Shown: positions 1 to 32,000 of the stretch, piece by piece | Numbering within the stretch: the stretch's first letter is position 1 | Layout of the letters: each line of letters opens with the position of its first letter | From: Candidatus Iainarchaeum sp. | GTDB lineage: Archaea; Iainarchaeota; Iainarchaeia; Iainarchaeales; JAZDEL01 | Assembly (NCBI GenBank): GCA_043808785.1 | Contig: JAZDEL010000009.1 | Span: forward strand, 60,001-92,000 | Reading direction: 5' to 3' | Length of the DNA stretch: 32,000 nucleotides | Translations under genes and position numbers: made by a program | The notes under the pieces: model-generated | Told to the model about the DNA's origin: nothing | The model's input: the letters and a program-made list of their open reading frames with translations, nothing else | Databases searched by the model: none

Positions 1-1
1 G

Positions 2-688
2 CAGAAGCAGAAGAGCGGCAGCGTGCTCGGCATAGAGCGCGTGAAAGAAGGGGAATACAAAATGGAATACAGCCCCAGTTATGCAACCCCCGTGATTATG
101 GAGGCCTGGGCGGATGCGGGAACCGCTGGGGCGTTCTACAGGATAGAGGAGGGCAATGAAATCCTCGGCAAGGATGGCGGTTACTTGTCCTACTGGAGGG
201 CGATTGCCGAGAACATAAGCGACGGCAAGGAGTGCGCGGATTATGCGGGTGAGGAACTGCCGTACGCAAAGGCGGATTACCCCGCATCTTCGGGCGATGC
301 ATGCAAGCTTTCGGTGCAGGATGCGGGGGGAACATTCGGCCTTGCATGGGAGACAGGACTTGCAGGGAAAATTTACCTTGAATCCGTTTTCTACACCCCG
401 CTGAACAGTTCCATGGCGCTTGCAAACGCCTGCTCCTCGACAGGCAGGTTCTATTCGAAACTGAACCGCGCGGACCCGGGTTCCGCAAGCAGGGCGCTCA
501 GCCTTAAGGGCTACGGCCAGGACTACGGCTCGGTGCAGGGCATGCTGCAGGGAATAAAAGCGGGGGAGCTCTGCGCAACCTCCGGCGGGGAGCACTTCGA
601 CGTCTGGTGGAACGCGGGAAAATTGAGCGAGGAAATGCGCAATGCGATGTCCGACAAGAGCCCGGTTGCCGACCCCTGCCCGCACTAA
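2..688 (+). CDS. hypothetical protein, C-terminal part (gene begins upstream of the window)
   Basis: The frame is open from nt 2 into track ORF 23..688 with no stop, and ends at TAA 686-688. The sequence is acidic and Gly/Ala/Tyr/Trp/Cys-containing, with no family motif I recognise. Confidence 0.45.
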   Translation, partial: QKQKSGSVLGIERVKEGEYKMEYSPSYATPVIMEAWADAGTAGAFYRIEEGNEILGKDGGYLSYWRAIAENISDGKECADYAGEELPYAKADYPASSGDACKLSVQDAGGTFGLAWETGLAGKIYLESVFYTPLNSSMALANACSSTGRFYSKLNRADPGSASRALSLKGYGQDYGSVQGMLQGIKAGELCATSGGEHFDVWWNAGKLSEEMRNAMSDKSPVADPCPH

Positions 689-929
689 ATGAAAGGTCGG
701 TTAAAGAATAGGCATAATTGAAATCGGCATCAAGGGGCTGCGGAAAAAATCGCGAAAGAGGCAAACCAGGGATCTGCTCGGCCTTTGAAAAAAAGCCGGC
801 GAAAAGAATTCGCAATGCAGTGTGGCTTGCCTCCTCAACTCCCAATACTTTACGCATTGTGCCTGGATGTTTTTAAATACCTTTTCACACGGGCAAAAAG
901 AGTTTTTGTGTTTTCGGGTGTCCGCAACA

Positions 930-937
930 TTTAAATA
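930..937 (+). promoter_or_regulatory. TATA-box-like element (TTTAAATA) upstream of ORF 962
   Basis: TTTAAATA is centred about 28 nt upstream of ATG 962 with no Shine-Dalgarno in between, an archaeal leaderless-type arrangement. A second copy, TTTTTAAATA, lies at 870-879. Confidence 0.4.
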
Positions 938-961
938 CATCCGCGGCGATATGTTGGAAGT

Positions 962-1360
962 ATGGGCATCCTTGAACAGCCGGCTTTTGCATGCGCGGGC
1001 AATGCCGCAAATTATGCGGGCACAATGACGCTGGCGACCATATGGCTTTTGCAGCTTCTCTTTGCGGCGATTTATTTCTCCACGATAAAAACAAAAATCT
1101 CGCGCAGGCTGCTGACCTCCATAACCGTTGCGAACATAATACTCATGCCGGGCATTGTTGTCCTGCCCTCGCTGTTCTCGTACGCGCTTCCGGCATCCGT
1201 GATGCTTGCGTTGGTGCCGGTTGCCGTAATCGCGGAATCCCTGCTCATTTTCCTGCCGAACAGGGATGTAATTACGCTTGAAAAATCGTTCATGTTCAGC
1301 GTAACCATAAGCTTCATCTCGTTCGTTCCGTTCGTATTCGCGATGAACTTCCTGTGCTGA
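962..1360 (+). CDS. small polytopic membrane protein, unknown function
   Basis: The 132-aa ORF has 3-4 hydrophobic helices (LATIWLLQLLFAAIYF, IILMPGIVVLPSLF, VMLALVPVAVIAESLLIF, FSVTISFISFVPFVFAM). Its ATG sits at leaderless distance from a TATA-like box. I recognise no family. Confidence 0.55.
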   Translation: MGILEQPAFACAGNAANYAGTMTLATIWLLQLLFAAIYFSTIKTKISRRLLTSITVANIILMPGIVVLPSLFSYALPASVMLALVPVAVIAESLLIFLPNRDVITLEKSFMFSVTISFISFVPFVFAMNFLC

Positions 1361-1389
1361 GAACCCTCCCCGCAGATCCTGCAGTAACC

Positions 1390-1397
1390 TTTTTATA
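1390..1397 (+). promoter_or_regulatory. TATA-box-like element (TTTTTATA) upstream of the TrmB-family gene
   Basis: This is the only strong A/T box in the 1361-1441 spacer. It lies about 45 nt upstream of the GTG at 1442, which implies a short leader. Confidence 0.3.
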
Positions 1398-1441
1398 CCA
1401 GTTCGAACCTCATTTAGGCATCAGCGCGTTGCTACTATGAA

Positions 1442-2140
1442 GTGGTGCTCTTGGAAGAACTGATTGAACTCGCAAAAAAACTCGGCCTGAACGAGTACGA
1501 ATCAAAGGCATATGTGGCGCTTTCAAAACTCGGCTCCGCCCCTGTCTCGCAGGTTAGCAGGCACGGTGCAATTCCGAGGGCACGCGTTTATGACGTGCTT
1601 GCAAGCCTTGACAGCAAGGGTTTTGCGGTGAAAAAGCCCACAAAGCCCGTGGAGTATGCCGCACTTCCCCCCTCCGCAGCGCTTAAGAACCTGCACGAAA
1701 GGAAGAGGCAGGAATTGGACAGCAGCCTTAAGGAACTTGAAAAGGTCTGCATTATGCTCGAGCGCAAGGCATCCTCGGGCGTAAAGCCTGGCGTGAATGA
1801 AGGAGGTGCCTGGAGCCTGCAGGGCGGCAGGCGCAATATTTACGAAAAAATACTGCAGGAACTCGCAAATGCCGAGCAGGCGGTCCTATTCTGTACGACC
1901 CCCAAGGGCATTAAGAGAAAAAACGGCGCCTTTGGGCATAAATTGGAAGCGCTTTCAAAGAAGGGCGTGAAGGTAAGCTTTGCAAAGCACCCCAATGCAA
2001 GGTTTGTGGTGTTCGACAAGAGCAGTGCAGTGCTTTTCCTTGACCCTGACAGGGGCAGCGGTGATGAGGAACGCGCGCTGCTTATAAAAAGCCCCTATAT
2101 TGCGGGTTATTTGTGCTCGACCCTGAAAAAGCAGGGTTAA
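1442..2140 (+). CDS. TrmB-family transcriptional regulator (winged HTH N-domain plus short C-domain)
   Basis: The N-terminus LIELAKKLGLNEYESKAYVALSKLGSAPVSQVSRHGAIPRARVYDVLASLDSKGFAV matches the TrmB HTH signature (L.lGLs.yEakvY.aLl..G..ta.eis....vPr.rvYdvL..L..kG.v). Start candidates are GTG 1442, GTG 1445 and TTG 1451. Confidence 0.85.
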   Translation: MVLLEELIELAKKLGLNEYESKAYVALSKLGSAPVSQVSRHGAIPRARVYDVLASLDSKGFAVKKPTKPVEYAALPPSAALKNLHERKRQELDSSLKELEKVCIMLERKASSGVKPGVNEGGAWSLQGGRRNIYEKILQELANAEQAVLFCTTPKGIKRKNGAFGHKLEALSKKGVKVSFAKHPNARFVVFDKSSAVLFLDPDRGSGDEERALLIKSPYIAGYLCSTLKKQG

Positions 2141-2179
2141 CCCGCTTTGGCATTTTGGGGGGCGAGTGTAAAAACATTC

Positions 2180-2211
2180 CTGCAGGGCGCGGGTTTTCCC
2201 GCCCTCTGCAG
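2180..2211. terminator. imperfect hairpin between convergent genes (possible bidirectional terminator)
   Basis: CTGCAGGGCGCGGG-TTTT-CCCGCCCTCTGCAG has a perfect GCGGG/CCCGC core plus an outer CTGCAG/CTGCAG stem with one mismatch and one wobble. It lies between the TrmB stop (2140) and the vWA gene stop (2254), and A/T runs flank it. Confidence 0.4.
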
Positions 2212-2253
2212 CAAAAAGAAACTGTTTGCAATGGCGCTTATTGCCGGGAATGG

Positions 2254-5200
2254 TTATTTCCTTCCCTTCCTGCGCTTTGCACTTCTGCCCGATGCCTTTC
2301 TCGCCCTCTTTGCCGGCTTCTCTATTTCCTCAAGCACCGAGAACATCGGCACAGGCGCCTCTTCCTTGGGTTTCCTTATTGCGCTGACCGCTGCGAAAAC
2401 AACGAGCGCCACAACTATGAGCAGCAGCACAAGTATTACTATGTTCTGCATGCTCACAAGGCTTACAAGGCCGGTGCCTATTGCTACAGGCTCGGCCTCG
2501 GTTTCATTTCCCGCGCCTTCCGCAGACTTTCCGAGTTCCACTGTTATGTCCCTTATGAAAGTGCCCTCGTTGGTTTTGAAAACCACGGGCACTATCGCCC
2601 TTGCAGCGCTGAAATCTTCGGGCAGGTCGAGGTACATGGTAACCTTTGTGGACGAATTCGCCTCTATAGTTGTGCTTTCCACATTGAATACCGCGCTGTA
2701 GGACATCGCCTCCGCGGAAGTTATCATCAGGGTTTTTGTCGAGTTGTTGTTCAGTTCGAAACTTACAACAGCGTCAACAGCGCCCTCCTTCTTCATCTCG
2801 TCAAGCCTGACGCCGCTGACCTTTATGTCGACAACTTCCTCCTTCACTTCCCTGCCCTTTATGTTGAGCTTTATTTCCGCAGTGGACACAAACCCGCGGT
2901 CCGTCTTTGCAGTTATTTCTATAGTGCCCTCCTCAGGGGTTATGTCAGCGGGCGGGCTTATTATGAAGTAAACATCAGTCCTCTCGCCCTTTCCCAGCTT
3001 TACCTTGGCCCGGTCTGGGTAAGCCCAGCCCTTGTTAAAGCTCAGGGTTACTTCCTGCGCAACCACGCCGCGGTTCTCCAGCGAGAGAACCTGCTTTGTA
3101 CCCTCGCATTCCGCTACATCGAGCCTGTACTTCATTATTATCAGGTCCACACCGAAGCAGCTCGCTTCGCTGAGGTAGTTTATGGGTTTCTTCTCCGTAG
3201 CCTTGGAGTGCGCGGATTCGGCAGTTGCCTGCATCTCCGCTTCCGAAGCGTCATTTGGCACATTCACGGTTATGGGCACAAGTGCCGAGCCCATTCCGTC
3301 TATGCTTACCTTTCCCTCGGCCTTAACCCACTTCGGCAGGATGCTCAGCGAGAGTTCCTGCTTTTTGGTCCCGAGGTTATTTATCGCTATGGAGTTTGTT
3401 GATGCAACGCCCCTGCATACGTTAAGTTCGGGCGGCAGGAGCAGTATGTTGTAGCAGTCCTCCACGCCGAGCGTGTACCCCTTTGAGAGCATCGCTTTGT
3501 CCGCGCTGACCTTTACAGTGAACGCCTTCTGCACAGGCGTTGCCAGCTCTATATTGAGCTTCTTCGCGAGCCCGCTGAAAACCGCAGACAGGCTGTCCGC
3601 GCTTTTCACATCATAATATTCCCCGCCCGTGGTTTCCACAATCTGCTTGAGCTGTGCCATGCCTTCCTGGTCTATGTCGAAGCCTATCGCATAAACAACT
3701 ATTCCCTTCCCCTTGAGCCTTTTTGCCGCGTCGGCAACATTGCCCTTGCATGTTTCCTTGCCGTCGCTCACAAGTATGACGTATTTGCTTGCGGCTCCCG
3801 CTTTGAAGTCCGATGCAGCGCCGTCAAGCGCGTTAGCCAAGGGTGTCTTTCCCCTGGGGCTCATGCCCTCTATTTTGTCGGTAATCTTCGCTATGTCGAG
3901 CTTTGAAACAGGAACAAGCAGCTGCGAAGCCTCGCATGCAGCGCCCTGCCCGAAAACCCTGAGGCCGAGCTGGACTTCGGTTATGCTGTTTGCGAACGAA
4001 ACTATCGCGTTCTTTGCCGCGTCCATCTTGTTGTGCGAGTTTATGCTCTCGACCATGCTGCCGCTCGAGTCCATAAGTATCTCGATGGCAATGTCGTTCC
4101 TCGACACCTTTGCCCCTTCCTCATAGCCCGAGGTTCCGAGGCTTGCGGTGAATGCCGCCTTTTCGCCCGCCTTCAGCGAAAATTCCTGCCCGCTGAGCGA
4201 AGCGTTTATGCCCTCTACGCTTACCCTTGCATCAACATCCTTTGTGCCCGTGTTCCTGAGCTCAAAGCTGTACTTTGCCCCTTCCTCAGCGCACGCGTTT
4301 TCCGCGCCGCCTGTTTTCTCGAGCGTTATGCCGTAGCAGTCGCTGAGCGTGAATTTGAATGTCTCCGTTGCCGTGTAATCGAACTTGCCGGATTTGGCGA
4401 TTATGCTTATCTCATAATCCCCTGCCCTTTCCGAGGTTTCCCTGAAATCAAGCCTTGCCTTTTTGCTCTGCCCGGCGCCGAGCGCAAACTCCTTTTCGCT
4501 GAGGCCGACCCATGAGGGTGCGCTCATCCCGAGCTTCACTATATCGTCCATCTTTCCGCTGTTTGTAATCTCGATCTCCGCGCTTGTGGCTTCCTCGAGG
4601 CATGCCTCGTGGCTGCCTGCAGCGCCTATGCCTATCTCGAACTCCTGCCCCTGCCCGAGCACGTACTGCGCGCTGTCCGCGGAGAAGAAATTCGGGTTCT
4701 GCAGGTATGCAACCGCATCAAAACTGTAAGTGCCGAGTTTTGCGTCGCACGGCGCCTGCACCCTAAGGTTCGTGTGTTCGGGCGTTCCCTTTGCGACCAT
4801 GAAATCGGTTTTGCCGAGCGTGAACCATCCGCTGTCAAGGCCGTTCAGCCCGAGCCTTACGCTCTCCCTCAGCTGGTTGGGTATGAGCGAGCGGTTTGTA
4901 AGCTTAACATCGTATTCCTTCGCCTCGCACTGCGTGGCGTTCTGCTTTGTAGGGGTTATATCCACATCCACAAAGTGCCCCTGCTTGATGTTTATGTTGC
5001 AGGTTACCCTTGCCGAGATGTCGTTCTTTACCACAATATCCGTCTTGTAACTGCCCGGTTCCGCGTAGCAGTCCGCGATGGTGTAAACGCGCAGTTCCCT
5101 GCACTCGTTCTTCGCAAGCGTTACAGTCGAGGGGATTATGTTTACCCACTGGGCTATCGGGCCCTCGGCGTATGTCTTGTAAGTGTGCGTCACGCCCGAA

Positions 5201-5340
5201 TCGTTGCAGAGCTTGAGGTTATTCACGGAAAGTTCGCACTGCACGCTCGTGCTCGAGCATTCGCCCTCAAGCGATGCAGCCCTCGCTATTCCGCCGAAAA
5301 CCAGCAGTATAAACCCCAGGATTACAAGCCTTTTGTCCAT
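2254..5340 (-). CDS. large surface protein: signal peptide, tandem beta-sandwich (CARDB/NEW3-like) modules, central vWA domain, C-terminal TM anchor and Lys/Arg tail
   Basis: The track ORF is 2254..5349 with a GTG start. I prefer ATG 5340 (MDKRLVILGFILLVFGGIARAAS, a signal peptide) because GAGGTG (5347-5352, minus strand) sits 6 nt upstream of it. A vWA domain with a complete MIDAS is present. The C-terminus is IVILVLLLIVVALVVFAAVSAI followed by RKPK...KRRKGRK. Confidence 0.9.
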   Translation of the reverse strand: MDKRLVILGFILLVFGGIARAASLEGECSSTSVQCELSVNNLKLCNDSGVTHTYKTYAEGPIAQWVNIIPSTVTLAKNECRELRVYTIADCYAEPGSYKTDIVVKNDISARVTCNINIKQGHFVDVDITPTKQNATQCEAKEYDVKLTNRSLIPNQLRESVRLGLNGLDSGWFTLGKTDFMVAKGTPEHTNLRVQAPCDAKLGTYSFDAVAYLQNPNFFSADSAQYVLGQGQEFEIGIGAAGSHEACLEEATSAEIEITNSGKMDDIVKLGMSAPSWVGLSEKEFALGAGQSKKARLDFRETSERAGDYEISIIAKSGKFDYTATETFKFTLSDCYGITLEKTGGAENACAEEGAKYSFELRNTGTKDVDARVSVEGINASLSGQEFSLKAGEKAAFTASLGTSGYEEGAKVSRNDIAIEILMDSSGSMVESINSHNKMDAAKNAIVSFANSITEVQLGLRVFGQGAACEASQLLVPVSKLDIAKITDKIEGMSPRGKTPLANALDGAASDFKAGAASKYVILVSDGKETCKGNVADAAKRLKGKGIVVYAIGFDIDQEGMAQLKQIVETTGGEYYDVKSADSLSAVFSGLAKKLNIELATPVQKAFTVKVSADKAMLSKGYTLGVEDCYNILLLPPELNVCRGVASTNSIAINNLGTKKQELSLSILPKWVKAEGKVSIDGMGSALVPITVNVPNDASEAEMQATAESAHSKATEKKPINYLSEASCFGVDLIIMKYRLDVAECEGTKQVLSLENRGVVAQEVTLSFNKGWAYPDRAKVKLGKGERTDVYFIISPPADITPEEGTIEITAKTDRGFVSTAEIKLNIKGREVKEEVVDIKVSGVRLDEMKKEGAVDAVVSFELNNNSTKTLMITSAEAMSYSAVFNVESTTIEANSSTKVTMYLDLPEDFSAARAIVPVVFKTNEGTFIRDITVELGKSAEGAGNETEAEPVAIGTGLVSLVSMQNIVILVLLLIVVALVVFAAVSAIRKPKEEAPVPMFSVLEEIEKPAKRARKASGRSAKRRKGRK
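3556..4098 (-). other. von Willebrand factor A (vWA) domain with complete MIDAS motif
   Basis: The domain reads IEILMDSSGSM ... GKTPLANAL ... YVILVSDGKE ... VVYAIGFDID. This gives DxSxS (D427, S429, S431), T502 and D529, numbered from the GTG at 5349. Confidence 0.85.
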
Positions 5341-5355
5341 GTTTTCCACCTCAAG

Positions 5356-5420
5356 CTTTGTTTTTTCAGTTTCGCCCTTTGTTTTTCTGTTTGTTCGCCC
5401 TTTGTTTTTTTCAGTTTTTT
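5356..5420. repeat. three tandem 20-23 nt units (CTTTG-T5-7-C(A)GTTT..CGC) in the spacer between the 747-aa and vWA genes
   Basis: The units are ctttgttttttcagtttcgc, cctttgtttttctgtttgttcgc and cctttgtttttttcagtttttt. On the coding (minus) strand they read as A-rich AAAAACAAAGG(GCGAA) repeats. Confidence 0.6.
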
Positions 5421-5426
5421 GGAACC

Positions 5427-7670
5427 TTACCTCGCCCTGACCATAATCCTTCTAGGCAGGCCATACCCTGTTTTTTTGTTACTTCCAAGTAGTAAAACTA
5501 GATAAATTATGGTCAGTAACATTAATATAGCTAACCCTGCGCCCAAAACTGCGGGGTTTGCGAGGTTCAGGAAACCCGTAATTCCCGCGGGGAGCCATCC
5601 GTTTCCGCCGCCCTGGCCTGTTGAATTTCCCCCGGTGCTTCCGCTGCCCGCACCCTGGCTTCCGCCAGCGCCGCCCCGGACATTAATCCTCATTCCCGCG
5701 GTTGCTATGTACTTCTCGCCCTTTGCCTCGAGCGTTGCATCATACTCCCTGGGCAGTGCGTTCTCCGCTGCATAAATCCTGCCGCTTACTGTTGCGCTGC
5801 CGAACGGCGCTATGGATGTTATGCGCGTTGTGGGGAAATAAACGCCGTTTCCGAGGCCCCAGAGCCTTATTGTTATGTTCTCCACGGTTTCCGCGGAGTT
5901 GTTCTTAATTGTGAACTCGAGGGTTTTCTCCTGCCCCGCGGCAATGGAAACATTGCCTGCGTAACCCGAGATTTCAAGTACGCCTTCCGCCCTTCCCGCG
6001 TTTCCCGCGTCCTCCACAACCCTGAATTTCAGTTCGTACTCCTCATTGAATCCTCCGCCCGCCTTTGCGTGCAGGGTTATTTCATAATTCCCGATTTCCG
6101 CATCGTAACCCGGGACAACGCTTACATAAACGCTTTTGCTTTCCCCAATTCCGAGGCCGAAATAACTGTCGGAAATGTCGTGGCTTATTGTTTCATAAGG
6201 GTTGTCGAGGTGCAGTGAAACGTGCTCCTCGTAATCCCCCTTGTTGCTGAACACTATTTCGAAAACCTCGAGGTCCTGCGCGCTGCATGCCCTTTCCTCA
6301 AGGCCGTTGTTCTTTACCTCCACGCGCATATCGTGCATCCTGCCGACATTTACCTGCACGAATTCCTTCTCCTCGCCTTTCGCGTTCCATGCGTAAAGCG
6401 CTATCTCGTGCCACCCTGTCTTGTCGGTTTCCCCTGCCTTAACCGTAATTTTGCCGCTGTAGGTTTTCCCGCCCTGCAGGGTTATGCCGTAGCTTTTCAG
6501 CGAGTTCGGCAAATCTCCCGTGCTTGAAAGCCTTATGTCCTGCTTTTCGCCGAGCAGGTTTTTTACCGTGAACCCTATGCTCACCTGTGCGCCCTTTTCA
6601 ACATCATATTTAACCGCATCAACGGAAAGCTCGAAAGGCCTGCCTGCTTCATCCGAGCACTCGGTTATGCCGAACCCGACAGTGCTTTCGGAATAAACCC
6701 TCTTTGCCTGCCCCTGTGCCTGCACAGCCTGGGCATAAAGGGGCACGTAATAGTAACCCGCGGCGGTTGTGCGGTTTATGTTTATCTTAAGTGTGACTTC
6801 CTCGCTTTCCCAAGCGCCGAGCCAGAGTTCATTCTCCCCAAACGAGGGAAGGAACATTTCCGAAACCGCGGAAAGGGTTATGTGCTGTTCCTTTGCGGTG
6901 TTGTTTTCGATGTAAACGGAAATTTCCTTTGTGTAAGAGTCCTTGCAGAATTCCATGCCCTGCTCGGGGAGTATGCCTATACTGCCCGCGCTCCCGCTTC
7001 CGCTGTTGCTGTTCGCGCCCTTGACATTAACCTTAATTTTCATTTTTTCCGTGAAGGTTCCGCTTGCCTCGGTTTCGCTGCCCCGCTCGCCCCCTTCTGC
7101 GCGGTAGCCCATTATCACATTTATTGCATATGCCCCTTTCCCCGCCCAGTCCTTTGCATTTACATGCATCGCGAATTTGGTGCTCTGCCCTTTCGCAAGG
7201 CAGAATTCCCCTTTCGGAAGAACGGCATAAATTCCATCGTAATTTGATTCCGTGCGCAGTTCCACGCACGCCCTGCCTTCGTAAAGGTTCTGTATTGTGA
7301 GCGCAACTCCCGCAGATGCGGAAGCGCCAAGCTCGATGTTACTGTTGTCCGCGCTTATTGCCACATCGCCCGTGCCGAAAGGCACCGCGGAAACGAAAAC
7401 CGAAAGCATAATCAGGGCGAACGCGAAAGCGAAAAGGTTCGCAACCTTGAGTTTTCCCACCTTGATTTTCCTTGCCCTCTTCGCAATCGCGGGCACCGGG
7501 TTGGCGATTTTCACACCTGCAACCTTGCCCACAATCGCGGGCACGGGGTTAACGAGCTTTACGCCCCTAACTTTTCCCGCAAGCGCTGTAAAGGGTTTGG
7601 CTATCCTAACCCTGCGAACCGCCTTAATTAGCCCTGAAAAAGGGCTTTTCGCGCGTGTTTTTGTTTTCAT
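5427..7670 (-). CDS. surface protein: basic repeat-containing N-terminal tail, TM/signal anchor, tandem beta-sandwich modules, Gly-rich linker, C-terminal TM anchor
   Basis: The 747-aa ORF starts at ATG 7670. Residues 1-75 are Lys/Arg-rich 16-aa repeats, followed by the helix VANLFAFAFALIMLSVFVSAV. Repeated 'TIKN/TVKN/FSNKG'-type strands resemble CARDB/COG1470 envelope proteins. The C-terminus is GGAGGSQGAGSGSTGGNSTGQGGGNG...GFLNL..., a TM helix, then PRRIMVRAR. Confidence 0.85.
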   Translation of the reverse strand: MKTKTRAKSPFSGLIKAVRRVRIAKPFTALAGKVRGVKLVNPVPAIVGKVAGVKIANPVPAIAKRARKIKVGKLKVANLFAFAFALIMLSVFVSAVPFGTGDVAISADNSNIELGASASAGVALTIQNLYEGRACVELRTESNYDGIYAVLPKGEFCLAKGQSTKFAMHVNAKDWAGKGAYAINVIMGYRAEGGERGSETEASGTFTEKMKIKVNVKGANSNSGSGSAGSIGILPEQGMEFCKDSYTKEISVYIENNTAKEQHITLSAVSEMFLPSFGENELWLGAWESEEVTLKININRTTAAGYYYVPLYAQAVQAQGQAKRVYSESTVGFGITECSDEAGRPFELSVDAVKYDVEKGAQVSIGFTVKNLLGEKQDIRLSSTGDLPNSLKSYGITLQGGKTYSGKITVKAGETDKTGWHEIALYAWNAKGEEKEFVQVNVGRMHDMRVEVKNNGLEERACSAQDLEVFEIVFSNKGDYEEHVSLHLDNPYETISHDISDSYFGLGIGESKSVYVSVVPGYDAEIGNYEITLHAKAGGGFNEEYELKFRVVEDAGNAGRAEGVLEISGYAGNVSIAAGQEKTLEFTIKNNSAETVENITIRLWGLGNGVYFPTTRITSIAPFGSATVSGRIYAAENALPREYDATLEAKGEKYIATAGMRINVRGGAGGSQGAGSGSTGGNSTGQGGGNGWLPAGITGFLNLANPAVLGAGLAILMLLTIIYLVLLLGSNKKTGYGLPRRIMVRAR
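7446..7670 (-). repeat. 48-bp / 16-residue periodic basic repeat encoding the N-terminal tail of the 747-aa protein
   Basis: The peptide units are RAKSPFSGLIKAVRRVR, IAKPFTALAGKVRGVK, LVNPVPAIVGKVAGVK and IANPVPAIAKRARKIK. The DNA shows caatcgcgggcac(c/g)gggtt at 7483-7502 and again at 7531-7550. Confidence 0.8.
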
Positions 7671-7698
7671 TTTTCTTCCCCCCCGCCTCTTAAGGGCA

Positions 7699-7929
7699 TT
7701 ACTGCCCCCAGGACTGGATCTTTATTTTCGCCTTCTTTGTGGCTTCAATAAGTCCCGCGAACGGGTTCCTTATTTTCGCCCTGCGCAGGCGCTTCGCCGC
7801 AGAAGCAAAAGCCTTGCCCGCGGTTTTGGGCGCGCCCTTCATGAATGCCGCAAGCGGGCTAACCGCTTTGCGCATTGTTTTTGCCCTTATCTTTTTGCCT
7901 TTTGTGTTTTTTGCCTTGTGTGTTTTCAT
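7699..7929 (-). CDS. 76-aa highly basic protein, paralogous to the N-terminal tail of the downstream 747-aa protein
   Basis: ATG 7929 is preceded by GGAGG (7937-7941, minus strand) with a 7-nt spacer, directly after the upstream gene's stop. The sequence MKTHKAK...KAVSPLAAFMKG...RAKIRNPFAGLIEATKKAKIKI carries the same (K/R)I.NP(F/V)..(L/I) motif as residues 1-75 of the next gene. Confidence 0.65.
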   Translation of the reverse strand: MKTHKAKNTKGKKIRAKTMRKAVSPLAAFMKGAPKTAGKAFASAAKRLRRAKIRNPFAGLIEATKKAKIKIQSWGQ

Positions 7930-7941
7930 TGTATTGCCTCC

Positions 7942-8637
7942 TTATCCCGCTATCCTGTCTTTCAGGCCCTCGAGCTTGGGGTCCCTTGGTTCAAGTGCGT
8001 TTCCGCGCCTTTTTGCCGAAGCCCCCTTGTTTTTGGGCATTGAAACCCTTGCAGTGAGCCTTGAGATAAACGCAATAAGCAGCACTGCCGCAATAACCAC
8101 AAGCACGATATCGAGCAGGAGCTCTCCCGTTGCCCCGCTGAAAATTCCCCCGAATGCGGTAACCATTCCGCCGAGGTTAAACAGCCCTTCCGTTTCCCCG
8201 TTGCCTGTTCCGCCACCCTGTGTTCCGCCCTGAACTGTTCCTGCGCTTTCGCCCGCCTTTAAAAACCCAAGTGTTATTTTCCTCTCGTCCCTGGTTCCGC
8301 CGAGGGTTACCGCGACAGTCGCGGTGTATGTCGAGCCGCGCAGTTTCTCCGAGGGCGGGAATTTTATTTTCACTTCCGCCTTTTCGCCCGCGCCGAGGAA
8401 TTCCGGCGCGCTTATTTCGCTATCCACAGGAGCGAAAGCCTCTATCATGAGGCCCTTCCCTTCCCCCGAAGGGTTTGATACCGTGAACCTTATCTCGCCG
8501 CCGCTGTCCCCGATTTTAACGTTTTCGGGGAACGCCGCTACCGCGGCATATGCCGTGCCCGCAACCGCAAGGCAGGCAAGAATTGCGGCAACCGCGAACA
8601 CGGATACCAGTGGTTTACAAGCCATGAGAACAACCAT
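7942..8637 (-). CDS. secreted single beta-sandwich protein with Gly-rich linker, C-terminal TM anchor and basic tail
   Basis: The signal peptide is KPLVSVFAVAAILACLAVAGTAYA. A CARDB-like module follows (GGEIRFTVSNPSGEGKGLMIEAF...GAGEKAEVKIKF...YTATVAVT). Then come GGTQGGGTGNGETEGLFNL, the TM helix LLLDIVLVVIAAVLLIAFI and a basic tail. An alternative start is ATG 8625. Confidence 0.8.
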   Translation of the reverse strand: MVVLMACKPLVSVFAVAAILACLAVAGTAYAAVAAFPENVKIGDSGGEIRFTVSNPSGEGKGLMIEAFAPVDSEISAPEFLGAGEKAEVKIKFPPSEKLRGSTYTATVAVTLGGTRDERKITLGFLKAGESAGTVQGGTQGGGTGNGETEGLFNLGGMVTAFGGIFSGATGELLLDIVLVVIAAVLLIAFISRLTARVSMPKNKGASAKRRGNALEPRDPKLEGLKDRIAG

Positions 8638-8778
8638 TCACTCATTAACATTAATGTGTTGTTACTACTATATTGTAGCAACTGAAGTATATAAAGGTTT
8701 CGTTTGGCCCCCTCGCAGGGAAAATTTGCCGCCCTGCTGCACAATAATACTCATTTTTAAATTCTAGAATACTATATA
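8638..8778. promoter_or_regulatory. AT-rich divergent promoter region between the surface operon and the Cys-rich repeat gene
   Basis: Several TATA-like boxes are present on both strands: GTATATAAAGG 8687-8697, TTTTTAAATT 8754-8763 and ACTATATAAT 8771-8780. The exact boxes in use cannot be assigned from sequence. Confidence 0.45.
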
Positions 8779-11478
8779 ATGGGGGCGGGGGAACTGGCTT
8801 TGTTGCTTAAATCCGGAGTTTGGGGCGGGGTTTTGCTTGCAATGGCTGCCCTGGCGTTGTTCGGGGCACTGATTTACGTTGCGCTTCCCGGCTTGGATTT
8901 GCAGGGCACGCCTGCGCAGGGTCAAAACGCGCCTTCGCGGGGCACCGGGCTTTTCACGCTTTTCTTCAGCACATGTAACCCCAACGGAAACTGCCAGCCC
9001 CAGCAGGGCGAGAGCTATTCAACCTGCCCCGAGGATTGCTGCGATGCCGACTGCACGGATTACCAGGACAGCCTCTGCCATGCCGAATGCCAGGGCTACA
9101 ACGGATGCTCGTTCACAAGCGGGTGCAACGGCCTTGCAATAGACACAAATATCTGCATCAGCACAACGCAGCGTGCCGCGTGCTGCTCAGGCTCCGGGCA
9201 GAGCTGCTCGCAGAACCAGTACTGTTCGGGGGGAGGCTGCATTACCTGCTCCACAGTTTGCGACAACACCTGCCAGGGTGCGCAGTGCTACGGCATAGAC
9301 CCGGATTGCGATGCCTCGGGCAACCCCACAGGCCAGTGCTGCGGCAACGGCGTATGCAATGTTGCGGAAACATGCTTCACCTGCAGTGCGGACTGCGGCA
9401 GCCCGGCATGCACCGCGGACGCGAACTGCAATGACGGCAACTCCTCGACAAAGGATGCATGCATAGGCGCAGGCACATGCTCCGCATACTGCCAGAACTG
9501 CTATGTTGCCTGCGACAGCAATGCCTCGTGCAATGACGGCAATTCATTCACGCAGGACACCTGCACTAATCCCGGCACCTGCAATTCCGCGTGCTCTTAC
9601 TGCACGATTAAGTGCAGTTCCGATGCCGCATGCAATGACAATAACTCCTCCACAACCGACTTATGCATAAGCCCGGGTACATGCCCCTCCTACTGCTCTA
9701 ACGCCTCCTCCGGGTGTACGCCGGCCTGCTACACGGACGCGAACTGCAGCGACAGCAATTCGTTCACGCAGGACACATGCACTAACGCGGGCACATGCAC
9801 CGCAGCCTGCCTGCACACCCCATGCACAATCGCCTGCACCTCGAACGCGCAGTGCGACGACAGCAATTCCCTTACTTCGGACACCTGCACTAACGCGGGC
9901 ACATGCACTGCGTCATGCACGCATTCCGCCGCTTCCTGCGAAATCATATGCGCATCGAATGCCGACTGCGACGACGGCATTGCCTCCACAACCGACACCT
10001 GCACAAATGCAGGCACATGCAACGCATACTGCGAGAACACCCTTGCGGAAGAGGGGCAGGATGGGCAGCAGGGCGGGGAGGATAACTGCGCAATCGCATG
10101 CTCCTCTGCGGGGGATTGCGACGACCGCGATGCCCTTACCTCGGATTCCTGCGGCGCTGCCGGAACCTGCAGTGCGGAATGCCGCCATGCGCTTGCCTCC
10201 CCCGCTGCCCTGAACTTCAAAACCTCCCCGCCGAAAACAATACAGCGCGGGCAGAAACTTACGCTTGCTGCCGAGTTCCTTGCCGGCGGCAATCCCGTGG
10301 CAGGCGCCGCACTTGCGCTTTCAGGCACTAAAGGCGAATCCGCAAAGTTCGGGGCAGCAAAAGGCGGAGGCTACCTGGTTTCGTATGAAATCCCCATAGA
10401 TGCCGCGCTCGGGGAGCGCGAGTTCACGGTTTCCGCAAAAAAGGTGCACGCGCTCGGAACGCTTGAGGCCGAGAAAAAGTTCAAGGTTAACGTCGGGCCT
10501 GCGGAGCTCCTTATAACCCTCCTTAAGCCGAAAGCCGCGGACATTAATGCAGGCATCCCTGTAGCCATCGAGGTCGGCATCGCATACCCCTCGGGGGAAG
10601 CCGCAAATGATGCCGAACTGACAGCGGAAATCAACGGCGCGCCCGTTGTTTTCACAAAGCTGCGCGACGGTGTTTATTCCGCGCAGTACACATTCACTTC
10701 CGCGCAGGCGGGCGCGGCAGACCTAACCATGCAGGCAACCGATGCCTACGCAAACCTCGGCTCGAAATCGGTTTCCCTGAATGTGCAGAAGCAGGGCATT
10801 GACCTGCTCCTTGCCCTGCTTTTGGTGCTTTTCGGCGCGCTTGTTCTCGGCATAATAGGCCTCATACTCCTGCTAATAGCCGCGTTGCTTGCCTTTGCCT
10901 CCCTTGCTTATATGAAGGAGCGCAGGGTTGCTGAAATTCTGGCGAGAAAAAAGTGGCTTTTTGCCGCTAAAAATTCCGCAGCTGAAAAGCTCAGGAAAAA
11001 CGAAATCAGCAGGGCGCAATATGATGAACTGTCCGCGAAATACGACTTGGAGATAAAAAAACTTGACGAGTCGCTTGCATTCCTTGAAAAGAGGCGCCCA
11101 ATAGGCGACATATTCCACGATTTGGGGGTTAAGGCAAGGGCATTCATAGATTCGACCGCGCCTGTGCAGCCTAAGCAGGGCGGGGCTGTGCAGGGCAAGA
11201 CTTCAGGGCCTGCACAGGCCGAACCAGGCAAACCATGGCGTGCCAAGCAGGGCGCACAGGCGCAGGCCAAGGCAGCCCCTCCCAAGCCGCTTTCGCCAGA
11301 GGAACGTGCAAAGGTCGATACTGAAATAAACGAAGTTAAGGAAACAATGAAAATCCTTGAAAAGGAATATTTCAAGCGCGCCTTGACGGATCAGGAATAT
11401 AGGCAGAGGATGTTCGACCTGAAGACAAGGCTGCACCTTCTCGAGCTTAAGAAGGGCGGGGGCCTGAGGAAGGGGTAA
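8779..11478 (+). CDS. bitopic Cys-rich repeat surface protein: N-terminal anchor, about 400-aa Cys-rich ectodomain with 7 tandem six-Cys modules, Ig-like region, TM helix, cytoplasmic coiled-coil tail
   Basis: The 899-aa ORF has an N-terminal helix VWGGVLLAMAALALFGALIYVAL. CGNG.C....C..DC-type modules are followed by seven C-x5-C-(N/D)D-x-N-x2-T-x-D-x-C-x5-C-x3-C repeats. The second TM is LLLALLLVLFGALVLGIIGLILLLIAALLAFASLAY. The K/E/Q-rich tail has SHOCT-like motifs. Confidence 0.9.
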   Translation: MGAGELALLLKSGVWGGVLLAMAALALFGALIYVALPGLDLQGTPAQGQNAPSRGTGLFTLFFSTCNPNGNCQPQQGESYSTCPEDCCDADCTDYQDSLCHAECQGYNGCSFTSGCNGLAIDTNICISTTQRAACCSGSGQSCSQNQYCSGGGCITCSTVCDNTCQGAQCYGIDPDCDASGNPTGQCCGNGVCNVAETCFTCSADCGSPACTADANCNDGNSSTKDACIGAGTCSAYCQNCYVACDSNASCNDGNSFTQDTCTNPGTCNSACSYCTIKCSSDAACNDNNSSTTDLCISPGTCPSYCSNASSGCTPACYTDANCSDSNSFTQDTCTNAGTCTAACLHTPCTIACTSNAQCDDSNSLTSDTCTNAGTCTASCTHSAASCEIICASNADCDDGIASTTDTCTNAGTCNAYCENTLAEEGQDGQQGGEDNCAIACSSAGDCDDRDALTSDSCGAAGTCSAECRHALASPAALNFKTSPPKTIQRGQKLTLAAEFLAGGNPVAGAALALSGTKGESAKFGAAKGGGYLVSYEIPIDAALGEREFTVSAKKVHALGTLEAEKKFKVNVGPAELLITLLKPKAADINAGIPVAIEVGIAYPSGEAANDAELTAEINGAPVVFTKLRDGVYSAQYTFTSAQAGAADLTMQATDAYANLGSKSVSLNVQKQGIDLLLALLLVLFGALVLGIIGLILLLIAALLAFASLAYMKERRVAEILARKKWLFAAKNSAAEKLRKNEISRAQYDELSAKYDLEIKKLDESLAFLEKRRPIGDIFHDLGVKARAFIDSTAPVQPKQGGAVQGKTSGPAQAEPGKPWRAKQGAQAQAKAAPPKPLSPEERAKVDTEINEVKETMKILEKEYFKRALTDQEYRQRMFDLKTRLHLLELKKGGGLRKG
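9409..10185 (+). repeat. seven tandem about 34-50-codon six-cysteine modules (in-frame coding repeat)
   Basis: Modules start at C211, C245, C279, C317, C353, C391 and C441. Modules 2, 4 and 5 share long near-identical DNA stretches (ttcacgcaggacac(c/a)tgcactaa... and tgcactaacgcgggcacatgcac). Confidence 0.85.
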
Positions 11479-11585
11479 GCGTCTCCCCCCTGGTTTCTGC
11501 ACGCCACGCAACTGCTAATCGTGCCCCATTTCCGCACCGAATTCGGATGTTTTCCCGCGCAGTTTTGCCCCGTGCTTCGGCCCCC

Positions 11586-12248
11586 TCAAATCCAGCGCAC
11601 TCCCTTCTTTCCCCTCGAAACTATCGCACCCAGCACGTCGCTCTTTGTTATTATCCCTCTTATTTTCCCCCCGCGCCCGACAAGTACGGCTTGCCCCGAA
11701 TCAAGCAGTGCGGAAACAACCCCGAGCGGGGAATTTTCCCTTATCACAGGCATTGCCTCATCCATGACTTCCTTCACAAGCATCTTTCCCAGGTCTGCGG
11801 GCTTCTCGGACTTGCCTATGCGCGTGAGTATAAACATTTCCGAAACCGTCCCCACTGGCTTGTCATCCTCGAAAACAGGCAATTGGGAAACCGCGTTCTT
11901 TTTCATCACCTGCACCGCCCTTTTCACGGTGTCCTGCGGCCTTACGCTTATCACCCTTGCGCTCATCACGTCCTTTGCCTGCAGTTCGGTTTCCCTGTGC
12001 ATCGCGTCAAGCAAATCGAATATGCGCTTGGCATTATCGTAACTTGGCACAAGCACGCCCGACTCCATCTTTGCAATCAGCGACTGCGACACAGCTGCCT
12101 TTGCGGCGAGTTCCGCCTGGGTAAGCCCAAATTGTTTTCGCCTTTGTTTTATTTCATTTAATTCGGGAAGCACATGAACCAACCCCGCCCCTGCCCATTG
12201 TGCCCGCCAAATGCGGGAAGCATATTCGATTATTATGCCTGCAAACAT
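11586..12248 (-). CDS. XRE-type HTH plus CBS-pair transcriptional regulator
   Basis: The HTH is LNEIKQRRKQFGLTQAELAAKAAVSQSLIAKMESG. Two CBS motifs follow (VMSARVISVRPQDTVKRAVQVMKKNAVSQLPVFEDDKPVGTVSE; VMDEAMPVIRENSPLGVVSALLDSGQAVLVGRGGKIRGIITKSDVL). The true start may be downstream (TTG or GTG near 12176-12185). Confidence 0.85.
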   Translation of the reverse strand: MFAGIIIEYASRIWRAQWAGAGLVHVLPELNEIKQRRKQFGLTQAELAAKAAVSQSLIAKMESGVLVPSYDNAKRIFDLLDAMHRETELQAKDVMSARVISVRPQDTVKRAVQVMKKNAVSQLPVFEDDKPVGTVSEMFILTRIGKSEKPADLGKMLVKEVMDEAMPVIRENSPLGVVSALLDSGQAVLVGRGGKIRGIITKSDVLGAIVSRGKKGVRWI

Positions 12249-12357
12249 TTATAACCCTTATTCCTATGCGAATATTTTATTCAATAATTATTATTAATAA
12301 TCCCGTGCACTATTTGTGTAATATCATTCATATTCTCTTCACTTCGGAGGTTTTCTT

Positions 12358-13566
12358 ATGAAACAGGGAAAATATTTCTTCACGTCGGAGTCCGTAACCG
12401 AGGGGCACCCGGACAAGATGTGCGACCAGATAAGCGATGCCGTGCTCGATGCGGTTTTCGAAAAGGACCCTAACGCACGCGTTGCGTGCGAGTGCGTAAC
12501 TAAAACAGGGATTGTTTTCGTCACGGGCGAGATTACCACAAATACCTATGTCGATATCCAGCGCGTCGTGCGCGACACGATAAAGGACATAGGCTACGAC
12601 GACCCTTCTTTCGGGTTCGACGCCGACGGCTGCGGGGTTATTGCCGCAATCTCCGAGCAGAGCCCCGATATATCCATGGGCGTTACAGAGGGCGAGGGGC
12701 ACGAGCAAGGGGCGGGAGACCAGGGAATGATGTTCGGCTACGCGACAAATGAAACCCCCGAATACATGCCTTTGCCTATTGTGCTCGCGCACAAGCTTGT
12801 GAAGAAACTCTCCGAAGTGCGCAGGGCGAAGGAACTCACATATTTGCGCCCGGACGGAAAAAGCCAGGTTACCGTTGAATACGACAGCGGAAAGCCGATA
12901 AGGGTTGACGCTGTAGTGATTGCGGCACAGCACGCGCCCGATATAACGCACGACCAGATTAAGCAGGACATTATAGGGAAAGTGATTAAGCCCGTCTGCG
13001 GCGAGTGGATTGACGGGAAAACAAAATTCTTCGTGAACGAGACGGGAAAGTTCATTGTTGGCGGCCCTGTTGCGGATTCAGGCCTCACGGGGAGAAAGAT
13101 AATCGTGGACACATACGGCGGCCACGGCTCGCACGGAGGGGGGTGCTTCTCGGGAAAGGACCCCTCGAAAGTGGACAGGAGCGGGGCATATGCTGCGCGC
13201 TACATTGCGAAGAACATAGTCGCTGCCGGCCTCGCGGACAAGTGCGAGGTGCAGTTGGCATACGCAATCGGCGTTGCCGAACCTGTCAGCATTCTGGTGC
13301 ACACCTTCCGCACCAACAAAATCCCCGAGGAAAAAATCTCGGAGTTGGTTCGCAAACACTTCCCCCTGAAGCCGAGGGCGATAATTGACCATCTCAAACT
13401 GCGCAGGCCGATTTTCAGGAAAACCGCGGCATTCGGGCATTTCGGCAGGAACGACCCCGATTTCACATGGGAGAAAACGGATAAAGTCGAGGCGCTGAAG
13501 AAGGATGCAGGGCACCTGCACAAGCCAGCAGTGAGCGGGGATAAGGTGCCGCTGGACGGCGCCTGA
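12358..13566 (+). CDS. metK: S-adenosylmethionine synthetase, bacterial/eukaryotic type
   Basis: [37 protein letters not shown] and [50 protein letters not shown] are near-identical to the E. coli MetK signatures. GGAGG at 12346-12350 lies 7 nt upstream of the ATG. Confidence 0.97.
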
Positions 13567-13596
13567 GTTTTGCGGCAATGCAGGTTCAATTTCGGA

Positions 13597-13619
13597 AAGG
13601 GGCGCATTTTGCGCCCCTT
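13597..13619. terminator. perfect 9-bp hairpin between convergent metK and the 13618 gene
   Basis: AAGGGGCGC-ATTTT-GCGCCCCTT. It overlaps the stop codon of the minus-strand gene and lies 31 nt after the metK stop. Confidence 0.55.
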
Positions 13620-14928
13620 ATGCTCTCTTCCCCCGCGCTTTTCTTAAATTGCGGTCAAAACCGTCGTCAAAATTAAGATTTTTTTTCTTCCGTTGGTCTT
13701 TTGCTACCTCATTTCGTATGCTCCCCTTTATGAATTTCGCAAAATAGCCGTCTATGTTTTTGAAATTCCTGGCATATTTGAGCGCATTTAGAATCCCAAT
13801 TCGCCCATAGTGCATTTTCGCCGCAAATGTAACGTTCATAGCGCCCGGGATGTGTTTCCCTGAAATAATCCTATTAAGTGGTGCGTAAACTTCCAGCAAT
13901 TTCTCCTTTGCTTTAATATCCCCCCGTGCTGCCGAGACAATTAGCCCTTTCTTATCCTCCAGCGGCAGACCCTCATATGTTTGGCTTCCTATTCTCCCCA
14001 GCACCTCTCTGCTGACTGGCGTTCTCTTCAGTTCCTCGTGCTCCCTGACGGCGCGAGCCTTTTGCCTGATTGCCCTCTTGTTTTCTTCGCCTAGGGGCAG
14101 CTGGAGGTTTCTGGAAAATCTGCTTAGGTCTGTTATGCCTGCCCCTAATGCCCTCAAAATGCATTGTGCATTCTCTTTGAGCCTCTCCATGCCGGTTTCC
14201 ATGAGTTCGTTATAGCCCCGCATTTTGGGGGTTATCCCGATATTTTTCAGAAATTCCCGTTTCGCCCCCTCAACATGCTTGGGCACGACCCTCCCCTTGC
14301 TCAGCCGCAGGCGCAAGCGCTGGAAGTCCGGAACGCTGATGCACTGCGCCCCCAGGAAATCCCGCACCCAGCCGTGCCTTTTGCAAATCTTCCTTACGCT
14401 CTCTATGTGCATGTTTGTCGCCCCTTCTCCCTTTAGGACATCAAACGCGTATTCAAAAGGGACAATTCTCCTCATTTCCAGGAAGAGGTTGTTTATTGCC
14501 CAATTGGGCACCCGCCACTGCCCCCCTTTCTTAACCGCGCCGTTTATTTTGCCCTGCTCGCACAACTGTGCCATGGATGCCCTGGTAATGCCAAGCATCC
14601 CGGCAGCGTCCTGGGCACTCACCGCATTCTTGTGCGCCAGCAGCCGCTCCATCTGCTGCCCATCAATTACTATCCGCCCCCTCTCAACAGTTTTTAGCCC
14701 CAACTCGCCCCTGTTGATTTTGTTTCTCAGGGGCTGTATCTTAAATCCGCTTTCCTCAGCAGCCTCGCGGACACTATATGTGCCCTTTTTTGGCTCCACC
14801 TTTGGCAGCAGTTTCGGTTCTGCATCTTTCCAGAGCCCCCTTAGTTCTGAGGCAGGGTGCCCTTTGGAAAGGCCTGAAAGGTAGCGCAGAGTGCGCGCAT
14901 AAGCCTCTTTCTGTATTCTCCGTCTCAT
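13618..14928 (-). CDS. DNA-binding protein: two excisionase/MerR-type HTH domains plus a C-terminal sigma-70 region-2-like domain
   Basis: HTH-like segments are YSVREAAEESGFKIQPLRNKINRGELGLKTVERGRIVIDGQQMERLL and VSAQDAAGMLGITRASMAQLCEQGKINGAVKKGGQWRVPNWAI. The C-terminal GDIKAKEKLLEVYAPLNRIISGKH...GRIGILNALKYARNFKNIDGYFAKFIKGSIRNEVAKDQ aligns by eye to RpoD region 2. The gene is AT-richer than its neighbours. Confidence 0.75.
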   Translation of the reverse strand: MRRRIQKEAYARTLRYLSGLSKGHPASELRGLWKDAEPKLLPKVEPKKGTYSVREAAEESGFKIQPLRNKINRGELGLKTVERGRIVIDGQQMERLLAHKNAVSAQDAAGMLGITRASMAQLCEQGKINGAVKKGGQWRVPNWAINNLFLEMRRIVPFEYAFDVLKGEGATNMHIESVRKICKRHGWVRDFLGAQCISVPDFQRLRLRLSKGRVVPKHVEGAKREFLKNIGITPKMRGYNELMETGMERLKENAQCILRALGAGITDLSRFSRNLQLPLGEENKRAIRQKARAVREHEELKRTPVSREVLGRIGSQTYEGLPLEDKKGLIVSAARGDIKAKEKLLEVYAPLNRIISGKHIPGAMNVTFAAKMHYGRIGILNALKYARNFKNIDGYFAKFIKGSIRNEVAKDQRKKKNLNFDDGFDRNLRKARGKRA

Positions 14929-15042
14929 TTGTTATCGTTAATACAACGAATGCCTGCTTAATTAACTTTACTTTGCGGGTGCTGCCCAACCTGGAGAGCA
15001 AGAACATAAGCGCGGGATGGTTCGCTCTTCGGGGAGAAATAG

Positions 15043-15053
15043 TTTTTAAATTA
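15043..15053 (+). promoter_or_regulatory. TATA-box-like element (TTTTTAAATTA) for the YbaK-like gene
   Basis: It is centred 28 nt upstream of ATG 15076 with no Shine-Dalgarno, so the transcript is probably leaderless. Confidence 0.5.
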
Positions 15054-15075
15054 GTCCCCCCTATTTTTCCTTGGC

Positions 15076-15543
15076 ATGCTCGATGACTTTCTGGAGGCGA
15101 ACGGCCTCAAGGCGGAGCTTTTAGTTCCCAAGCGCCCCCTGCGCACCGCTCACGACATTCCGCGCTCGCTTGGGGTCGAAGCCGCAAATGTTGCGCAATG
15201 CGTTCTCGCGCTTGTAGGTACGGCAAAGCGCGCGGAGCACAACGAGGCAATCCTGATTGTCCTTCCTCTCGCGAAAAAATTCGGTGAGGAGGAACTGCAC
15301 GAACTTCTTGGTGCATCAATAGGGGTTCGCTTTGCAACAGAGCACGAAACAGAGGACCTTACAGGCTACCCCGCGGAATTTGTCCCCGTGGTCAGCGTTT
15401 ACGGCGTGCGCACCCTCATAGATGCGGAACTCATGAAAAAGGAATTCATCTACTGCGCAGGCGGGGAAGCGGAGCACGTTCTGAAAATCACGCCCGCGGA
15501 ACTGAAGGAGAACACGGAAGGGATTGAGGAGATTGATGCATGA
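15076..15543 (+). CDS. YbaK/EbsC-type aminoacyl-tRNA deacylase domain protein
   Basis: The 155-aa ORF has the layout typical of the YbaK/ProRS-associated editing domain: KCVLALVG...ILIVLPLAKKFGEEELHELLG...VRFATEHETEDLTGYPAEFVPVVSVYGVRTLIDAEL...IYCAGGEAEHVLKITPAEL. Confidence 0.7.
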   Translation: MLDDFLEANGLKAELLVPKRPLRTAHDIPRSLGVEAANVAQCVLALVGTAKRAEHNEAILIVLPLAKKFGEEELHELLGASIGVRFATEHETEDLTGYPAEFVPVVSVYGVRTLIDAELMKKEFIYCAGGEAEHVLKITPAELKENTEGIEEIDA

Positions 15544-17255
15544 AAAAGTCCCCTGCAGCGGCAAAGGCGGAGAAAATAACCGCCATCTTTACTGACCTTG
15601 ACAACACACTCTGGAGCGGCATTATTGCCGAGGGGCAGGAACCAGTGCTCAGGGAAGATTACTATGCATTCCTGAAAGGGCTTTACGCGAAGGGAATCCA
15701 GATTTTTGCGGTTTCAAAGAACGAGGAAGCGGACCTTGAAAAGGCATTCCGCAAACTCGGCGTGGACAAGGAAATGTTCACAATGGTTGTCGCCAACTGG
15801 GATGCAAAATACCTGAACATAGAGCGCCTGATAAGGCAGGCAAACATCCGCCGGGAAACTGCAGTGTTCATAGATGACAGCCCTTTTGAGAGGGCTGAGG
15901 CTGAAAAAGCCCTGCCCGAAATCCACGTGCTTGATGAAAATGGCTGGCGTGCGGTTCTTGCGAATGAATATGTGAGGGGCAAAAAGGAACAGCCCGCATC
16001 GGAAATAAGGGAGCGCATAAACCGCTACCGCACCGCAATTGCGGCACACCGCGGGGAGCATGCGGAGAAAGAGAGCATTGAATTCCTGCGCAGCCTCGGG
16101 CGCGAACTCAGCATAGGGGAAATTCCCGCGGATAACCTTGACAGGTTTGCGCGCCTGCTTGTGGATACGCACAGGATAAATTTCAATCCCGGGAAGTTCG
16201 GGGATTACGGCAAGGCGCTCGATTACCTGCATCAGCGCATAAATGCGGGGGACAGGCTTTATGCGGTTTCAACGCGCGAGAGCGGCGTTTCCCTGGGCTT
16301 AACAGGCGCGCTTGTGGTTGATGTAAAAGGAAATACTGCAAGCATTGTTGACGGCACATTTTCCTGCGGGATTCTCGGGCGCGGGTTCGAGGGCAAATCC
16401 ATACTTGCACTTGCGGACATTTTACGCAAACAGGGGCTGGAGAGACTGGATATCTTTGTGACCCTTACTGCAACAAACTCGCGTGTGAAGGAAATCCTCC
16501 TTGCTTTGGGATTTTCAGAGGGCAGGCGCATTTCCGGAAAAGCGGGGACAAAGGTCGTTTATTCTGCGGATTTACGCGCTTTCAGGCCCAGAAATGATTT
16601 CGGCTGGATAAAGGTTATTGCCGGTCCGCCAGAAATTAAATATACGGGTCACCCGTTTGTTATTTCATTTTTCGAGGAGAATGTCCTGCCGCTTATCGGG
16701 CAGGGGTTCGGCATTGTGAACCTGGGCTCGGCGCGCGGGGAGTCTATAGGCCATGCTGAGGAAAAGAAGCGGGATGAATTCTATAAACTCCTGCACCAAA
16801 GGGATGTTAAATACACAAAAATAGACGTCGAACATTATCCCGAAGAAAATAATATCGTTGCTGATGCGGAAGACCTTCCCGCCGTGCTCCAAGATGAAAG
16901 CCAGGATTTGGTGCTCGCATTTGAGCTTCTGGAGCACGCGCGCCACTTCTGGAACGTTGTTACTGAAATGGTACGCATATGCAGAACGGGCGGTTACATT
17001 CTGGTTTCAGTGCCCTCCTTTAACTACCCGAAGCATGAATACCCCATCGACCTGTGGCGCATAGGCCCGAAAACCCTGAAGTCGTTCTTTCCCGCTGAAT
17101 ATTTCGAAACAATAAAGTTCGCAACCGAAGGGCAAAAGAACGCACCGCGCAGGGCAATAATCCTCGTGCGCAAGAAAAAGCAATTCACAAAAAAGTTTTC
17201 GATGCCTAATGGCGGGAAAACCGACTGGAAGACGGGATTGACTGTTTTTCTCTGA
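15540..17255 (+). CDS. FkbH-like HAD-IIIC phosphatase / GNAT-like domain fused to a class I SAM-dependent methyltransferase
   Basis: The FkbH/HAD-IIIC motifs are IFTDLDNTLWSGIIAEG, KGIQIFAVSKNEEADLEKAF and NWDAKYLNIERL...AVFIDDSPFERAEA. The C-terminal IVNLGSARGE ... DLVLAFELLEHARHFWNVVTEMVRICRTGGYILVSVP is methyltransferase-like. The start overlaps the upstream stop (ATGA at 15540-15543). Confidence 0.85.
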   Translation: MKKSPAAAKAEKITAIFTDLDNTLWSGIIAEGQEPVLREDYYAFLKGLYAKGIQIFAVSKNEEADLEKAFRKLGVDKEMFTMVVANWDAKYLNIERLIRQANIRRETAVFIDDSPFERAEAEKALPEIHVLDENGWRAVLANEYVRGKKEQPASEIRERINRYRTAIAAHRGEHAEKESIEFLRSLGRELSIGEIPADNLDRFARLLVDTHRINFNPGKFGDYGKALDYLHQRINAGDRLYAVSTRESGVSLGLTGALVVDVKGNTASIVDGTFSCGILGRGFEGKSILALADILRKQGLERLDIFVTLTATNSRVKEILLALGFSEGRRISGKAGTKVVYSADLRAFRPRNDFGWIKVIAGPPEIKYTGHPFVISFFEENVLPLIGQGFGIVNLGSARGESIGHAEEKKRDEFYKLLHQRDVKYTKIDVEHYPEENNIVADAEDLPAVLQDESQDLVLAFELLEHARHFWNVVTEMVRICRTGGYILVSVPSFNYPKHEYPIDLWRIGPKTLKSFFPAEYFETIKFATEGQKNAPRRAIILVRKKKQFTKKFSMPNGGKTDWKTGLTVFL

Positions 17256-17273
17256 ACCTGCCCTATTTGTCCC

Positions 17274-17320
17274 AGTTAACCCCACAAATCTCGAACGTTG
17301 TTGTTTTTTGTAGGGTTAAC
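17274..17320. repeat. 47-bp palindromic element, copy A (AGTTAACCCCACAAA-N17-TTTGTAGGGTTAAC)
   Basis: The inverted arms match in 13 of 14 positions. It lies between the convergent ends of the HAD-methyltransferase gene and the 78-aa ORF. It has the same length and arm sequence as the element at 18542-18588. Confidence 0.8.
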
Positions 17321-17338
17321 CTAAAATAAGTTCCTTCC

Positions 17339-17575
17339 CTATCTATCGTATATTTCATCCCTTTTCCCGACTAAAATTTTCCCCATGGCAAAGCCTTTCC
17401 GCATGCGCCTTATCTGCCGTTCCATTGCGAGTTCCCTTTCGGGGCGCTCCTCCCTTAGCCCTACTGTTGAAGCACCCCTTGCAATCCCTCTCGCATCCTT
17501 GATGTCCCCGACGGGCACCGCTATGGCAACCCCGCCCTTCTCCAGAACCACAATTCGTTTTTTGCCTTTTTTCAT
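17339..17575 (-). CDS. 78-aa basic protein, unknown function (co-transcribed partner of Fic)
   Basis: The ATG lies 18 nt after the Fic stop and is preceded by GAAGGG. The sequence MKKGKKRIVVLEKGGVAIAVPVGDIKDARGIARG...GKRDEIYDR belongs to no family I can name. Its compact size and C-terminal ...EIYDR resemble small archaeal antitoxin-like proteins only loosely. Confidence 0.5.
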   Translation of the reverse strand: MKKGKKRIVVLEKGGVAIAVPVGDIKDARGIARGASTVGLREERPERELAMERQIRRMRKGFAMGKILVGKRDEIYDR

Positions 17576-17593
17576 GCGAACGCCCTTCGTGCC

Positions 17594-18535
17594 TCAAACA
17601 TATTTCACATAAACCCCGAAGAACTTATCAAATGTCTTCTTGTATTTCTCAAGCATGAACCTTTCGAGGTTCGCGGTGTAGCCGTTGTCGAAATCCTGCA
17701 GGCATTTCAGGTATGCCGTGCGCTGGCTTTTCCTGATTATGAGCGGGGCATAGCCCGCGTTCACAAGCGCGACATTTATCAGGAATCTCCCCACGCGGCC
17801 GTTGCCGTCGTCGAAAGGGTGGATTTTCTCAAACCTGCCGTGGAAGAGCGCGGCTTTCTGCAGGGGGTGCATCTTTTTCTCCCCGCCAAACCAATCCATG
17901 AGTTTTTTCATTTCCTCCCCGACCTTTTCCGGAGCCGCTGTTTCAACTTCCCTGCCGAGCAGGAAGTTAGGAATTTTTTTATAGCCTGTTTCGATGCCCA
18001 TGTCCTTTACCAGGATTTTGTGCATCTTTATTATGTCCGCCTCCTGTGCCCTGAATTTCTTCTTCAGTATGAGGCCGACCACCTCGCGGCTGTTCCTGGT
18101 TTCATAAACCTCCCTCAGGTCAGTTCCCTCGGGAGCCTTGCCCTCGAACAGCACTATTGCGACATCCTTCAAAGTGAGCGAGTTGCCTTCCAGGGCGTTC
18201 GACTCATATGTGAAGTTTACAGTGAACCTGTCGAACAGGTCCTGAAGCTGCTTCTTCGTGAGTTTCGAGATTATTTTCTTGTATTCCCGCCTTGTTTTCT
18301 CAAGTTTGGCGATTTGCTCCCTTGTAAAAATGCCGTCCGTCCCGAACCTTTCGAGCGCGGCTTTTGCGCGCAGTTCGTTCTCCTTTTTCGAGAAGTATTC
18401 CCTCAGGGCTGGCGTAAGGGCTTTTTTGTCCGTGCGCCTGCCTATCTTCACGACCCTGCCGTTCTCCAGCCTGACCGAATGCACGGCATAGCGGTACTTT
18501 TTCCCCTTTATCCTCTTCTCGGTGAAATAAACCAT
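17594..18535 (-). CDS. Fic/DOC-family protein (AMPylase-type), class II with internal inhibitory motif
   Basis: The Fic active-site motif HPFDDGNGRVGR lies at nt 17786-17821. The inhibitory-helix motif (S/T)xxxE(G/N) is present as YESNALEGN. The track ORF starts at GTG 18553, but that GTG lies inside the promoter palindrome only 10 nt from the TATA box. ATG 18535 (MVYFTEKRIKG) is 28 nt from the box. Confidence 0.9.
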   Translation of the reverse strand: MVYFTEKRIKGKKYRYAVHSVRLENGRVVKIGRRTDKKALTPALREYFSKKENELRAKAALERFGTDGIFTREQIAKLEKTRREYKKIISKLTKKQLQDLFDRFTVNFTYESNALEGNSLTLKDVAIVLFEGKAPEGTDLREVYETRNSREVVGLILKKKFRAQEADIIKMHKILVKDMGIETGYKKIPNFLLGREVETAAPEKVGEEMKKLMDWFGGEKKMHPLQKAALFHGRFEKIHPFDDGNGRVGRFLINVALVNAGYAPLIIRKSQRTAYLKCLQDFDNGYTANLERFMLEKYKKTFDKFFGVYVKYV

Positions 18536-18541
18536 ACTAAA

Positions 18542-18588
18542 AGTTAACCCCACAGATTATTTAAATATATGGTTTTTGTGGGGTTAAC
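18542..18588 (-). promoter_or_regulatory. 47-bp palindromic element, copy B, enclosing the Fic TATA box (candidate operator/promoter)
   Basis: AGTTAACCCCAC-AGATTATTTAAATATATGGTTTTT-GTGGGGTTAAC has perfect 11-bp inverted arms. The spacer contains TATTTAAATA, centred about 28 nt upstream of ATG 18535. Confidence 0.7.
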
Positions 18589-18604
18589 GGAAATGCGCGG
18601 AAAA

Positions 18605-19837
18605 TCAGCCGAACGCCCCTAATATCTTTTCAGTTGTCCGTGCAAGCAAATCAATCTCTTCCTTAGTGTTGTACAAATAGAAACTCGCCCTGCACAGGCC
18701 CTCGCTGTTGAAGCCGCTTACCAAAGGTTCGGCACAGTGCATTCCCGAGCGGATTGCGATGTTCTCCGCCTCGTCAAGCGCAAGCGCGAGCTCGTGCGGC
18801 TGCAATTTAAGGGCGTCGAACATTGTAATTGCGCCCTGTTTCTCGGCGTCTTTCGGGCAGTACAGCCTGATTTTTCCCCTACCCTCAAGTTCGCCCATAA
18901 CCTTCAGCGCATGCCTTGTGAGGTCTTTGCCGTGCGCGTGCACATTATCCATCCCTATTCTCTGCAGGTAATCCACAGCAGCGCCAAGCCCTATCCCTCC
19001 CGCAATATGCGGCGTCCCTGCCTCGAACTTGTACGGCAGCACATTCCATGTCGCGCTATGCAGTTTAACCTCGTGTATCATGTCCCCGCCGTAGAGGAAG
19101 GGCGGCATTTTTTCGAGCAGTTCCTTCCTGCCGCAGAGCACGCCTATTCCTGTCGGCCCGAGCATCTTGTGCCCTGAGAACGCGTAAAAATCCGCGCCTA
19201 TTTTTTTCACGTCCACGGGCATGTGGGGAACAGCCTGCGCGCCGTCGACAACAAACAATGCGCCGTTCTCGTGCGCGATTTTCCCTATCTCGCGCACGGG
19301 GTTAATGCTCGCCACGGTGTTCGAGGCGTGCATAACCGAAACCAGGCGCGTGTTTTTGTTTATTTTCTTCTTGAGGTCTTCCATGTCGAGGGTGTAGTCC
19401 ACATTGAGGCCTGCAAACTCGAGCTTTGCCTCCCCCTTCCTCTCGAGAAACTGCCACGGCACGATGTTCGAGTGGTGCTCCATTTTTGTGACAACGATAT
19501 TGCTTCCTGCACCGAAAATTCCCTGTTCGCGCAGGGAATACATCAAAAGGTTCAGGCTTTCCGTTGTGTTGCGCGTGAAGATTGTTTGCTCAGGGCTTGC
19601 ACCGACGAACTTGCCTACCCTTTTGTGCGCATCTTCCCACTCGCGCGAGGCGTCCTCGCTCATCCTGTGCACGCCGCGGTGTATGTTTGCCGTAAACTCC
19701 GTGTAATAGCGGTTCATTGCATCGAGAACCTGCCGCGGTTTCAGGGAAGTTGCGGCATTGTCAAGGTAGGTTATCGGCTTGCCGTTAACCCTGCGCTGCA
19801 AAACGGGGAAATCCGCGCGGATTTTTTCGGTGTTCAT
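18605..19837 (-). CDS. sufS: cysteine desulfurase, SufS/CsdA-type (class V aminotransferase)
   Basis: The signatures are FPVL...ITYLDNAATSLKP, NIHRGVHRMS, the PLP-lysine motif SGHKMLGPTGIGVL and the active-site loop RSGMHCAEPL. Confidence 0.95.
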   Translation of the reverse strand: MNTEKIRADFPVLQRRVNGKPITYLDNAATSLKPRQVLDAMNRYYTEFTANIHRGVHRMSEDASREWEDAHKRVGKFVGASPEQTIFTRNTTESLNLLMYSLREQGIFGAGSNIVVTKMEHHSNIVPWQFLERKGEAKLEFAGLNVDYTLDMEDLKKKINKNTRLVSVMHASNTVASINPVREIGKIAHENGALFVVDGAQAVPHMPVDVKKIGADFYAFSGHKMLGPTGIGVLCGRKELLEKMPPFLYGGDMIHEVKLHSATWNVLPYKFEAGTPHIAGGIGLGAAVDYLQRIGMDNVHAHGKDLTRHALKVMGELEGRGKIRLYCPKDAEKQGAITMFDALKLQPHELALALDEAENIAIRSGMHCAEPLVSGFNSEGLCRASFYLYNTKEEIDLLARTTEKILGAFG

Positions 19838-19873
19838 TTAAGCACCGCCTGCCTTCCCCACGGGCACAGAGCC

Positions 19874-20398
19874 CTAGCCCCCCGCACCGTTCGCCGAAAT
19901 CTGCGGCGCGCTGCAGCTCTGCACATCCTTCCCGCAGGTGCATGTCTGCCCCTGCGCAGCCTGCTGCGGCGTGAGCACGCACGAATCCGGGTTCTGCGGG
20001 TCGCAGGTGCCGTGCACCGCTATGTTGTAAACCGCAATCGCGGAGTAAATAAGGCTCACTATCGTGAGTATTGTCAGTGCCCACGAAATCGCCTCGAAAT
20101 GCCTGAAAGCAAACCCCCCTACTTTCGGATTCATCTTCATTATTCCAGTGGTTATTTTCATCTTCATTTTCTGGTCGAATGCGGTGTTGCACTTCCTCAG
20201 GGTTATGCGCCTGAAAACGCAGTCAAACGCCTCCTTTGCGTAAGCCCTGTGCGTTGCGCTGAAAATCCCGAGAATCCCGAAAACTGCGAGCGCAATAAGG
20301 CAAATCATCCCGAGGTCACCGCCAGATTGGCAATAATTGATGATACAATAAGCCATACAAACCTTTTTAATTGCATTCAAATTGTGCGGTTTTTGCAT
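19874..20398 (-). CDS. Cys-rich two-TM membrane protein, unknown function
   Basis: The helices are MICLIALAVFGILGIFSA and ISWALTILTIVSLIYSAIAVY. The C-terminal segment is GTCDPQNPDSCVLTPQQAAQGQTCTCGKDVQSCSAPQ. It lies 36 nt upstream of sufS on the same strand. The start is ATG 20398 or ATG 20356 (MAYCIINYC). Confidence 0.6.
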   Translation of the reverse strand: MQKPHNLNAIKKVCMAYCIINYCQSGGDLGMICLIALAVFGILGIFSATHRAYAKEAFDCVFRRITLRKCNTAFDQKMKMKITTGIMKMNPKVGGFAFRHFEAISWALTILTIVSLIYSAIAVYNIAVHGTCDPQNPDSCVLTPQQAAQGQTCTCGKDVQSCSAPQISANGAGG

Positions 20399-20445
20399 TA
20401 GAAGTGCAGGGAAAAACCCCGGGCAGGGGGAAATGCCTTGAATGC

Positions 20446-20455
20446 CTTAAAATAA
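20446..20455 (+). promoter_or_regulatory. TATA-box-like element (CTTAAAATAA) for the PHP gene
   Basis: It is centred about 26-27 nt upstream of ATG 20477 with no Shine-Dalgarno. It could also serve the divergent minus-strand gene. Confidence 0.45.
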
Positions 20456-20476
20456 CGTTGCCTCCAAGTATAGCGT

Positions 20477-21136
20477 ATGCGCCTCGACATGCACGTGCAC
20501 AGCAAATACAGCCATGACGCGCTCACAAAGCCCGAAACCCTTGTAGCAAGGGCGAAGAAGCTCGGCATTGGCTTTGCGCTCACTGACCACAACACAGGCA
20601 AGGGCTGGGAACTCTGCGAAAGGCTTGCGCAGGAGCAGGGCGTTCCTTTCATTCGCGGCGAGGAGATAAACGTTTACCATGAGGGCAGGTTCTGCGGCGA
20701 GCTTATGGGCCTTTTCATGAACGCGCCCGTACGCAAGCGCGAGTATGCGGATGTTATAGACGAACTGCACGCGCAGGGCGCGCTGGTAAGCGTGCCGCAC
20801 CCGTTTGATACGTTCCGCGCGCCTTTCGAATTTTTGGGGCAGTGCTCGGCAAGGATTGACCTTGTCGAGGTCCTGAATTCCCGCGTGCAGAACCAGGAGT
20901 TTAATTCCGCGGCGCTCGAATTCGCGCGCGCGCACAAAATGCCCGGCATCGCGGGCAGCGACGCCCATACGCCCGAGGAACTGGGAAACGCTTACGTTGC
21001 GCTCGAGGCTTCCTCGCTTGAGGAGGCGAGGCGCCTGCTGGTGCGCGGGAAATGCACCTGCCACGGCAAGCCTTCGGGATTTTTTGTGCATGTGCAGACC
21101 TGGCTCAGGAAGCGCGGGATGATGGGGGAGAGGTAG
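20477..21136 (+). CDS. PHP-family metal-dependent phosphoesterase
   Basis: The N-terminal MRLDMHVHSKYSHDA, then FALTDHNT and later GSDAHTPEELG, match the PHP (polymerase/histidinol phosphatase) metal-ligand pattern. Confidence 0.85.
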   Translation: MRLDMHVHSKYSHDALTKPETLVARAKKLGIGFALTDHNTGKGWELCERLAQEQGVPFIRGEEINVYHEGRFCGELMGLFMNAPVRKREYADVIDELHAQGALVSVPHPFDTFRAPFEFLGQCSARIDLVEVLNSRVQNQEFNSAALEFARAHKMPGIAGSDAHTPEELGNAYVALEASSLEEARRLLVRGKCTCHGKPSGFFVHVQTWLRKRGMMGER

Positions 21137-21209
21137 GGTGCCAAAAAATGCCTGCAGGGGCGGAAGGCAAAAAACAAAAAAATTCGCGGTTAATTCGGAG
21201 GTGGTTGTT

Positions 21210-21536
21210 TTGATAGAGTTCGGCGAATGGCAGAAAGTGGAACTGAGGATAGGCACGATAAAAAGCGCGGAGGAAGTGCAGGGAAAGGACAAGCTGTACA
21301 GGCTCTCGGTAGATGTCGGCGAAGCAGCGCCCCGCACCCTTGTTGCGGGAATAAGGCAGTTCCGCACCGTGGGTGAATTGAATGGGAAGCAGATAGTTGT
21401 TGTCGCCAACCTCAAGCCCGCGAAAATTGCCGGCATTGAGAGCAACGGGATGCTGCTTGCGGTGGGGAAAGGCGCGGATGATTTTGCTTTGCTCACGACG
21501 GACAGCGAGGCAAAGGCAGGAGCGAGGGTTGAATAG
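21210..21536 (+). CDS. tRNA-binding domain protein (CsaA/Trbp111/MetRS-C-terminal type)
   Basis: FGEWQKVELRIGTIKSAEEVQGKDKLYRLSVDVGE...RTLVAGIRQF...LNGKQIVVVANLKPAKIAGIESNGMLLAV is the classic OB-fold tRNA-binding signature. The track ORF begins at GTG 21138. GGAGG at 21197-21201 lies 8 nt before the in-frame TTG at 21210, which gives the usual length of about 109 aa. Confidence 0.85.
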   Translation: MIEFGEWQKVELRIGTIKSAEEVQGKDKLYRLSVDVGEAAPRTLVAGIRQFRTVGELNGKQIVVVANLKPAKIAGIESNGMLLAVGKGADDFALLTTDSEAKAGARVE

Positions 21537-21537
21537 G

Positions 21538-22110
21538 CTACTTGCCCAGCATGCTTGAGATGTCTTTCCTTGCCGTGTTAAGTATTTTGTCGTAGTTGGC
21601 AAGTATTTTTTTCTCGTGCCCGTTTTTTGGCCCGTGTTTGCGGATTCCCTCATAAAGGTTGTATTCATCTATCGAACCCTTAATTGATATCGGAAGTTCG
21701 CCTTTGTTTAAGACCCTTTGCGCCTCCACCCATGCTATCCGTTCATTGCTGAGGTAAAGTTCCTTTTTCAGCAGACCGTATTTTGTCTTGCGCGAGATAT
21801 TGTCTGAGTTAAGCATGTTAAAAACCTGCCTTGCGTCGGGGTTAACCTTCCCCTTGGCGGATGACAGGAATTCTCTGAAGGATGCCATCTCCTCTTTTGC
21901 CAAATTAACCTCGCCTTTATTTGACAGCACCATATATTTTACAGTTCCTGTGGGGCGCGGTATGGGCCTTGTGTCTACTATTGCCGTTGGCTGCTTCACA
22001 CCCCTGTAATTTTGTTTAATTGCGTGCCCTGCGCCGATGCCAAGCCCGACAATCCCGACGCCTATGCCTATTTTTTTGCCCAGTCCTAATTTTCTTTTAA
22101 CCCCTGCCAT
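21538..22110 (-). CDS. hypothetical N-terminally anchored protein
   Basis: The 190-aa ORF starts MAGVKRKLGLGKKIGIGVGIVGLGIGAG (a Gly-rich hydrophobic anchor), then continues as a Lys/Asn-rich soluble domain. I recognise no family. It is AT-richer than its neighbours (spot counts 28/60 and 26/60 G+C at 21541-21660). Confidence 0.55.
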   Translation of the reverse strand: MAGVKRKLGLGKKIGIGVGIVGLGIGAGHAIKQNYRGVKQPTAIVDTRPIPRPTGTVKYMVLSNKGEVNLAKEEMASFREFLSSAKGKVNPDARQVFNMLNSDNISRKTKYGLLKKELYLSNERIAWVEAQRVLNKGELPISIKGSIDEYNLYEGIRKHGPKNGHEKKILANYDKILNTARKDISSMLGK

Positions 22111-22183
22111 TTTCTAACCCCCACAAAACTAACCGCATCCGCATATTTAATATTTTGCATTGCGTGTTTTCCGCCAAAAGCCG

Positions 22184-22287
22184 CCCTATTTTGGCTTTGC
22201 CAAAATGGGCGCAATCGGCAGCCCTATTTTGCCGTTCGGCAAAATGGGCGCATTCGGCTCAAGCCGAATAGCGCAGCCGATTAGCGC
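22184..22287. repeat. tandem 38/39-bp repeat with nested palindromes (candidate structured RNA or operator array)
   Basis: The units are GCCCTATTTTGGCTTTGCCAAAATGGGCGCAATCGGCA (22183-22220) and GCCCTATTTTGCCGTTCGGCAAAATGGGCGCATTCGGCT (22221-22259). They are followed by AGCCGAATAGCGC and AGCCGATTAGCGC (22262-22287), which are complementary to the unit tails. GGGTTTTTG then follows. Confidence 0.7.
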
Positions 22288-22304
22288 GGGTTTTTGAACC
22301 AAAA

Positions 22305-22315
22305 CCTATAAAAAC
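22305..22315 (+). promoter_or_regulatory. TATA-box-like element (CCTATAAAAAC) for the membrane-protein/hydrogenase unit
   Basis: It is centred about 29 nt upstream of ATG 22339, with no Shine-Dalgarno. Confidence 0.5.
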
Positions 22316-22338
22316 AATACATCCCTTTGTATTAGCAT

Positions 22339-22929
22339 ATGAAGCGCAATGAATACCTTTACCCTAACCTGCAGGCAAACGCTAACCGCGGGTTCCGGGA
22401 TGTGCTGAACCTGCAGGTTTACAGGAACACTTACCTGCAGGAAATGGCGCTGCTGTTTGTTTTGGGCGCTGCGGGCTTCCTTGTGCCCTTCCTGCTGAAC
22501 CATGTCCAGCTTTTTGTCGGGCCTGTTGTGAATGCAATGCTTGTCGCTTCCGCGCTTTTCCTGCGCGGGAAGAAGATTCTTCCCCTCGTGCTTATGCCCT
22601 CGCTCGGCGCGCTTGTGGGCGGCCTGATGTTCGGCGGCTTCACAATGTATCTTTTGTATATGGTTCCTTTCATCTGGGCGGGGAACCTGATAATGGTTTA
22701 CGCGGTTAAGTCCGTGCACCTGGGGAGGGGGATGAATTATTGGGCAAGCGCAGCAATTGCATCCGTTGCAAAGGCGCTTTTGCTCTTCTGCTCCGCGTTT
22801 GTGCTGTACTCATTCGGGCTTGTGCCTGTGCTCTTCCTCACTGCAATGGGCGCAATGCAGCTGTTCACCGCGCTTGCTGGAAGCATCATCGCATATCCTT
22901 TAAAGCACATCCGCAGAACACCTGCCTGA
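22339..22929 (+). CDS. polytopic membrane protein (5-6 TM), unknown function, first gene of the hydrogenase-containing unit
   Basis: The 196-aa ORF has hydrophobic helices throughout (LLFVLGAAGFLVPFLL, VGPVVNAMLVASALFL, LPLVLMPSLGALVGGLMFGGF, YLLYMVPFIWAGNLIMVYAV, AIASVAKALLLFCSAFVLY, VPVLFLTAMGAMQLFTALAG). Its stop lies 10 nt before the hydC start. Confidence 0.7.
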   Translation: MKRNEYLYPNLQANANRGFRDVLNLQVYRNTYLQEMALLFVLGAAGFLVPFLLNHVQLFVGPVVNAMLVASALFLRGKKILPLVLMPSLGALVGGLMFGGFTMYLLYMVPFIWAGNLIMVYAVKSVHLGRGMNYWASAAIASVAKALLLFCSAFVLYSFGLVPVLFLTAMGAMQLFTALAGSIIAYPLKHIRRTPA

Positions 22930-22939
22930 GGTGCGTTAA

Positions 22940-23398
22940 GTGCCTGCGGAATGGCTGAAAAAGGAAATCGATTTTTACAAAAACATGCGTTCGCCGCTGA
23001 TACCTTTGCTGCACGAAATCCGCAGGAAGGAGGGGCACCTTTCGCGCGAGAGCCTTGTTTTCATTTCCCGCGAGCTCGGCATACCGTTAAGCCACATATA
23101 TGAGGCAGCGACCTTTTACGCTGAATTCAACCTGAACCCCAAAGGAAAAAACGTCCTCAGGGTTTGCACAGGCACGACCTGCAATGTAAAGGGCGGGAGC
23201 TTCTGCCTGCGCTTCCTGGAGAGGGTTCTTGAAATAAAGCCTGGAGAAACGACCGATAACGGCAAGTTCACTCTTGAAACAGTCAACTGCTTCGGCGCAT
23301 GCAGTGCCGCGCCGGTTATTGAAATAAACGGCGTCCTGCACACAAAGATGGGTTTGCAGGAACTTAAGGAAATAATTTCAAAGATGGGGGCGAAGTGA
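22940..23398 (+). CDS. hydC: NuoE/HydC-type thioredoxin-like [2Fe-2S] subunit
   Basis: LIPLLHEIRRKEGHLS...ISRELGIPLSHIYEAATFYAEF is present. The cluster ligands are CTGTTC (C-x4-C) and CFGACSAAP (C-x3-C). The start is GTG. Confidence 0.9.
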   Translation: MPAEWLKKEIDFYKNMRSPLIPLLHEIRRKEGHLSRESLVFISRELGIPLSHIYEAATFYAEFNLNPKGKNVLRVCTGTTCNVKGGSFCLRFLERVLEIKPGETTDNGKFTLETVNCFGACSAAPVIEINGVLHTKMGLQELKEIISKMGAK

Positions 23399-25342
23399 AT
23401 GGGCAGGGGAAAAGCCGCAGGCGCGAGGGTTAAGCGCACAGCAAAAAAAATTACTAGGCGCGCCACGGGCGTAAAGCACGCAGCGGGGGCGAAGCACGCC
23501 CACAAGGCAAAACACCTGCGCAGCCATATCCGCATAGGCAGTTCGAAGCTCAGGCCGCGTGCCGGCGTTGGAAAAAAACGGGGGCAAATCCAGGTTTCAG
23601 TCGGCGCAGCAAGCTGCGGCATTTCCGCAGGCGCGCTTGCGGTTATTGCCGAGTTCGAGAAGCGGGGCGTGAAGCCGAAGCGCGTAGGGTGCATCGGCAT
23701 GTGCCACGCGGAACCGATTGTCGAGGTGAAATACGGCGATGGGGAGACGCTTGTTTTCGCGCATGCAAACCCTGCGGACGCGAGGAAAATCGCGCACGGC
23801 TTCGGCTTCCTTGAGAAGGGGAAGTTCATTGCGAAAAGGAAGGGCGGAAAAAAGGTTATCGGCGGGCATTACCTTGATGAACTGCCTTTTTTCAAACTTC
23901 AGGAGCGCAGGCTTACCTGGCGCTGCGGAAGGGTAAGCCCCGACAGCCTTGATGATTACCTTGCACACCGGGGTTTCACCGCGCTGCGCAAGGCGCTGAA
24001 AATGAAGCCCGAACGCATTGTTGCGGAGGTAAAGGATTCAAAACTCAGGGGCAGGGGCGGAGCCGCATTCCCCACTGGCCTGAAATGGGAGTTCATGCGA
24101 AAAAGCCCCGAAAAGGAGCGCTACCTGATATGCAATGCGGATGAAGGGGATCCTGGCGTGTTCTCAAACCGCATACTGTTTGAATCAGACCCTTTCGCGG
24201 TTATTGAGGGAATGGTTATCGCAGGTTACGCGCTGGAAGCCACAAAAGGCTTCATTTACATCCGCGCGGAGTACGGGAAATCCATAACCCACCTGAAGCA
24301 CGCGCTTGCGCTTGCAAGGGAAAACAACTTTTTGGGCAGGAAAATCCTCGGCTCGAAATTTTCATTTGACATAGAAATCCGCGAGGGCGCGGGCGCCTAT
24401 GTATGCGGCGAGGAAACCGCGTTAACGCGCAGCATTGAAGGGCTTTCAGGCAGGCCTGTGCCGAGGCCGCCTTTCCCGACCGAGAAAGGGCTCTGGGGAA
24501 AGCCCACGGTGATTCAGAACACGGAAACCCTTACAAATATCCCTTATATTGTGCTCAATGGTTCCGCATGGTTCGGGGAGAAGGGGGTTTCGCACTGCCC
24601 CGGCACGAAGATATTTTCAATAAGCGGTGATATAGCGCACACGGGATATGTGGAGGTCCCGCTCGGGGTTAAGTTAGGCCATCTGCTCGAGCTGCTTGGA
24701 ATTAAAACCCACGAACTGAAAGCCGTTCACCTCGGCGGCCCGAGCGGGGGCTGCCTGCCCATAGCCCTGCACAACACGACGCTCGATTACGATTCGTTGT
24801 GCAATGTGGGCGCTACGGTAGGTTCTGGCAGCATAATTTTCCTCGGAAAGAAGCGCAGCATACCCGAATTCGCGCACAAGTATGTCGGGTTCTTTGTTTC
24901 CGAATCCTGCGGCAAGTGCGTGCCCTGCAGGGAAGGGACGATGCGTTTGCTTGAAACCCTCGATAGGGTTCTTGCAGGCGGGGGAAAAATTTCTGATTTG
25001 AAGGAACTTGACGATTTGAGCGGGAGCATGAAGGATTCAGCGCTCTGCGGCCTCGGGCAGGCGGCGCCCAACGCACTGCAGAGCACGCTGAAATATTTCA
25101 GGGAGGAATACCTTGCGCACATAAGCGGCATGCCCTCGGTTGAAAGCCCGTTTTCCGAATTCATAATAAGCAAACCGCTCTGCAACGGCTGTGATTTGTG
25201 CGTGCGCGTCTGCCCCACTGACGCAATCACGGGCAGAAAGGGCGAGCTGCACGCGATAATCCGGGAGAAGTGCATATGGTGCGGGCACTGTGTGGAAGCG
25301 TGCCCTGTTAAGGCTATACATCTTGAGAGGGTGAAGGTTTGA
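23399..25342 (+). CDS. hydB: NuoF/HydB-type NAD(P)H-binding flavoprotein subunit with N-terminal thioredoxin-like domain and C-terminal 2x[4Fe-4S] ferredoxin domain
   Basis: The signatures are GRGGAAFPTGLKWEF, ICNADEGDPG, GAGAYVCGEETAL, SCGKCVPCREGT, CNGCDLCVRVCP and CIWCGHCVEACP. The ATG directly abuts the hydC stop (TGAATG). The first 62 residues form a Lys/Arg/Ala/His-rich extension. Confidence 0.93.
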   Translation: MGRGKAAGARVKRTAKKITRRATGVKHAAGAKHAHKAKHLRSHIRIGSSKLRPRAGVGKKRGQIQVSVGAASCGISAGALAVIAEFEKRGVKPKRVGCIGMCHAEPIVEVKYGDGETLVFAHANPADARKIAHGFGFLEKGKFIAKRKGGKKVIGGHYLDELPFFKLQERRLTWRCGRVSPDSLDDYLAHRGFTALRKALKMKPERIVAEVKDSKLRGRGGAAFPTGLKWEFMRKSPEKERYLICNADEGDPGVFSNRILFESDPFAVIEGMVIAGYALEATKGFIYIRAEYGKSITHLKHALALARENNFLGRKILGSKFSFDIEIREGAGAYVCGEETALTRSIEGLSGRPVPRPPFPTEKGLWGKPTVIQNTETLTNIPYIVLNGSAWFGEKGVSHCPGTKIFSISGDIAHTGYVEVPLGVKLGHLLELLGIKTHELKAVHLGGPSGGCLPIALHNTTLDYDSLCNVGATVGSGSIIFLGKKRSIPEFAHKYVGFFVSESCGKCVPCREGTMRLLETLDRVLAGGGKISDLKELDDLSGSMKDSALCGLGQAAPNALQSTLKYFREEYLAHISGMPSVESPFSEFIISKPLCNGCDLCVRVCPTDAITGRKGELHAIIREKCIWCGHCVEACPVKAIHLERVKV

Positions 25343-27135
25343 GTAAGGGCAAAAAGCGCGCCGCCGGTTCGGGCTTAAAAAATAAAATGCGCGCCAAGAG
25401 GGCGGCAGGCGGCGGAACAGTTGCAATAAAGGTCGACGGCAGGGAATATTCGGTTAAGCAGCAGTTCCTCCTCGAGGCGCTGAAGGGCATAGGCATAAAA
25501 GTGCCCGCCCTCTGCCATCACCCCGACCTTCCCGCGCTTTCAAACTGCCGCCTCTGTTTGGTCGAAGTGAACGGGCAGGTGAAAACCTCGTGCAACCAGC
25601 GCGTTTTCGGGGGCATGGATGTTGCCACCAGCAGCGCCCGTATCCTGCGGGAGCGGAGGACAAACCTCGAGCTTATCCTGGCAAACCACCCCTTCGAGTG
25701 CGAGGATTGCAGGAGCAACGGGAGGTGCGAACTGCAGGGGCTTGCGGAGGAATTCGGAATCAGCGGATTCAAGATAGCGGGAAAAAAGCGGAACCTGCCG
25801 AAGGACGAGAGCTCGAATGCAATCGTTTTCGACCCTAAAAAGTGCGTGCTCTGCGAGCGCTGCACCGCTGTCTGCGACAGGCAGAAGACAAGCATACTTT
25901 CCCTGATGAACCGCGGCTGGGAAACGATTGTTTCCCCTGTCGGCGGCGCGAAGCTTGCGGACACGCCCTGCGTTTCCTGCGGGAGGTGCACGCTGCACTG
26001 CCCCACAGGCGCGTTCTCGGAGCGCGATGAGGTTGAGGCGGTTCTTGCGGAACTCAACAACCCGAAAAAGAAGGTTGTTGTGCAGATTGCGCCGTCCATA
26101 CGCGTCAGCCTCGGGGAATATTTCGGGATGAAACCCGGAACAATCGCAACCAAAAAAATCGCGACAGCACTGAGGATGTGCGGCTTCGACGCCGTGATTG
26201 ACACCTCTCTCGGGGCGGACATCACGATTGTCGAGGAAGCCACGGAACTTGTGGAGCGCGTGAAAAGCGGGGCATGCCTGCCGCAGTTCACCTCGTGCTG
26301 CCCCGGCTGGGTTTATTATGCGGAATTTTTCCACCCCGAACTTACCGAGCACCTCTCCTCGGCAAAAAGCCCGCACATGATGCTCGGCGCAATAGTGAAA
26401 ACCCATTACGCACAGCAAACCAAAACAAACCCGAAGGACATTGTCGTTGTTTCGATAATGCCCTGCACGGCAAAAAAGGCGGAATCCGACCGCGTTGAAC
26501 ACAAAACGAACGGCATGCTTACAGTGGATTACGTGCTCACAACCCGCGAGGCCGCGAGGATGATGAAAATACTTGGGGTGGATTTGGCGGCGGCGGGGGA
26601 ATCCGGCTTCGACAGCCCGCTGGAAACAATCACGGGCGCGGGGGAAATATTTGCATCCACGGGCGGGGTAATGGAGGCGGCACTGCGCACAGCGCACTTT
26701 TACATTACGGGAAAGGAACTGCCGGATGCAAGGCTCGATTTCAGGGAAGTGAGGGGGCTTGAGGGGGTCAAAAAGGCGACGGTGAACCTCGGGGGGAAGA
26801 AACTGAATGTTGCCGTGGCGCACGGCCTCGAGAATGCGGAAAAACTGATTGAAGAGGTGCATAAAAACCCGGGATGTTTCGATTTCATCGAAATAATGGC
26901 CTGCCCGGGGGGATGTATAGGAGGGGGAGGGCAGCCTGTGCCGCACAGCATGGAAAAGGTCAGGGCACGCATGGAAGGGATATATGCCGCTGACAGGGGC
27001 GCTAAAATAAGGAGAAGCCACCAGAACCCCGCAATAAGGGAAATTTACAAAAAATTCCTGCACAAGCCGGGTTCGGAGAGGGCGCACAAGCTTTTGCACA
27101 CGCGGTATGTGAAGAGGGACAGGTTTAATCCCTAG
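25339..27135 (+). CDS. hydA: [FeFe]-hydrogenase catalytic subunit (NuoG-like N-terminal FeS domains plus H-cluster domain)
   Basis: The H-cluster motifs are TSCCPGW (26290-26310), MPCTAKKAE (26458-26484) and EIMACPGGCIGGGGQP (26890-26937). The N-terminal FeS motifs are C..C in CRLCLVEV, HPFECEDCRSNGRC, CVLCERCTAVC and CVSCGRCTLHCP. The start is either TTG 25339, overlapping the hydB stop, or ATG 25387. Confidence 0.95.
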   Translation: MSKGKKRAAGSGLKNKMRAKRAAGGGTVAIKVDGREYSVKQQFLLEALKGIGIKVPALCHHPDLPALSNCRLCLVEVNGQVKTSCNQRVFGGMDVATSSARILRERRTNLELILANHPFECEDCRSNGRCELQGLAEEFGISGFKIAGKKRNLPKDESSNAIVFDPKKCVLCERCTAVCDRQKTSILSLMNRGWETIVSPVGGAKLADTPCVSCGRCTLHCPTGAFSERDEVEAVLAELNNPKKKVVVQIAPSIRVSLGEYFGMKPGTIATKKIATALRMCGFDAVIDTSLGADITIVEEATELVERVKSGACLPQFTSCCPGWVYYAEFFHPELTEHLSSAKSPHMMLGAIVKTHYAQQTKTNPKDIVVVSIMPCTAKKAESDRVEHKTNGMLTVDYVLTTREAARMMKILGVDLAAAGESGFDSPLETITGAGEIFASTGGVMEAALRTAHFYITGKELPDARLDFREVRGLEGVKKATVNLGGKKLNVAVAHGLENAEKLIEEVHKNPGCFDFIEIMACPGGCIGGGGQPVPHSMEKVRARMEGIYAADRGAKIRRSHQNPAIREIYKKFLHKPGSERAHKLLHTRYVKRDRFNP

Positions 27136-27151
27136 TGCGGCGCAAAGAATA

Positions 27152-27159
27152 TTTTTTTT
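27152..27159 (+). terminator. oligo-T tract (T8) 17 nt after the hydA stop
   Basis: ATTTTTTTTA follows directly after the operon. Archaeal intrinsic termination typically uses such T-runs. Confidence 0.45.
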
Positions 27160-27199
27160 AGGGTTTTGGAAGTCAAAATTAAGTGAAGGATGTGCTGAA

Positions 27200-28348
27200 A
27201 TGAAAAAGAAGTCGATAAAGTTCGGATGCGACGGCTTGACTTTTGATAAGGAACTTACTCTCGAATATGTCAACAACGGCTTGGTTTTGCCCGTAGATTT
27301 TGCCCTGCCTGGCAAATGTTTGAACAGTTGTGTCTACTGCGGATATTATCAGGTAAATACGGAAGGCAAATTAAAAACCGATGAAATAAAAAATATCATC
27401 GGCCAACTTTCAGAACTTAAGGCAAAAAGTTTAAGGATTGTCGGCGAGGGCGAGCCATTCCTCAGGAAAGATATTCTTGAATTATTGGAGTACGCCCATT
27501 CCCGTGGCATTAAATCGGTAGTGTTCAGTTGCGGCGACGTTCTTGGCAATGACGAGCTGGCAAAAAAAATTCACGGCATTAGCGGGGAGCAGATAATCGG
27601 CAAACTTAAAGAACTGGGCGTGACAATCATCCTGAAATATGAAAAAGAATTTCAGGATGATATTTCCGGGCGCCAAGGATATTCTGCGATGAGAAATACT
27701 GCCCTTGCAAGATTGATTAAAGCGGGATTTAACAGGGAAAGCCCCACCCGCCTGGCTTTCGGCACGGTTATGACACGGTACAACAAAGAATACATTCCCA
27801 AGGTTTATGAATTTGCCCTGAGGCAGAACATTTTCCCTCTTTTGTGCCCCCTGATGCCTATAGGTAAAATGAGGGACAAAAAAGAAAGAGATAAGGTGAA
27901 ACTGAATGCCGAAGAGGTAAATGAGATAGCCGTGGAATTGCACAAGATTAATCACAGGTTCGGCATCCCGTATCGGGGCCCTTCGGATTTTCCCGGAACA
28001 ATCCCCTGCTTTATCGCAAAGTTCGGGATGTATCTTACAGATGTCGGTGATATTTACCCCTGCGTAGCCGAGGAAAAAATCGGCAATACGAGGGAAATGC
28101 AATTGAAAGATGCCTGGGAAATGCTGAAAGAATATAAAAAATCCCATTGGCCTGAAATGCGTTCCAGAGGGCAGTGTTATATGAAGAGAAAAATGGGGAT
28201 AATTCCTGCGGATTATGGTGAAGTTATAGATTCCAGGGTTAAAGAATATCTTGCGAAAAATCGGGGCGAATTTAATACTGCACGCAAGGAAAAACTTGGC
28301 GGCCAGGATTGGGACTATTTGGCGGAGCCGACAATTTTTCACTGCTAA
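27200..28348 (+). CDS. radical SAM enzyme with C-terminal Cys-containing (SPASM/twitch-like) extension, function unknown
   Basis: The C-x3-C-x2-C motif is GKCLNSCVYCGYY. A MoaA/PqqE-like LRIVGEGEPFLRKDILELLEYA follows. Later cysteines occur in TIPCFIAKFGMYLTDVGDIYPCVAEE and GQCYMK. The gene is clearly AT-richer than hydA (spot counts 24/60 G+C at 27201-27260 versus 34/60 at 26281-26340). Confidence 0.85.
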   Translation: MKKKSIKFGCDGLTFDKELTLEYVNNGLVLPVDFALPGKCLNSCVYCGYYQVNTEGKLKTDEIKNIIGQLSELKAKSLRIVGEGEPFLRKDILELLEYAHSRGIKSVVFSCGDVLGNDELAKKIHGISGEQIIGKLKELGVTIILKYEKEFQDDISGRQGYSAMRNTALARLIKAGFNRESPTRLAFGTVMTRYNKEYIPKVYEFALRQNIFPLLCPLMPIGKMRDKKERDKVKLNAEEVNEIAVELHKINHRFGIPYRGPSDFPGTIPCFIAKFGMYLTDVGDIYPCVAEEKIGNTREMQLKDAWEMLKEYKKSHWPEMRSRGQCYMKRKMGIIPADYGEVIDSRVKEYLAKNRGEFNTARKEKLGGQDWDYLAEPTIFHC

Positions 28349-28358
28349 AGAACAGCAC

Positions 28359-29720
28359 TCACGCCAGCAGCGTAAGTATATACGGCAGCGCAATCAGCGT
28401 CCCTATTGTTGCCCCAATGTTTGCGAACGCGGCAACAAGCAATATGCGCGTCACGCTGTTGTTTGCGAAATCTCCGTATGAGTTCAGGTTCCGCAAGCCT
28501 TCGAAGTCCTTGACCTTCGGGTTCCGCATCTTTGCTTCCATAGCGCCCGCGAACCAGCCCACTGCAAGAAGCGGGTGCAGGGTTGTGAAAGGCGCCGCAA
28601 CAAACGCGGTTATTATGCTGAACGGGTGGCCGCGCGCAATAAGCGTGCCCAACGCGGCGAGAGTGCCGTTTATCAGGAACCAGAAAAGAACAATGTTCAG
28701 GCTTGCCCCCGCGCCTTTTGTAACCAGCGCATATGCTATGAGCGCGAAGAAGAGCAGGGGCACTGAGTAAGCAATCAGCTGCAGCATGCCGAACCTTTTC
28801 TTGGGCAGTGCTTCCAAGTGCAGGGTATCGCGCGGTGCATCGAGGTATTTCACCACGCCCTCCATGTGCCCCGCCCCTACAACGGCAACAATTTTCTTCC
28901 CATGCATTGCAAGTATGCGGTTCGCGATATACAAATCCCTCTCGTCAACAAGCACGCGCTTCACGTTTGGCATCTCCTTCGAGAGCTGCTGCATGAGTTC
29001 GCTCATTATGTCGTGCTTTTTGAGTTCCTCGATTTTTTCGGGGGTAAGCATATCTTTTTCCGCCCCGAAAAATCCTGAAAATATCGAAACAAGCAACCTG
29101 GCCTTTTCCCCGAGGCTTGTGACATCCATCGCGCGCTTCAGCGTAACCCTCACATCCCTGTCTATGAGCGCGACAGGTATGCCGCACTCCTCCGCAATCT
29201 GCGCTGCCTGCAGCATCTCCTCCCCCGGCTTTATCCCGACTTTCTGCCCGAGCTGCCTCTGCAAATTGGCGAGCAGGAGGTTGATGAGGAAAAGATACGA
29301 CTGCCCGCTGCTTATCACATGCGCAATGTTTGTTTCGCCCCACCTTTCGCCGGATTTCAGCTGCGCATAGCGCTGCGCGTCAAGCTCGACTGCGACAGCA
29401 TCCGGATGCTCAGCCTCGATTGTCGAGCGCACAAGCGCGATGCTCTCCGCGGAAATATGCGCCGTGCCTATAATTATGATTTCCTTTCCCGCATATGAAA
29501 CGCGGTGCACGTTCTCGTGCACTGGTGCGGGAACACTGCGGGCATTTTCGTGCACGGATGCCGGAACCGCGTGGGTGTCCCCATATGCAGGAACCCCGCG
29601 AACCGAACCCGCGAAACCCGCGGGTTTTTTTGGTTTTCCTTTTTTTTGCGGGCTTGCCTTCCGCGCGCACGGAGCCGCGCGTGCGTTTTTGTTTTTTGTT
29701 TCGGCTTTCCCTGCGGGCAT
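28359..29720 (-). CDS. TraB/PrgY-family protein with C-terminal membrane domain and basic, repeat-containing N-terminal extension
   Basis: The TraB signature is KEIIIIGTAHISAESIALVRSTIEAEHPDAVAVELDAQRY ... VVGAGHMEGV. Four or five C-terminal TM helices follow. ATG 29720 sits about 27.5 nt downstream of a TTTAAATA box. An alternative in-frame GTG lies at residue 71. Confidence 0.88.
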   Translation of the reverse strand: MPAGKAETKNKNARAAPCARKASPQKKGKPKKPAGFAGSVRGVPAYGDTHAVPASVHENARSVPAPVHENVHRVSYAGKEIIIIGTAHISAESIALVRSTIEAEHPDAVAVELDAQRYAQLKSGERWGETNIAHVISSGQSYLFLINLLLANLQRQLGQKVGIKPGEEMLQAAQIAEECGIPVALIDRDVRVTLKRAMDVTSLGEKARLLVSIFSGFFGAEKDMLTPEKIEELKKHDIMSELMQQLSKEMPNVKRVLVDERDLYIANRILAMHGKKIVAVVGAGHMEGVVKYLDAPRDTLHLEALPKKRFGMLQLIAYSVPLLFFALIAYALVTKGAGASLNIVLFWFLINGTLAALGTLIARGHPFSIITAFVAAPFTTLHPLLAVGWFAGAMEAKMRNPKVKDFEGLRNLNSYGDFANNSVTRILLVAAFANIGATIGTLIALPYILTLLA

Positions 29721-29743
29721 GCTACTATAGTAAAATAAAGCCT

Positions 29744-29751
29744 ATTTAAAC
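29744..29751 (-). promoter_or_regulatory. TATA-box-like element (TTTAAATA on the minus strand) for the TraB-family gene
   Basis: The plus strand reads TATTTAAA. The centre is about 27.5 nt upstream of ATG 29720, with no Shine-Dalgarno. Confidence 0.45.
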
Positions 29752-29884
29752 CTCTTGCAATTGGTTAGGCGCACGGGCAGCAAAACCAAACCAATAAATA
29801 GAAGGAACGGGCAATAAAATAGGCGAAGCGGGCAATAGTTTGCGGCGATTTGCCGCAATTGCTTGCGGTTTTGTCGTGGTTTTT

Positions 29885-31651
29885 ATGGAGCGGAAGAATG
29901 TGGTTACCCTTGCCTTGGGCGCGGCTGTAGTGGTGCTTCTGGGCGCAGTTGCCGTGCTTGTCCTTCAGCCTAACCCTCCGCCCGTTAATCCGCCGCCCGT
30001 TGTCGGGGATGAGGATTACAAATGGGGCTTCCTCACCCGCGGCACTGCGGAGATTGCGCAGGAGTTCGCGCAATTGGGCGTGCCTTTTGTGCGCACAGGC
30101 ACGATTGAACTTTACATGCCTTTCGATGAGCTCGACGCATACTACCGCGCGTTCGAGTTTGAGGGAATTGAGCTTGCGGTCACTCCCCAGCCGAATTTCA
30201 AGGACAGCACGGAGAAAATAATCGGGGGCATACGCCCCTTTGTGCAGCGCTATGACGGCGATGCGGATTACGATAATGACGGCAAGGCCGACGGGGAGAA
30301 AATGCCTTTCGTGAAATACTGGCAGTTAGGCACCGAGGTTGACGCAAGCGCGACAGGGATCGAGAAGGCCACGCCGCAGCGCTATGCCGAGGTGCTGAAG
30401 GAATTCTACATAATGGTTAAGGAGGAAAGCCCGCGCGCGAAAGTTGTGGGGCCGAGCGTTATAGGGCACATGAACTTCCCCAACGACCAGGGCAGGGATT
30501 CGAAGGATTACATTAAGCAGGTAATCGATGCAGGCGGCCTTGCTTACACGGACATGATAGATTTCCACTATTATTACTGGTGGGACGCATTGAATTACGA
30601 CGACATAAAATACTCCGTGGATTTCCTGCGCGCGAACGCAAAGGGCAAGGAAATAATGCTCGGCGAAACAGGTGCGCCCTCGGGCACGGTTGAATACGAA
30701 TTCGACGGCACAATCACAAAACGCTTCTACTCGGAAGAATCTCAGGCGGCCTACCTTGCGAAAATATTCCCCTACTCCTTCGCGCTCGGCATAGACAAGG
30801 TTGTGTGGGCATACGGCATGGTTGAGAGCAAGTGGGGCACGGAAACCGCCGGAGGGGTGCTGATGCAGGGCTTAGGCGGGCAAAAATCCGCGCAGCAGAG
30901 CGTGCTTTCCGATTTCAAACTCGACCTCGACTTGGGGAGCGCAACCCTAACATGGCAGAACCCGGAGGAGGAGGATATTTCAGGCGTGATGATGCGCTAC
31001 AGCACCTCGGCATACCCGCAGACAGTGAAAGACGGAACCCTGCTTGCGGAAGTTGCAGTGCAGCCGGGGGAAGTATCGGCATATGTTTTCAATGGCGCGA
31101 AAAGCGCGGTGAAATATTATTACTCCCTCTTCCCGAAATACGCGGACGGCAGTTACGGTGCGCCCTCGGAGAACTTCGGGCGTTACGTGGACCATTACTT
31201 CGCGCACACGGGGCTTATTTACAACGGTTATGGTTCGGATGATAAAGGCGCGGGGGTGAAGAAGCGCTCCTATTACGCGTATAAACTCATGTCGGAAAAG
31301 CTCGGGCAGTGCAAACTCGGCACAGCAAAGATTGTTCAGACAGGCGTGCCAAACACAATCGTGGTTTCAATCGGGAAGAAAAACGGCAAGATGCTTTATG
31401 TCGCGTGGAGCGATACCGCGCCTGCGTCTAACGGCGGAGGGAGCGTGCCGCCTGTTGTTGCTGAAGGAAGCATGCCCCCTATCGTGGCGCAAAACCCTTC
31501 CGTGGAAATCTTCGTCGGCGCGGGGAATGCGAAGGTGACAAACTCGGTGCCCGATTCCGCGGGCAATGTTTCTTCCGAAACCGTGCCTGCCCGAAACGGC
31601 ACGCTCAAAATAGAACTCGGCAACTCGCCTGTTTACATAGAACCAATTTAA
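29885..31651 (+). CDS. secreted/anchored clan GH-A (TIM-barrel) glycoside-hydrolase-like protein with FN3-like insertion
   Basis: The signal anchor is MERKNVVTLALGAAVVVLLGAVAVLVL, followed by a Pro-rich linker. KYWQLGTEVD resembles the acid/base strand (usually W.iGNE.) and EIMLGETGAPS the nucleophile strand (..tE.G). The segment TLTWQNPEEEDISGVMMRYS...YYYSLFPKY is FN3-like. The track ORF starts at TTG 29840. Confidence 0.65.
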   Translation: MERKNVVTLALGAAVVVLLGAVAVLVLQPNPPPVNPPPVVGDEDYKWGFLTRGTAEIAQEFAQLGVPFVRTGTIELYMPFDELDAYYRAFEFEGIELAVTPQPNFKDSTEKIIGGIRPFVQRYDGDADYDNDGKADGEKMPFVKYWQLGTEVDASATGIEKATPQRYAEVLKEFYIMVKEESPRAKVVGPSVIGHMNFPNDQGRDSKDYIKQVIDAGGLAYTDMIDFHYYYWWDALNYDDIKYSVDFLRANAKGKEIMLGETGAPSGTVEYEFDGTITKRFYSEESQAAYLAKIFPYSFALGIDKVVWAYGMVESKWGTETAGGVLMQGLGGQKSAQQSVLSDFKLDLDLGSATLTWQNPEEEDISGVMMRYSTSAYPQTVKDGTLLAEVAVQPGEVSAYVFNGAKSAVKYYYSLFPKYADGSYGAPSENFGRYVDHYFAHTGLIYNGYGSDDKGAGVKKRSYYAYKLMSEKLGQCKLGTAKIVQTGVPNTIVVSIGKKNGKMLYVAWSDTAPASNGGGSVPPVVAEGSMPPIVAQNPSVEIFVGAGNAKVTNSVPDSAGNVSSETVPARNGTLKIELGNSPVYIEPI

Positions 31652-31654
31652 ATA
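31647..31654 (+). promoter_or_regulatory. TATA-box-like element (TTTAAATA) overlapping the stop of the preceding gene, for the Trm112-like gene
   Basis: The centre is 27.5 nt upstream of GTG 31678 and 36.5 nt upstream of ATG 31687. Confidence 0.45.
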
Positions 31655-31686
31655 AACTTCCCGCGAACTTTCCTACGGTGGTTTTC

Positions 31687-31866
31687 ATGGCAAAGGTGCA
31701 GAAGGAACTTTCAAAAGCGCTCCTTGACGTGCTCGCCTGCCCGAAATGCAAGGGCGATTTGGATTACAGGAAAAAGCAGGGCAAACTGGTATGCAAAAAC
31801 AAGCCCTGCGCGCGCGAGTACAGGATTGAGAACGGCATACCGATAATGCTTGCGGATGAAAGTTAG
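31687..31866 (+). CDS. Trm112/YcaR (UPF0434) zinc-ribbon protein
   Basis: LLDVLACPKCKGDLDY...LVCKNKPCAREYRIENGIPIMLADE is the Trm112-like C-x2-C ... C-x2-C zinc-ribbon followed by the GIP(I/V)(M/L)L signature. An alternative start is GTG 31678. Confidence 0.8.
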   Translation: MAKVQKELSKALLDVLACPKCKGDLDYRKKQGKLVCKNKPCAREYRIENGIPIMLADES

Positions 31867-31955
31867 GCCCATTGCGGGAAACCCTGGTGCGGCAAGGGCA
31901 GCCCTCAGGGCGGGGGTTAACGCCTGCAGTGCCTGCCGGGCGCGCGGCAGCAATG

Positions 31956-31963
31956 TTTAAATA
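31956..31963 (+). promoter_or_regulatory. TATA-box-like element (TTTAAATA); a next gene may start at GTG 31987
   Basis: The box has the same sequence as the others in the window. Its centre is 27.5 nt upstream of GTG 31987, and only 14 nt of that frame lie inside the window. Confidence 0.3.
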
Positions 31964-32000
31964 ATCCAAAAGCCTATCTTTATCGGTGATTTGCTTGAAG

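Follow-up and report, generated by a model that had tools for sequence, protein, structure and literature searches.

A conserved Iainarchaeota gene cassette predicted to encode a membrane-anchored beta-sandwich surface complex with a facultative vWA domain

We describe a real and previously undescribed gene cluster, a conserved Iainarchaeota operon of three genes (g1, g3, and g4), whose products on balance probably form a heteromeric surface complex that, where g4 carries a von Willebrand factor A (vWA) domain, serves as a metal-dependent binding or adhesion module. The cluster was studied in a 32-kb window, the whole stretch of DNA analysed, from a MAG of Candidatus Diapherotrites (Iainarchaeota, DPANN). 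An earlier note on this DNA had proposed a four-gene operon built around a vWA protein that might attach a small-genome archaeon to its host. The premise about the organism was sound, since it is a small-genome DPANN archaeon; the remaining claims fared unequally.

Gene organization and conservation

Four ORFs lie on the minus strand at the coordinates given in that note, and rereading of the sequence recovered both its spacers (12, 28, and 86 nt, from g1 to g4) and its Shine-Dalgarno-like motifs. The features of the locus are as follows.

1442-2140, plus strand: TrmB-family regulator, convergent (Pfam TrmB E = 1.1e-18)
2254-5340, minus strand: g4, 1028 aa from ATG, 1031 aa from a GTG at 5349
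3547-4110, minus strand: vWA domain of g4, about aa 411-598 (Pfam PF00092)
3763-3765, minus strand: codon of the MIDAS residue D526
3844-3846, minus strand: codon of the MIDAS residue T499
4057-4071, minus strand: codons of the MIDAS motif DSSGS
5341-5426, minus strand: A-rich g3-g4 spacer of 86 nt, with two copies of AAACAAAGGGCGAA and GAGGTG
5347-5352, minus strand: GAGGTG, Shine-Dalgarno-like, in the g3-g4 spacer (read from sequence)
5427-7670, minus strand: g3, 747 aa (ORF, Pfam, hydropathy; orthologues in related loci)
7699-7929, minus strand: g2, 76 aa, very basic (23 K+R, 1 D+E)
7937-7941, minus strand: GGAGG, Shine-Dalgarno-like, before g2 (read from sequence)
7942-8637, minus strand: g1, 231 aa (ORF translation, hydropathy, AF2)
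8688-8695, minus strand: TATA-like TTTATATA box (archaeal), ~50 nt upstream of the g1 start (read from sequence)
8779-11478, plus strand: g0, divergent, an 899-aa Cys-rich membrane protein (68 Cys)

The TTTATATA box sits in the divergent intergenic region 8638-8778, where it would presumably act as an archaeal TATA-like element. A g3-g4 spacer of the sort seen here occurs only in the window and its nearest relative. Across the divergent region, g0 combines tandem Cys modules with a TM segment (aa 689-707) and a coiled-coil cytoplasmic tail; in other Iainarchaeia its position is taken by a same-strand, variable large surface protein. Genes for MoxR, sortase, pilin, or glycosyltransferase were absent from the main ORFs of the window, and none of the PADLOC anti-phage defence models matched g0 to g4.

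Orthologues of the three genes were found in dozens of genomes, with identities of 32-83% for g4, 24-65% for g3, and 23-74% for g1. Of 27 related loci, 24 hold all three genes, and every one of these has them in the order g1-g3-g4; the synteny that the earlier note had asked to test extends to all genes except g2. Upstream sequence is cut off in two of the other loci (L026 and L028), and the third (L013) lacks g1 alone, its contig starting inside g3. Among the related loci are those of the complete AR10 genome and of Ca. Iainarchaeum andersonii. In relatives, g1 and g3 usually overlap by 4 nt; g3 and g4 mostly overlap or lie <20 nt apart, and four loci have larger gaps, of 55-153 nt. Deep synteny and these overlapping or nearly abutting stop and start codons make co-transcription, as proposed in the earlier note, likely. 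One locus (L089) has a g1-g3 fusion ORF, and two very distant cassettes (L091 and L092) retain the order though their flanking genes differ. Conservation extends to the flanks, with MetK and HTH-CBS genes upstream and the convergent TrmB gene downstream, the latter in most related loci. Because these neighbours are syntenic as well, gene order alone might mirror slow genome rearrangement in this lineage.

The conserved cassette has three genes, not the four first proposed. The product of g2 belongs to an array of ~16-aa basic repeats, and its counterpart was found in the nearest relative only (L005), joined in frame to g3; in the window the two ORFs occupy different reading frames, which a 1-nt indel would fuse. 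We regard g2 as probably a fragment split from the cytoplasmic, N-terminal basic-repeat extension of g3, which is specific to this lineage, and not as a fourth subunit.

Architecture of the three conserved products

Hydropathy gave the same layout for g1, g3, and g4: a hydrophobic segment at the N-terminus and a single TM helix near the C-terminus with a basic tail after it. This topology supports the earlier assignment of the three large products to the envelope with C-terminal anchoring. NCBIfam models of C-terminal sorting signals found no match and the PGF motif is absent. All three proteins share a different juxtamembrane motif, [TSA]-G-[FL], just before the TM helix, present in 61 of 67 orthologues.

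The smallest product, g1, comprises a Sec-type signal peptide, a PapD/MSP-like beta-sandwich (aa 32-125), a Gly-rich linker, a juxtamembrane helix, and a highly conserved TM helix (aa 169-199) that leads into a cytoplasmic tail with the PKLEGLKDRIAG motif. By itself g1 has no Pfam match; the sandwich was seen in the g1 family (230 representatives) and in the AF2 model (pLDDT 81), which contains the PapD/MSP-like domain, the juxtamembrane helix, and the TM helix and which in Foldseek matched chaperone-usher chaperones and the MSP domains of VAP. Conservation is highest in the TM segment, where six positions reach at least 90% in a set of 73 sequences with a mean column identity of 20%. The N-termini resemble ordinary Sec signal peptides and not the class III signal peptides of archaeal type IV pilins; Pilin_N appeared weakly in just 3 of the 73 homologues (best E = 0.017).

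In g3, a basic-repeat extension (aa 1-70) and a hydrophobic signal or anchor (aa 71-95) precede an array of NEW3-type beta-sandwiches, a Gly/Ser linker, the [TSA]-G-[FL] motif, the TM helix (aa 708-726), and the basic tail. Translation might also start internally, from a GTG at 7458-7460. The tandem CARDB/NEW3 modules ascribed to these proteins were recovered in part: NEW3/NPCBM_assoc (PF10633) scored 38.2 bits in g3 against a Pfam cut-off of 24.4, while CARDB (16.3 versus 22.7) and the NEW3 match in g4 fell below cut-off, and NEW3/CARDB membership of g3 holds at the domain level only. Both made of common beta-sandwich modules, g3 and g4 are distant paralogues.

The largest product, g4, runs from a signal peptide through four beta-sandwich domains, the vWA domain, and about four further beta-sandwich domains to a GTGL motif, a TM helix (placed at aa 967-985 by hydropathy and at aa 968-984 by AF2), and a cytoplasmic tail rich in Lys and Arg. 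Pfam matches were above cut-off for VWA PF00092 (55.5 bits versus 23.8, aa 424-590), PF13519 (46.5 versus 27), and the Ig-like FixG_C domain (53.8 versus 25.6). AF2 likewise returned a string of sandwiches, the vWA domain, further sandwiches, and a TM helix, in a model whose inter-domain geometry is unreliable (pTM 0.38) and which Foldseek matched to generic strings of Ig-like domains. The MIDAS is complete (D424-S-S426-G-S428, T499, and D526), and its motifs were found in all 23 g4 sequences taken from the loci. D424, S426, S428, and D526 are invariant, and T499 is kept by 17 of the 18 sequences and replaced by Ser in one; the MIDAS residues of the earlier description are therefore invariant or almost invariant among vWA-bearing orthologues. 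The vWA domain is the best-conserved part of g4, with a mean pairwise identity of 53% versus 34-52% in the other domains. Its nearest relatives outside the Iainarchaeota in our scans were mostly bacterial (29-40% identity).

The vWA domain is nevertheless dispensable to the cassette. The clade of g4 proteins that bear it, including those of the window, AR10, and Ca. Iainarchaeum andersonii, has it inserted between beta-sandwich domains, whereas in three cassettes (L090, L091, and L092) the g4 HMM matches positions 3-406 and 697-1029 and skips the vWA. Orthologous g1-g3-g4 cassettes whose g4 lacks exactly this module contradict the idea of an operon built around it; because the cassette functions without a vWA in some lineages, metal-dependent binding cannot be its founding function.

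Comparison with known systems

The tip adhesins of Gram-positive sortase pili (RrgA of S. pneumoniae and GBS104/PilA of S. agalactiae) resemble g4 in having a MIDAS-bearing vWA inserted in an Ig-like beta-sandwich stalk, a hydrophobic C-terminal segment with a basic tail behind it, and surface display. They differ in that g4 has no LPXTG, has no sortase or pilin genes nearby, and belongs to an archaeal host, in that the cassette sandwiches are NEW3, FixG_C, and PapD-like and not CnaB, and in that the cassette TM helix appears to be a permanent anchor with a cytoplasmic tail of 40-60 aa after it. The LPxTG motif is absent from g0, g1, g3, and g4, and its absence together with that of a neighbouring sortase sets the cassette apart from sortase-dependent pilus adhesins. 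Integrin beta subunits offer a second likeness: their beta-I domain, a vWA-fold MIDAS domain, is inserted in the beta-sandwich hybrid domain, and they are type-I single-pass proteins with a cytoplasmic tail that act alongside other single-pass subunits, as g4 is encoded alongside single-pass beta-sandwich proteins. Unlike them, g4 has no PSI or EGF modules and no evidence of ADMIDAS or SyMBS, and the cassette has three partners where integrins have two; only the generic vWA fold is common to both, an architectural resemblance with no demonstrated whole-protein homology.

The closest sequence matches of the vWA domain were to BatA/BatB (NCBIfam VWA_BatA_Lepto, E = 7.6e-9; PDB 3ibs BatB, E = 0.003). 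However, g4 scored only 35 bits against the cut-off of 380 for the BatA/BatB model NF047508, and its topology differs from that of Bat proteins, with a signal at the N-terminus, beta-sandwich arrays outside the cell, and an anchor at the C-terminus. Genes for a MoxR AAA+ ATPase, DUF58, or Bat proteins were missing from the main ORFs of the window and from the called genes of 16 related loci. The missing partner genes and the score far under the family cut-off set the locus apart from MoxR-vWA/Bat operons, in agreement with the earlier remark that the locus does not fit such contexts.

The SlaA/SlaB proteins of Sulfolobales and the COG1470-type CARDB/NEW3 membrane proteins share with the cassette an operon-encoded set of beta-sandwich envelope proteins and a C-terminal TM anchor; neither system is known to include a vWA. 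Pfam and NCBIfam models for S-layer proteins (S_layer_N/C, MSTP/DUF1608, SlaA/SlaB) found nothing above cut-off in g1, g3, or g4, and the sole S-layer trace was a sub-threshold PACE-CTERM "putative S-layer" match in g3 (17.9 bits versus 110). The earlier note had allowed that the cluster might prove to be a characterized S-layer operon; no such match emerged, and no sortase-type, PGF-CTERM, or S-layer model exceeded its cut-off. For g1, the order of MSP-like domain, linker, and C-terminal TM helix recalls VAP, and its modelled ectodomain is predicted with high confidence to be a PapD/MSP-like sandwich. Unlike VAP, g1 has a signal peptide, and its domain is consequently extracellular, not cytosolic; chaperone-usher chaperones have two domains to its one, and sequence identity to either group is 10-18%.

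Proposed function and alternative explanations

The model we favour is that g1, g3, and g4 are Sec-exported, type-I, C-terminally TM-anchored proteins of PapD/MSP/NEW3-type beta-sandwiches, which would come together via their juxtamembrane and TM segments as a single heteromeric cell-surface complex. The vWA domain, where present, would bind an acidic group of a ligand through a MIDAS-bound divalent cation; in that form the complex would serve the envelope as a module for metal-dependent binding or adhesion. Candidates for the ligand are the envelope or S-layer of the cell itself, a substrate or matrix, and a partner cell.

That these are unrelated surface proteins which merely lie side by side, with no complex or shared function and with synteny reflecting phylogenetic inertia, seems to us highly improbable. 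The syntenic MetK, HTH-CBS, and TrmB genes imply that the whole neighbourhood is stable, and the paralogy of g3 and g4 is compatible with such a view, but it is at odds with stop and start codons that overlap at g1/g3 and g3/g4 in many lineages, with the order preserved in L091 and L092 despite other flanking genes, with the g1-g3 fusion, and with a juxtamembrane motif common to all three proteins. A tentative but reasonable alternative is a housekeeping envelope complex, a membrane-anchored stalk or spacer that organizes the pseudo-periplasm or tethers the S-layer, in which the MIDAS has no external target and instead binds an acidic residue or a glycan belonging to the envelope of the same cell. 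Consistent with it, the cassette is lineage-wide, occurs once per examined locus at a fixed place beside housekeeping genes, and persists without the vWA; g4 varies little in length (998-1065 aa) and has 17 cysteines and many other residues that are invariant; the vWA is conserved and not diversifying; and the truly variable protein of the region is the one upstream of g1. A Methanococcales-type S-layer protein distinct from the cassette proteins (UniProt A0A2G9N319) has been predicted in Iainarchaeota, and an anchor would be required for it, but DPANN S-layer proteins are described as having an anchoring domain of their own (bioRxiv 10.1101/2024.05.28.596244).

The single copy of g4 in every locus, its fixed position, its constant length, and its invariant residues fit a housekeeping envelope component more than a host-range adhesin. 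Integrins and the tip adhesins of Gram-positive pili adhere by means of vWA MIDAS domains, and this known role, the surface location of the cassette products, and the DPANN affiliation of the organism speak for the earlier idea of a host- or partner-cell attachment apparatus of an episymbiont with the vWA as its host-binding head. Host attachment by the cassette is possible but unsupported, and we consider it unlikely: the cassette is older than the vWA or survives without it, and the sequence and length of g4 are conserved, with none of the diversification typical of host-range determinants. The idea also rests on episymbiosis, whereas genomic inference suggests that Diapherotrites, including Ca. 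Iainarchaeum, may be free-living (PMC6349945; PMC8407392), with no known host.

Our best reading is that the Iainarchaeota cassette would encode a lineage-wide, tail-anchored beta-sandwich surface complex to which the vWA domain may add a facultative, metal-dependent ligand-binding head.

A conserved trio of surface-protein genes

Synteny in relatives was a test named beforehand, and the genes for the anchored beta-sandwich proteins, g1, g3 and g4, keep their order in 24 of the 27 related loci compared (28 fetched, two of which are duplicate contigs), a set that includes Ca. Iainarchaeum andersonii and archaeon GW2011_AR10, the latter as a complete genome. Relatives of g1 and g3 were sought by tblastn on the fetched loci and by a full HMM search. 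Where all three genes are held, the arrangement is MetK(-) / HTH-CBS(+) / [variable large surface protein] / g1(+) / g3(+) / g4(+) / TrmB(-); two of the remaining loci are cut off upstream, and the third, whose contig begins inside g3, is without g1 only. Full-length g4 orthologues (32-83% identity, 998-1065 aa) are confined to Iainarchaeota, Diapherotrites and unclassified archaeal MAGs, and outside these groups only relatives of the vWA domain were found, mostly bacterial and 29-40% identical.

Features of the cassette and its surroundings in the window
7942-8637, minus strand: g1, 231 aa
7699-7929, minus strand: g2, 76 aa, an ORF between g1 and g3
5427-7670, minus strand: g3, 747 aa
2254-5340, minus strand: g4, 1028 aa from the ATG, or 1031 aa from a GTG three codons upstream
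7461-7929, minus strand: basic-repeat array (counterpart in L005, the nearest relative, at L005:1843-2300)
7942-8160 (g1), 5427-5560 (g3) and 2254-2480 (g4): C-termini with the pre-TM motif, present also in orthologues in loci L003-L092
8779-11478, plus strand: g0, 899-aa membrane protein with 68 cysteines, divergent from g1
11586-12248, minus strand: HTH_3-CBS regulator
12358-13566, plus strand: bacterial-type three-domain S-adenosylmethionine synthetase (MetK)
1442-2140: TrmB regulator

The four minus-strand ORFs lie where the earlier note placed them, with spacers of 12, 28 and 86 nt, and GGAGG (7937-7941) and GAGGTG (5347-5352) do precede g2 and g4. A TTTATATA box stands at 8688-8695, within the 141-nt divergent region upstream of g1. 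Among the related loci, g1 and g3 typically overlap by 4 nt, and g3 and g4 mostly overlap or are separated by less than 20 nt; only four gaps are wider, at 55-153 nt. Together with the conserved order, these junctions provide strong indirect evidence that the cassette is co-transcribed and translationally coupled, and it is probably polycistronic. The 86-nt spacer between g3 and g4 is particular to the window and its nearest relative, since in most of the distant relatives the two genes overlap or have fewer than 20 nt between them. This spacer (5341-5426, minus strand) is A-rich on the coding strand and carries AAACAAAGGGCGAA as two direct copies. Because the cassette occurs in every examined Iainarchaeota locus that reaches far enough, is single-copy in each and has a fixed position, it is likely to be a core envelope component of Iainarchaeota.

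The earlier note had described a four-gene operon, of which the g1, g3 and g4 members are conserved but g2 is not, its only counterpart being in L005. In that locus, whose g4 is 83% identical, a single 815-aa ORF starts 12 nt past g1 and bears about seven 16-aa basic repeats (K-[IV]-x-N-P-F-A-x-x-A-K-R-x-R-K-[IV]) preceding the g3 signal-anchor. In the window part of the array lies in g2 and the rest in residues 1-70 of g3, and g2 and g3 are in different frames; the repeat is conserved between the two genomes in protein, whereas blastn does not align the DNA. Insertion or deletion of one nucleotide within 7703-7722, where a G5 run lies, would fuse g2 and g3, and the frame change near this run may be genuine or may stem from misassembly. 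The g3 orthologues of more distant relatives carry plain signal peptides, and in the window a GTG at 7458-7460, with AAGGA ahead of it, is a candidate start that would give g3 one also. We conclude that g2 is a putative lineage-specific fragment or duplicate of the g3 N-terminal extension.

MetK, the HTH_3-CBS regulator and TrmB form a neighborhood kept around the cassette across Iainarchaeota. The gene divergent from g1, g0, is present in the nearest relative only. Its product has at least five tandem modules of ~34-38 aa (C-x-[ST]-[DN]-A-x-C-[ND]-D-...-G-T-C), a TM helix at aa 689-707 and then a ~190-aa coiled-coil cytoplasmic tail, and gave no Pfam match. At this slot other Iainarchaeia encode a same-strand protein of 600-1350 aa with the conserved C-terminus GL[VA]GLATTAG-TM-S[IV]F.KK. 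In an AR10-like locus (L007:1905-2840), a gene for a DsbA/thioredoxin-like protein (311 aa) lies between the HTH-CBS and surface-protein genes; it fits disulfide formation in Cys-rich ectodomains, 17 cysteines of g4 being invariant in an 18-orthologue alignment.

The g4 protein is 100% identical to an NCBI entry from a 'Candidatus Diapherotrites archaeon' MAG, which assigns the window to the DPANN phylum Iainarchaeota. The other gene content agrees with this: besides TrmB and MetK, the window encodes a NifS-like enzyme and a Fic protein, and it has an [FeFe] hydrogenase cluster of HydABC type (22940-27135, plus strand). In this cluster the genes for a 152-aa NuoE-like 2Fe-2S protein, a 647-aa NuoF-like flavoprotein and a 598-aa HydA-like large subunit of [FeFe] hydrogenase stand in tandem. 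A radical-SAM/SPASM gene (27200-28348) follows directly downstream. Archaeal [FeFe] hydrogenases were the subject of a 2024 Cell paper (PMC11216029). Two long antisense ORFs, one of 591 aa opposite hydA (25540-27315, minus strand) and one of 429 aa opposite g4 (2113-3402, plus strand), are most likely spurious shadows of the coding strand. Rfam, run over the whole window, gave no match; a tRNA scan found no tRNA, the PADLOC defence models matched none of g0 to g4, and a tandem repeat finder returned trivial short repeats only. Counts from a promoter/terminator consensus scan, whose bacterial sigma-70 model is not relevant to archaea, were within ~1-1.5 SD of shuffled expectation.

The vWA domain as a facultative module

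The metal site of the g4 vWA domain is complete, as had been read from the window alone: D424-x-S426-x-S428, T499 and D526. Its conservation among homologues, likewise named beforehand as a test, is nearly absolute in the 18-orthologue alignment, where D424, S426, S428 and D526 are invariant and T499 is present in 17 sequences and replaced by Ser in one; MIDAS motifs occur in all 23 locus-derived g4 sequences. The vWA is also the best-conserved part of g4, with a mean pairwise identity of 53% versus 34-52% for the other domains.

The cassette nevertheless extends beyond genomes that have this domain. A g1 profile run against 1.84 billion representative proteins found 230 relatives of 160-345 aa, and around the distant ones the gene order is unchanged but the third gene encodes 589-746 aa without a vWA. 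The 746-aa third protein of one such locus, L090, is matched by an HMM of the g4 alignment at positions 3-406 and 697-1029 (E = 7e-123), leaving out exactly the vWA and the adjoining sandwich. Such third genes are, on alignment evidence, true g4 orthologues. The claim that the operon is built around the vWA protein therefore fails: what is conserved is a trio of tail-anchored beta-sandwich proteins, and the vWA, absent from g4 orthologues in cassettes of the same order, is a facultative accessory and not the founding element. Most lineages have the cassette with a vWA and an intact MIDAS. By MetK identity, taken without a rooted tree, L090 falls among the vWA-bearing lineages and is no more distant from them than they are mutually, so vWA gain and loss are not told apart.

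A further variant, L089 (GCA_053536075.1; L089:8001-13524), has g1 and g3 as one 1305-aa ORF with the internal g3 signal peptide kept. In place of g4 this Iainarchaeota MAG encodes a beta-sandwich protein of 507 aa that has no vWA and is not a recognizable g4 orthologue (no BLASTP match; g4 HMM E = 9e-6, 13 bits).

Domains, structure models and shared anchors

The cassette encodes three predicted exported, C-terminally anchored beta-sandwich proteins. In a hydropathy scan g1, g3 and g4 alike show a single hydrophobic segment at the N-terminus and, at the C-terminus, a single TM helix with a basic tail, in agreement with the earlier note. Its assignment of CARDB/NEW3 modules was borne out in part: g3 has a NEW3/NPCBM_assoc match in Pfam (38.2 bits), but CARDB fell under the cut-off. 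In g4, Pfam recognized the vWA (55.5 bits versus a cut-off of 23.8) and a FixG_C Ig-like domain (53.8 bits), and neither g1 nor g2 had a Pfam match.

The AF2 model of g4 (mean pLDDT 76, pTM 0.38) runs from four beta-sandwiches through the vWA (aa 417-596) and about four further sandwiches to a disordered linker and then a TM helix. A Foldseek search of this model against the PDB was uninformative, returning only generic Ig-like strings (hydin-like ciliary central-pair proteins, alpha-2-macroglobulin/C5, titin), and an alpha-2-macroglobulin-like trap was rejected because g4 is without the thioester motif. The g1 model, built from 73 sequences (pLDDT 81, the beta-sandwich itself ~95), has one beta-sandwich that leads through a Gly-rich linker and a short juxtamembrane helix into a long TM helix, after which comes a cytoplasmic helix. 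Structure comparison shows the sandwich to be similar to PapD-like pilus chaperones and VAP/MSP/ASH domains, a likeness with which weak Pfam matches of the g1 family to MSP, Cep192 and CFAP65 agree.

All three proteins have a [TSA]-G-[FL]-x-x-[LF] motif 8-15 residues ahead of the TM core, found in 61 of 67 orthologues, and the variable protein encoded upstream of g1 also bears it in many genomes. Mean column identity in the g1 family is just 20%, and its most conserved part is the TM helix, D/E-x-x-L-x-x-I-A-A-x-L-L-I-A-F-I-A-R (nearly invariant IAAxLLIAFIARxV); in many lineages the g3 TM terminates in S-L-L-N-S-N-K. Among known sorting signals, no LPXTG or PGF motif was found and no NCBIfam C-terminal sorting model matched. 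The sequence-specific character of these TM and juxtamembrane segments suggests either specific intramembrane association or a signal for sorting or insertion that the proteins have in common.

Known systems and candidate functions

The cassette is a new, lineage-specific variant among vWA-bearing surface-protein systems, and g1 is an undescribed family. By sequence, the nearest proteins to the g4 vWA are bacterial vWA proteins of the BatA/BatB type, yet these lie far under family cut-offs, and the MoxR and Bat partners of such systems are absent at the cassette. In line with the earlier note, which saw none next to the operon, no MoxR, sortase, pilin or glycosyltransferase was found among the main ORFs of the 32-kb window. 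The RrgA/GBS104 pilus tip adhesins similarly place a vWA within a sandwich stalk followed by a C-terminal hydrophobic segment and a basic tail, but their sortase and LPXTG are missing here; integrin beta subunits show a looser architectural likeness to g4, which is without their PSI and EGF modules. The literature searched contained no link between Diapherotrites and a vWA protein and no description of this cluster.

No S-layer model gave a match passing its cut-off. A preprint predicts a Methanococcales-type Iainarchaeota S-layer protein of 1039 aa (UniProt A0A2G9N319) with its own anchoring domain and presents it as an orthologue of other DPANN S-layer proteins (bioRxiv 10.1101/2024.05.28.596244). 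The g4 orthologue of the CG11 Diapherotrites MAG, a possible source genome of A0A2G9N319, has 1035 aa. We considered whether this 1039-aa Diapherotrites protein is g4; since the preprint describes an orthologue of Methanococcales type that brings an anchoring domain itself, A0A2G9N319 is probably a different protein.

We infer that the g1, g3 and g4 products may form one surface complex, in which the vWA, where present, would bind an acidic ligand via a divalent cation. That this complex serves to attach the cell to a host or partner, as the earlier note proposed, is a weak reading, because Diapherotrites have been suggested to be free-living (PMC6349945; PMC8407392), the cassette also occurs without the vWA, and g4 is conserved rather than diversifying. 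A serious rival is a housekeeping role in the envelope, where the proteins could act, for example, as a stalk, as a spacer or as a tether for the S-layer. The TM helices and cytoplasmic tails, which are conserved (g1 has PKLExLKxRIxG, g4 a Lys-rich tail and g3 basic repeats), are the basis for another reading, in which the cassette might encode a heteromeric, integrin-like receptor of DPANN archaea made of single-pass subunits. Three type I subunits could supply beta-sandwich "legs," with a MIDAS vWA "head" inserted in one, and the TM helices and tails would link metal-dependent binding of a ligand outside the cell to the cell interior. We consider this improbable, together with its alternative or companion, that the [TSA]-G-[FL]-TM-basic C-terminus is the signal of an undescribed archaeal sorting system.

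Little is known of DPANN envelope proteins or of how DPANN cells contact surfaces and partners, and lineages with and without the MIDAS vWA offer a natural experiment on what metal-dependent binding adds. The cassette is also a practical target for surface proteomics, cryo-ET labelling and antibody- or ligand-based enrichment of uncultured cells. If the complex is true, g1, with no Pfam family, an extracellular PapD/MSP-like domain and a near-invariant TM helix, would represent a new family of membrane-anchored surface adaptors.

Follow-up and report, generated by a model that had tools for sequence, protein, structure and literature searches.

A lineage-specific array of 16-residue basic repeats precedes the signal peptide of an archaeal surface protein and is divided between two reading frames

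The surface-protein locus described here encodes a lineage-specific array of 16-residue units that sits after the initiator methionine and before the hydrophobic core of the signal peptide. In the window (the whole 32,000-nt stretch of DNA that was analysed), this array is split between a 76-aa cistron, with a leader and three units, and a 747-aa protein, with four units followed by the signal peptide. Comparison with the closest syntenic contig, L003, suggests that the 76-aa open reading frame (ORF) is a product of gene fission and not an independent paralogue. The account that we favour, with rather more confidence than doubt, is that repeats expanded within the n-region of a signal peptide, that the resulting array was split by a 73-nt insertion, and that its units form helices at the membrane face. 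The features involved are as follows.

5427-7670, minus strand: 747-aa ORF, the surface-protein gene
5427-7385, minus strand: body of the 747-aa protein, with Ig-like/NPCBM_assoc domains (Pfam PF10633)
7386-7460, minus strand: signal-peptide part of the 747-aa protein, VGKLKVAN (n-region) then LFAFAFALIMLSVFVSA (h/c region)
7458-7460, minus strand: possible internal start GTG (V71), the first codon of the signal-peptide part
7461-7670, minus strand: N-terminal tail of the 747-aa protein, MKTKTR and four units (U1-U4)
7605-7652, 7557-7604, 7509-7556 and 7461-7508, minus strand: units U1, U2, U3 and U4 of the 747-aa tail
7650-7722, minus strand: 73-nt insertion, from the DNA alignment with L003 (boundaries within a few bases)
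7699-7929, minus strand: 76-aa ORF, net charge +22, three repeat units
7699-7701, minus strand: TAA of the 76-aa ORF, which ends IKIQSWGQ after unit S3
7822-7866, 7774-7821 and 7726-7773, minus strand: units S1, S2 and S3 of the 76-aa ORF
7867-7929, minus strand: leader of the 76-aa ORF, 21 aa, Lys-rich
7937-7941, minus strand: GGAGG Shine-Dalgarno of the 76-aa ORF, 7 nt 5' of its ATG
7942-8637, minus strand: upstream 231-aa membrane-anchored gene, in the same operon

The earlier note on this DNA had described one repeat in two places, the 76-aa ORF and the N-terminal tail of the next gene product; a reading of the individual units bears this out. The tail does hold the four units claimed for it at 7461-7670: MKTKTR is followed by AKSPFSGLIKAVRRVR, IAKPFTALAGKVRGVK, LVNPVPAIVGKVAGVK and IANPVPAIAKRARKIK, and then by VGKLKVAN and the hydrophobic core. 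The 76-aa ORF also carries the motif, in three units where two had been counted: AVSPLAAFMKGAPKT (15 aa), AGKAFASAAKRLRRAK (with Ala in place of Pro) and IRNPFAGLIEATKKAK. The unit consensus is approximately [I/L/V]-x-[N/S/K]-P-[F/V]-x-[A/G]-[L/I]-x-x-[K/R]-x-[R/K]-x-[V/I/A]-[K/R], and the reported 48-nt period was recovered in the DNA (7484-7531 against 7532-7579, 73% identity). A loose regular expression for the motif gave six matches in the six-frame translation of the 32 kb, all within 7446-7929 and none elsewhere in the window. The array is strongly basic, with net charges of +21 in 78 residues (window tail), +22 in 76 (the small ORF) and +36 in 129 (L003); acidic residues number between zero and two, and there are none in the 747-aa tail.

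Syntenic loci were located via homologues of the 231-aa gene. In L003 the orthologue is one 815-aa ORF, with the same GGAGG/ATG start as the 76-aa ORF of the window, and its array is a continuous 129-aa N-terminal extension of six units before the signal-peptide core; the 747-aa tail is collinear with units c-f of this extension. The body of the 747-aa protein ends in a membrane anchor followed by a short basic tail; its identity is 68% with the L003 orthologue and 44% with the protein P0002. In the seven more distant syntenic loci (L001 and L004-L009) there is an ordinary short signal peptide at the start, and neither the tail nor the small ORF is present. As these orthologues begin with a short signal peptide, the tail is a young expansion of the n-region. 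In alignments, VGKLKVAN-LFAFAFALIMLSVFVSA falls on the orthologues' short signal peptides, and it has the form of a Sec-type signal peptide, with a positively charged n-region and then a hydrophobic core of about 15-20 residues. The Tat motif S/T-R-R-x-F-L-K is absent before the core, where the sequence is KRARKIKVGKLKVAN, with no RR; the sole RR (in AVRRVRI) is over 55 residues upstream.

Two array-bearing contigs are known, the window and L003, and the window version is a single assembly; no indexed contig is on record for the 76-aa protein. A profile search of 1.84 billion representative proteins recovered only the window's own two proteins and a single match that is weak and unrelated. A profile built only from window units matched the tail encoded by L003, an independent contig, at 64.3 bits (E 5e-13 for a database size of 1.84e9), with six units in register. 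The weak match, P0004 (581 aa, E 5.7e-4), has five long repeats with NPSSA(V/L)IGRIRDAKL and was rejected as a relative because it has only the helix-start motif in common and lacks a 16-residue array. A word-based homology search with the 76-aa ORF returned only itself, and scans of genome and metagenome contigs with alignments of the 747-aa and 231-aa proteins gave no confirmed relatives. The repeat had no match in Pfam, NCBIfam, PHROGs, PDB or Rfam. Thus, the impression recorded in the earlier note that the motif resembles no described domain still holds.

The array behaves as coding sequence. Between the window and L003, omega is 0.37 for the tail, against 0.32 for the body, and falls to 0.13 in the membrane-proximal unit; U4 is 88% identical to the last L003 unit, and the other units are 19-50% identical. 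Similarly, pN (0.375) is lower than pS (0.76) between the 76-aa ORF and the L003 N-terminus. Apart from the 73-nt insertion, the DNA alignment has three gaps (9, 21 and 3 nt), each of them in frame. The amphipathic, basic character that had been proposed for the units is supported by a mean helical hydrophobic moment of 0.477 over 13 units, against 0.227 +/- 0.031 for shuffled sequences (0 of 2000 shuffles reached it); taken one by one, the units have moments of 0.39-0.53 at 100 degrees, all far above the shuffles, and each unit helix has a regular F/L/I/V hydrophobic stripe. AlphaFold2, with low confidence (pLDDT 57-66), also predicts helices, at residues 25-32, 35-50 and 56-66 of the 76-aa ORF (single sequence, pLDDT 66.5), where they begin at the Pro positions, and on the units of the 747-aa N-terminus, with a further helix at 76-95. 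The likeliest role for the tail would be that of a cytoplasmic, membrane-surface-binding extension of the signal peptide or anchor. Each unit would form a short cationic amphipathic helix, opened by an N-cap residue and Pro, and by the positive-inside rule the array should stay cytoplasmic. There it would probably lie flat against the membrane, whose inner face is anionic, either as an oversized n-region or as a cytoplasmic anchor.

These same comparisons bear on the possibility, which we consider unlikely but worth weighing, that the array is a neutral by-product, functionless in itself. Slippage-prone, purine-rich Lys codons at the 5' end would have expanded because extra positive charge in the n-region is tolerated, leaving the 76-aa ORF as a decaying remnant with translational coupling as its sole use. 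The absence of the array from the seven orthologous operons fits this, as do the variable unit number (seven in the window, six in L003), the low identity of all units except the last, a 15-nt tandem duplication at the n-region border, a second K-rich 5' extension found in L003 only, on the neighbouring VWA gene, and the lack of relatives in the search of 1.84e9 proteins. However, the omega of the tail is far below 1 and near the body value, amphipathicity is retained in 13 of 13 units, the remaining indels are in frame and the last unit is well conserved (88%), all of which count against it.

The division of the array can be traced in the DNA alignment with L003. Within the 73-nt insertion are the stop of the 76-aa ORF with the codons just before it, a G-rich Shine-Dalgarno-like stretch (GAGGCGGGGGGG, 7678-7689) and a new ATG (7668-7670) with the MKTKTRA of the 747-aa ORF; its length is not divisible by 3, which puts the two ORFs in different frames. 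The start regions of the 76-aa ORF and the 815-aa ORF align base for base and the Shine-Dalgarno is conserved in L003 (TAAGGAGGCATAACAATG). In the window the TAA (7942-7944) of the upstream 231-aa gene directly precedes the GGAGG at 7937-7941, which marks the original site of translation initiation for the surface-protein gene. Given the insertion and this orthologous start, the 76-aa ORF appears to be the cut-off distal half of one tail, and parsimony across the two taxa favours fission in the window over fusion in L003. The 76-aa product, if made, would be the detached distal half of the array, and translating it from the ancestral start would probably at least bring ribosomes to the new ATG 28 nt downstream.

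Neither the window nor the loci retrieved for comparison gave a second copy of the insert. At 19346-19361 there is an exact match of 16 nt, which falls within a cysteine desulfurase gene (..NKNTRL..) and was judged to be chance. We also rejected the idea that the insert was copied from the start region of the gene itself (TAA-SD-ATG-AAA-ACA), because the best local match is a 10-mer whose score is reached by 24% of shuffles; the shared start that had been proposed for the two proteins (MKTHKAK and MKTKTRAK) amounts to this 10-nt identity and is not significant. At the junction there is no Rfam match, and the fold z-score is -0.92.

The fission also changes the standing of the 76-aa protein, which had been proposed as a functional, soluble copy of the tail acting as a competitor or adaptor for a membrane, nucleic-acid or acidic partner. 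We now regard this as improbable. One repeat is indeed common to both ORFs, the small ORF does have its own strong Shine-Dalgarno, as claimed, with both GGAGG and ATG kept and the frame open for 76 codons, and pN is below pS against the L003 N-terminus. However, that ratio mixes in a lineage where the sequence is still part of a large protein, and the start is orthologous to that of the 815-aa ORF, with the insertion splitting what was one tail. The free ORF exists only on the window contig: the sister L003 has one continuous ORF and the seven other loci have neither small ORF nor tail, so the expected conservation of the small gene and its co-occurrence with tail-bearing proteins are both absent.

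Whether the array ends up in the mature protein would depend on processing. The V-S-A (-3/-1) pattern is kept in the window, L003 and P0002, and signal peptidase is predicted to cleave after VSA95 of the 747-aa protein. Such cleavage, if real, would place the tail outside the mature protein, as part of a 95-aa signal peptide (about 146 aa in L003) left in the membrane. An extension of this idea, to which we give little credence, is that a giant cleavable signal peptide persists in the membrane with its own post-targeting role, for example by organising anionic lipid beneath a DPANN surface complex or by tethering nucleic acid there, and that the released 76-aa half works in trans, which would make the window genome a natural experiment. 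Similarly doubtful is the proposal of DNA or RNA binding by the tail and the 76-aa peptide, which would either tether nucleic acid to the membrane complex or act once released, as long viral signal peptides that carry arginine-rich motifs do. The extreme positive charge, with hardly any acidic residues, is compatible with nucleic-acid binding, and the K/A/V/P-rich composition recalls H1-like tails. However, the F/L/I/V stripe on each helix fits a membrane or protein interface better, the array directly adjoins a membrane-spanning segment, and no nucleic-acid-binding family was matched; for histone H1-like and HC2 Lys-rich nucleoid families, nothing rose above noise in Pfam or NCBIfam.

It is very unlikely that the two ORFs are really one, separated by an assembly or homopolymer error or joined by ribosomal frameshifting in a 20-nt stretch. 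The frames are offset by +1, neither is closed across AGATCCAGTCCTGGGGGCAG (20 nt, with GGGGG), where one G less would give a fusion, and the sequence is on one contig only. Nevertheless, the difference from L003 is 73 nt and not 1 nt and comes with a well-placed Shine-Dalgarno-like stretch and ATG, the bridging peptide IQSWGSNALKRRGGRKMKTKTRA is off the unit pattern, and the other window genes that were checked are full length against Pfam models or their L003/L009 counterparts, which leaves widespread indel errors unsupported. Least probable of all is that the tail is an annotation artefact, with translation of the 747-aa protein beginning at the in-frame GTG (V71, 7458-7460): this codon is at the start position of the distant orthologues and has AAGGAA about 8 nt upstream, but its L003 counterpart is ATA, with no ATG, GTG or TTG between the last unit and the hydrophobic core there, pN is lower than pS in the tail and its indels keep the frame, and ribosomes starting at the ATG at 7670, with its Shine-Dalgarno-like stretch, meet no stop before the body. 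The placing of the tail upstream of the hydrophobic core is thus upheld, since it is in frame with the body in L003. Homologues that start downstream of the repeat, which the earlier note had envisaged, do exist, but only in that the distant ones lack the repeat DNA altogether.

Two further sets of reading frames in the window were set aside. The 248-aa plus-strand ORF at 7297-8043 is a shadow ORF, rejected because three minus-strand genes lie antisense to it and have conserved protein products in L003 and L001. The suspected frameshifted genes at 20447-22110 (minus strand) are shadows of plus-strand genes, the order of which is that of the PHP and tRNA-binding genes of L009. The named homologues of the neighbouring gene are from DPANN archaea (Micrarchaeota, Diapherotrites), and the upstream regions are archaeal in look, with TATA-like boxes.

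If the tail is made and functional, it would be a rare prokaryotic example of a very long, repeat-built signal-peptide extension, a type so far discussed mainly for eukaryotic and viral proteins. Our preferred account, of n-region expansion followed by fission, would if true provide a clean case of a repeat domain born de novo in an n-region and then cut into two cistrons by a single small insertion. For DPANN annotation, small basic ORFs beside envelope genes can be fragments of N-terminal extensions, and start codons in such genes should be chosen by comparison with close relatives. For the present the wider significance of the repeat is limited, because it is known from two metagenomic contigs and its role is putative.

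Several known systems invite comparison with the array. The bacterial nucleoid proteins Hc1/Hc2 and AlgP have Lys/Ala/Pro-rich, H1-like tails with short tandem repeats, and thus share with the window array an extreme Lys/Arg/Ala content and tandem short repeats. However, their repeats are of 4-9 residues, have no hydrophobic stripe and are not on a signal peptide. Exchangeable apolipoproteins are built of proline-punctuated amphipathic helix repeats, and cecropins and magainins are cationic amphipathic peptides; their helices, tandem or single, lie on lipid surfaces, with Pro or Gly at boundaries and a cationic face. The window array likewise has proline-bounded amphipathic helices, but its period is 16 residues (48 nt), whereas that of apolipoproteins is 11 or 22, and it is predicted to be cytoplasmic whereas those proteins are secreted. 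No homology to either group was detected.

Long signal peptides of eukaryotic and viral proteins offer a second parallel. The basic N-terminal part of such peptides is reported to be cytosolic and to have its own role, attenuating translation or acting after cleavage (PMC7725344, PMC2649029). Examples are PTPRJ, the signal peptide of which has an arginine-rich extension (PMC7725344), and HERV-K(HML-2) Env, with a stable signal peptide of 13 kDa (PMC2649029). Like these, the window array is very long, with its basic N-terminal part predicted to be on the cytosolic side; unlike them, it is built of a 16-residue repeat without sequence similarity to theirs, and its cleavage and post-cleavage role are predictions. 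Finally, ESPR (PF13018), found on autotransporters and two-partner-secretion proteins of Proteobacteria, is one conserved motif of about 25 aa, whereas the window and L003 have a 70-130-aa array of 16-residue repeats, and no ESPR match came from searching the L003 tail and both window peptides against Pfam at E <= 10. Nonetheless, the window tail occupies the same position as ESPR, as an N-terminal segment before a complete n/h/c signal peptide, and both are carried by large surface proteins and are absent from many of their homologues.

In the window, the 231-aa, 76-aa, 747-aa and 1031-aa genes form a single close-packed minus-strand operon, and TATA-like regions are present upstream of window genes:

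7942-8637, minus, 231-aa membrane-anchored protein
7699-7929, minus, 76-aa ORF
5427-7670, minus, 747-aa Ig-like/NPCBM_assoc protein with a C-terminal membrane anchor
2254-5349, minus, 1031-aa VWA protein

The 76-aa ORF starts 12 nt past the TAA of the 231-aa gene, with GGAGG 7 nt upstream of its ATG, and the 747-aa ORF starts 28 nt past the stop of the 76-aa ORF, preceded by GAGGCGGGGGGG. Residues 1-70 of the 747-aa protein comprise MKTKTR and four exact 16-residue units (U1-U4, the tail), followed by VGKLKVAN and the hydrophobic core. In the 76-aa ORF, a Lys-rich leader of 21 aa precedes three units, of which one is 15 aa long and another has Pro changed to Ala, and IKIQSWGQ closes the sequence. 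The repeat shared by the two proteins, proposed in the earlier note, is confirmed: the DNA has a 48-nt period at 73% identity, and a loose motif expression, run over all six reading frames of the 32-kb window, matches six times, each time inside the repeat region. The count of four units in the tail stands, and that of two in the 76-aa ORF is corrected to three. A 15-nt tandem duplication (7444-7471; 1.9 copies, 92% identity, encoding KIKVG/KLKVA) lies exactly where the last unit meets the original n-region and is a trace of local slippage. A 248-aa antisense ORF (7297-8043, plus) also covers the entire repeat finding, its hydrophobic IAGTGL-type repeat being Lys codons read backwards; as it overlaps three conserved minus-strand genes, it was judged a shadow ORF.

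The repeat lies outside any known domain, as had been suspected, with no match in Pfam (also at E <= 10), NCBIfam, PHROGs, a PDB profile search or Rfam. A two-unit profile (A2), run against 1.84 billion representative proteins, matched only the two window proteins and, weakly, one other, P0004 (E 5.7e-4). This unrelated 581-aa protein contains five long repeats, each with NPSSA(V/L)IGRIRDAKL, and was rejected as a relative because it has only the helix-start motif in common. Proteins of the source contig are in this library, so at that threshold the repeat is absent from all other called proteins of this genome.

For the 747-aa protein, a word-indexed search of 5.8 billion proteins detected a single homologue, P0002 (44% identity), which opens directly with a signal peptide (MKMNTNILKTIFVLF...) 10 nt downstream of its preceding gene, at a locus without tail or small ORF. 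The 231-aa protein was a more productive query, and its homologues bear the NCBI names Candidatus Micrarchaeota and Candidatus Diapherotrites, which, together with the TATA-like upstream regions, points to a DPANN-type archaeon as the probable source of the window. The closest of these (P0008, 74% identity) lies on a Logan contig, L003, with the gene order of the window. Here the orthologue of the 747-aa protein is one 815-aa ORF, opening with MNTHKAKAMGKKTKIAGKAAK and continuing through about six units (including IASHVSGFAKKARKIK, IKNHFAVLAKRVRKVK, VSNPFAGVVKRARKVK, ITNPFAAVAERVQEIR and IVNPIPAIAKRARKIK) to IGKFKVAN and the hydrophobic core. A profile built from window units only scored 64.3 bits on this tail (E 5e-13 at full-library size), with no other match in six-frame ORFs of L001, L003, L005 and L007. 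The repeat is real and previously undescribed, and only two metagenomic contigs, both from one DPANN clade, carry it.

The DNA alignment of the window with L003 accounts for the small ORF. Its head (preceding stop, GGAGG and ATG) is orthologous to the start of the 815-aa ORF; gaps in the 5' half (9, 21 and 3 nt) are all in frame; and the window has 73 extra nt at 7650-7722, which hold the closing codons of the 76-aa ORF with its TAA, a G-rich Shine-Dalgarno-like stretch and the ATG of the 747-aa ORF with MKTKTRA. From U1 on, the two genes are collinear. On this alignment, therefore, the 76-aa ORF is read as the severed front half of one originally continuous tail. Fission in the window requires one event, as against two for an ancestral split with exact re-fusion in L003, so parsimony favours fission. 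The 73-nt insert has no second copy in the window or the fetched loci, and its derivation from the gene's own start region was rejected, as shuffled sequences equalled or beat the score 24% of the time. The rival proposal that the 76-aa product is a functional free copy, put forward in the earlier note as a competitor, is not supported, since it corresponds to the front half of a tail that is continuous in L003; against L003 residues 1-57, the ORF has pN 0.375 and pS 0.76. The split might also be bridged by frameshifting, or reflect an assembly or sequencing error: both frames are open across a 20-nt GGGGG-containing stretch, a one-base change would give a fused ORF, and a single contig carries the split version. 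However, the window and L003 differ by 73 nt rather than one base, a peptide bridging both frames would not resemble a unit, and the other window genes are full length, which makes an assembly error unlikely.

In seven syntenic loci (L001, L004, L005, L006, L007, L008 and L009), the orthologue opens with an ordinary short signal peptide, and in most of them S-adenosylmethionine synthetase and an HTH-CBS regulator adjoin the operon. The first codons, MNT[N/H], are common to tail-less P0002 and L003, so the array was inserted downstream of the initiator region, ahead of the hydrophobic core. The array, as these sequences indicate, is an n-region expansion specific to the small clade of the window and L003; it arose within the signal-peptide n-region and was then split into two cistrons in the window genome. 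Unit identities, compared one by one, reveal turnover or conversion inside the arrays. The L003 VWA gene also carries a 35-aa K/E-rich extension, MFQKTEKTNGKKPKKIAKKLENKGETENIGDEVEK (4290-4394, plus), ahead of its signal peptide MDKRL; the window has homologous in-frame sequence, RFQKTEKNKGRTNRKTKGETEKTKLEVEN (5350-5426, minus), which has AGG in place of ATG and lacks a start codon. The operon has here a second purine-rich 5' extension, whose coding status differs between the two genomes.

If the wrong start codon had been called for the 747-aa protein, the tail would be an annotation artefact. The window does have an internal GTG (V71), but this is ATA in L003, where the stretch from the last unit to the core offers no alternative start; the L003 tail therefore cannot be such an artefact. 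By the Nei-Gojobori method (window vs L003), the tail has dN 0.415, dS 1.13 and omega 0.37, the body omega 0.32, and the membrane-proximal unit omega 0.13 with 88% amino-acid identity. The low omega of the tail speaks against a rival explanation, neutral expansion. At the protein level, the tail changes about twice as fast as the body (identity 47% vs 68%).

The position, composition, periodicity and evolutionary constraint of the array are demonstrated; the role proposed below goes beyond these. Over 78, 76 and 129 residues, the net charge amounts to +21, +22 and +36, respectively, and acidic residues number 0-2. The helical hydrophobic moment is strong in every unit (0.39-0.53; mean 0.477 vs 0.227 +/- 0.031 in shuffled units, 0/2000 as high) and the beta-strand moment is low. 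Each unit opens with N/S-P, classically a helix N-cap with Pro at position N1. AlphaFold2 without alignment lends weak support to helical units, placing helices at 25-32, 35-50 and 56-66 of the 76-aa ORF (pLDDT 66.5), and at 10-21, 44-50 and 61-68 of the tail, with the core at 76-95 (pLDDT 57). The array would be kept in the cytoplasm by the positive-inside rule, and may bind as amphipathic helices in the plane of the anionic inner membrane surface, serving as an expanded n-region or an anchor on the cytoplasmic side. A rival reading has the basic array binding nucleic acid; no H1-like family matched it. The window, L003 and P0002 all keep V-S-A at -3/-1, a pattern suggesting that signal peptidase cuts after A95; the tail would then be part of a signal peptide of 95 aa (in L003, about 146 aa), outside the mature protein.

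The Ig-like-protein cluster recurs on Micrarchaeota- and Diapherotrites-like contigs (window 2254-8637, minus, and 11586-13566; L001, L003-L009). Its members include a small membrane-anchored protein and an Ig-like protein of 600-815 aa; a large third protein is present in all six loci long enough to show one, and is a VWA protein of ~1030 aa in five. SAM synthetase (five loci), the HTH-CBS regulator (four) and TrmB (three) lie nearby. This cluster probably encodes a surface complex. Divergent from the operon is an 899-aa protein (8779-11478, plus) with many Cys-rich ~30-aa repeats (roughly C..D.N..T.D.C...GTC...C), a membrane segment and, at its C-terminus, a coiled-coil-like region; it matches nothing in Pfam or NCBIfam. 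Elsewhere, a Fic/DOC-domain gene (17594-18553, minus) has a TATA-like box near its GTG and may be transcribed without a leader. Three adjoining genes at 22940-27135 (plus) have HydABC-type [FeFe]-hydrogenase domains (2Fe-2S thioredoxin-like, Nuo51-like and large Fe-only hydrogenase subunits), followed by a radical-SAM/SPASM gene, and are notable for an apparent DPANN archaeon.

Finally, the array gave no match to ESPR, its signal peptide contains no Tat motif, and it repeats every 16 residues, not every 11 or 22; it belongs to none of the systems compared. In arrangement, the tail resembles N-terminally extended signal peptides such as the ESPR of proteobacterial autotransporters, and can be likened to the long basic signal peptides of PTPRJ (PMC7725344) and HERV-K Env (PMC2649029).

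Follow-up and report, generated by a model that had tools for sequence, protein, structure and literature searches.

Organization of the locus

The window (the whole stretch of DNA analysed, 32 kb) contains on its reverse strand a complete open reading frame whose 436 amino acid product is predicted to be an orphan multidomain DNA-binding protein. The probability that an open frame of this composition arises by chance is ~1e-4. The gene converges with metK on one side and diverges from a ybaK-like gene on the other; its coordinates, its length and this position are those given in a preliminary description of the locus. At a distance of 2.7 kb there is a Fic/PDC-S04-like gene, a candidate for defence. 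The following features were recognized within the gene and at its borders:

14958..14965 (-): TATA-like box, TTAATTAA, 30–37 nt 5' of the ATG
13618..14928 (-): complete open reading frame, 436 amino acids plus stop; predicted orphan multidomain DNA-binding protein
14785..14928 (-): N-terminal residues 1–48, basic, helical according to a low-confidence model
14638..14784 (-): HTH_17 repeat 1, residues 49–97, divergent (Pfam stretch; 9.6 bits over residues 49–76 with the subtype profile)
14485..14628 (-): HTH_17 repeat 2, residues 101–148, a winged HTH of the excisionase type with the canonical pattern 'GA.K.G..W.(I/V)P'
13969..14484 (-): residues 149–320, mostly helical by prediction, without homologues
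13995..13996 (-): best fit for a break in codon usage, following codon 311 (GC3 0.65 before it and 0.45 beyond it; LLR 7.2)
13687..13968 (-): residues 321–414, a helical module that resembles sigma-70 regions 1.2/2.1–2.4 weakly but colinearly, at scores under the family thresholds
13621..13686 (-): basic tail at the C terminus, residues 415–436, KKKNLNFDDGFDRNLRKARGKRA, read directly from the sequence
13596..13617 (-): hairpin GGGGCGC-AAAAT-GCGCCCC followed by TTT, identified by inspection of the sequence

The TATA-like box is a putative promoter element of archaeal type, and the leader would be very short. No Shine-Dalgarno motif was found upstream of the ATG, and no sigma-70-type promoter near the gene. 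The hairpin, which is flanked by the convergent stops of the gene and metK, was missed by a simple terminator scan because its T run is short. Residues 1–48 gave no family match in profile searches with Pfam, NCBIfam and PHROGs. The translations previously given for three segments of the gene (the two HTHs and the sigma-like stretch) are correct, but the sigma-like peptide begins 5 residues inside the range assigned to it.

Host and genomic context

The contig is probably archaeal, as the preliminary description had also taken it to be, and DPANN-like, on the basis of several observations: (i) the two best matches of MetK, and two more, are from MAGs labelled archaeal or DPANN, (ii) the HTH_3-CBS gene adjoining metK is common to the window and three of these MAG loci and (iii) a TATA-like box stands ~30 nt 5' of the start codon in 8 of the 24 window genes, against a background of 1.9% (P ~ 1e-8). 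Promoters in the window are of the TATA box plus leaderless type, Shine-Dalgarno-like motifs being found mainly at operon-internal genes, and TrmB and HTH_3-CBS regulators are encoded. MetK, HydABC, NifS and YbaK are bacterial-type genes, and the relatives of MetK at 60–66% identity are mostly from Bacillota.

According to the description given by Castelle et al. (2021; PMC8204110), DPANN genomes carry many bacterial-type genes, and σ70 genes have already been described in them, without anti-sigma factors. The earlier premise of a complete lack of sigma factors in archaea is therefore too strong for DPANN, and a sigma-like module in an archaeon is less surprising than was claimed.

The preliminary description proposed acquisition of the gene from a virus, plasmid or bacterium. 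There is no integrase or recombinase among the ORFs of the 32-kb window and no tRNA in it, and the search for flanking att-like direct repeats returned nothing convincing, only short imperfect matches at the level expected by chance. Recent acquisition of the whole gene is therefore unsupported, whereas the 3' module is compositionally foreign, as follows.

Composition and codon usage

The characterization of the gene as AT-richer holds for its 3' 378 nt only (GC 0.431, versus 0.544 for the rest of the gene) and not for the gene as a whole (GC 0.512, the window genes spanning 0.44–0.58). Two spot counts of G+C reported earlier (26/60 and 24/60) are exact, and the mean for hydA is 34.1/60. Codon usage in the 5' two-thirds of the gene is host-like. 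Over codons 321–435 the observed GC3 is 0.470 versus an expected 0.640 ± 0.042, and none of 5000 simulations gave so low a value. Residues 321–414 are encoded with codon usage foreign to the host, and the break near the module boundary is genuine. GC3 also dips at codons 1–60, so that the gene is compositionally uneven overall.

Tandem HTH_17 modules

The tandem excisionase/MerR-like HTHs noticed by eye were recovered by Pfam as two stretches of HTH_17 (PF12728; 39.1 bits, E = 9.3e-10), above the gathering score of 27 bits. Both N-terminal modules thus share the fold family of the excisionase/MerR-superfamily winged helix (HTH_17, TIGR01764). For repeat 2, the best Pfam stretch covers residues 104–145 and the score against an HTH_17 subtype profile of 131 units is 57.4 bits over residues ~103–144; all 43 remote protein matches obtained by exhaustive phmmer align there, and pLDDT exceeds 70 nowhere else in the structure model. 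Excisionase models were also matched weakly (TIGR01764, E = 0.042; several in PHROGs, E = 1e-3 to 0.06), as were the HTHs of IS607 transposases (NCBIfam). Excisionases are typically single-domain proteins of 50–80 amino acids encoded beside an integrase, whereas the present protein has two copies of the module in 436 amino acids and no recombinase nearby.

Three other assignments were considered and rejected. A third HTH_17 or degenerate winged HTH at residues ~160–212 is suggested by the pattern of secondary structure, but the repeat profile match there (residues 172–184) is non-significant. A σ4-like HTH in residues 240–300 was not found by the sigma-4 profile. The protein also fails as a MerR-family regulator (HTH, dimerisation coiled-coil and effector domain), since Pfam gave no MerR or MerR_1 match; no family was matched by the C-terminal part. 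Among the PADLOC defence models, one is matched, through the HTH only.

Similarity of the C-terminal module to sigma region 2

The by-eye alignment of the C-terminal part with RpoD is reproducible: residues 336–413 and E. coli RpoD are identical at 22 of 82 positions with 2 gaps, an excess over chance that is marginal. The motifs of the module (ARGDIKAKEKLLEVYAPL, GRIGILNAL and FIKGSIRNEVAKDQR) align with regions 2.1, 2.2 and 2.3/2.4, all present in the right order and with the right spacing. About 90 helical residues are colinear with σ2 of group 1–3 sigmas (RpoD, RpoS, FliA/WhiG), sharing 'GD..AKE.L...Y.PL' at the 1.2/2.1 junction, 'G.IG(I/L)LNA(L/V)' at region 2.2 (GGIGLLNAV in FliA) and '(F)IKGSIRNEV..DQR' at 2.3/2.4.

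In five semi-independent tests, which used different libraries and methods, sigma region 2 was the top non-HTH signal, colinear over these ~90 residues. The NCBIfam WhiG model matched with E = 0.037 for the whole protein and E = 0.0013 for the fragment (18.5 bits), and TIGR02937 with E = 0.031 (13.9 bits), so that calibrated E-values range from 0.0013 to 0.04; the N-terminal motif of Pfam HTH_16 was matched with E = 0.008–0.02. The best plasmid match by tblastn was the σ2 domain (residues 2–106) of an ECF sigma. A σ2 profile built from E. coli sequences only scored 17.8 bits over residues 324–414 (true ECF sigmas, 19.9–21.7 bits), and none of 20 000 shuffled versions of the protein reached the real score on the σ2 profile. 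Comparison of the module with sigma by hhalign gave probabilities of 40–61%, and in a Smith-Waterman rank test RpoD, RpoS and FliA fell within the top 0.08–2.3% of decoys (MWU P = 0.001). Reversed and shuffled controls produced zero sigma matches. Since several semi-independent tests indicate sigma and nothing else, the proposed region-2 module is not refuted.

No match is significant by the standards of the families, however. Of the two Pfam families named in the preliminary description, HTH_17 was found as above but Sigma70_r2 (PF04542, cutoff 24 bits) gave no match at E ≤ 10 with either the whole protein or the fragment. The 13.9 bits on TIGR02937 and 18.5 bits on WhiG compare with curated cutoffs of 42.9 and 343 bits, respectively, and with an unrelated model, that of ATP-synthase gamma, the protein reaches 13.1 bits, close to TIGR02937. 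For comparison, σ2-only fragments of true ECF sigmas scored 47–56 bits and the divergent protein P0007 22.5 bits; the genuine divergent σ2 of P0007 was matched by six sigma models, the present protein by two. On a small home-made σ2 profile of five sequences, the unrelated PanD scored 20.8 bits, above the protein. The E-values from home-made σ2 profiles (1e-7) were rejected as miscalibrated on account of this decoy, and only empirical ranks were retained. The score of the present protein falls to 9.8 bits once one ECF sequence is added to the profile, so that the profile result is not robust, and a subfamily ECF profile matched residues 325–366 only.

The residues that are diagnostic of sigma are largely replaced. 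The region 2.2 motif D-L-x-Q-E-G-x-x-G-L aligns with A-K-M-H-Y-G-R-I-G-I, which keeps the glycines and hydrophobic positions while the core-binding D, Q and E become A, H and Y. The Trp pair (WW) of region 2.3 is replaced by K-F in a part of the alignment where gaps are needed; one Tyr (Y395) and an I-K/R..I pattern line up in 2.3/2.4. No region 4 was detected, as had been noted: Sigma70_r4 and r4_2 of Pfam gave no match, and an E. coli σ4 profile scored 2 bits, on the HTH_17 region alone. With neither region 4 nor DLxQEG, and with scores short of every family threshold, the protein is no sigma factor.

Homologue searches and structure models

The protein is the sole member of its own cluster among ~15 billion proteins, and no homologue of residues ~150–436 was detected among 1.84 billion representative proteins. 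Outside the HTH_17 region, no homologues were found in GTDB genomes, IMG/VR, metagenomes or phage and plasmid sequences (tblastn), by a word-index search with the whole protein and the fragment, or by exhaustive phmmer. Synteny yielded no positional orthologue, the MetK loci having only the HTH-CBS gene in common, and the relatives of HAD-MT (53–59% identity) share no neighbours with the window.

Without homologues outside the HTH, no alignment could be built. Single-sequence AF2 models accordingly had low confidence (pLDDT 42 for the full-length protein and 52 for the fragment), and Foldseek searches of the PDB gave only matches with E ≥ 0.96, which carry no meaning at this confidence. A sequence search of the PDB gave no sigma match.

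Comparison with known regulators

The nearest relatives of the HTH_17 modules are regulators in bacterial phages and mobile genetic element (MGE) islands, some of which carry sigma modules. P0007 combines Sigma70_r2 (24.9 bits), a σ4-like part and three HTH_17 repeats; P0020 has a σ4-like part and six HTH_17 repeats, and has as neighbours a gene with Sigma70_r4 and a cassette for holin and endolysin; P0002 sits in a phage-like contig. The present protein shares with these arrays the tandem 'GA.K.G..W.IP' subtype and the presence of a sigma-type module in one polypeptide, this module being only sigma-like here, and a role in transcription regulation is likely to be common to them all. It differs in having only two repeats, the first degenerate, and no σ4; the order is inverted relative to P0007, in which the sigma module is N-terminal. 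Similarity to the phage and MGE regulators does not extend outside the HTH, and the gene is archaeal and without phage context. The kinship with mobile-element regulators that the earlier suggestion implied thus gains indirect support from these relatives, but hallmarks of an element are missing from the locus.

Unlike sigma-70 proteins, the present protein has neither region 3 nor region 4 and has lost the core-binding residues of DLxQEG and the region 2.3 Trp pair; its sigma-like part is C-terminal to the DNA-binding modules, and the host RNA polymerase (RNAP) is archaeal. Phage sigma families in PHROGs showed no similarity to the protein. Like the DPANN σ70 family fam00359, as described in PMC8204110, the protein is sigma-related at least in appearance, is encoded in a probable DPANN genome and has no anti-sigma factor. 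That family, prevalent in Woesearchaeota, is σ70 by family annotation; judged by its published description, the present protein differs in being missed by standard σ70 models, in its HTH_17 fusion and in being a singleton.

Possible origin and function

The interpretation offered in the preliminary description is partly supported. We take the gene to be real, specific to its lineage and carried by an archaeon that is probably of DPANN type; fairly likely it encodes a sequence-specific DNA-binding regulator with an HTH_17 pair and a sigma-like tail. The HTH_17 modules would bind DNA, probably at two adjacent half-sites, and the C-terminal helical module may serve as an effector or interaction surface. 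Whether this module descends from σ2 is, in our judgement, evenly balanced. If it does, the σ2 domain may have been acquired by domain shuffling from an MGE-type regulator of the 'sigma plus HTH_17 repeats' kind and may later have lost the bacterial core-binding motif, a proposal to which we give about the same even standing.

The main alternative, to which we grant slightly less than an even chance, is that the resemblance to sigma is fortuitous and that a plain orphan HTH_17 regulator has been extended at its C terminus by ~290 helical residues that evolve fast or arose de novo and might, for instance, serve in oligomerisation. All sigma scores are adjacent to noise, as the near tie between TIGR02937 and the ATP-synthase model illustrates; Pfam Sigma70_r2 is silent; PanD, a false positive, surpasses the protein in a test whose outcome varies with profile composition; the diagnostic residues of regions 2.2 and 2.3 are gone; and there are neither homologues nor a confident fold. 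Moreover, the ORF was picked in the first place for its sigma look, and therefore the apparent significance is inflated. A fortuitous resemblance is harder to reconcile with five tests from different libraries and methods, in each of which sigma leads the non-HTH signals and is colinear over one and the same stretch of ~90 residues, with the clean reversed and shuffled controls, with three motifs in correct order and spacing, and with the existence of genuine fusions of sigma and HTH_17 repeats (P0007, P0020). If the module is not σ2, the protein becomes one more orphan HTH regulator of a sparsely sampled lineage and the lesson is methodological: a by-eye sigma alignment with which several tools concur at E ~ 1e-3 to 1e-1 can stay unproven when homologues are lacking.

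We regard it as improbable that the module is a functional σ2-type domain acting on the archaeal RNAP clamp coiled-coil and/or in promoter melting, with the HTH_17 pair replacing region 4; the idea of an 'inverted' two-part sigma analogue, which might stem from a virus or plasmid, is part of this proposal and equally doubtful. The archaeal clamp coiled-coil corresponds structurally to the β' clamp helices bound by σ2, and phage T4 gp55 is a σ2-only protein that directs transcription with partners (bacterial RNAP, gp33 and the sliding clamp). A gp55-like arrangement, with a σ2-like part alone and promoter targeting or activation supplied by other elements, has this precedent; the N-terminal HTH domains could stand in for σ4, and there are phage regulators, encoded next to late or lysis genes, that pair this HTH_17 subtype with sigma modules. 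The sigma-like signal in the profile and rank tests is in line with such a function, as is the persistence of σ70 genes in DPANN without anti-sigma factors, as described in PMC8204110. Against it stand the loss of the β'-binding D, Q and E of DLxQEG and of the melting Trp pair, the no better than even likelihood of homology itself and the lack of mobile-element hallmarks around the gene; and since there are no orthologues, purifying selection on the module is not in evidence. It is likewise improbable, though conceivable, that a captured σ2 remnant touches either the clamp coiled-coil of the archaeal RNAP or single-stranded promoter DNA and so activates or inhibits TBP/TFB-dependent initiation at a site picked by the HTH_17 pair; such a mechanism would be the first known rewiring of a sigma module from bacteria to the polymerase of an archaeon. 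A functional module derived from σ2 would mean that bacterial initiation parts are reusable by the archaeal, eukaryote-like transcription apparatus, and would provide a concrete protein for testing the unexplained σ70 genes of DPANN.

Still less likely is an excisionase or recombination directionality factor, or part of an integrated virus or plasmid, in which HTH_17 would bend att DNA for an integrase. The excisionase-type fold, the weak TIGR01764, PHROG and IS607 matches and the nearby candidate defence gene (2.7 kb) fit this proposal, which is opposed by the lack of an integrase, recombinase, tRNA or att-like repeats in the searches above, by the host-like codon usage of the 5' two-thirds of the gene, by a product far larger than excisionases and by the lack of relatives in viral, phage and plasmid collections. 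A bacterial (e.g. CPR) or chimeric scaffold, on which a sigma fragment would be unremarkable, is just as unlikely: the bacterial-type MetK, HydABC, NifS and YbaK, the mostly Bacillota relatives of MetK and the bacterial origin of the closest HTH_17 relatives would suit it, but the best MetK matches are archaeal or DPANN MAGs, three with HTH_3-CBS beside metK, the regulators (TrmB, HTH_3-CBS) and the TATA box plus leaderless promoters, with no σ70-type promoter near the gene, point the other way, and DPANN genomes, as described in PMC8204110, carry many bacterial-type genes anyway.

The gene and its HTH_17 modules

The ORF at 13618–14928 (minus strand) starts with ATG and encodes 436 amino acids, as proposed in the preliminary description, whose three nucleotide ranges gave the expected peptides on translation, with the sigma-like range beginning five residues ahead of the quoted 'GDIKAK...'. 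Its two HTH segments were recovered as two stretches matching Pfam HTH_17 (PF12728, E = 9.3e-10). A profile of the HTH_17 subtype was built from 131 repeat units out of remote hits; repeat 2 (residues 103–144) scored 57 bits against it and repeat 1 (49–76) 9.6 bits. A third repeat, suspected around residues 160–212, was unsupported by this profile. No region 4 (σ4) was found in the protein with a σ4 profile. The overall architecture, two HTH modules followed by a sigma-like C-terminus (residues ~321–414), thus stands as described.

Between the convergent stops of this gene and metK lies a perfect 7-bp GC hairpin followed by TTT (13596–13617; GGGGCGC AAAAT GCGCCCC), which may be a bidirectional terminator or an RNA-stability element.

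The protein is a singleton. An exhaustive phmmer search of 1.84 billion representatives returned 43 other matches (E ≤ 1e-3), all via residues ~50–152 (HTH_17) and none touching residues 160–436. Relatives were absent from GTDB genomes, IMG/VR and JGI metagenomes and from a fragment-only search, phage and plasmid tblastn yielded sub-threshold fragments only, and synteny revealed no positional orthologue. Because there were no relatives beyond HTH_17, no alignment could be built. AlphaFold2 was run on single sequences (pLDDT 42 at full length, 52 for residues 314–436); HTH_17 repeat 2 was the sole part with pLDDT >70, and Foldseek with the 314–436 model (pLDDT 52) gave no informative match.

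Resemblance of the C-terminus to sigma region 2

The C-terminus had been read as a sigma-70 region 2 (σ2) module on the basis of an alignment with RpoD. That alignment is reproducible (residues 336–413, 22 of 82 columns identical, two gaps), as is the resemblance in general, but the scores are below family thresholds throughout. Sigma70_r2 is absent from the reported Pfam matches; the sole C-terminal Pfam signal is to HTH_16 positions 3–25, on 'LIVSAARGDIKAKEKLLEVYAPL' (E = 0.022 with the whole protein, 0.008 with the fragment). The best non-HTH match was the NCBIfam WhiG sigma model, with E = 0.037 on the whole protein and 0.0013 on the fragment (18.5 bits, residues 318–419 versus model positions 30–105). 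Second came TIGR02937, which models the σ70 superfamily in general (13.9 bits, E = 0.031, positions 4–76 of 165). For calibration, σ2-only fragments of ordinary ECF sigmas match 78–80 sigma models, with TIGR02937 scores of 47–56 bits; the σ2 of P0007 (a remote HTH_17 relative from bacteria), genuine though divergent, matches six sigma models (22.5 bits); and the protein studied here matches two, as well as one unrelated model, for ATP-synthase γ (13.1 bits). Neither a reversed copy nor three shuffled copies of the fragment matched any sigma model. By these controls, only the WhiG match is above noise.

At the level of residues, the 'GD..AK' junction motif, the 'G.IG.L.A' of region 2.2 (GRIGILNAL, compared with GGIGLLNAV in FliA) and the 'I(K/R)..I' pattern of 2.3/2.4 are kept. 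Lost are D, Q and E of the σ2 DLxQEG motif (A, H and Y instead) and the WW pair (K and F instead).

In plasmid tblastn the C-terminus was best matched by an annotated ECF-type sigma from Streptomyces, within its σ2 domain (residues 2–106; 30% identity over 111 columns; database-level E = 0.1). A profile made from 120 members of this ECF subfamily matched only residues 325–366 (11.8 bits); the protein ranked third among 3,586 decoy ORFs, after two real sigmas, and none of 20,000 shuffles scored as high. A second, target-independent σ2 profile was made from E. coli RpoD, RpoS, RpoH, FliA and RpoE. It aligned residues 324–414 with profile positions 4–94 at 17.8 bits, unequalled in 20,000 shuffles, where genuine ECF sigmas scored 19.9 and 21.7 bits and the P0007 σ2 7.8 bits. 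However, PanD (aspartate 1-decarboxylase; locus L080:5471–6001) obtained 20.8 bits and a nominal E of 6e-5 on this five-sequence HMM, and adding one ECF sequence lowered our protein to 9.8 bits, so the nominal E-values are unreliable; the empirical false-positive rate is roughly 1 in 3,600 ORFs. The PanD case illustrates that small home-made profiles can yield badly miscalibrated E-values. With hhalign, probabilities were 40–61% (pairwise P = 8e-5 to 3e-4), and the alignment with the E. coli profile covers regions 2.1–2.4.

A distribution-free rank test was also made, in which the fragment was compared by Smith-Waterman with seven target-independent σ2 domains and with 2,623 length-matched long-ORF fragments. 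In this ranking RpoD was in the top 0.08%, RpoS in the top 0.27%, FliA at 2.3%, RpoH at 11% and RpoE at 18%; the domains from L070 and P0007 were unremarkable (Mann-Whitney P = 0.001; P values of twenty shuffled-fragment controls were roughly uniform).

On sequence evidence, then, sigma is the only family to which the C-terminus points, and the pointers are colinear and survive controls; they are also mutually non-independent, and by family standards all fall short of significance. We consider the chances that this region would descend from σ2 to be evenly balanced.

Sigma modules and HTH_17 in other proteins

The repeat-2 subtype ('GA.K.G..W.IP') is arrayed in other proteins. P0007 combines a genuine Sigma70_r2 (24.9 bits, over the Pfam cutoff), a σ4-like segment and three HTH_17 repeats. 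Another relative, P0020, has σ4-like segments and six HTH_17 repeats and is encoded in a phage, immediately 5' of a Sigma70_r4 gene and a holin/CHAP-endolysin cassette. P0002 lies on a phage-like contig that also encodes methyltransferases and a sliding clamp, and P0025 in a bacterial MGE/conflict island. From these contexts, sigma modules and this HTH subtype travel together in phage/MGE transcription regulators, although in a domain order opposite to that seen here.

In the phage fragment L094 (502–5102), a 723-aa protein with σ4-like segments and six HTH_17 repeats precedes a Sigma70_r4 protein, a holin of the r1t type and a CHAP endolysin. The first two are a candidate late-gene regulator pair; we know of no earlier description of such a pair.

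A sigma module in Archaea had been deemed unexpected. This is softened by reports that genes of the σ70 class occur in DPANN genomes, those of Woesearchaeota in particular, with mis-binning excluded and no anti-sigma factors found (Castelle et al. 2021, PMC8204110); these reports raise the prior for a sigma-derived module and lessen the surprise.

Possible function

That the protein is itself a sigma factor was rejected. A σ2 remnant acting on archaeal RNAP is possible but unsupported, and we think it improbable. Most likely the protein is a lineage-specific transcription regulator, in which the tandem winged-helix modules would bind DNA, the C-terminal helical part would offer an interaction or effector surface and the basic tail may contribute non-specific DNA or RNA contacts. 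The original finding as a whole is partly supported; its significance is modest unless raised by a structure or orthologues confirming σ2 ancestry.

Composition and origin

The gene had been called AT-richer from spot G+C counts of 26/60 and 24/60, which are exact. Its overall GC (0.512) is within the range of window genes, but the last 378 nt have 0.431 versus 0.544 for the rest. GC3 of codons 321–435 is 0.470 versus 0.640 ± 0.042 predicted from amino-acid content and window codon usage (0 of 5,000 simulations as low); for codons 2–320 it is near expectation (0.633 observed versus 0.676). The best single codon-usage breakpoint falls after codon 311 (about nt 13995), at most ~10 codons from the start of the sigma-like alignment, and the frame is nevertheless coding (with this composition, P ~ 1e-4 for an open frame by chance). 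The gene may have arisen by fusion of a resident 5' part with a 3' module whose origin was separate and AT-richer; since GC3 is also lowish at codons 1–60, we treat this as suggestive. Neither att-like repeats nor an integrase or tRNA was found near the gene, so insertion of the whole gene with a mobile element is unsupported.

Genomic context

The genes of the window include:

TrmB regulator
HTH_3-CBS regulator
MetK, bacterial-type
YbaK-like editing domain
15540–17255, HAD-methyltransferase fusion (571 aa)
17339–18553 region, minus strand, Fic protein
NifS
22940–27135, plus strand, HydCBA [FeFe] hydrogenase
27200–28348, plus strand, radical-SAM protein
TraB
large VWA and Cys-rich surface proteins

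No tRNA, Rfam match or universal marker gene occurs in the window. Among 185,579 species representatives, the best relatives of MetK are in MAGs labelled archaeon (71%), Methanosarcinales archaeon (70%), Micrarchaeota (66%) and Nanoarchaeota (64%), around which the family is otherwise bacterial. In the window metK stands head-to-head with the HTH_3-CBS gene (11586–13566), and the two adjoin likewise in three contigs of these relatives (L001, L004 and L032, labelled archaeon, Micrarchaeota and Nanoarchaeota); the pair is thus a conserved DPANN gene pair around a bacterial-type enzyme. A TTTAAA/TTAAATA-type box 22–45 nt 5' of the start codon, without Shine-Dalgarno (SD), precedes 8 of 24 window genes versus 1.9% of random positions (P ~ 1e-8), for example upstream of 962, 8779, 15076, 22339, 29720(−) and 14928(−); SD-like motifs are mainly at operon-internal genes (metK, hydA, hydB and HAD-MT). 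These putative TATA-type boxes without SD are an archaeal-style promoter and leaderless-mRNA signature, and no σ70-type promoter was found near the target gene. MetK kinship, the shared gene pair, the boxes and the lack of a σ70-type promoter led us to accept with high confidence a DPANN-like archaeal context, in agreement with the earlier assignment.

Other features of the window

The hydrogenase operon on this probable DPANN contig is a complete trimeric (bifurcating-type) HydC-HydB-HydA set. Just 3' of hydA, the radical-SAM/SPASM gene is strongly atypical in composition (GC 0.438; GC3 0.49 versus 0.65 expected), resembling the 3' third of the target gene in this, and may be a recent transfer; the ORF at 21538–22110 is also low (GC 0.464). 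The HAD-hydrolase/methyltransferase fusion has relatives (53–59% identity; L095–L100) on metagenome contigs whose GC is much lower (0.33–0.45), with no neighbours in common; the gene seems to be mobile or patchy in its distribution. In PADLOC, the Fic-domain protein matched the candidate defence families PDC-S04 (E = 8e-40) and SoFic. Lying 2.7 kb from the target gene, it may form a defence or toxin-antitoxin pair with a 78-aa ORF close downstream (17339–17575, no family match).

The 899-aa product of 8779–11478 (plus strand) has no Pfam match; with its many cysteine-rich repeats ('C..A.C.D.N..T.D.C...GTC.A.C'-type), C-terminal TM segment and coiled-coil tail, it is likely to be a surface protein specific to the lineage. 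Its VWA (1031 aa) and NPCBM-associated (747 aa) neighbours resemble surface proteins as well. A tandem-like repeat of 'AAACAAAGGGCGAA(C/A)' is present in A-rich intergenic DNA at ~5350–5420, upstream of the VWA gene (minus strand).

Follow-up and report, generated by a model that had tools for sequence, protein, structure and literature searches.

A TATA-enclosing palindrome linked to one family of Fic genes across DPANN archaea

Genes and palindromes at the Fic locus

The window, i.e., the whole 32-kb stretch of DNA analyzed here, carries a Fic gene and a short downstream ORF that lie between sufS and a convergently oriented methyltransferase gene and are accompanied by two copies of a palindromic element (Table 1). 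The mechanical ORF call placed the start of the Fic gene at a GTG codon at position 18553, inside a palindrome arm; the orthologues show that the true start is the ATG at 18535 (MVYF...).

Table 1. Positions of genes and sequence elements around the Fic gene in the 32-kb window
Feature	Position	Strand	Remarks
HAD/FkbH-methyltransferase	15540..17255	+	Neighbor beyond copy A, convergent junction
Copy A	17275..17320	-	TATA-less second palindrome copy; polarity of copy B, diverged center
Copy A, proximal-type arm	17275-17286		
Copy A, distal-type arm	17309-17320		CCCTACA variant
78-aa ORF	17339..17575	-	Downstream of Fic; real but lineage-restricted
Fic gene	17594..18535	-	313 aa, class II; PF02661 at 1e-20
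Copy B, promoter-proximal arm	18543..18554	-	TGTGGGGTTAAC in Fic sense; between TATA box and start codon
Fic TATA box	18558..18567	-	TATTTAAATA; in copy B spacer
Copy B, promoter-distal arm	18577..18588	-	GTTAACCCCACA in Fic sense; A-tract (18573-18576) next to it
sufS	18605..19837	-	TIGR01979 at 1.9e-154; upstream neighbor of Fic

The Fic protein had been described as having both the catalytic motif and an internal SNALEG motif, and both are indeed present. The catalytic motif HPFDDGNGRVGR (residues 239-250, of the form HxFx(D/E)GNGRxxR) is invariant in 40 homologues (the homologue search found 1911), and the inhibitory (S/T)xxxE(G/N) motif is represented by S112-N-A-L-E116-G117, in which S, E, and G are invariant in homologues. 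In the AF2 model (pLDDT 89), the inhibitory motif falls within the helix 94-115 of the same polypeptide, N-terminal to the core. A profile search of the PDB retrieved CdFic (9e-35) and also FICD, with coverage only from residue ∼75 onward, and Foldseek aligned the model with FICD at 4.9e-13 (TM 0.67). The closest structures are those of the class II relatives FICD and CdFic, which provide a precedent for dimerization. By its motifs and fold, this protein is a class II Fic AMP-transferase, the AMP transfer itself being predicted.

The N-terminal residues 1-38 are modeled (pLDDT ∼90) as a basic three-stranded β-sheet, in which Y14, Y16, and R22 are invariant and the mean net charge is +8.6 over 38 residues. 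When this domain was modeled separately, Foldseek returned nothing significant (the best E value was 0.075, with weak PC4/Pur-alpha-like matches only), and a Pfam search at E values of up to 10 gave only a chance match to DUF7177. Because neither a fold nor a Pfam match is available, it is the charge and the conservation that mark residues 1-38 as a candidate DNA-binding part of the protein. The Fic protein has no HTH, and its C terminus extends 60 residues past the Fic motif. No convincing residue-to-base covariation was detected between the N-terminal domain and the C/T variant of the palindrome arm.

The product of the 78-aa ORF has only 2 homologues among 5.8e9 proteins, has zero matches in Pfam and NCBIfam, and contains no (S/T)xxxE(G/N) motif, as read from its sequence. 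Comparison with the closest relative of the window, L043, gave a dN/dS of 0.23 and no indels. At all other Fic loci, this ORF is absent or truncated; in L013 and L044, its truncated remnant is fused to Fic. The preliminary description listed the 78-aa protein among the possible binders of the palindromes; as an ORFan confined to one lineage, it cannot be their general binder. An extra 281-aa gene of L043 was considered as a relocated copy of the HAD-methyltransferase gene and rejected (BLASTP E value of 0.14).

The two 47-bp elements reported earlier, copy A (17274-17320) and copy B (18542-18588), match the DNA letter for letter. The arms of both consist of 12 bp, GTTAACCC(C/T)ACA, arranged as an inverted repeat with 22 bp between them. 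The half-site GTTAACCCCACA with at most 1 mismatch has 4 matches in the 32-kb window, all of them within copies A and B; the count at 2 mismatches was reached by 0 of 100 shuffles. In an inverted-repeat search, the arms of copy B proved complementary at 12 of 12 positions, with a 22-nt gap, and copy A was found with 14-nt arms that are 93% complementary. The two copies share one polarity, an A-tract following the Fic-distal arm in each, and so represent direct copies of an element whose arms are symmetric but which as a whole is asymmetric. The TATA box of copy B, previously placed ∼28 nt upstream of the Fic ATG, has its center 27.5 nt from that codon, which implies a leaderless Fic mRNA; the proximal arm is separated from the ATG by a 7-nt spacer. 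The arms are not positioned symmetrically around the TATA box, contrary to the earlier account: the proximal arm is 3 nt away from it and the distal arm 9 nt.

Linkage of the palindrome to Fic genes in DPANN archaea

Public genomes and metagenomes yielded 32 DPANN-type occurrences of the palindrome, of which 29 precede an orthologous Fic gene by 4-14 nt. They come from Micrarchaeota, Iainarchaeota/Diapherotrites, Woesearchaeota, and unclassified archaea, and the linked Fic proteins have about 48-96% amino acid identity. The arm gap is 20-22 bp in these occurrences, although the pattern search, which biased the sample toward exact arms, allowed gaps of 12-40. In the 24 unique orthologous promoters, the distal arm and the A-tract are present, the proximal arm is mostly 7 nt from the ATG, and in 21 cases 2-5 nt separate the end of a TATA-like box from the proximal arm that follows it. 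A second sample consisted of Fic orthologues from Altiarchaeota, Nanoarchaeota, Pacearchaeota, and Diapherotrites that were fetched by protein rather than by pattern, and all of them retain an inverted repeat at the same position. The 12-N20-22-12 repeat around the TATA box is represented by 24 unique promoters and 8 fetched by protein. Among the arm changes in the protein-fetched orthologues, 11 are identical in both arms and 9 affect one arm (P<5e-5 under random placement). The architecture of this element is conserved, its arms co-evolve symmetrically, and its linkage is exclusively to Fic, no other gene common to the palindrome loci having been found. The same palindrome-TATA-ATG geometry in front of orthologous Fic genes in many DPANN lineages strongly supports the earlier reading of copy B as an operator.

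Each matching species-representative genome has a single palindrome match, nearly always beside Fic; 13 of the 14 loci sets have one palindrome per genome, two being present only in the window and L043. A generic REP-like repeat, the outcome that according to the preliminary description would undo its proposal, or a dispersed repeat of the MITE type was rejected on the grounds of this single match per genome, the proximity to Fic in the great majority of occurrences, and the absence of any further copy from the 32-kb window. Seven matches in bacterial genomes and three metagenomic matches not of the DPANN type differ in gap length and lack both a TATA box and Fic; they were treated as unrelated palindromes. 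In the viral collection, the palindrome was absent, and the Fic relatives had at most 36% identity and all lacked the N-terminal domain.

The fixed geometry and the arms that change together indicate a protein that binds DNA as a dimer and travels along with the gene. Fic is the most likely binder because the element and the gene are inherited and transferred together across DPANN phyla and no other gene is consistently linked to them. Conserved arms without an adjacent Fic gene are found in three orphan palindromes, in L009, L026, and L035. The orphan palindromes of L009 and L026 are 90% identical over 49 nt, versus 80% identity in the neighboring guaA. In L035, 156 unrelated nt stand in place of Fic, and the break falls precisely on the proximal arm's outer edge; that these 156 nt are a decayed Fic was ruled out by global alignment. 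If the genomes with orphan palindromes lack Fic altogether, another protein must bind there. Under this alternative, the operator would be read not by Fic but by a transcription factor encoded by the DPANN host or by a partner protein of small size, such as the 78-aa product. Regulators of the TrmB and HTH-CBS types are encoded in the window, the N-terminal domain of Fic has no recognizable DNA-binding fold, and copy A and an intact 78-aa gene co-occur only in the lineage of the window and L043. However, from a host factor common to several phyla one would expect multiple targets in a genome, not the single match seen, and the site moves with Fic into unrelated contexts; as for the small partner, the palindrome is conserved at those Fic loci where the 78-aa ORF is absent or truncated. 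Recognition by a protein other than Fic thus appears unlikely, albeit worth keeping in mind.

Mobility of Fic and the role of copy A

The palindrome-Fic loci sit in unrelated genomic contexts, and in four lineages Fic is flanked by direct repeats. The preliminary description suggested a mobile Fic cassette, with the pair of palindromes delimiting a two-gene module like terminal repeats. Fic is mobile, but on the present data these palindromes are not the means of its movement. A search with up to 5 mismatches did not find copy A at any of the Fic loci outside the window and L043. In the next closest relatives, L013 and L044, Fic occupies the same sufS site and is accompanied by a single palindrome and the truncated 78-aa ORF. 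The two parts of the putative module also differ in divergence from L043, with a dS of 0.28 for copy B and Fic and 0.58 for the 78-aa gene and copy A (∼72% identity). The visible insertion boundaries are direct repeats of neighboring gene ends, 19-76 nt long, target-derived, different in each case, and set off from the palindrome by 16-100 nt on its outer side.

In the window's lineage, the Fic block is inserted at the 3′ end of sufS. A 36-nt duplicate of this 3′ end follows the Fic block in L013 and L044, and all 5 differences in it are synonymous. Around the window's own cassette, a comparison of 250 nt upstream with 1500 nt downstream found no direct repeats. Breakpoints at the palindrome edges were rejected for the pair of the window and L043, in which homology runs 16-19 nt beyond both copies and the neighboring indels comprise whole genes, from stop to stop. 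Of the potential empty sites, L141 has sufS and neither Fic nor the palindrome, which, because synteny is not conserved, hints only faintly at insertion; the L140 sequence ends 194 nt after sufS.

Some of these features would suit palindromes that serve as recombination sites (attC-like, dif-like, or terminal repeats) and mobilize a cassette of Fic and the 78-aa gene. In addition to the evident mobility of Fic, the break in L035 coincides with an arm edge, an IS630-like element is inserted at TA beside the orphan palindrome of L009, and an Xer-like recombinase is encoded beside the palindrome at the woesearchaeal loci. Integrons do exist in archaea (PMC9668308), and TA genes are common as integron cassettes. 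The palindrome resembles attC sites in its imperfect conservation, its outer ends similar to GTTRRRY/RYYYAAC (the arms end in GTTAAC), its variable center, and the adjacent gene of the toxin type, although this likeness is superficial. The loci differ from integrons in having one palindrome per genome in place of an array and, as far as the window ORFs were scanned, no integron integrase; the palindrome precedes Fic on its 5′ side and encloses a TATA box, whereas attC is found at the 3′ end of the ORF; and its perfect 12-bp stem has no extrahelical bases, with GTTAAC(C/T) showing one mismatch to GTTRRRY. A boundary of the Xer/dif type, with two 11-bp arms and a central region of 6-8 bp, was rejected, since the arms are 20-22 bp apart, a spacing that is also unlike the core sites of tyrosine recombinases. 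Among the scanned ORFs of the window, none showed an integrase or transposase domain. Recombination at the palindromes would, moreover, have to accommodate the occurrence of two copies in one lineage only and boundaries that lie outside the element, and it leaves the fixed TATA/ATG geometry unexplained. This explanation is considered quite improbable.

The same 12-bp stems fold without bulges in both copies, with z-scores of -3.3 to -4.8, so that the elements could be thought to function as nucleic acid hairpins, copy A as a 3′-end stabilizer or terminator between the convergent genes and copy B as a terminator of sufS. In terms of base pairing, the changes in the arms compensate each other, the single C-to-T change of copy A would give a G-U pair in the Fic-sense RNA, TTTT precedes copy A directly in the Fic sense, and a T6 run (17304-17309) lies inside it in the opposite, plus sense, 49 nt past the HAD-methyltransferase stop. 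In archaea, termination is brought about by T-runs and not by hairpins. The distal arm of the promoter copies precedes the TATA box and is not transcribed with Fic, which rules out a hairpin of these copies in the Fic mRNA; the upstream genes are often divergent (L011, L046, and L048), so that no transcript crosses the element; the terminator scan called neither copy; and a search of positions 16500-19500 against Rfam gave zero matches. The presence of the same arms in promoter and nonpromoter copies also argues for a single DNA-binding protein as their reader, and a hairpin function has very little probability.

Copy A itself, with arms identical to those of L043 at 24 of 24 positions, including the T variant, and a center that is ∼64% identical, is probably an auxiliary site or a relic. 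As judged from these sequences, it would be a second copy of the same predicted binding site, one without a promoter, which arose or was retained only in the lineage of the window and L043 and may be held by selection on its arms. It might act as an auxiliary operator through looping to copy B, 1268 bp away, serve as a roadblock at the convergent gene junction, or represent a still-bound relic of an insertion event.

A bolder scheme, which is offered tentatively and is on balance doubtful, would unite these observations across DPANN archaea. The Fic family would consist of one-protein toxin-antitoxin-repressors, in which the 38-residue basic sheet reads the 12-bp half-site and the Fic dimer clamps the TATA box of its own leaderless gene. 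Without an integrase, the self-regulated gene of 1 kb would pass as a cassette from one archaeal phylum to another, entering chromosomes by a single crossover of a transported piece of a conserved gene end (sufS, guaA-type, epimerase, or xer) with the recipient copy, and TATA-less copies, such as copy A, would be extra docking sites. The flanking repeats of diverged neighbor gene ends do suggest how a single toxin-like gene could move between reduced genomes without a recombinase of its own.

Predicted autoregulation and its parallels

The palindrome is most likely a promoter-embedded control site that travels with one Fic family across DPANN archaea and allows Fic to shut off its own gene. 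Specifically, copy B would be the operator of the Fic promoter, bound by a Fic dimer and exerting negative control, with copy A as an extra site; the probability of this reading can be put at about 0.6. The two identical 12-bp inverted half-sites are spaced 32-34 bp center to center, which corresponds to about three helical turns; the first precedes the BRE/TATA region, and the second separates the TATA box from the predicted start of the leaderless mRNA. A dimeric sequence-specific protein sitting on both arms could be expected to clamp the TATA region and block the assembly of TBP, TFB, and RNA polymerase. That the outcome is repression rather than activation is assumed from this geometry and from the precedent of toxin modules. 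Fic would contact DNA as a dimer through its conserved, highly basic N-terminal three-stranded sheet, combining in a single chain a repressor, an inhibitory helix, and an AMP-transferase, by analogy with the bacterial protein CccR.

CccR from Yersinia pseudotuberculosis, a T6SS effector, is a class II Fic protein with a DNA-binding domain that forms a dimer and represses its own promoter; its C-terminal helix-turn-helix has been demonstrated to bind DNA, and its operator, an inverted repeat of the form 10-N26-10, gives a footprint of 46 nt (PMC9755527). Both CccR and the DPANN Fic are class II proteins with an in-cis inhibitory motif and a long-spaced repeat in their own promoter. The 10-N26-10 operator with its 46 protected nucleotides is close in size to the DPANN repeat, 12-N20-22-12 over 44-46 nt, which would suit a dimer with DNA-binding parts ∼70 Å or more apart. 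In contrast to CccR, the only extra domain of the DPANN Fic is the N-terminal basic three-stranded sheet, whose DNA binding is predicted, and the promoter is archaeal, with the TATA box in the spacer and a leaderless mRNA. As cited in the same paper, AimR, the arbitrium regulator of SPbeta, is likewise a dimer that recognizes inverted repeats, with an ∼25-bp spacer (PMC9755527); it is unrelated to the DPANN Fic in protein family, host, and function.

The catalytic core and the inhibitory helix of the DPANN Fic match those of FICD/HYPE, CdFic, and BT_2513 in sequence and fold. However, those proteins have TPRs or no N-terminal extension, so that residues 1-75 of the DPANN Fic have no counterpart in them. 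To our knowledge, no operator has been described for FICD/HYPE, CdFic, or BT_2513.

Cis-regulatory elements in DPANN archaea are almost uncharted; a literature search found no paper on DPANN Fic, and the half-site string occurs in no relevant paper. The 44-46-bp promoter-operator described here keeps identical half-sites while the linked Fic falls to ∼50% identity across several phyla, and it offers a ready, testable case of archaeal repression by TATA clamping. The N-terminal sheet of Fic may constitute a new small DNA-binding domain, and the idea of a Fic protein as its own transcription factor, known from one bacterial effector, could be extended to a family of ∼1,900 archaeal proteins.

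The systems FicT-FicA, VbhT-VbhA, and Phd-Doc share with the DPANN Fic an enzyme of the Fic/Doc fold, a small mobile module, and a palindromic operator in their own promoter. In these systems, the operator is bound by the antitoxin. The DPANN Fic differs from them in having no separate antitoxin, as the inhibitory motif is inside Fic itself; no separate conserved antitoxin was identified, the 78-aa ORF downstream of Fic being not conserved. DPANN Fic loci have also been found among other TA genes.

Palindromic elements and the layout of the Fic promoter

Both palindromes of the preliminary description, copy B at the Fic promoter and copy A beyond the 78-aa open reading frame (ORF), are real and were quoted with exact sequence, and its map of five genes at 15076-19837 agrees with the annotation obtained here (see the table). 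The half-site GTTAACCCCACA has four matches in the 32-kb window when one mismatch is allowed, and all four are the arms of copies A and B; two more matches with two mismatches are at chance level (mean, 1.5), and the observed total was not reached in any of 100 shuffles. A repeat search recovered both elements as short-range inverted repeats, copy B with 12 of 12 complementary positions around a 22-nt gap and copy A with 14 nt at 93%. Their polarity is identical: in each, the Fic-distal arm is followed by an A-tract. The true start of Fic is the ATG at 18535; the TATA box, earlier placed centrally between the copy B arms, lies 3 nt from the promoter-proximal arm.

Coordinates of the features discussed (window positions unless a retrieved locus is named)
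Feature	Locus	Position	Strand
899-aa ORF	window	8779-11478	
Cys-rich tandem modules	window	9403-10038	
MetK	window	12358-13566	
tRNA-editing domain gene	window	15076-15543	+
HAD/FkbH-methyltransferase	window	15540-17255	+
Copy A	window	17274-17320	
78-aa ORF	window	17339-17575	-
Fic	window	17594-18535	-
Copy B	window	18542-18588	
TATA box	window	18558-18567	
sufS	window	18605-19837	-
Hydrogenase-like block	window	22940-27135	
Low-GC stretch	window	27000-28500	
Radical-SAM/SPASM gene	window	27200-28348	
13-nt inverted repeat	window	27626-27661	
281-aa gene	L043	1492-2337	
guaA hotspot	L009	1571-4100	
guaA hotspot	L026	509-1280	
Palindrome and decayed Fic	L021	742-1080	
Second Fic_N+Fic protein and PIN gene	L046	1009-3679	
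MNT/HEPN	L139	4084-5054	
Toxin-antitoxin or defense gene near Fic	L049	5538-5774	

The search for the element and its flanks that had been proposed was run on genomes and metagenomes. Scanning one genome per prokaryotic species with the pattern GTTAACCCNACA-N12-40-TGTNGGGTTAAC returned 14 loci. Seven are bacterial, with different gap lengths and neither a TATA box nor Fic, and seven come from DPANN archaea, with palindromes of 44-46 nt in total. At five of the latter, the palindrome ends 7-8 nt upstream of the start of a Fic orthologue (52-83% amino acid identity to the window Fic), and at a sixth (L011) the Fic N-terminus is visible at the cut end of the locus. The 28 metagenomic loci comprise 19 with an adjacent Fic, four with a Fic N-terminus at the contig edge, three unrelated GC-rich palindromes, and two orphans, i.e., palindromes without an adjacent Fic. 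With both scans pooled, a Fic gene of this family lies directly downstream of 29 of the 32 DPANN-type palindromes.

The 24 unique promoters share a near-invariant order: distal arm, A-tract, TATA box (TTTAAATA or TTTATAAATA), proximal arm, short T-rich spacer, and ATG. Their arms are separated by 20, 21, or 22 bp only, the TATA box ends 2-5 nt before the proximal arm, and the commonest arm-to-ATG distance is 7 nt. With the TATA center placed 26-28 nt from the ATG in this layout, the Fic mRNA would be leaderless, and the proximal arm spans the region from the TATA box to the start site. Since the pattern scan was limited to exact arms, eight more distant orthologues (56-75% identity; Altiarchaeota, Nanoarchaeota, Pacearchaeota, and several Diapherotrites) were fetched by protein identity, and all eight carry an inverted repeat that matches in both position and spacing. 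Their arms tend to change in concert, as in CTCCACA/TGTGGAG (L046), TTTAACCTTAC/GTAAGGTTAAA (L137), and TTCCCCCACA/TGTGGGGGAA (L136). Eleven changes are identical in both arms and nine affect one arm (random placement, P < 5e-5; the lineages are not fully independent), so that selection acts on the symmetry of the palindrome itself. A hairpin in the Fic transcript is ruled out for the promoter copies, whose distal arm precedes the TATA box; at several loci the gene upstream points away, leaving no transcript that would run through the palindrome. The simplest reading of these sequence patterns is that the palindrome would be read by a homodimeric DNA-binding protein. The earlier interpretation of copy B as a predicted operator is thus well supported by the comparative evidence.

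Fic as the candidate binder

In the species-representative scan, each matching genome carries a single palindrome. It accompanies Fic into unrelated settings, next to sufS, an ABC transporter, IMPDH, enolase, an Xer-like recombinase, and others, and no gene besides Fic is common to the loci. The 78-aa protein is excluded as a general binding partner: a search of 5.8 billion proteins found only two homologues, itself and the copy in L043 (the closest relative of the window), and it is absent elsewhere. This leaves Fic as the candidate binder; the main rival is a host factor that binds the palindrome in its stead. In one locus (L021), an intact palindrome and TATA box precede a decayed Fic, in which residues ∼13-138 are deleted and MVHLSRKRIKGK is joined to DLREVYETRNSREV.

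The Fic catalytic core with its in-cis inhibitory helix is of the class II type (CdFic, FICD, BT_2513), and residues 1-75 have no counterpart among solved structures. AlphaFold predicts there, with high confidence, a three-stranded antiparallel sheet (residues 2-9, 12-22, and 28-34) followed by a long helix; Y14, Y16, and R22 of the sheet are invariant, and the mean net charge across 38 residues is +8.6. As neither Foldseek nor Pfam gave a significant match, we infer only a candidate DNA-binding domain. The predicted operator can be described more closely as a family-wide, long-spaced, TATA-clamping element, most likely read by Fic itself. We favor a mechanism in which a Fic dimer would clamp the TATA region of its own promoter, leading to autorepression.

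A direct functional precedent for such predicted autorepression, by analogy, is CccR from Yersinia pseudotuberculosis, a class II Fic protein with a DNA-binding domain (PMC9755527). The CccR dimer, with 70 A between its DNA-reading helices, acts on AGATAATCAT-N26-ATGATAATCT to repress its own promoter, with a 46-nt footprint (PMC9755527), compared with 12-N20-22-12, or 44-46 nt, for the DPANN element. The DPANN system would represent a new, archaeal form of CccR-type self-regulation by Fic, in which the candidate DNA-binding domain is different and unclassified. Since the Fic-inhibitory motif is missing from the 78-aa ORF, the module does not qualify as a pair of the FicT/FicA type. The viral collection contained no such palindrome and no member of this Fic subfamily, and a literature search found the half-site string in no relevant paper. 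The concept of a toxin-like gene that controls itself through a palindromic operator is already familiar; what makes the system worth a bench test is a cis-element invariant across phyla, a possible new DNA-binding domain, and a possible integrase-less selfish cassette.

Copy A and the 78-aa ORF

Copy A resembles copy B in its arms and A-tract polarity but has no TATA box, and it lies in an 83-bp gap between the convergent 78-aa ORF and HAD-methyltransferase gene. A second palindrome (up to five mismatches) was found among all Fic loci searched only in the window and in L043, whose Fic is 96% identical. All 24 arm positions of copy A, including the CCCTACA variant, are identical between the two, whereas the 22-nt center is ∼64% and the surrounding region ∼72% identical, which argues for selection on the copy A arms. 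The next closest loci, L013 and L044 (Fic identity, 83-84%; sufS synteny as in the window), have one palindrome, no copy A, and a truncated 78-aa remnant fused to Fic. The 78-aa ORF itself is a real gene (dN/dS of 0.23, no indels).

Read most economically, copy A would be a second binding site for the protein that binds copy B, possibly serving as an auxiliary operator 1268 bp from it, as a roadblock at the convergent junction, or as a relic still under selection. A hairpin at RNA 3' ends is possible but less likely. A TTTT run directly precedes copy A in the Fic sense (minus strand) and a T6 run lies inside it in the opposite sense, both kept in L043, so that transcripts from both sides probably stop at or before copy A; no Rfam match was found in the palindrome/Fic region.

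Mobility of Fic and the surroundings of the palindromes

The proposal that the paired palindromes delimit the module as terminal repeats is not supported. Homology between the window and L043 extends 16-19 nt past both palindromes. Fic has a dS of 0.28, against 0.58 for the 78-aa gene and 0.84 for sufS, and identity is high across copy B and Fic only, which makes copy B plus Fic, rather than the block from copy B to copy A, the unit that was exchanged recently or is most constrained. The ∼3-fold lower dS of Fic than of the adjacent housekeeping sufS suggests recent homogenization or transfer of this unit between the two lineages, or unusual silent-site constraint. The neighboring differences are two indels of entire genes, each running from one stop codon to the next at places where start and stop codons overlap: the HAD/FkbH-methyltransferase gene is absent from L043, and a 281-aa gene without a Pfam match is found between sufS and copy B only there.

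Direct repeats surround the palindrome-Fic block in four independent lineages: 36 nt of the sufS 3' end (L013 and L044), 19 nt of an epimerase 3' end (L019), 76 nt from an Xer-like recombinase gene, comprising its promoter and first 18 codons (L039), and 39 nt (L136). Each case has a different repeat, placed 16-100 nt beyond the palindrome; none was detectable around the window's own Fic block. The two sufS-end copies of L044 differ at five positions, each of them silent when read in the sufS frame, so that both must have evolved as coding sequence. A circle with a foreign sufS end that inserted by a single crossover (Campbell type) would account for this; a target-site duplication with later drift does not.

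Fic is mobile, and the ends of the mobile unit are not marked by the palindromes. That the palindromes are recombination sites of a Fic cassette is improbable, even though the palindrome of the orphan L035 is identical to that of L038 at 52 of 52 positions, with Fic replaced by 156 unrelated nt and the break exactly at the arm edge, and the orphan in L009 has an IS630-like element at a TA beside it and a guaA 3'-end duplicate before an MNT/HEPN pair. Against this stand the window/L043 homology, the divergence pattern of copy B and Fic, the target-derived outer repeats, and the lack of integrase or transposase domains in the scanned window ORFs.

L009 and L026, from two Micrarchaeia, share a hotspot downstream of guaA, where the orphan palindrome lacks a TATA box and is conserved above guaA itself. 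VapBC follows it in L026; in L009 it is preceded by the MNT/HEPN pair, which comes after the 36-nt guaA duplicate, and directly followed by the IS630-like element. In five woesearchaeal loci (L011, L029, L030, L039, and L042), the Xer-like tyrosine recombinase is divergent from Fic, 45 nt off the palindrome; the L039 duplicate lies right after the Fic stop, its copies being 82% identical with an ATG in both. Other toxin-antitoxin or defense genes are frequent neighbors of Fic: a second Fic_N+Fic protein and a PIN gene near Fic (L046), MNT/HEPN immediately after Fic (L139), and HicA, a serine recombinase, and ParB near Fic (L048 and L049).

Elsewhere in the window, a perfect 13-nt inverted repeat, ATCATCCTGAAAT-N10-ATTTCAGGATGAT, lies within a low-GC stretch (GC of 0.44-0.46) overlapping the radical-SAM/SPASM gene. 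The 899-aa ORF, which has no Pfam match and contains 5-6 tandem Cys-rich modules of ∼108-114 nt (60-74% identical), probably encodes a repetitive secreted or surface protein. The S-adenosylmethionine synthetase MetK (PF00438, PF02772, PF02773) of this archaeal metagenome-assembled genome is of the bacterial type and may have been acquired horizontally. A three-gene block resembles an electron-bifurcating [FeFe] hydrogenase, with a NuoE-like 2Fe-2S protein, a NuoF-like flavoprotein, and HydA large and small subunit domains.
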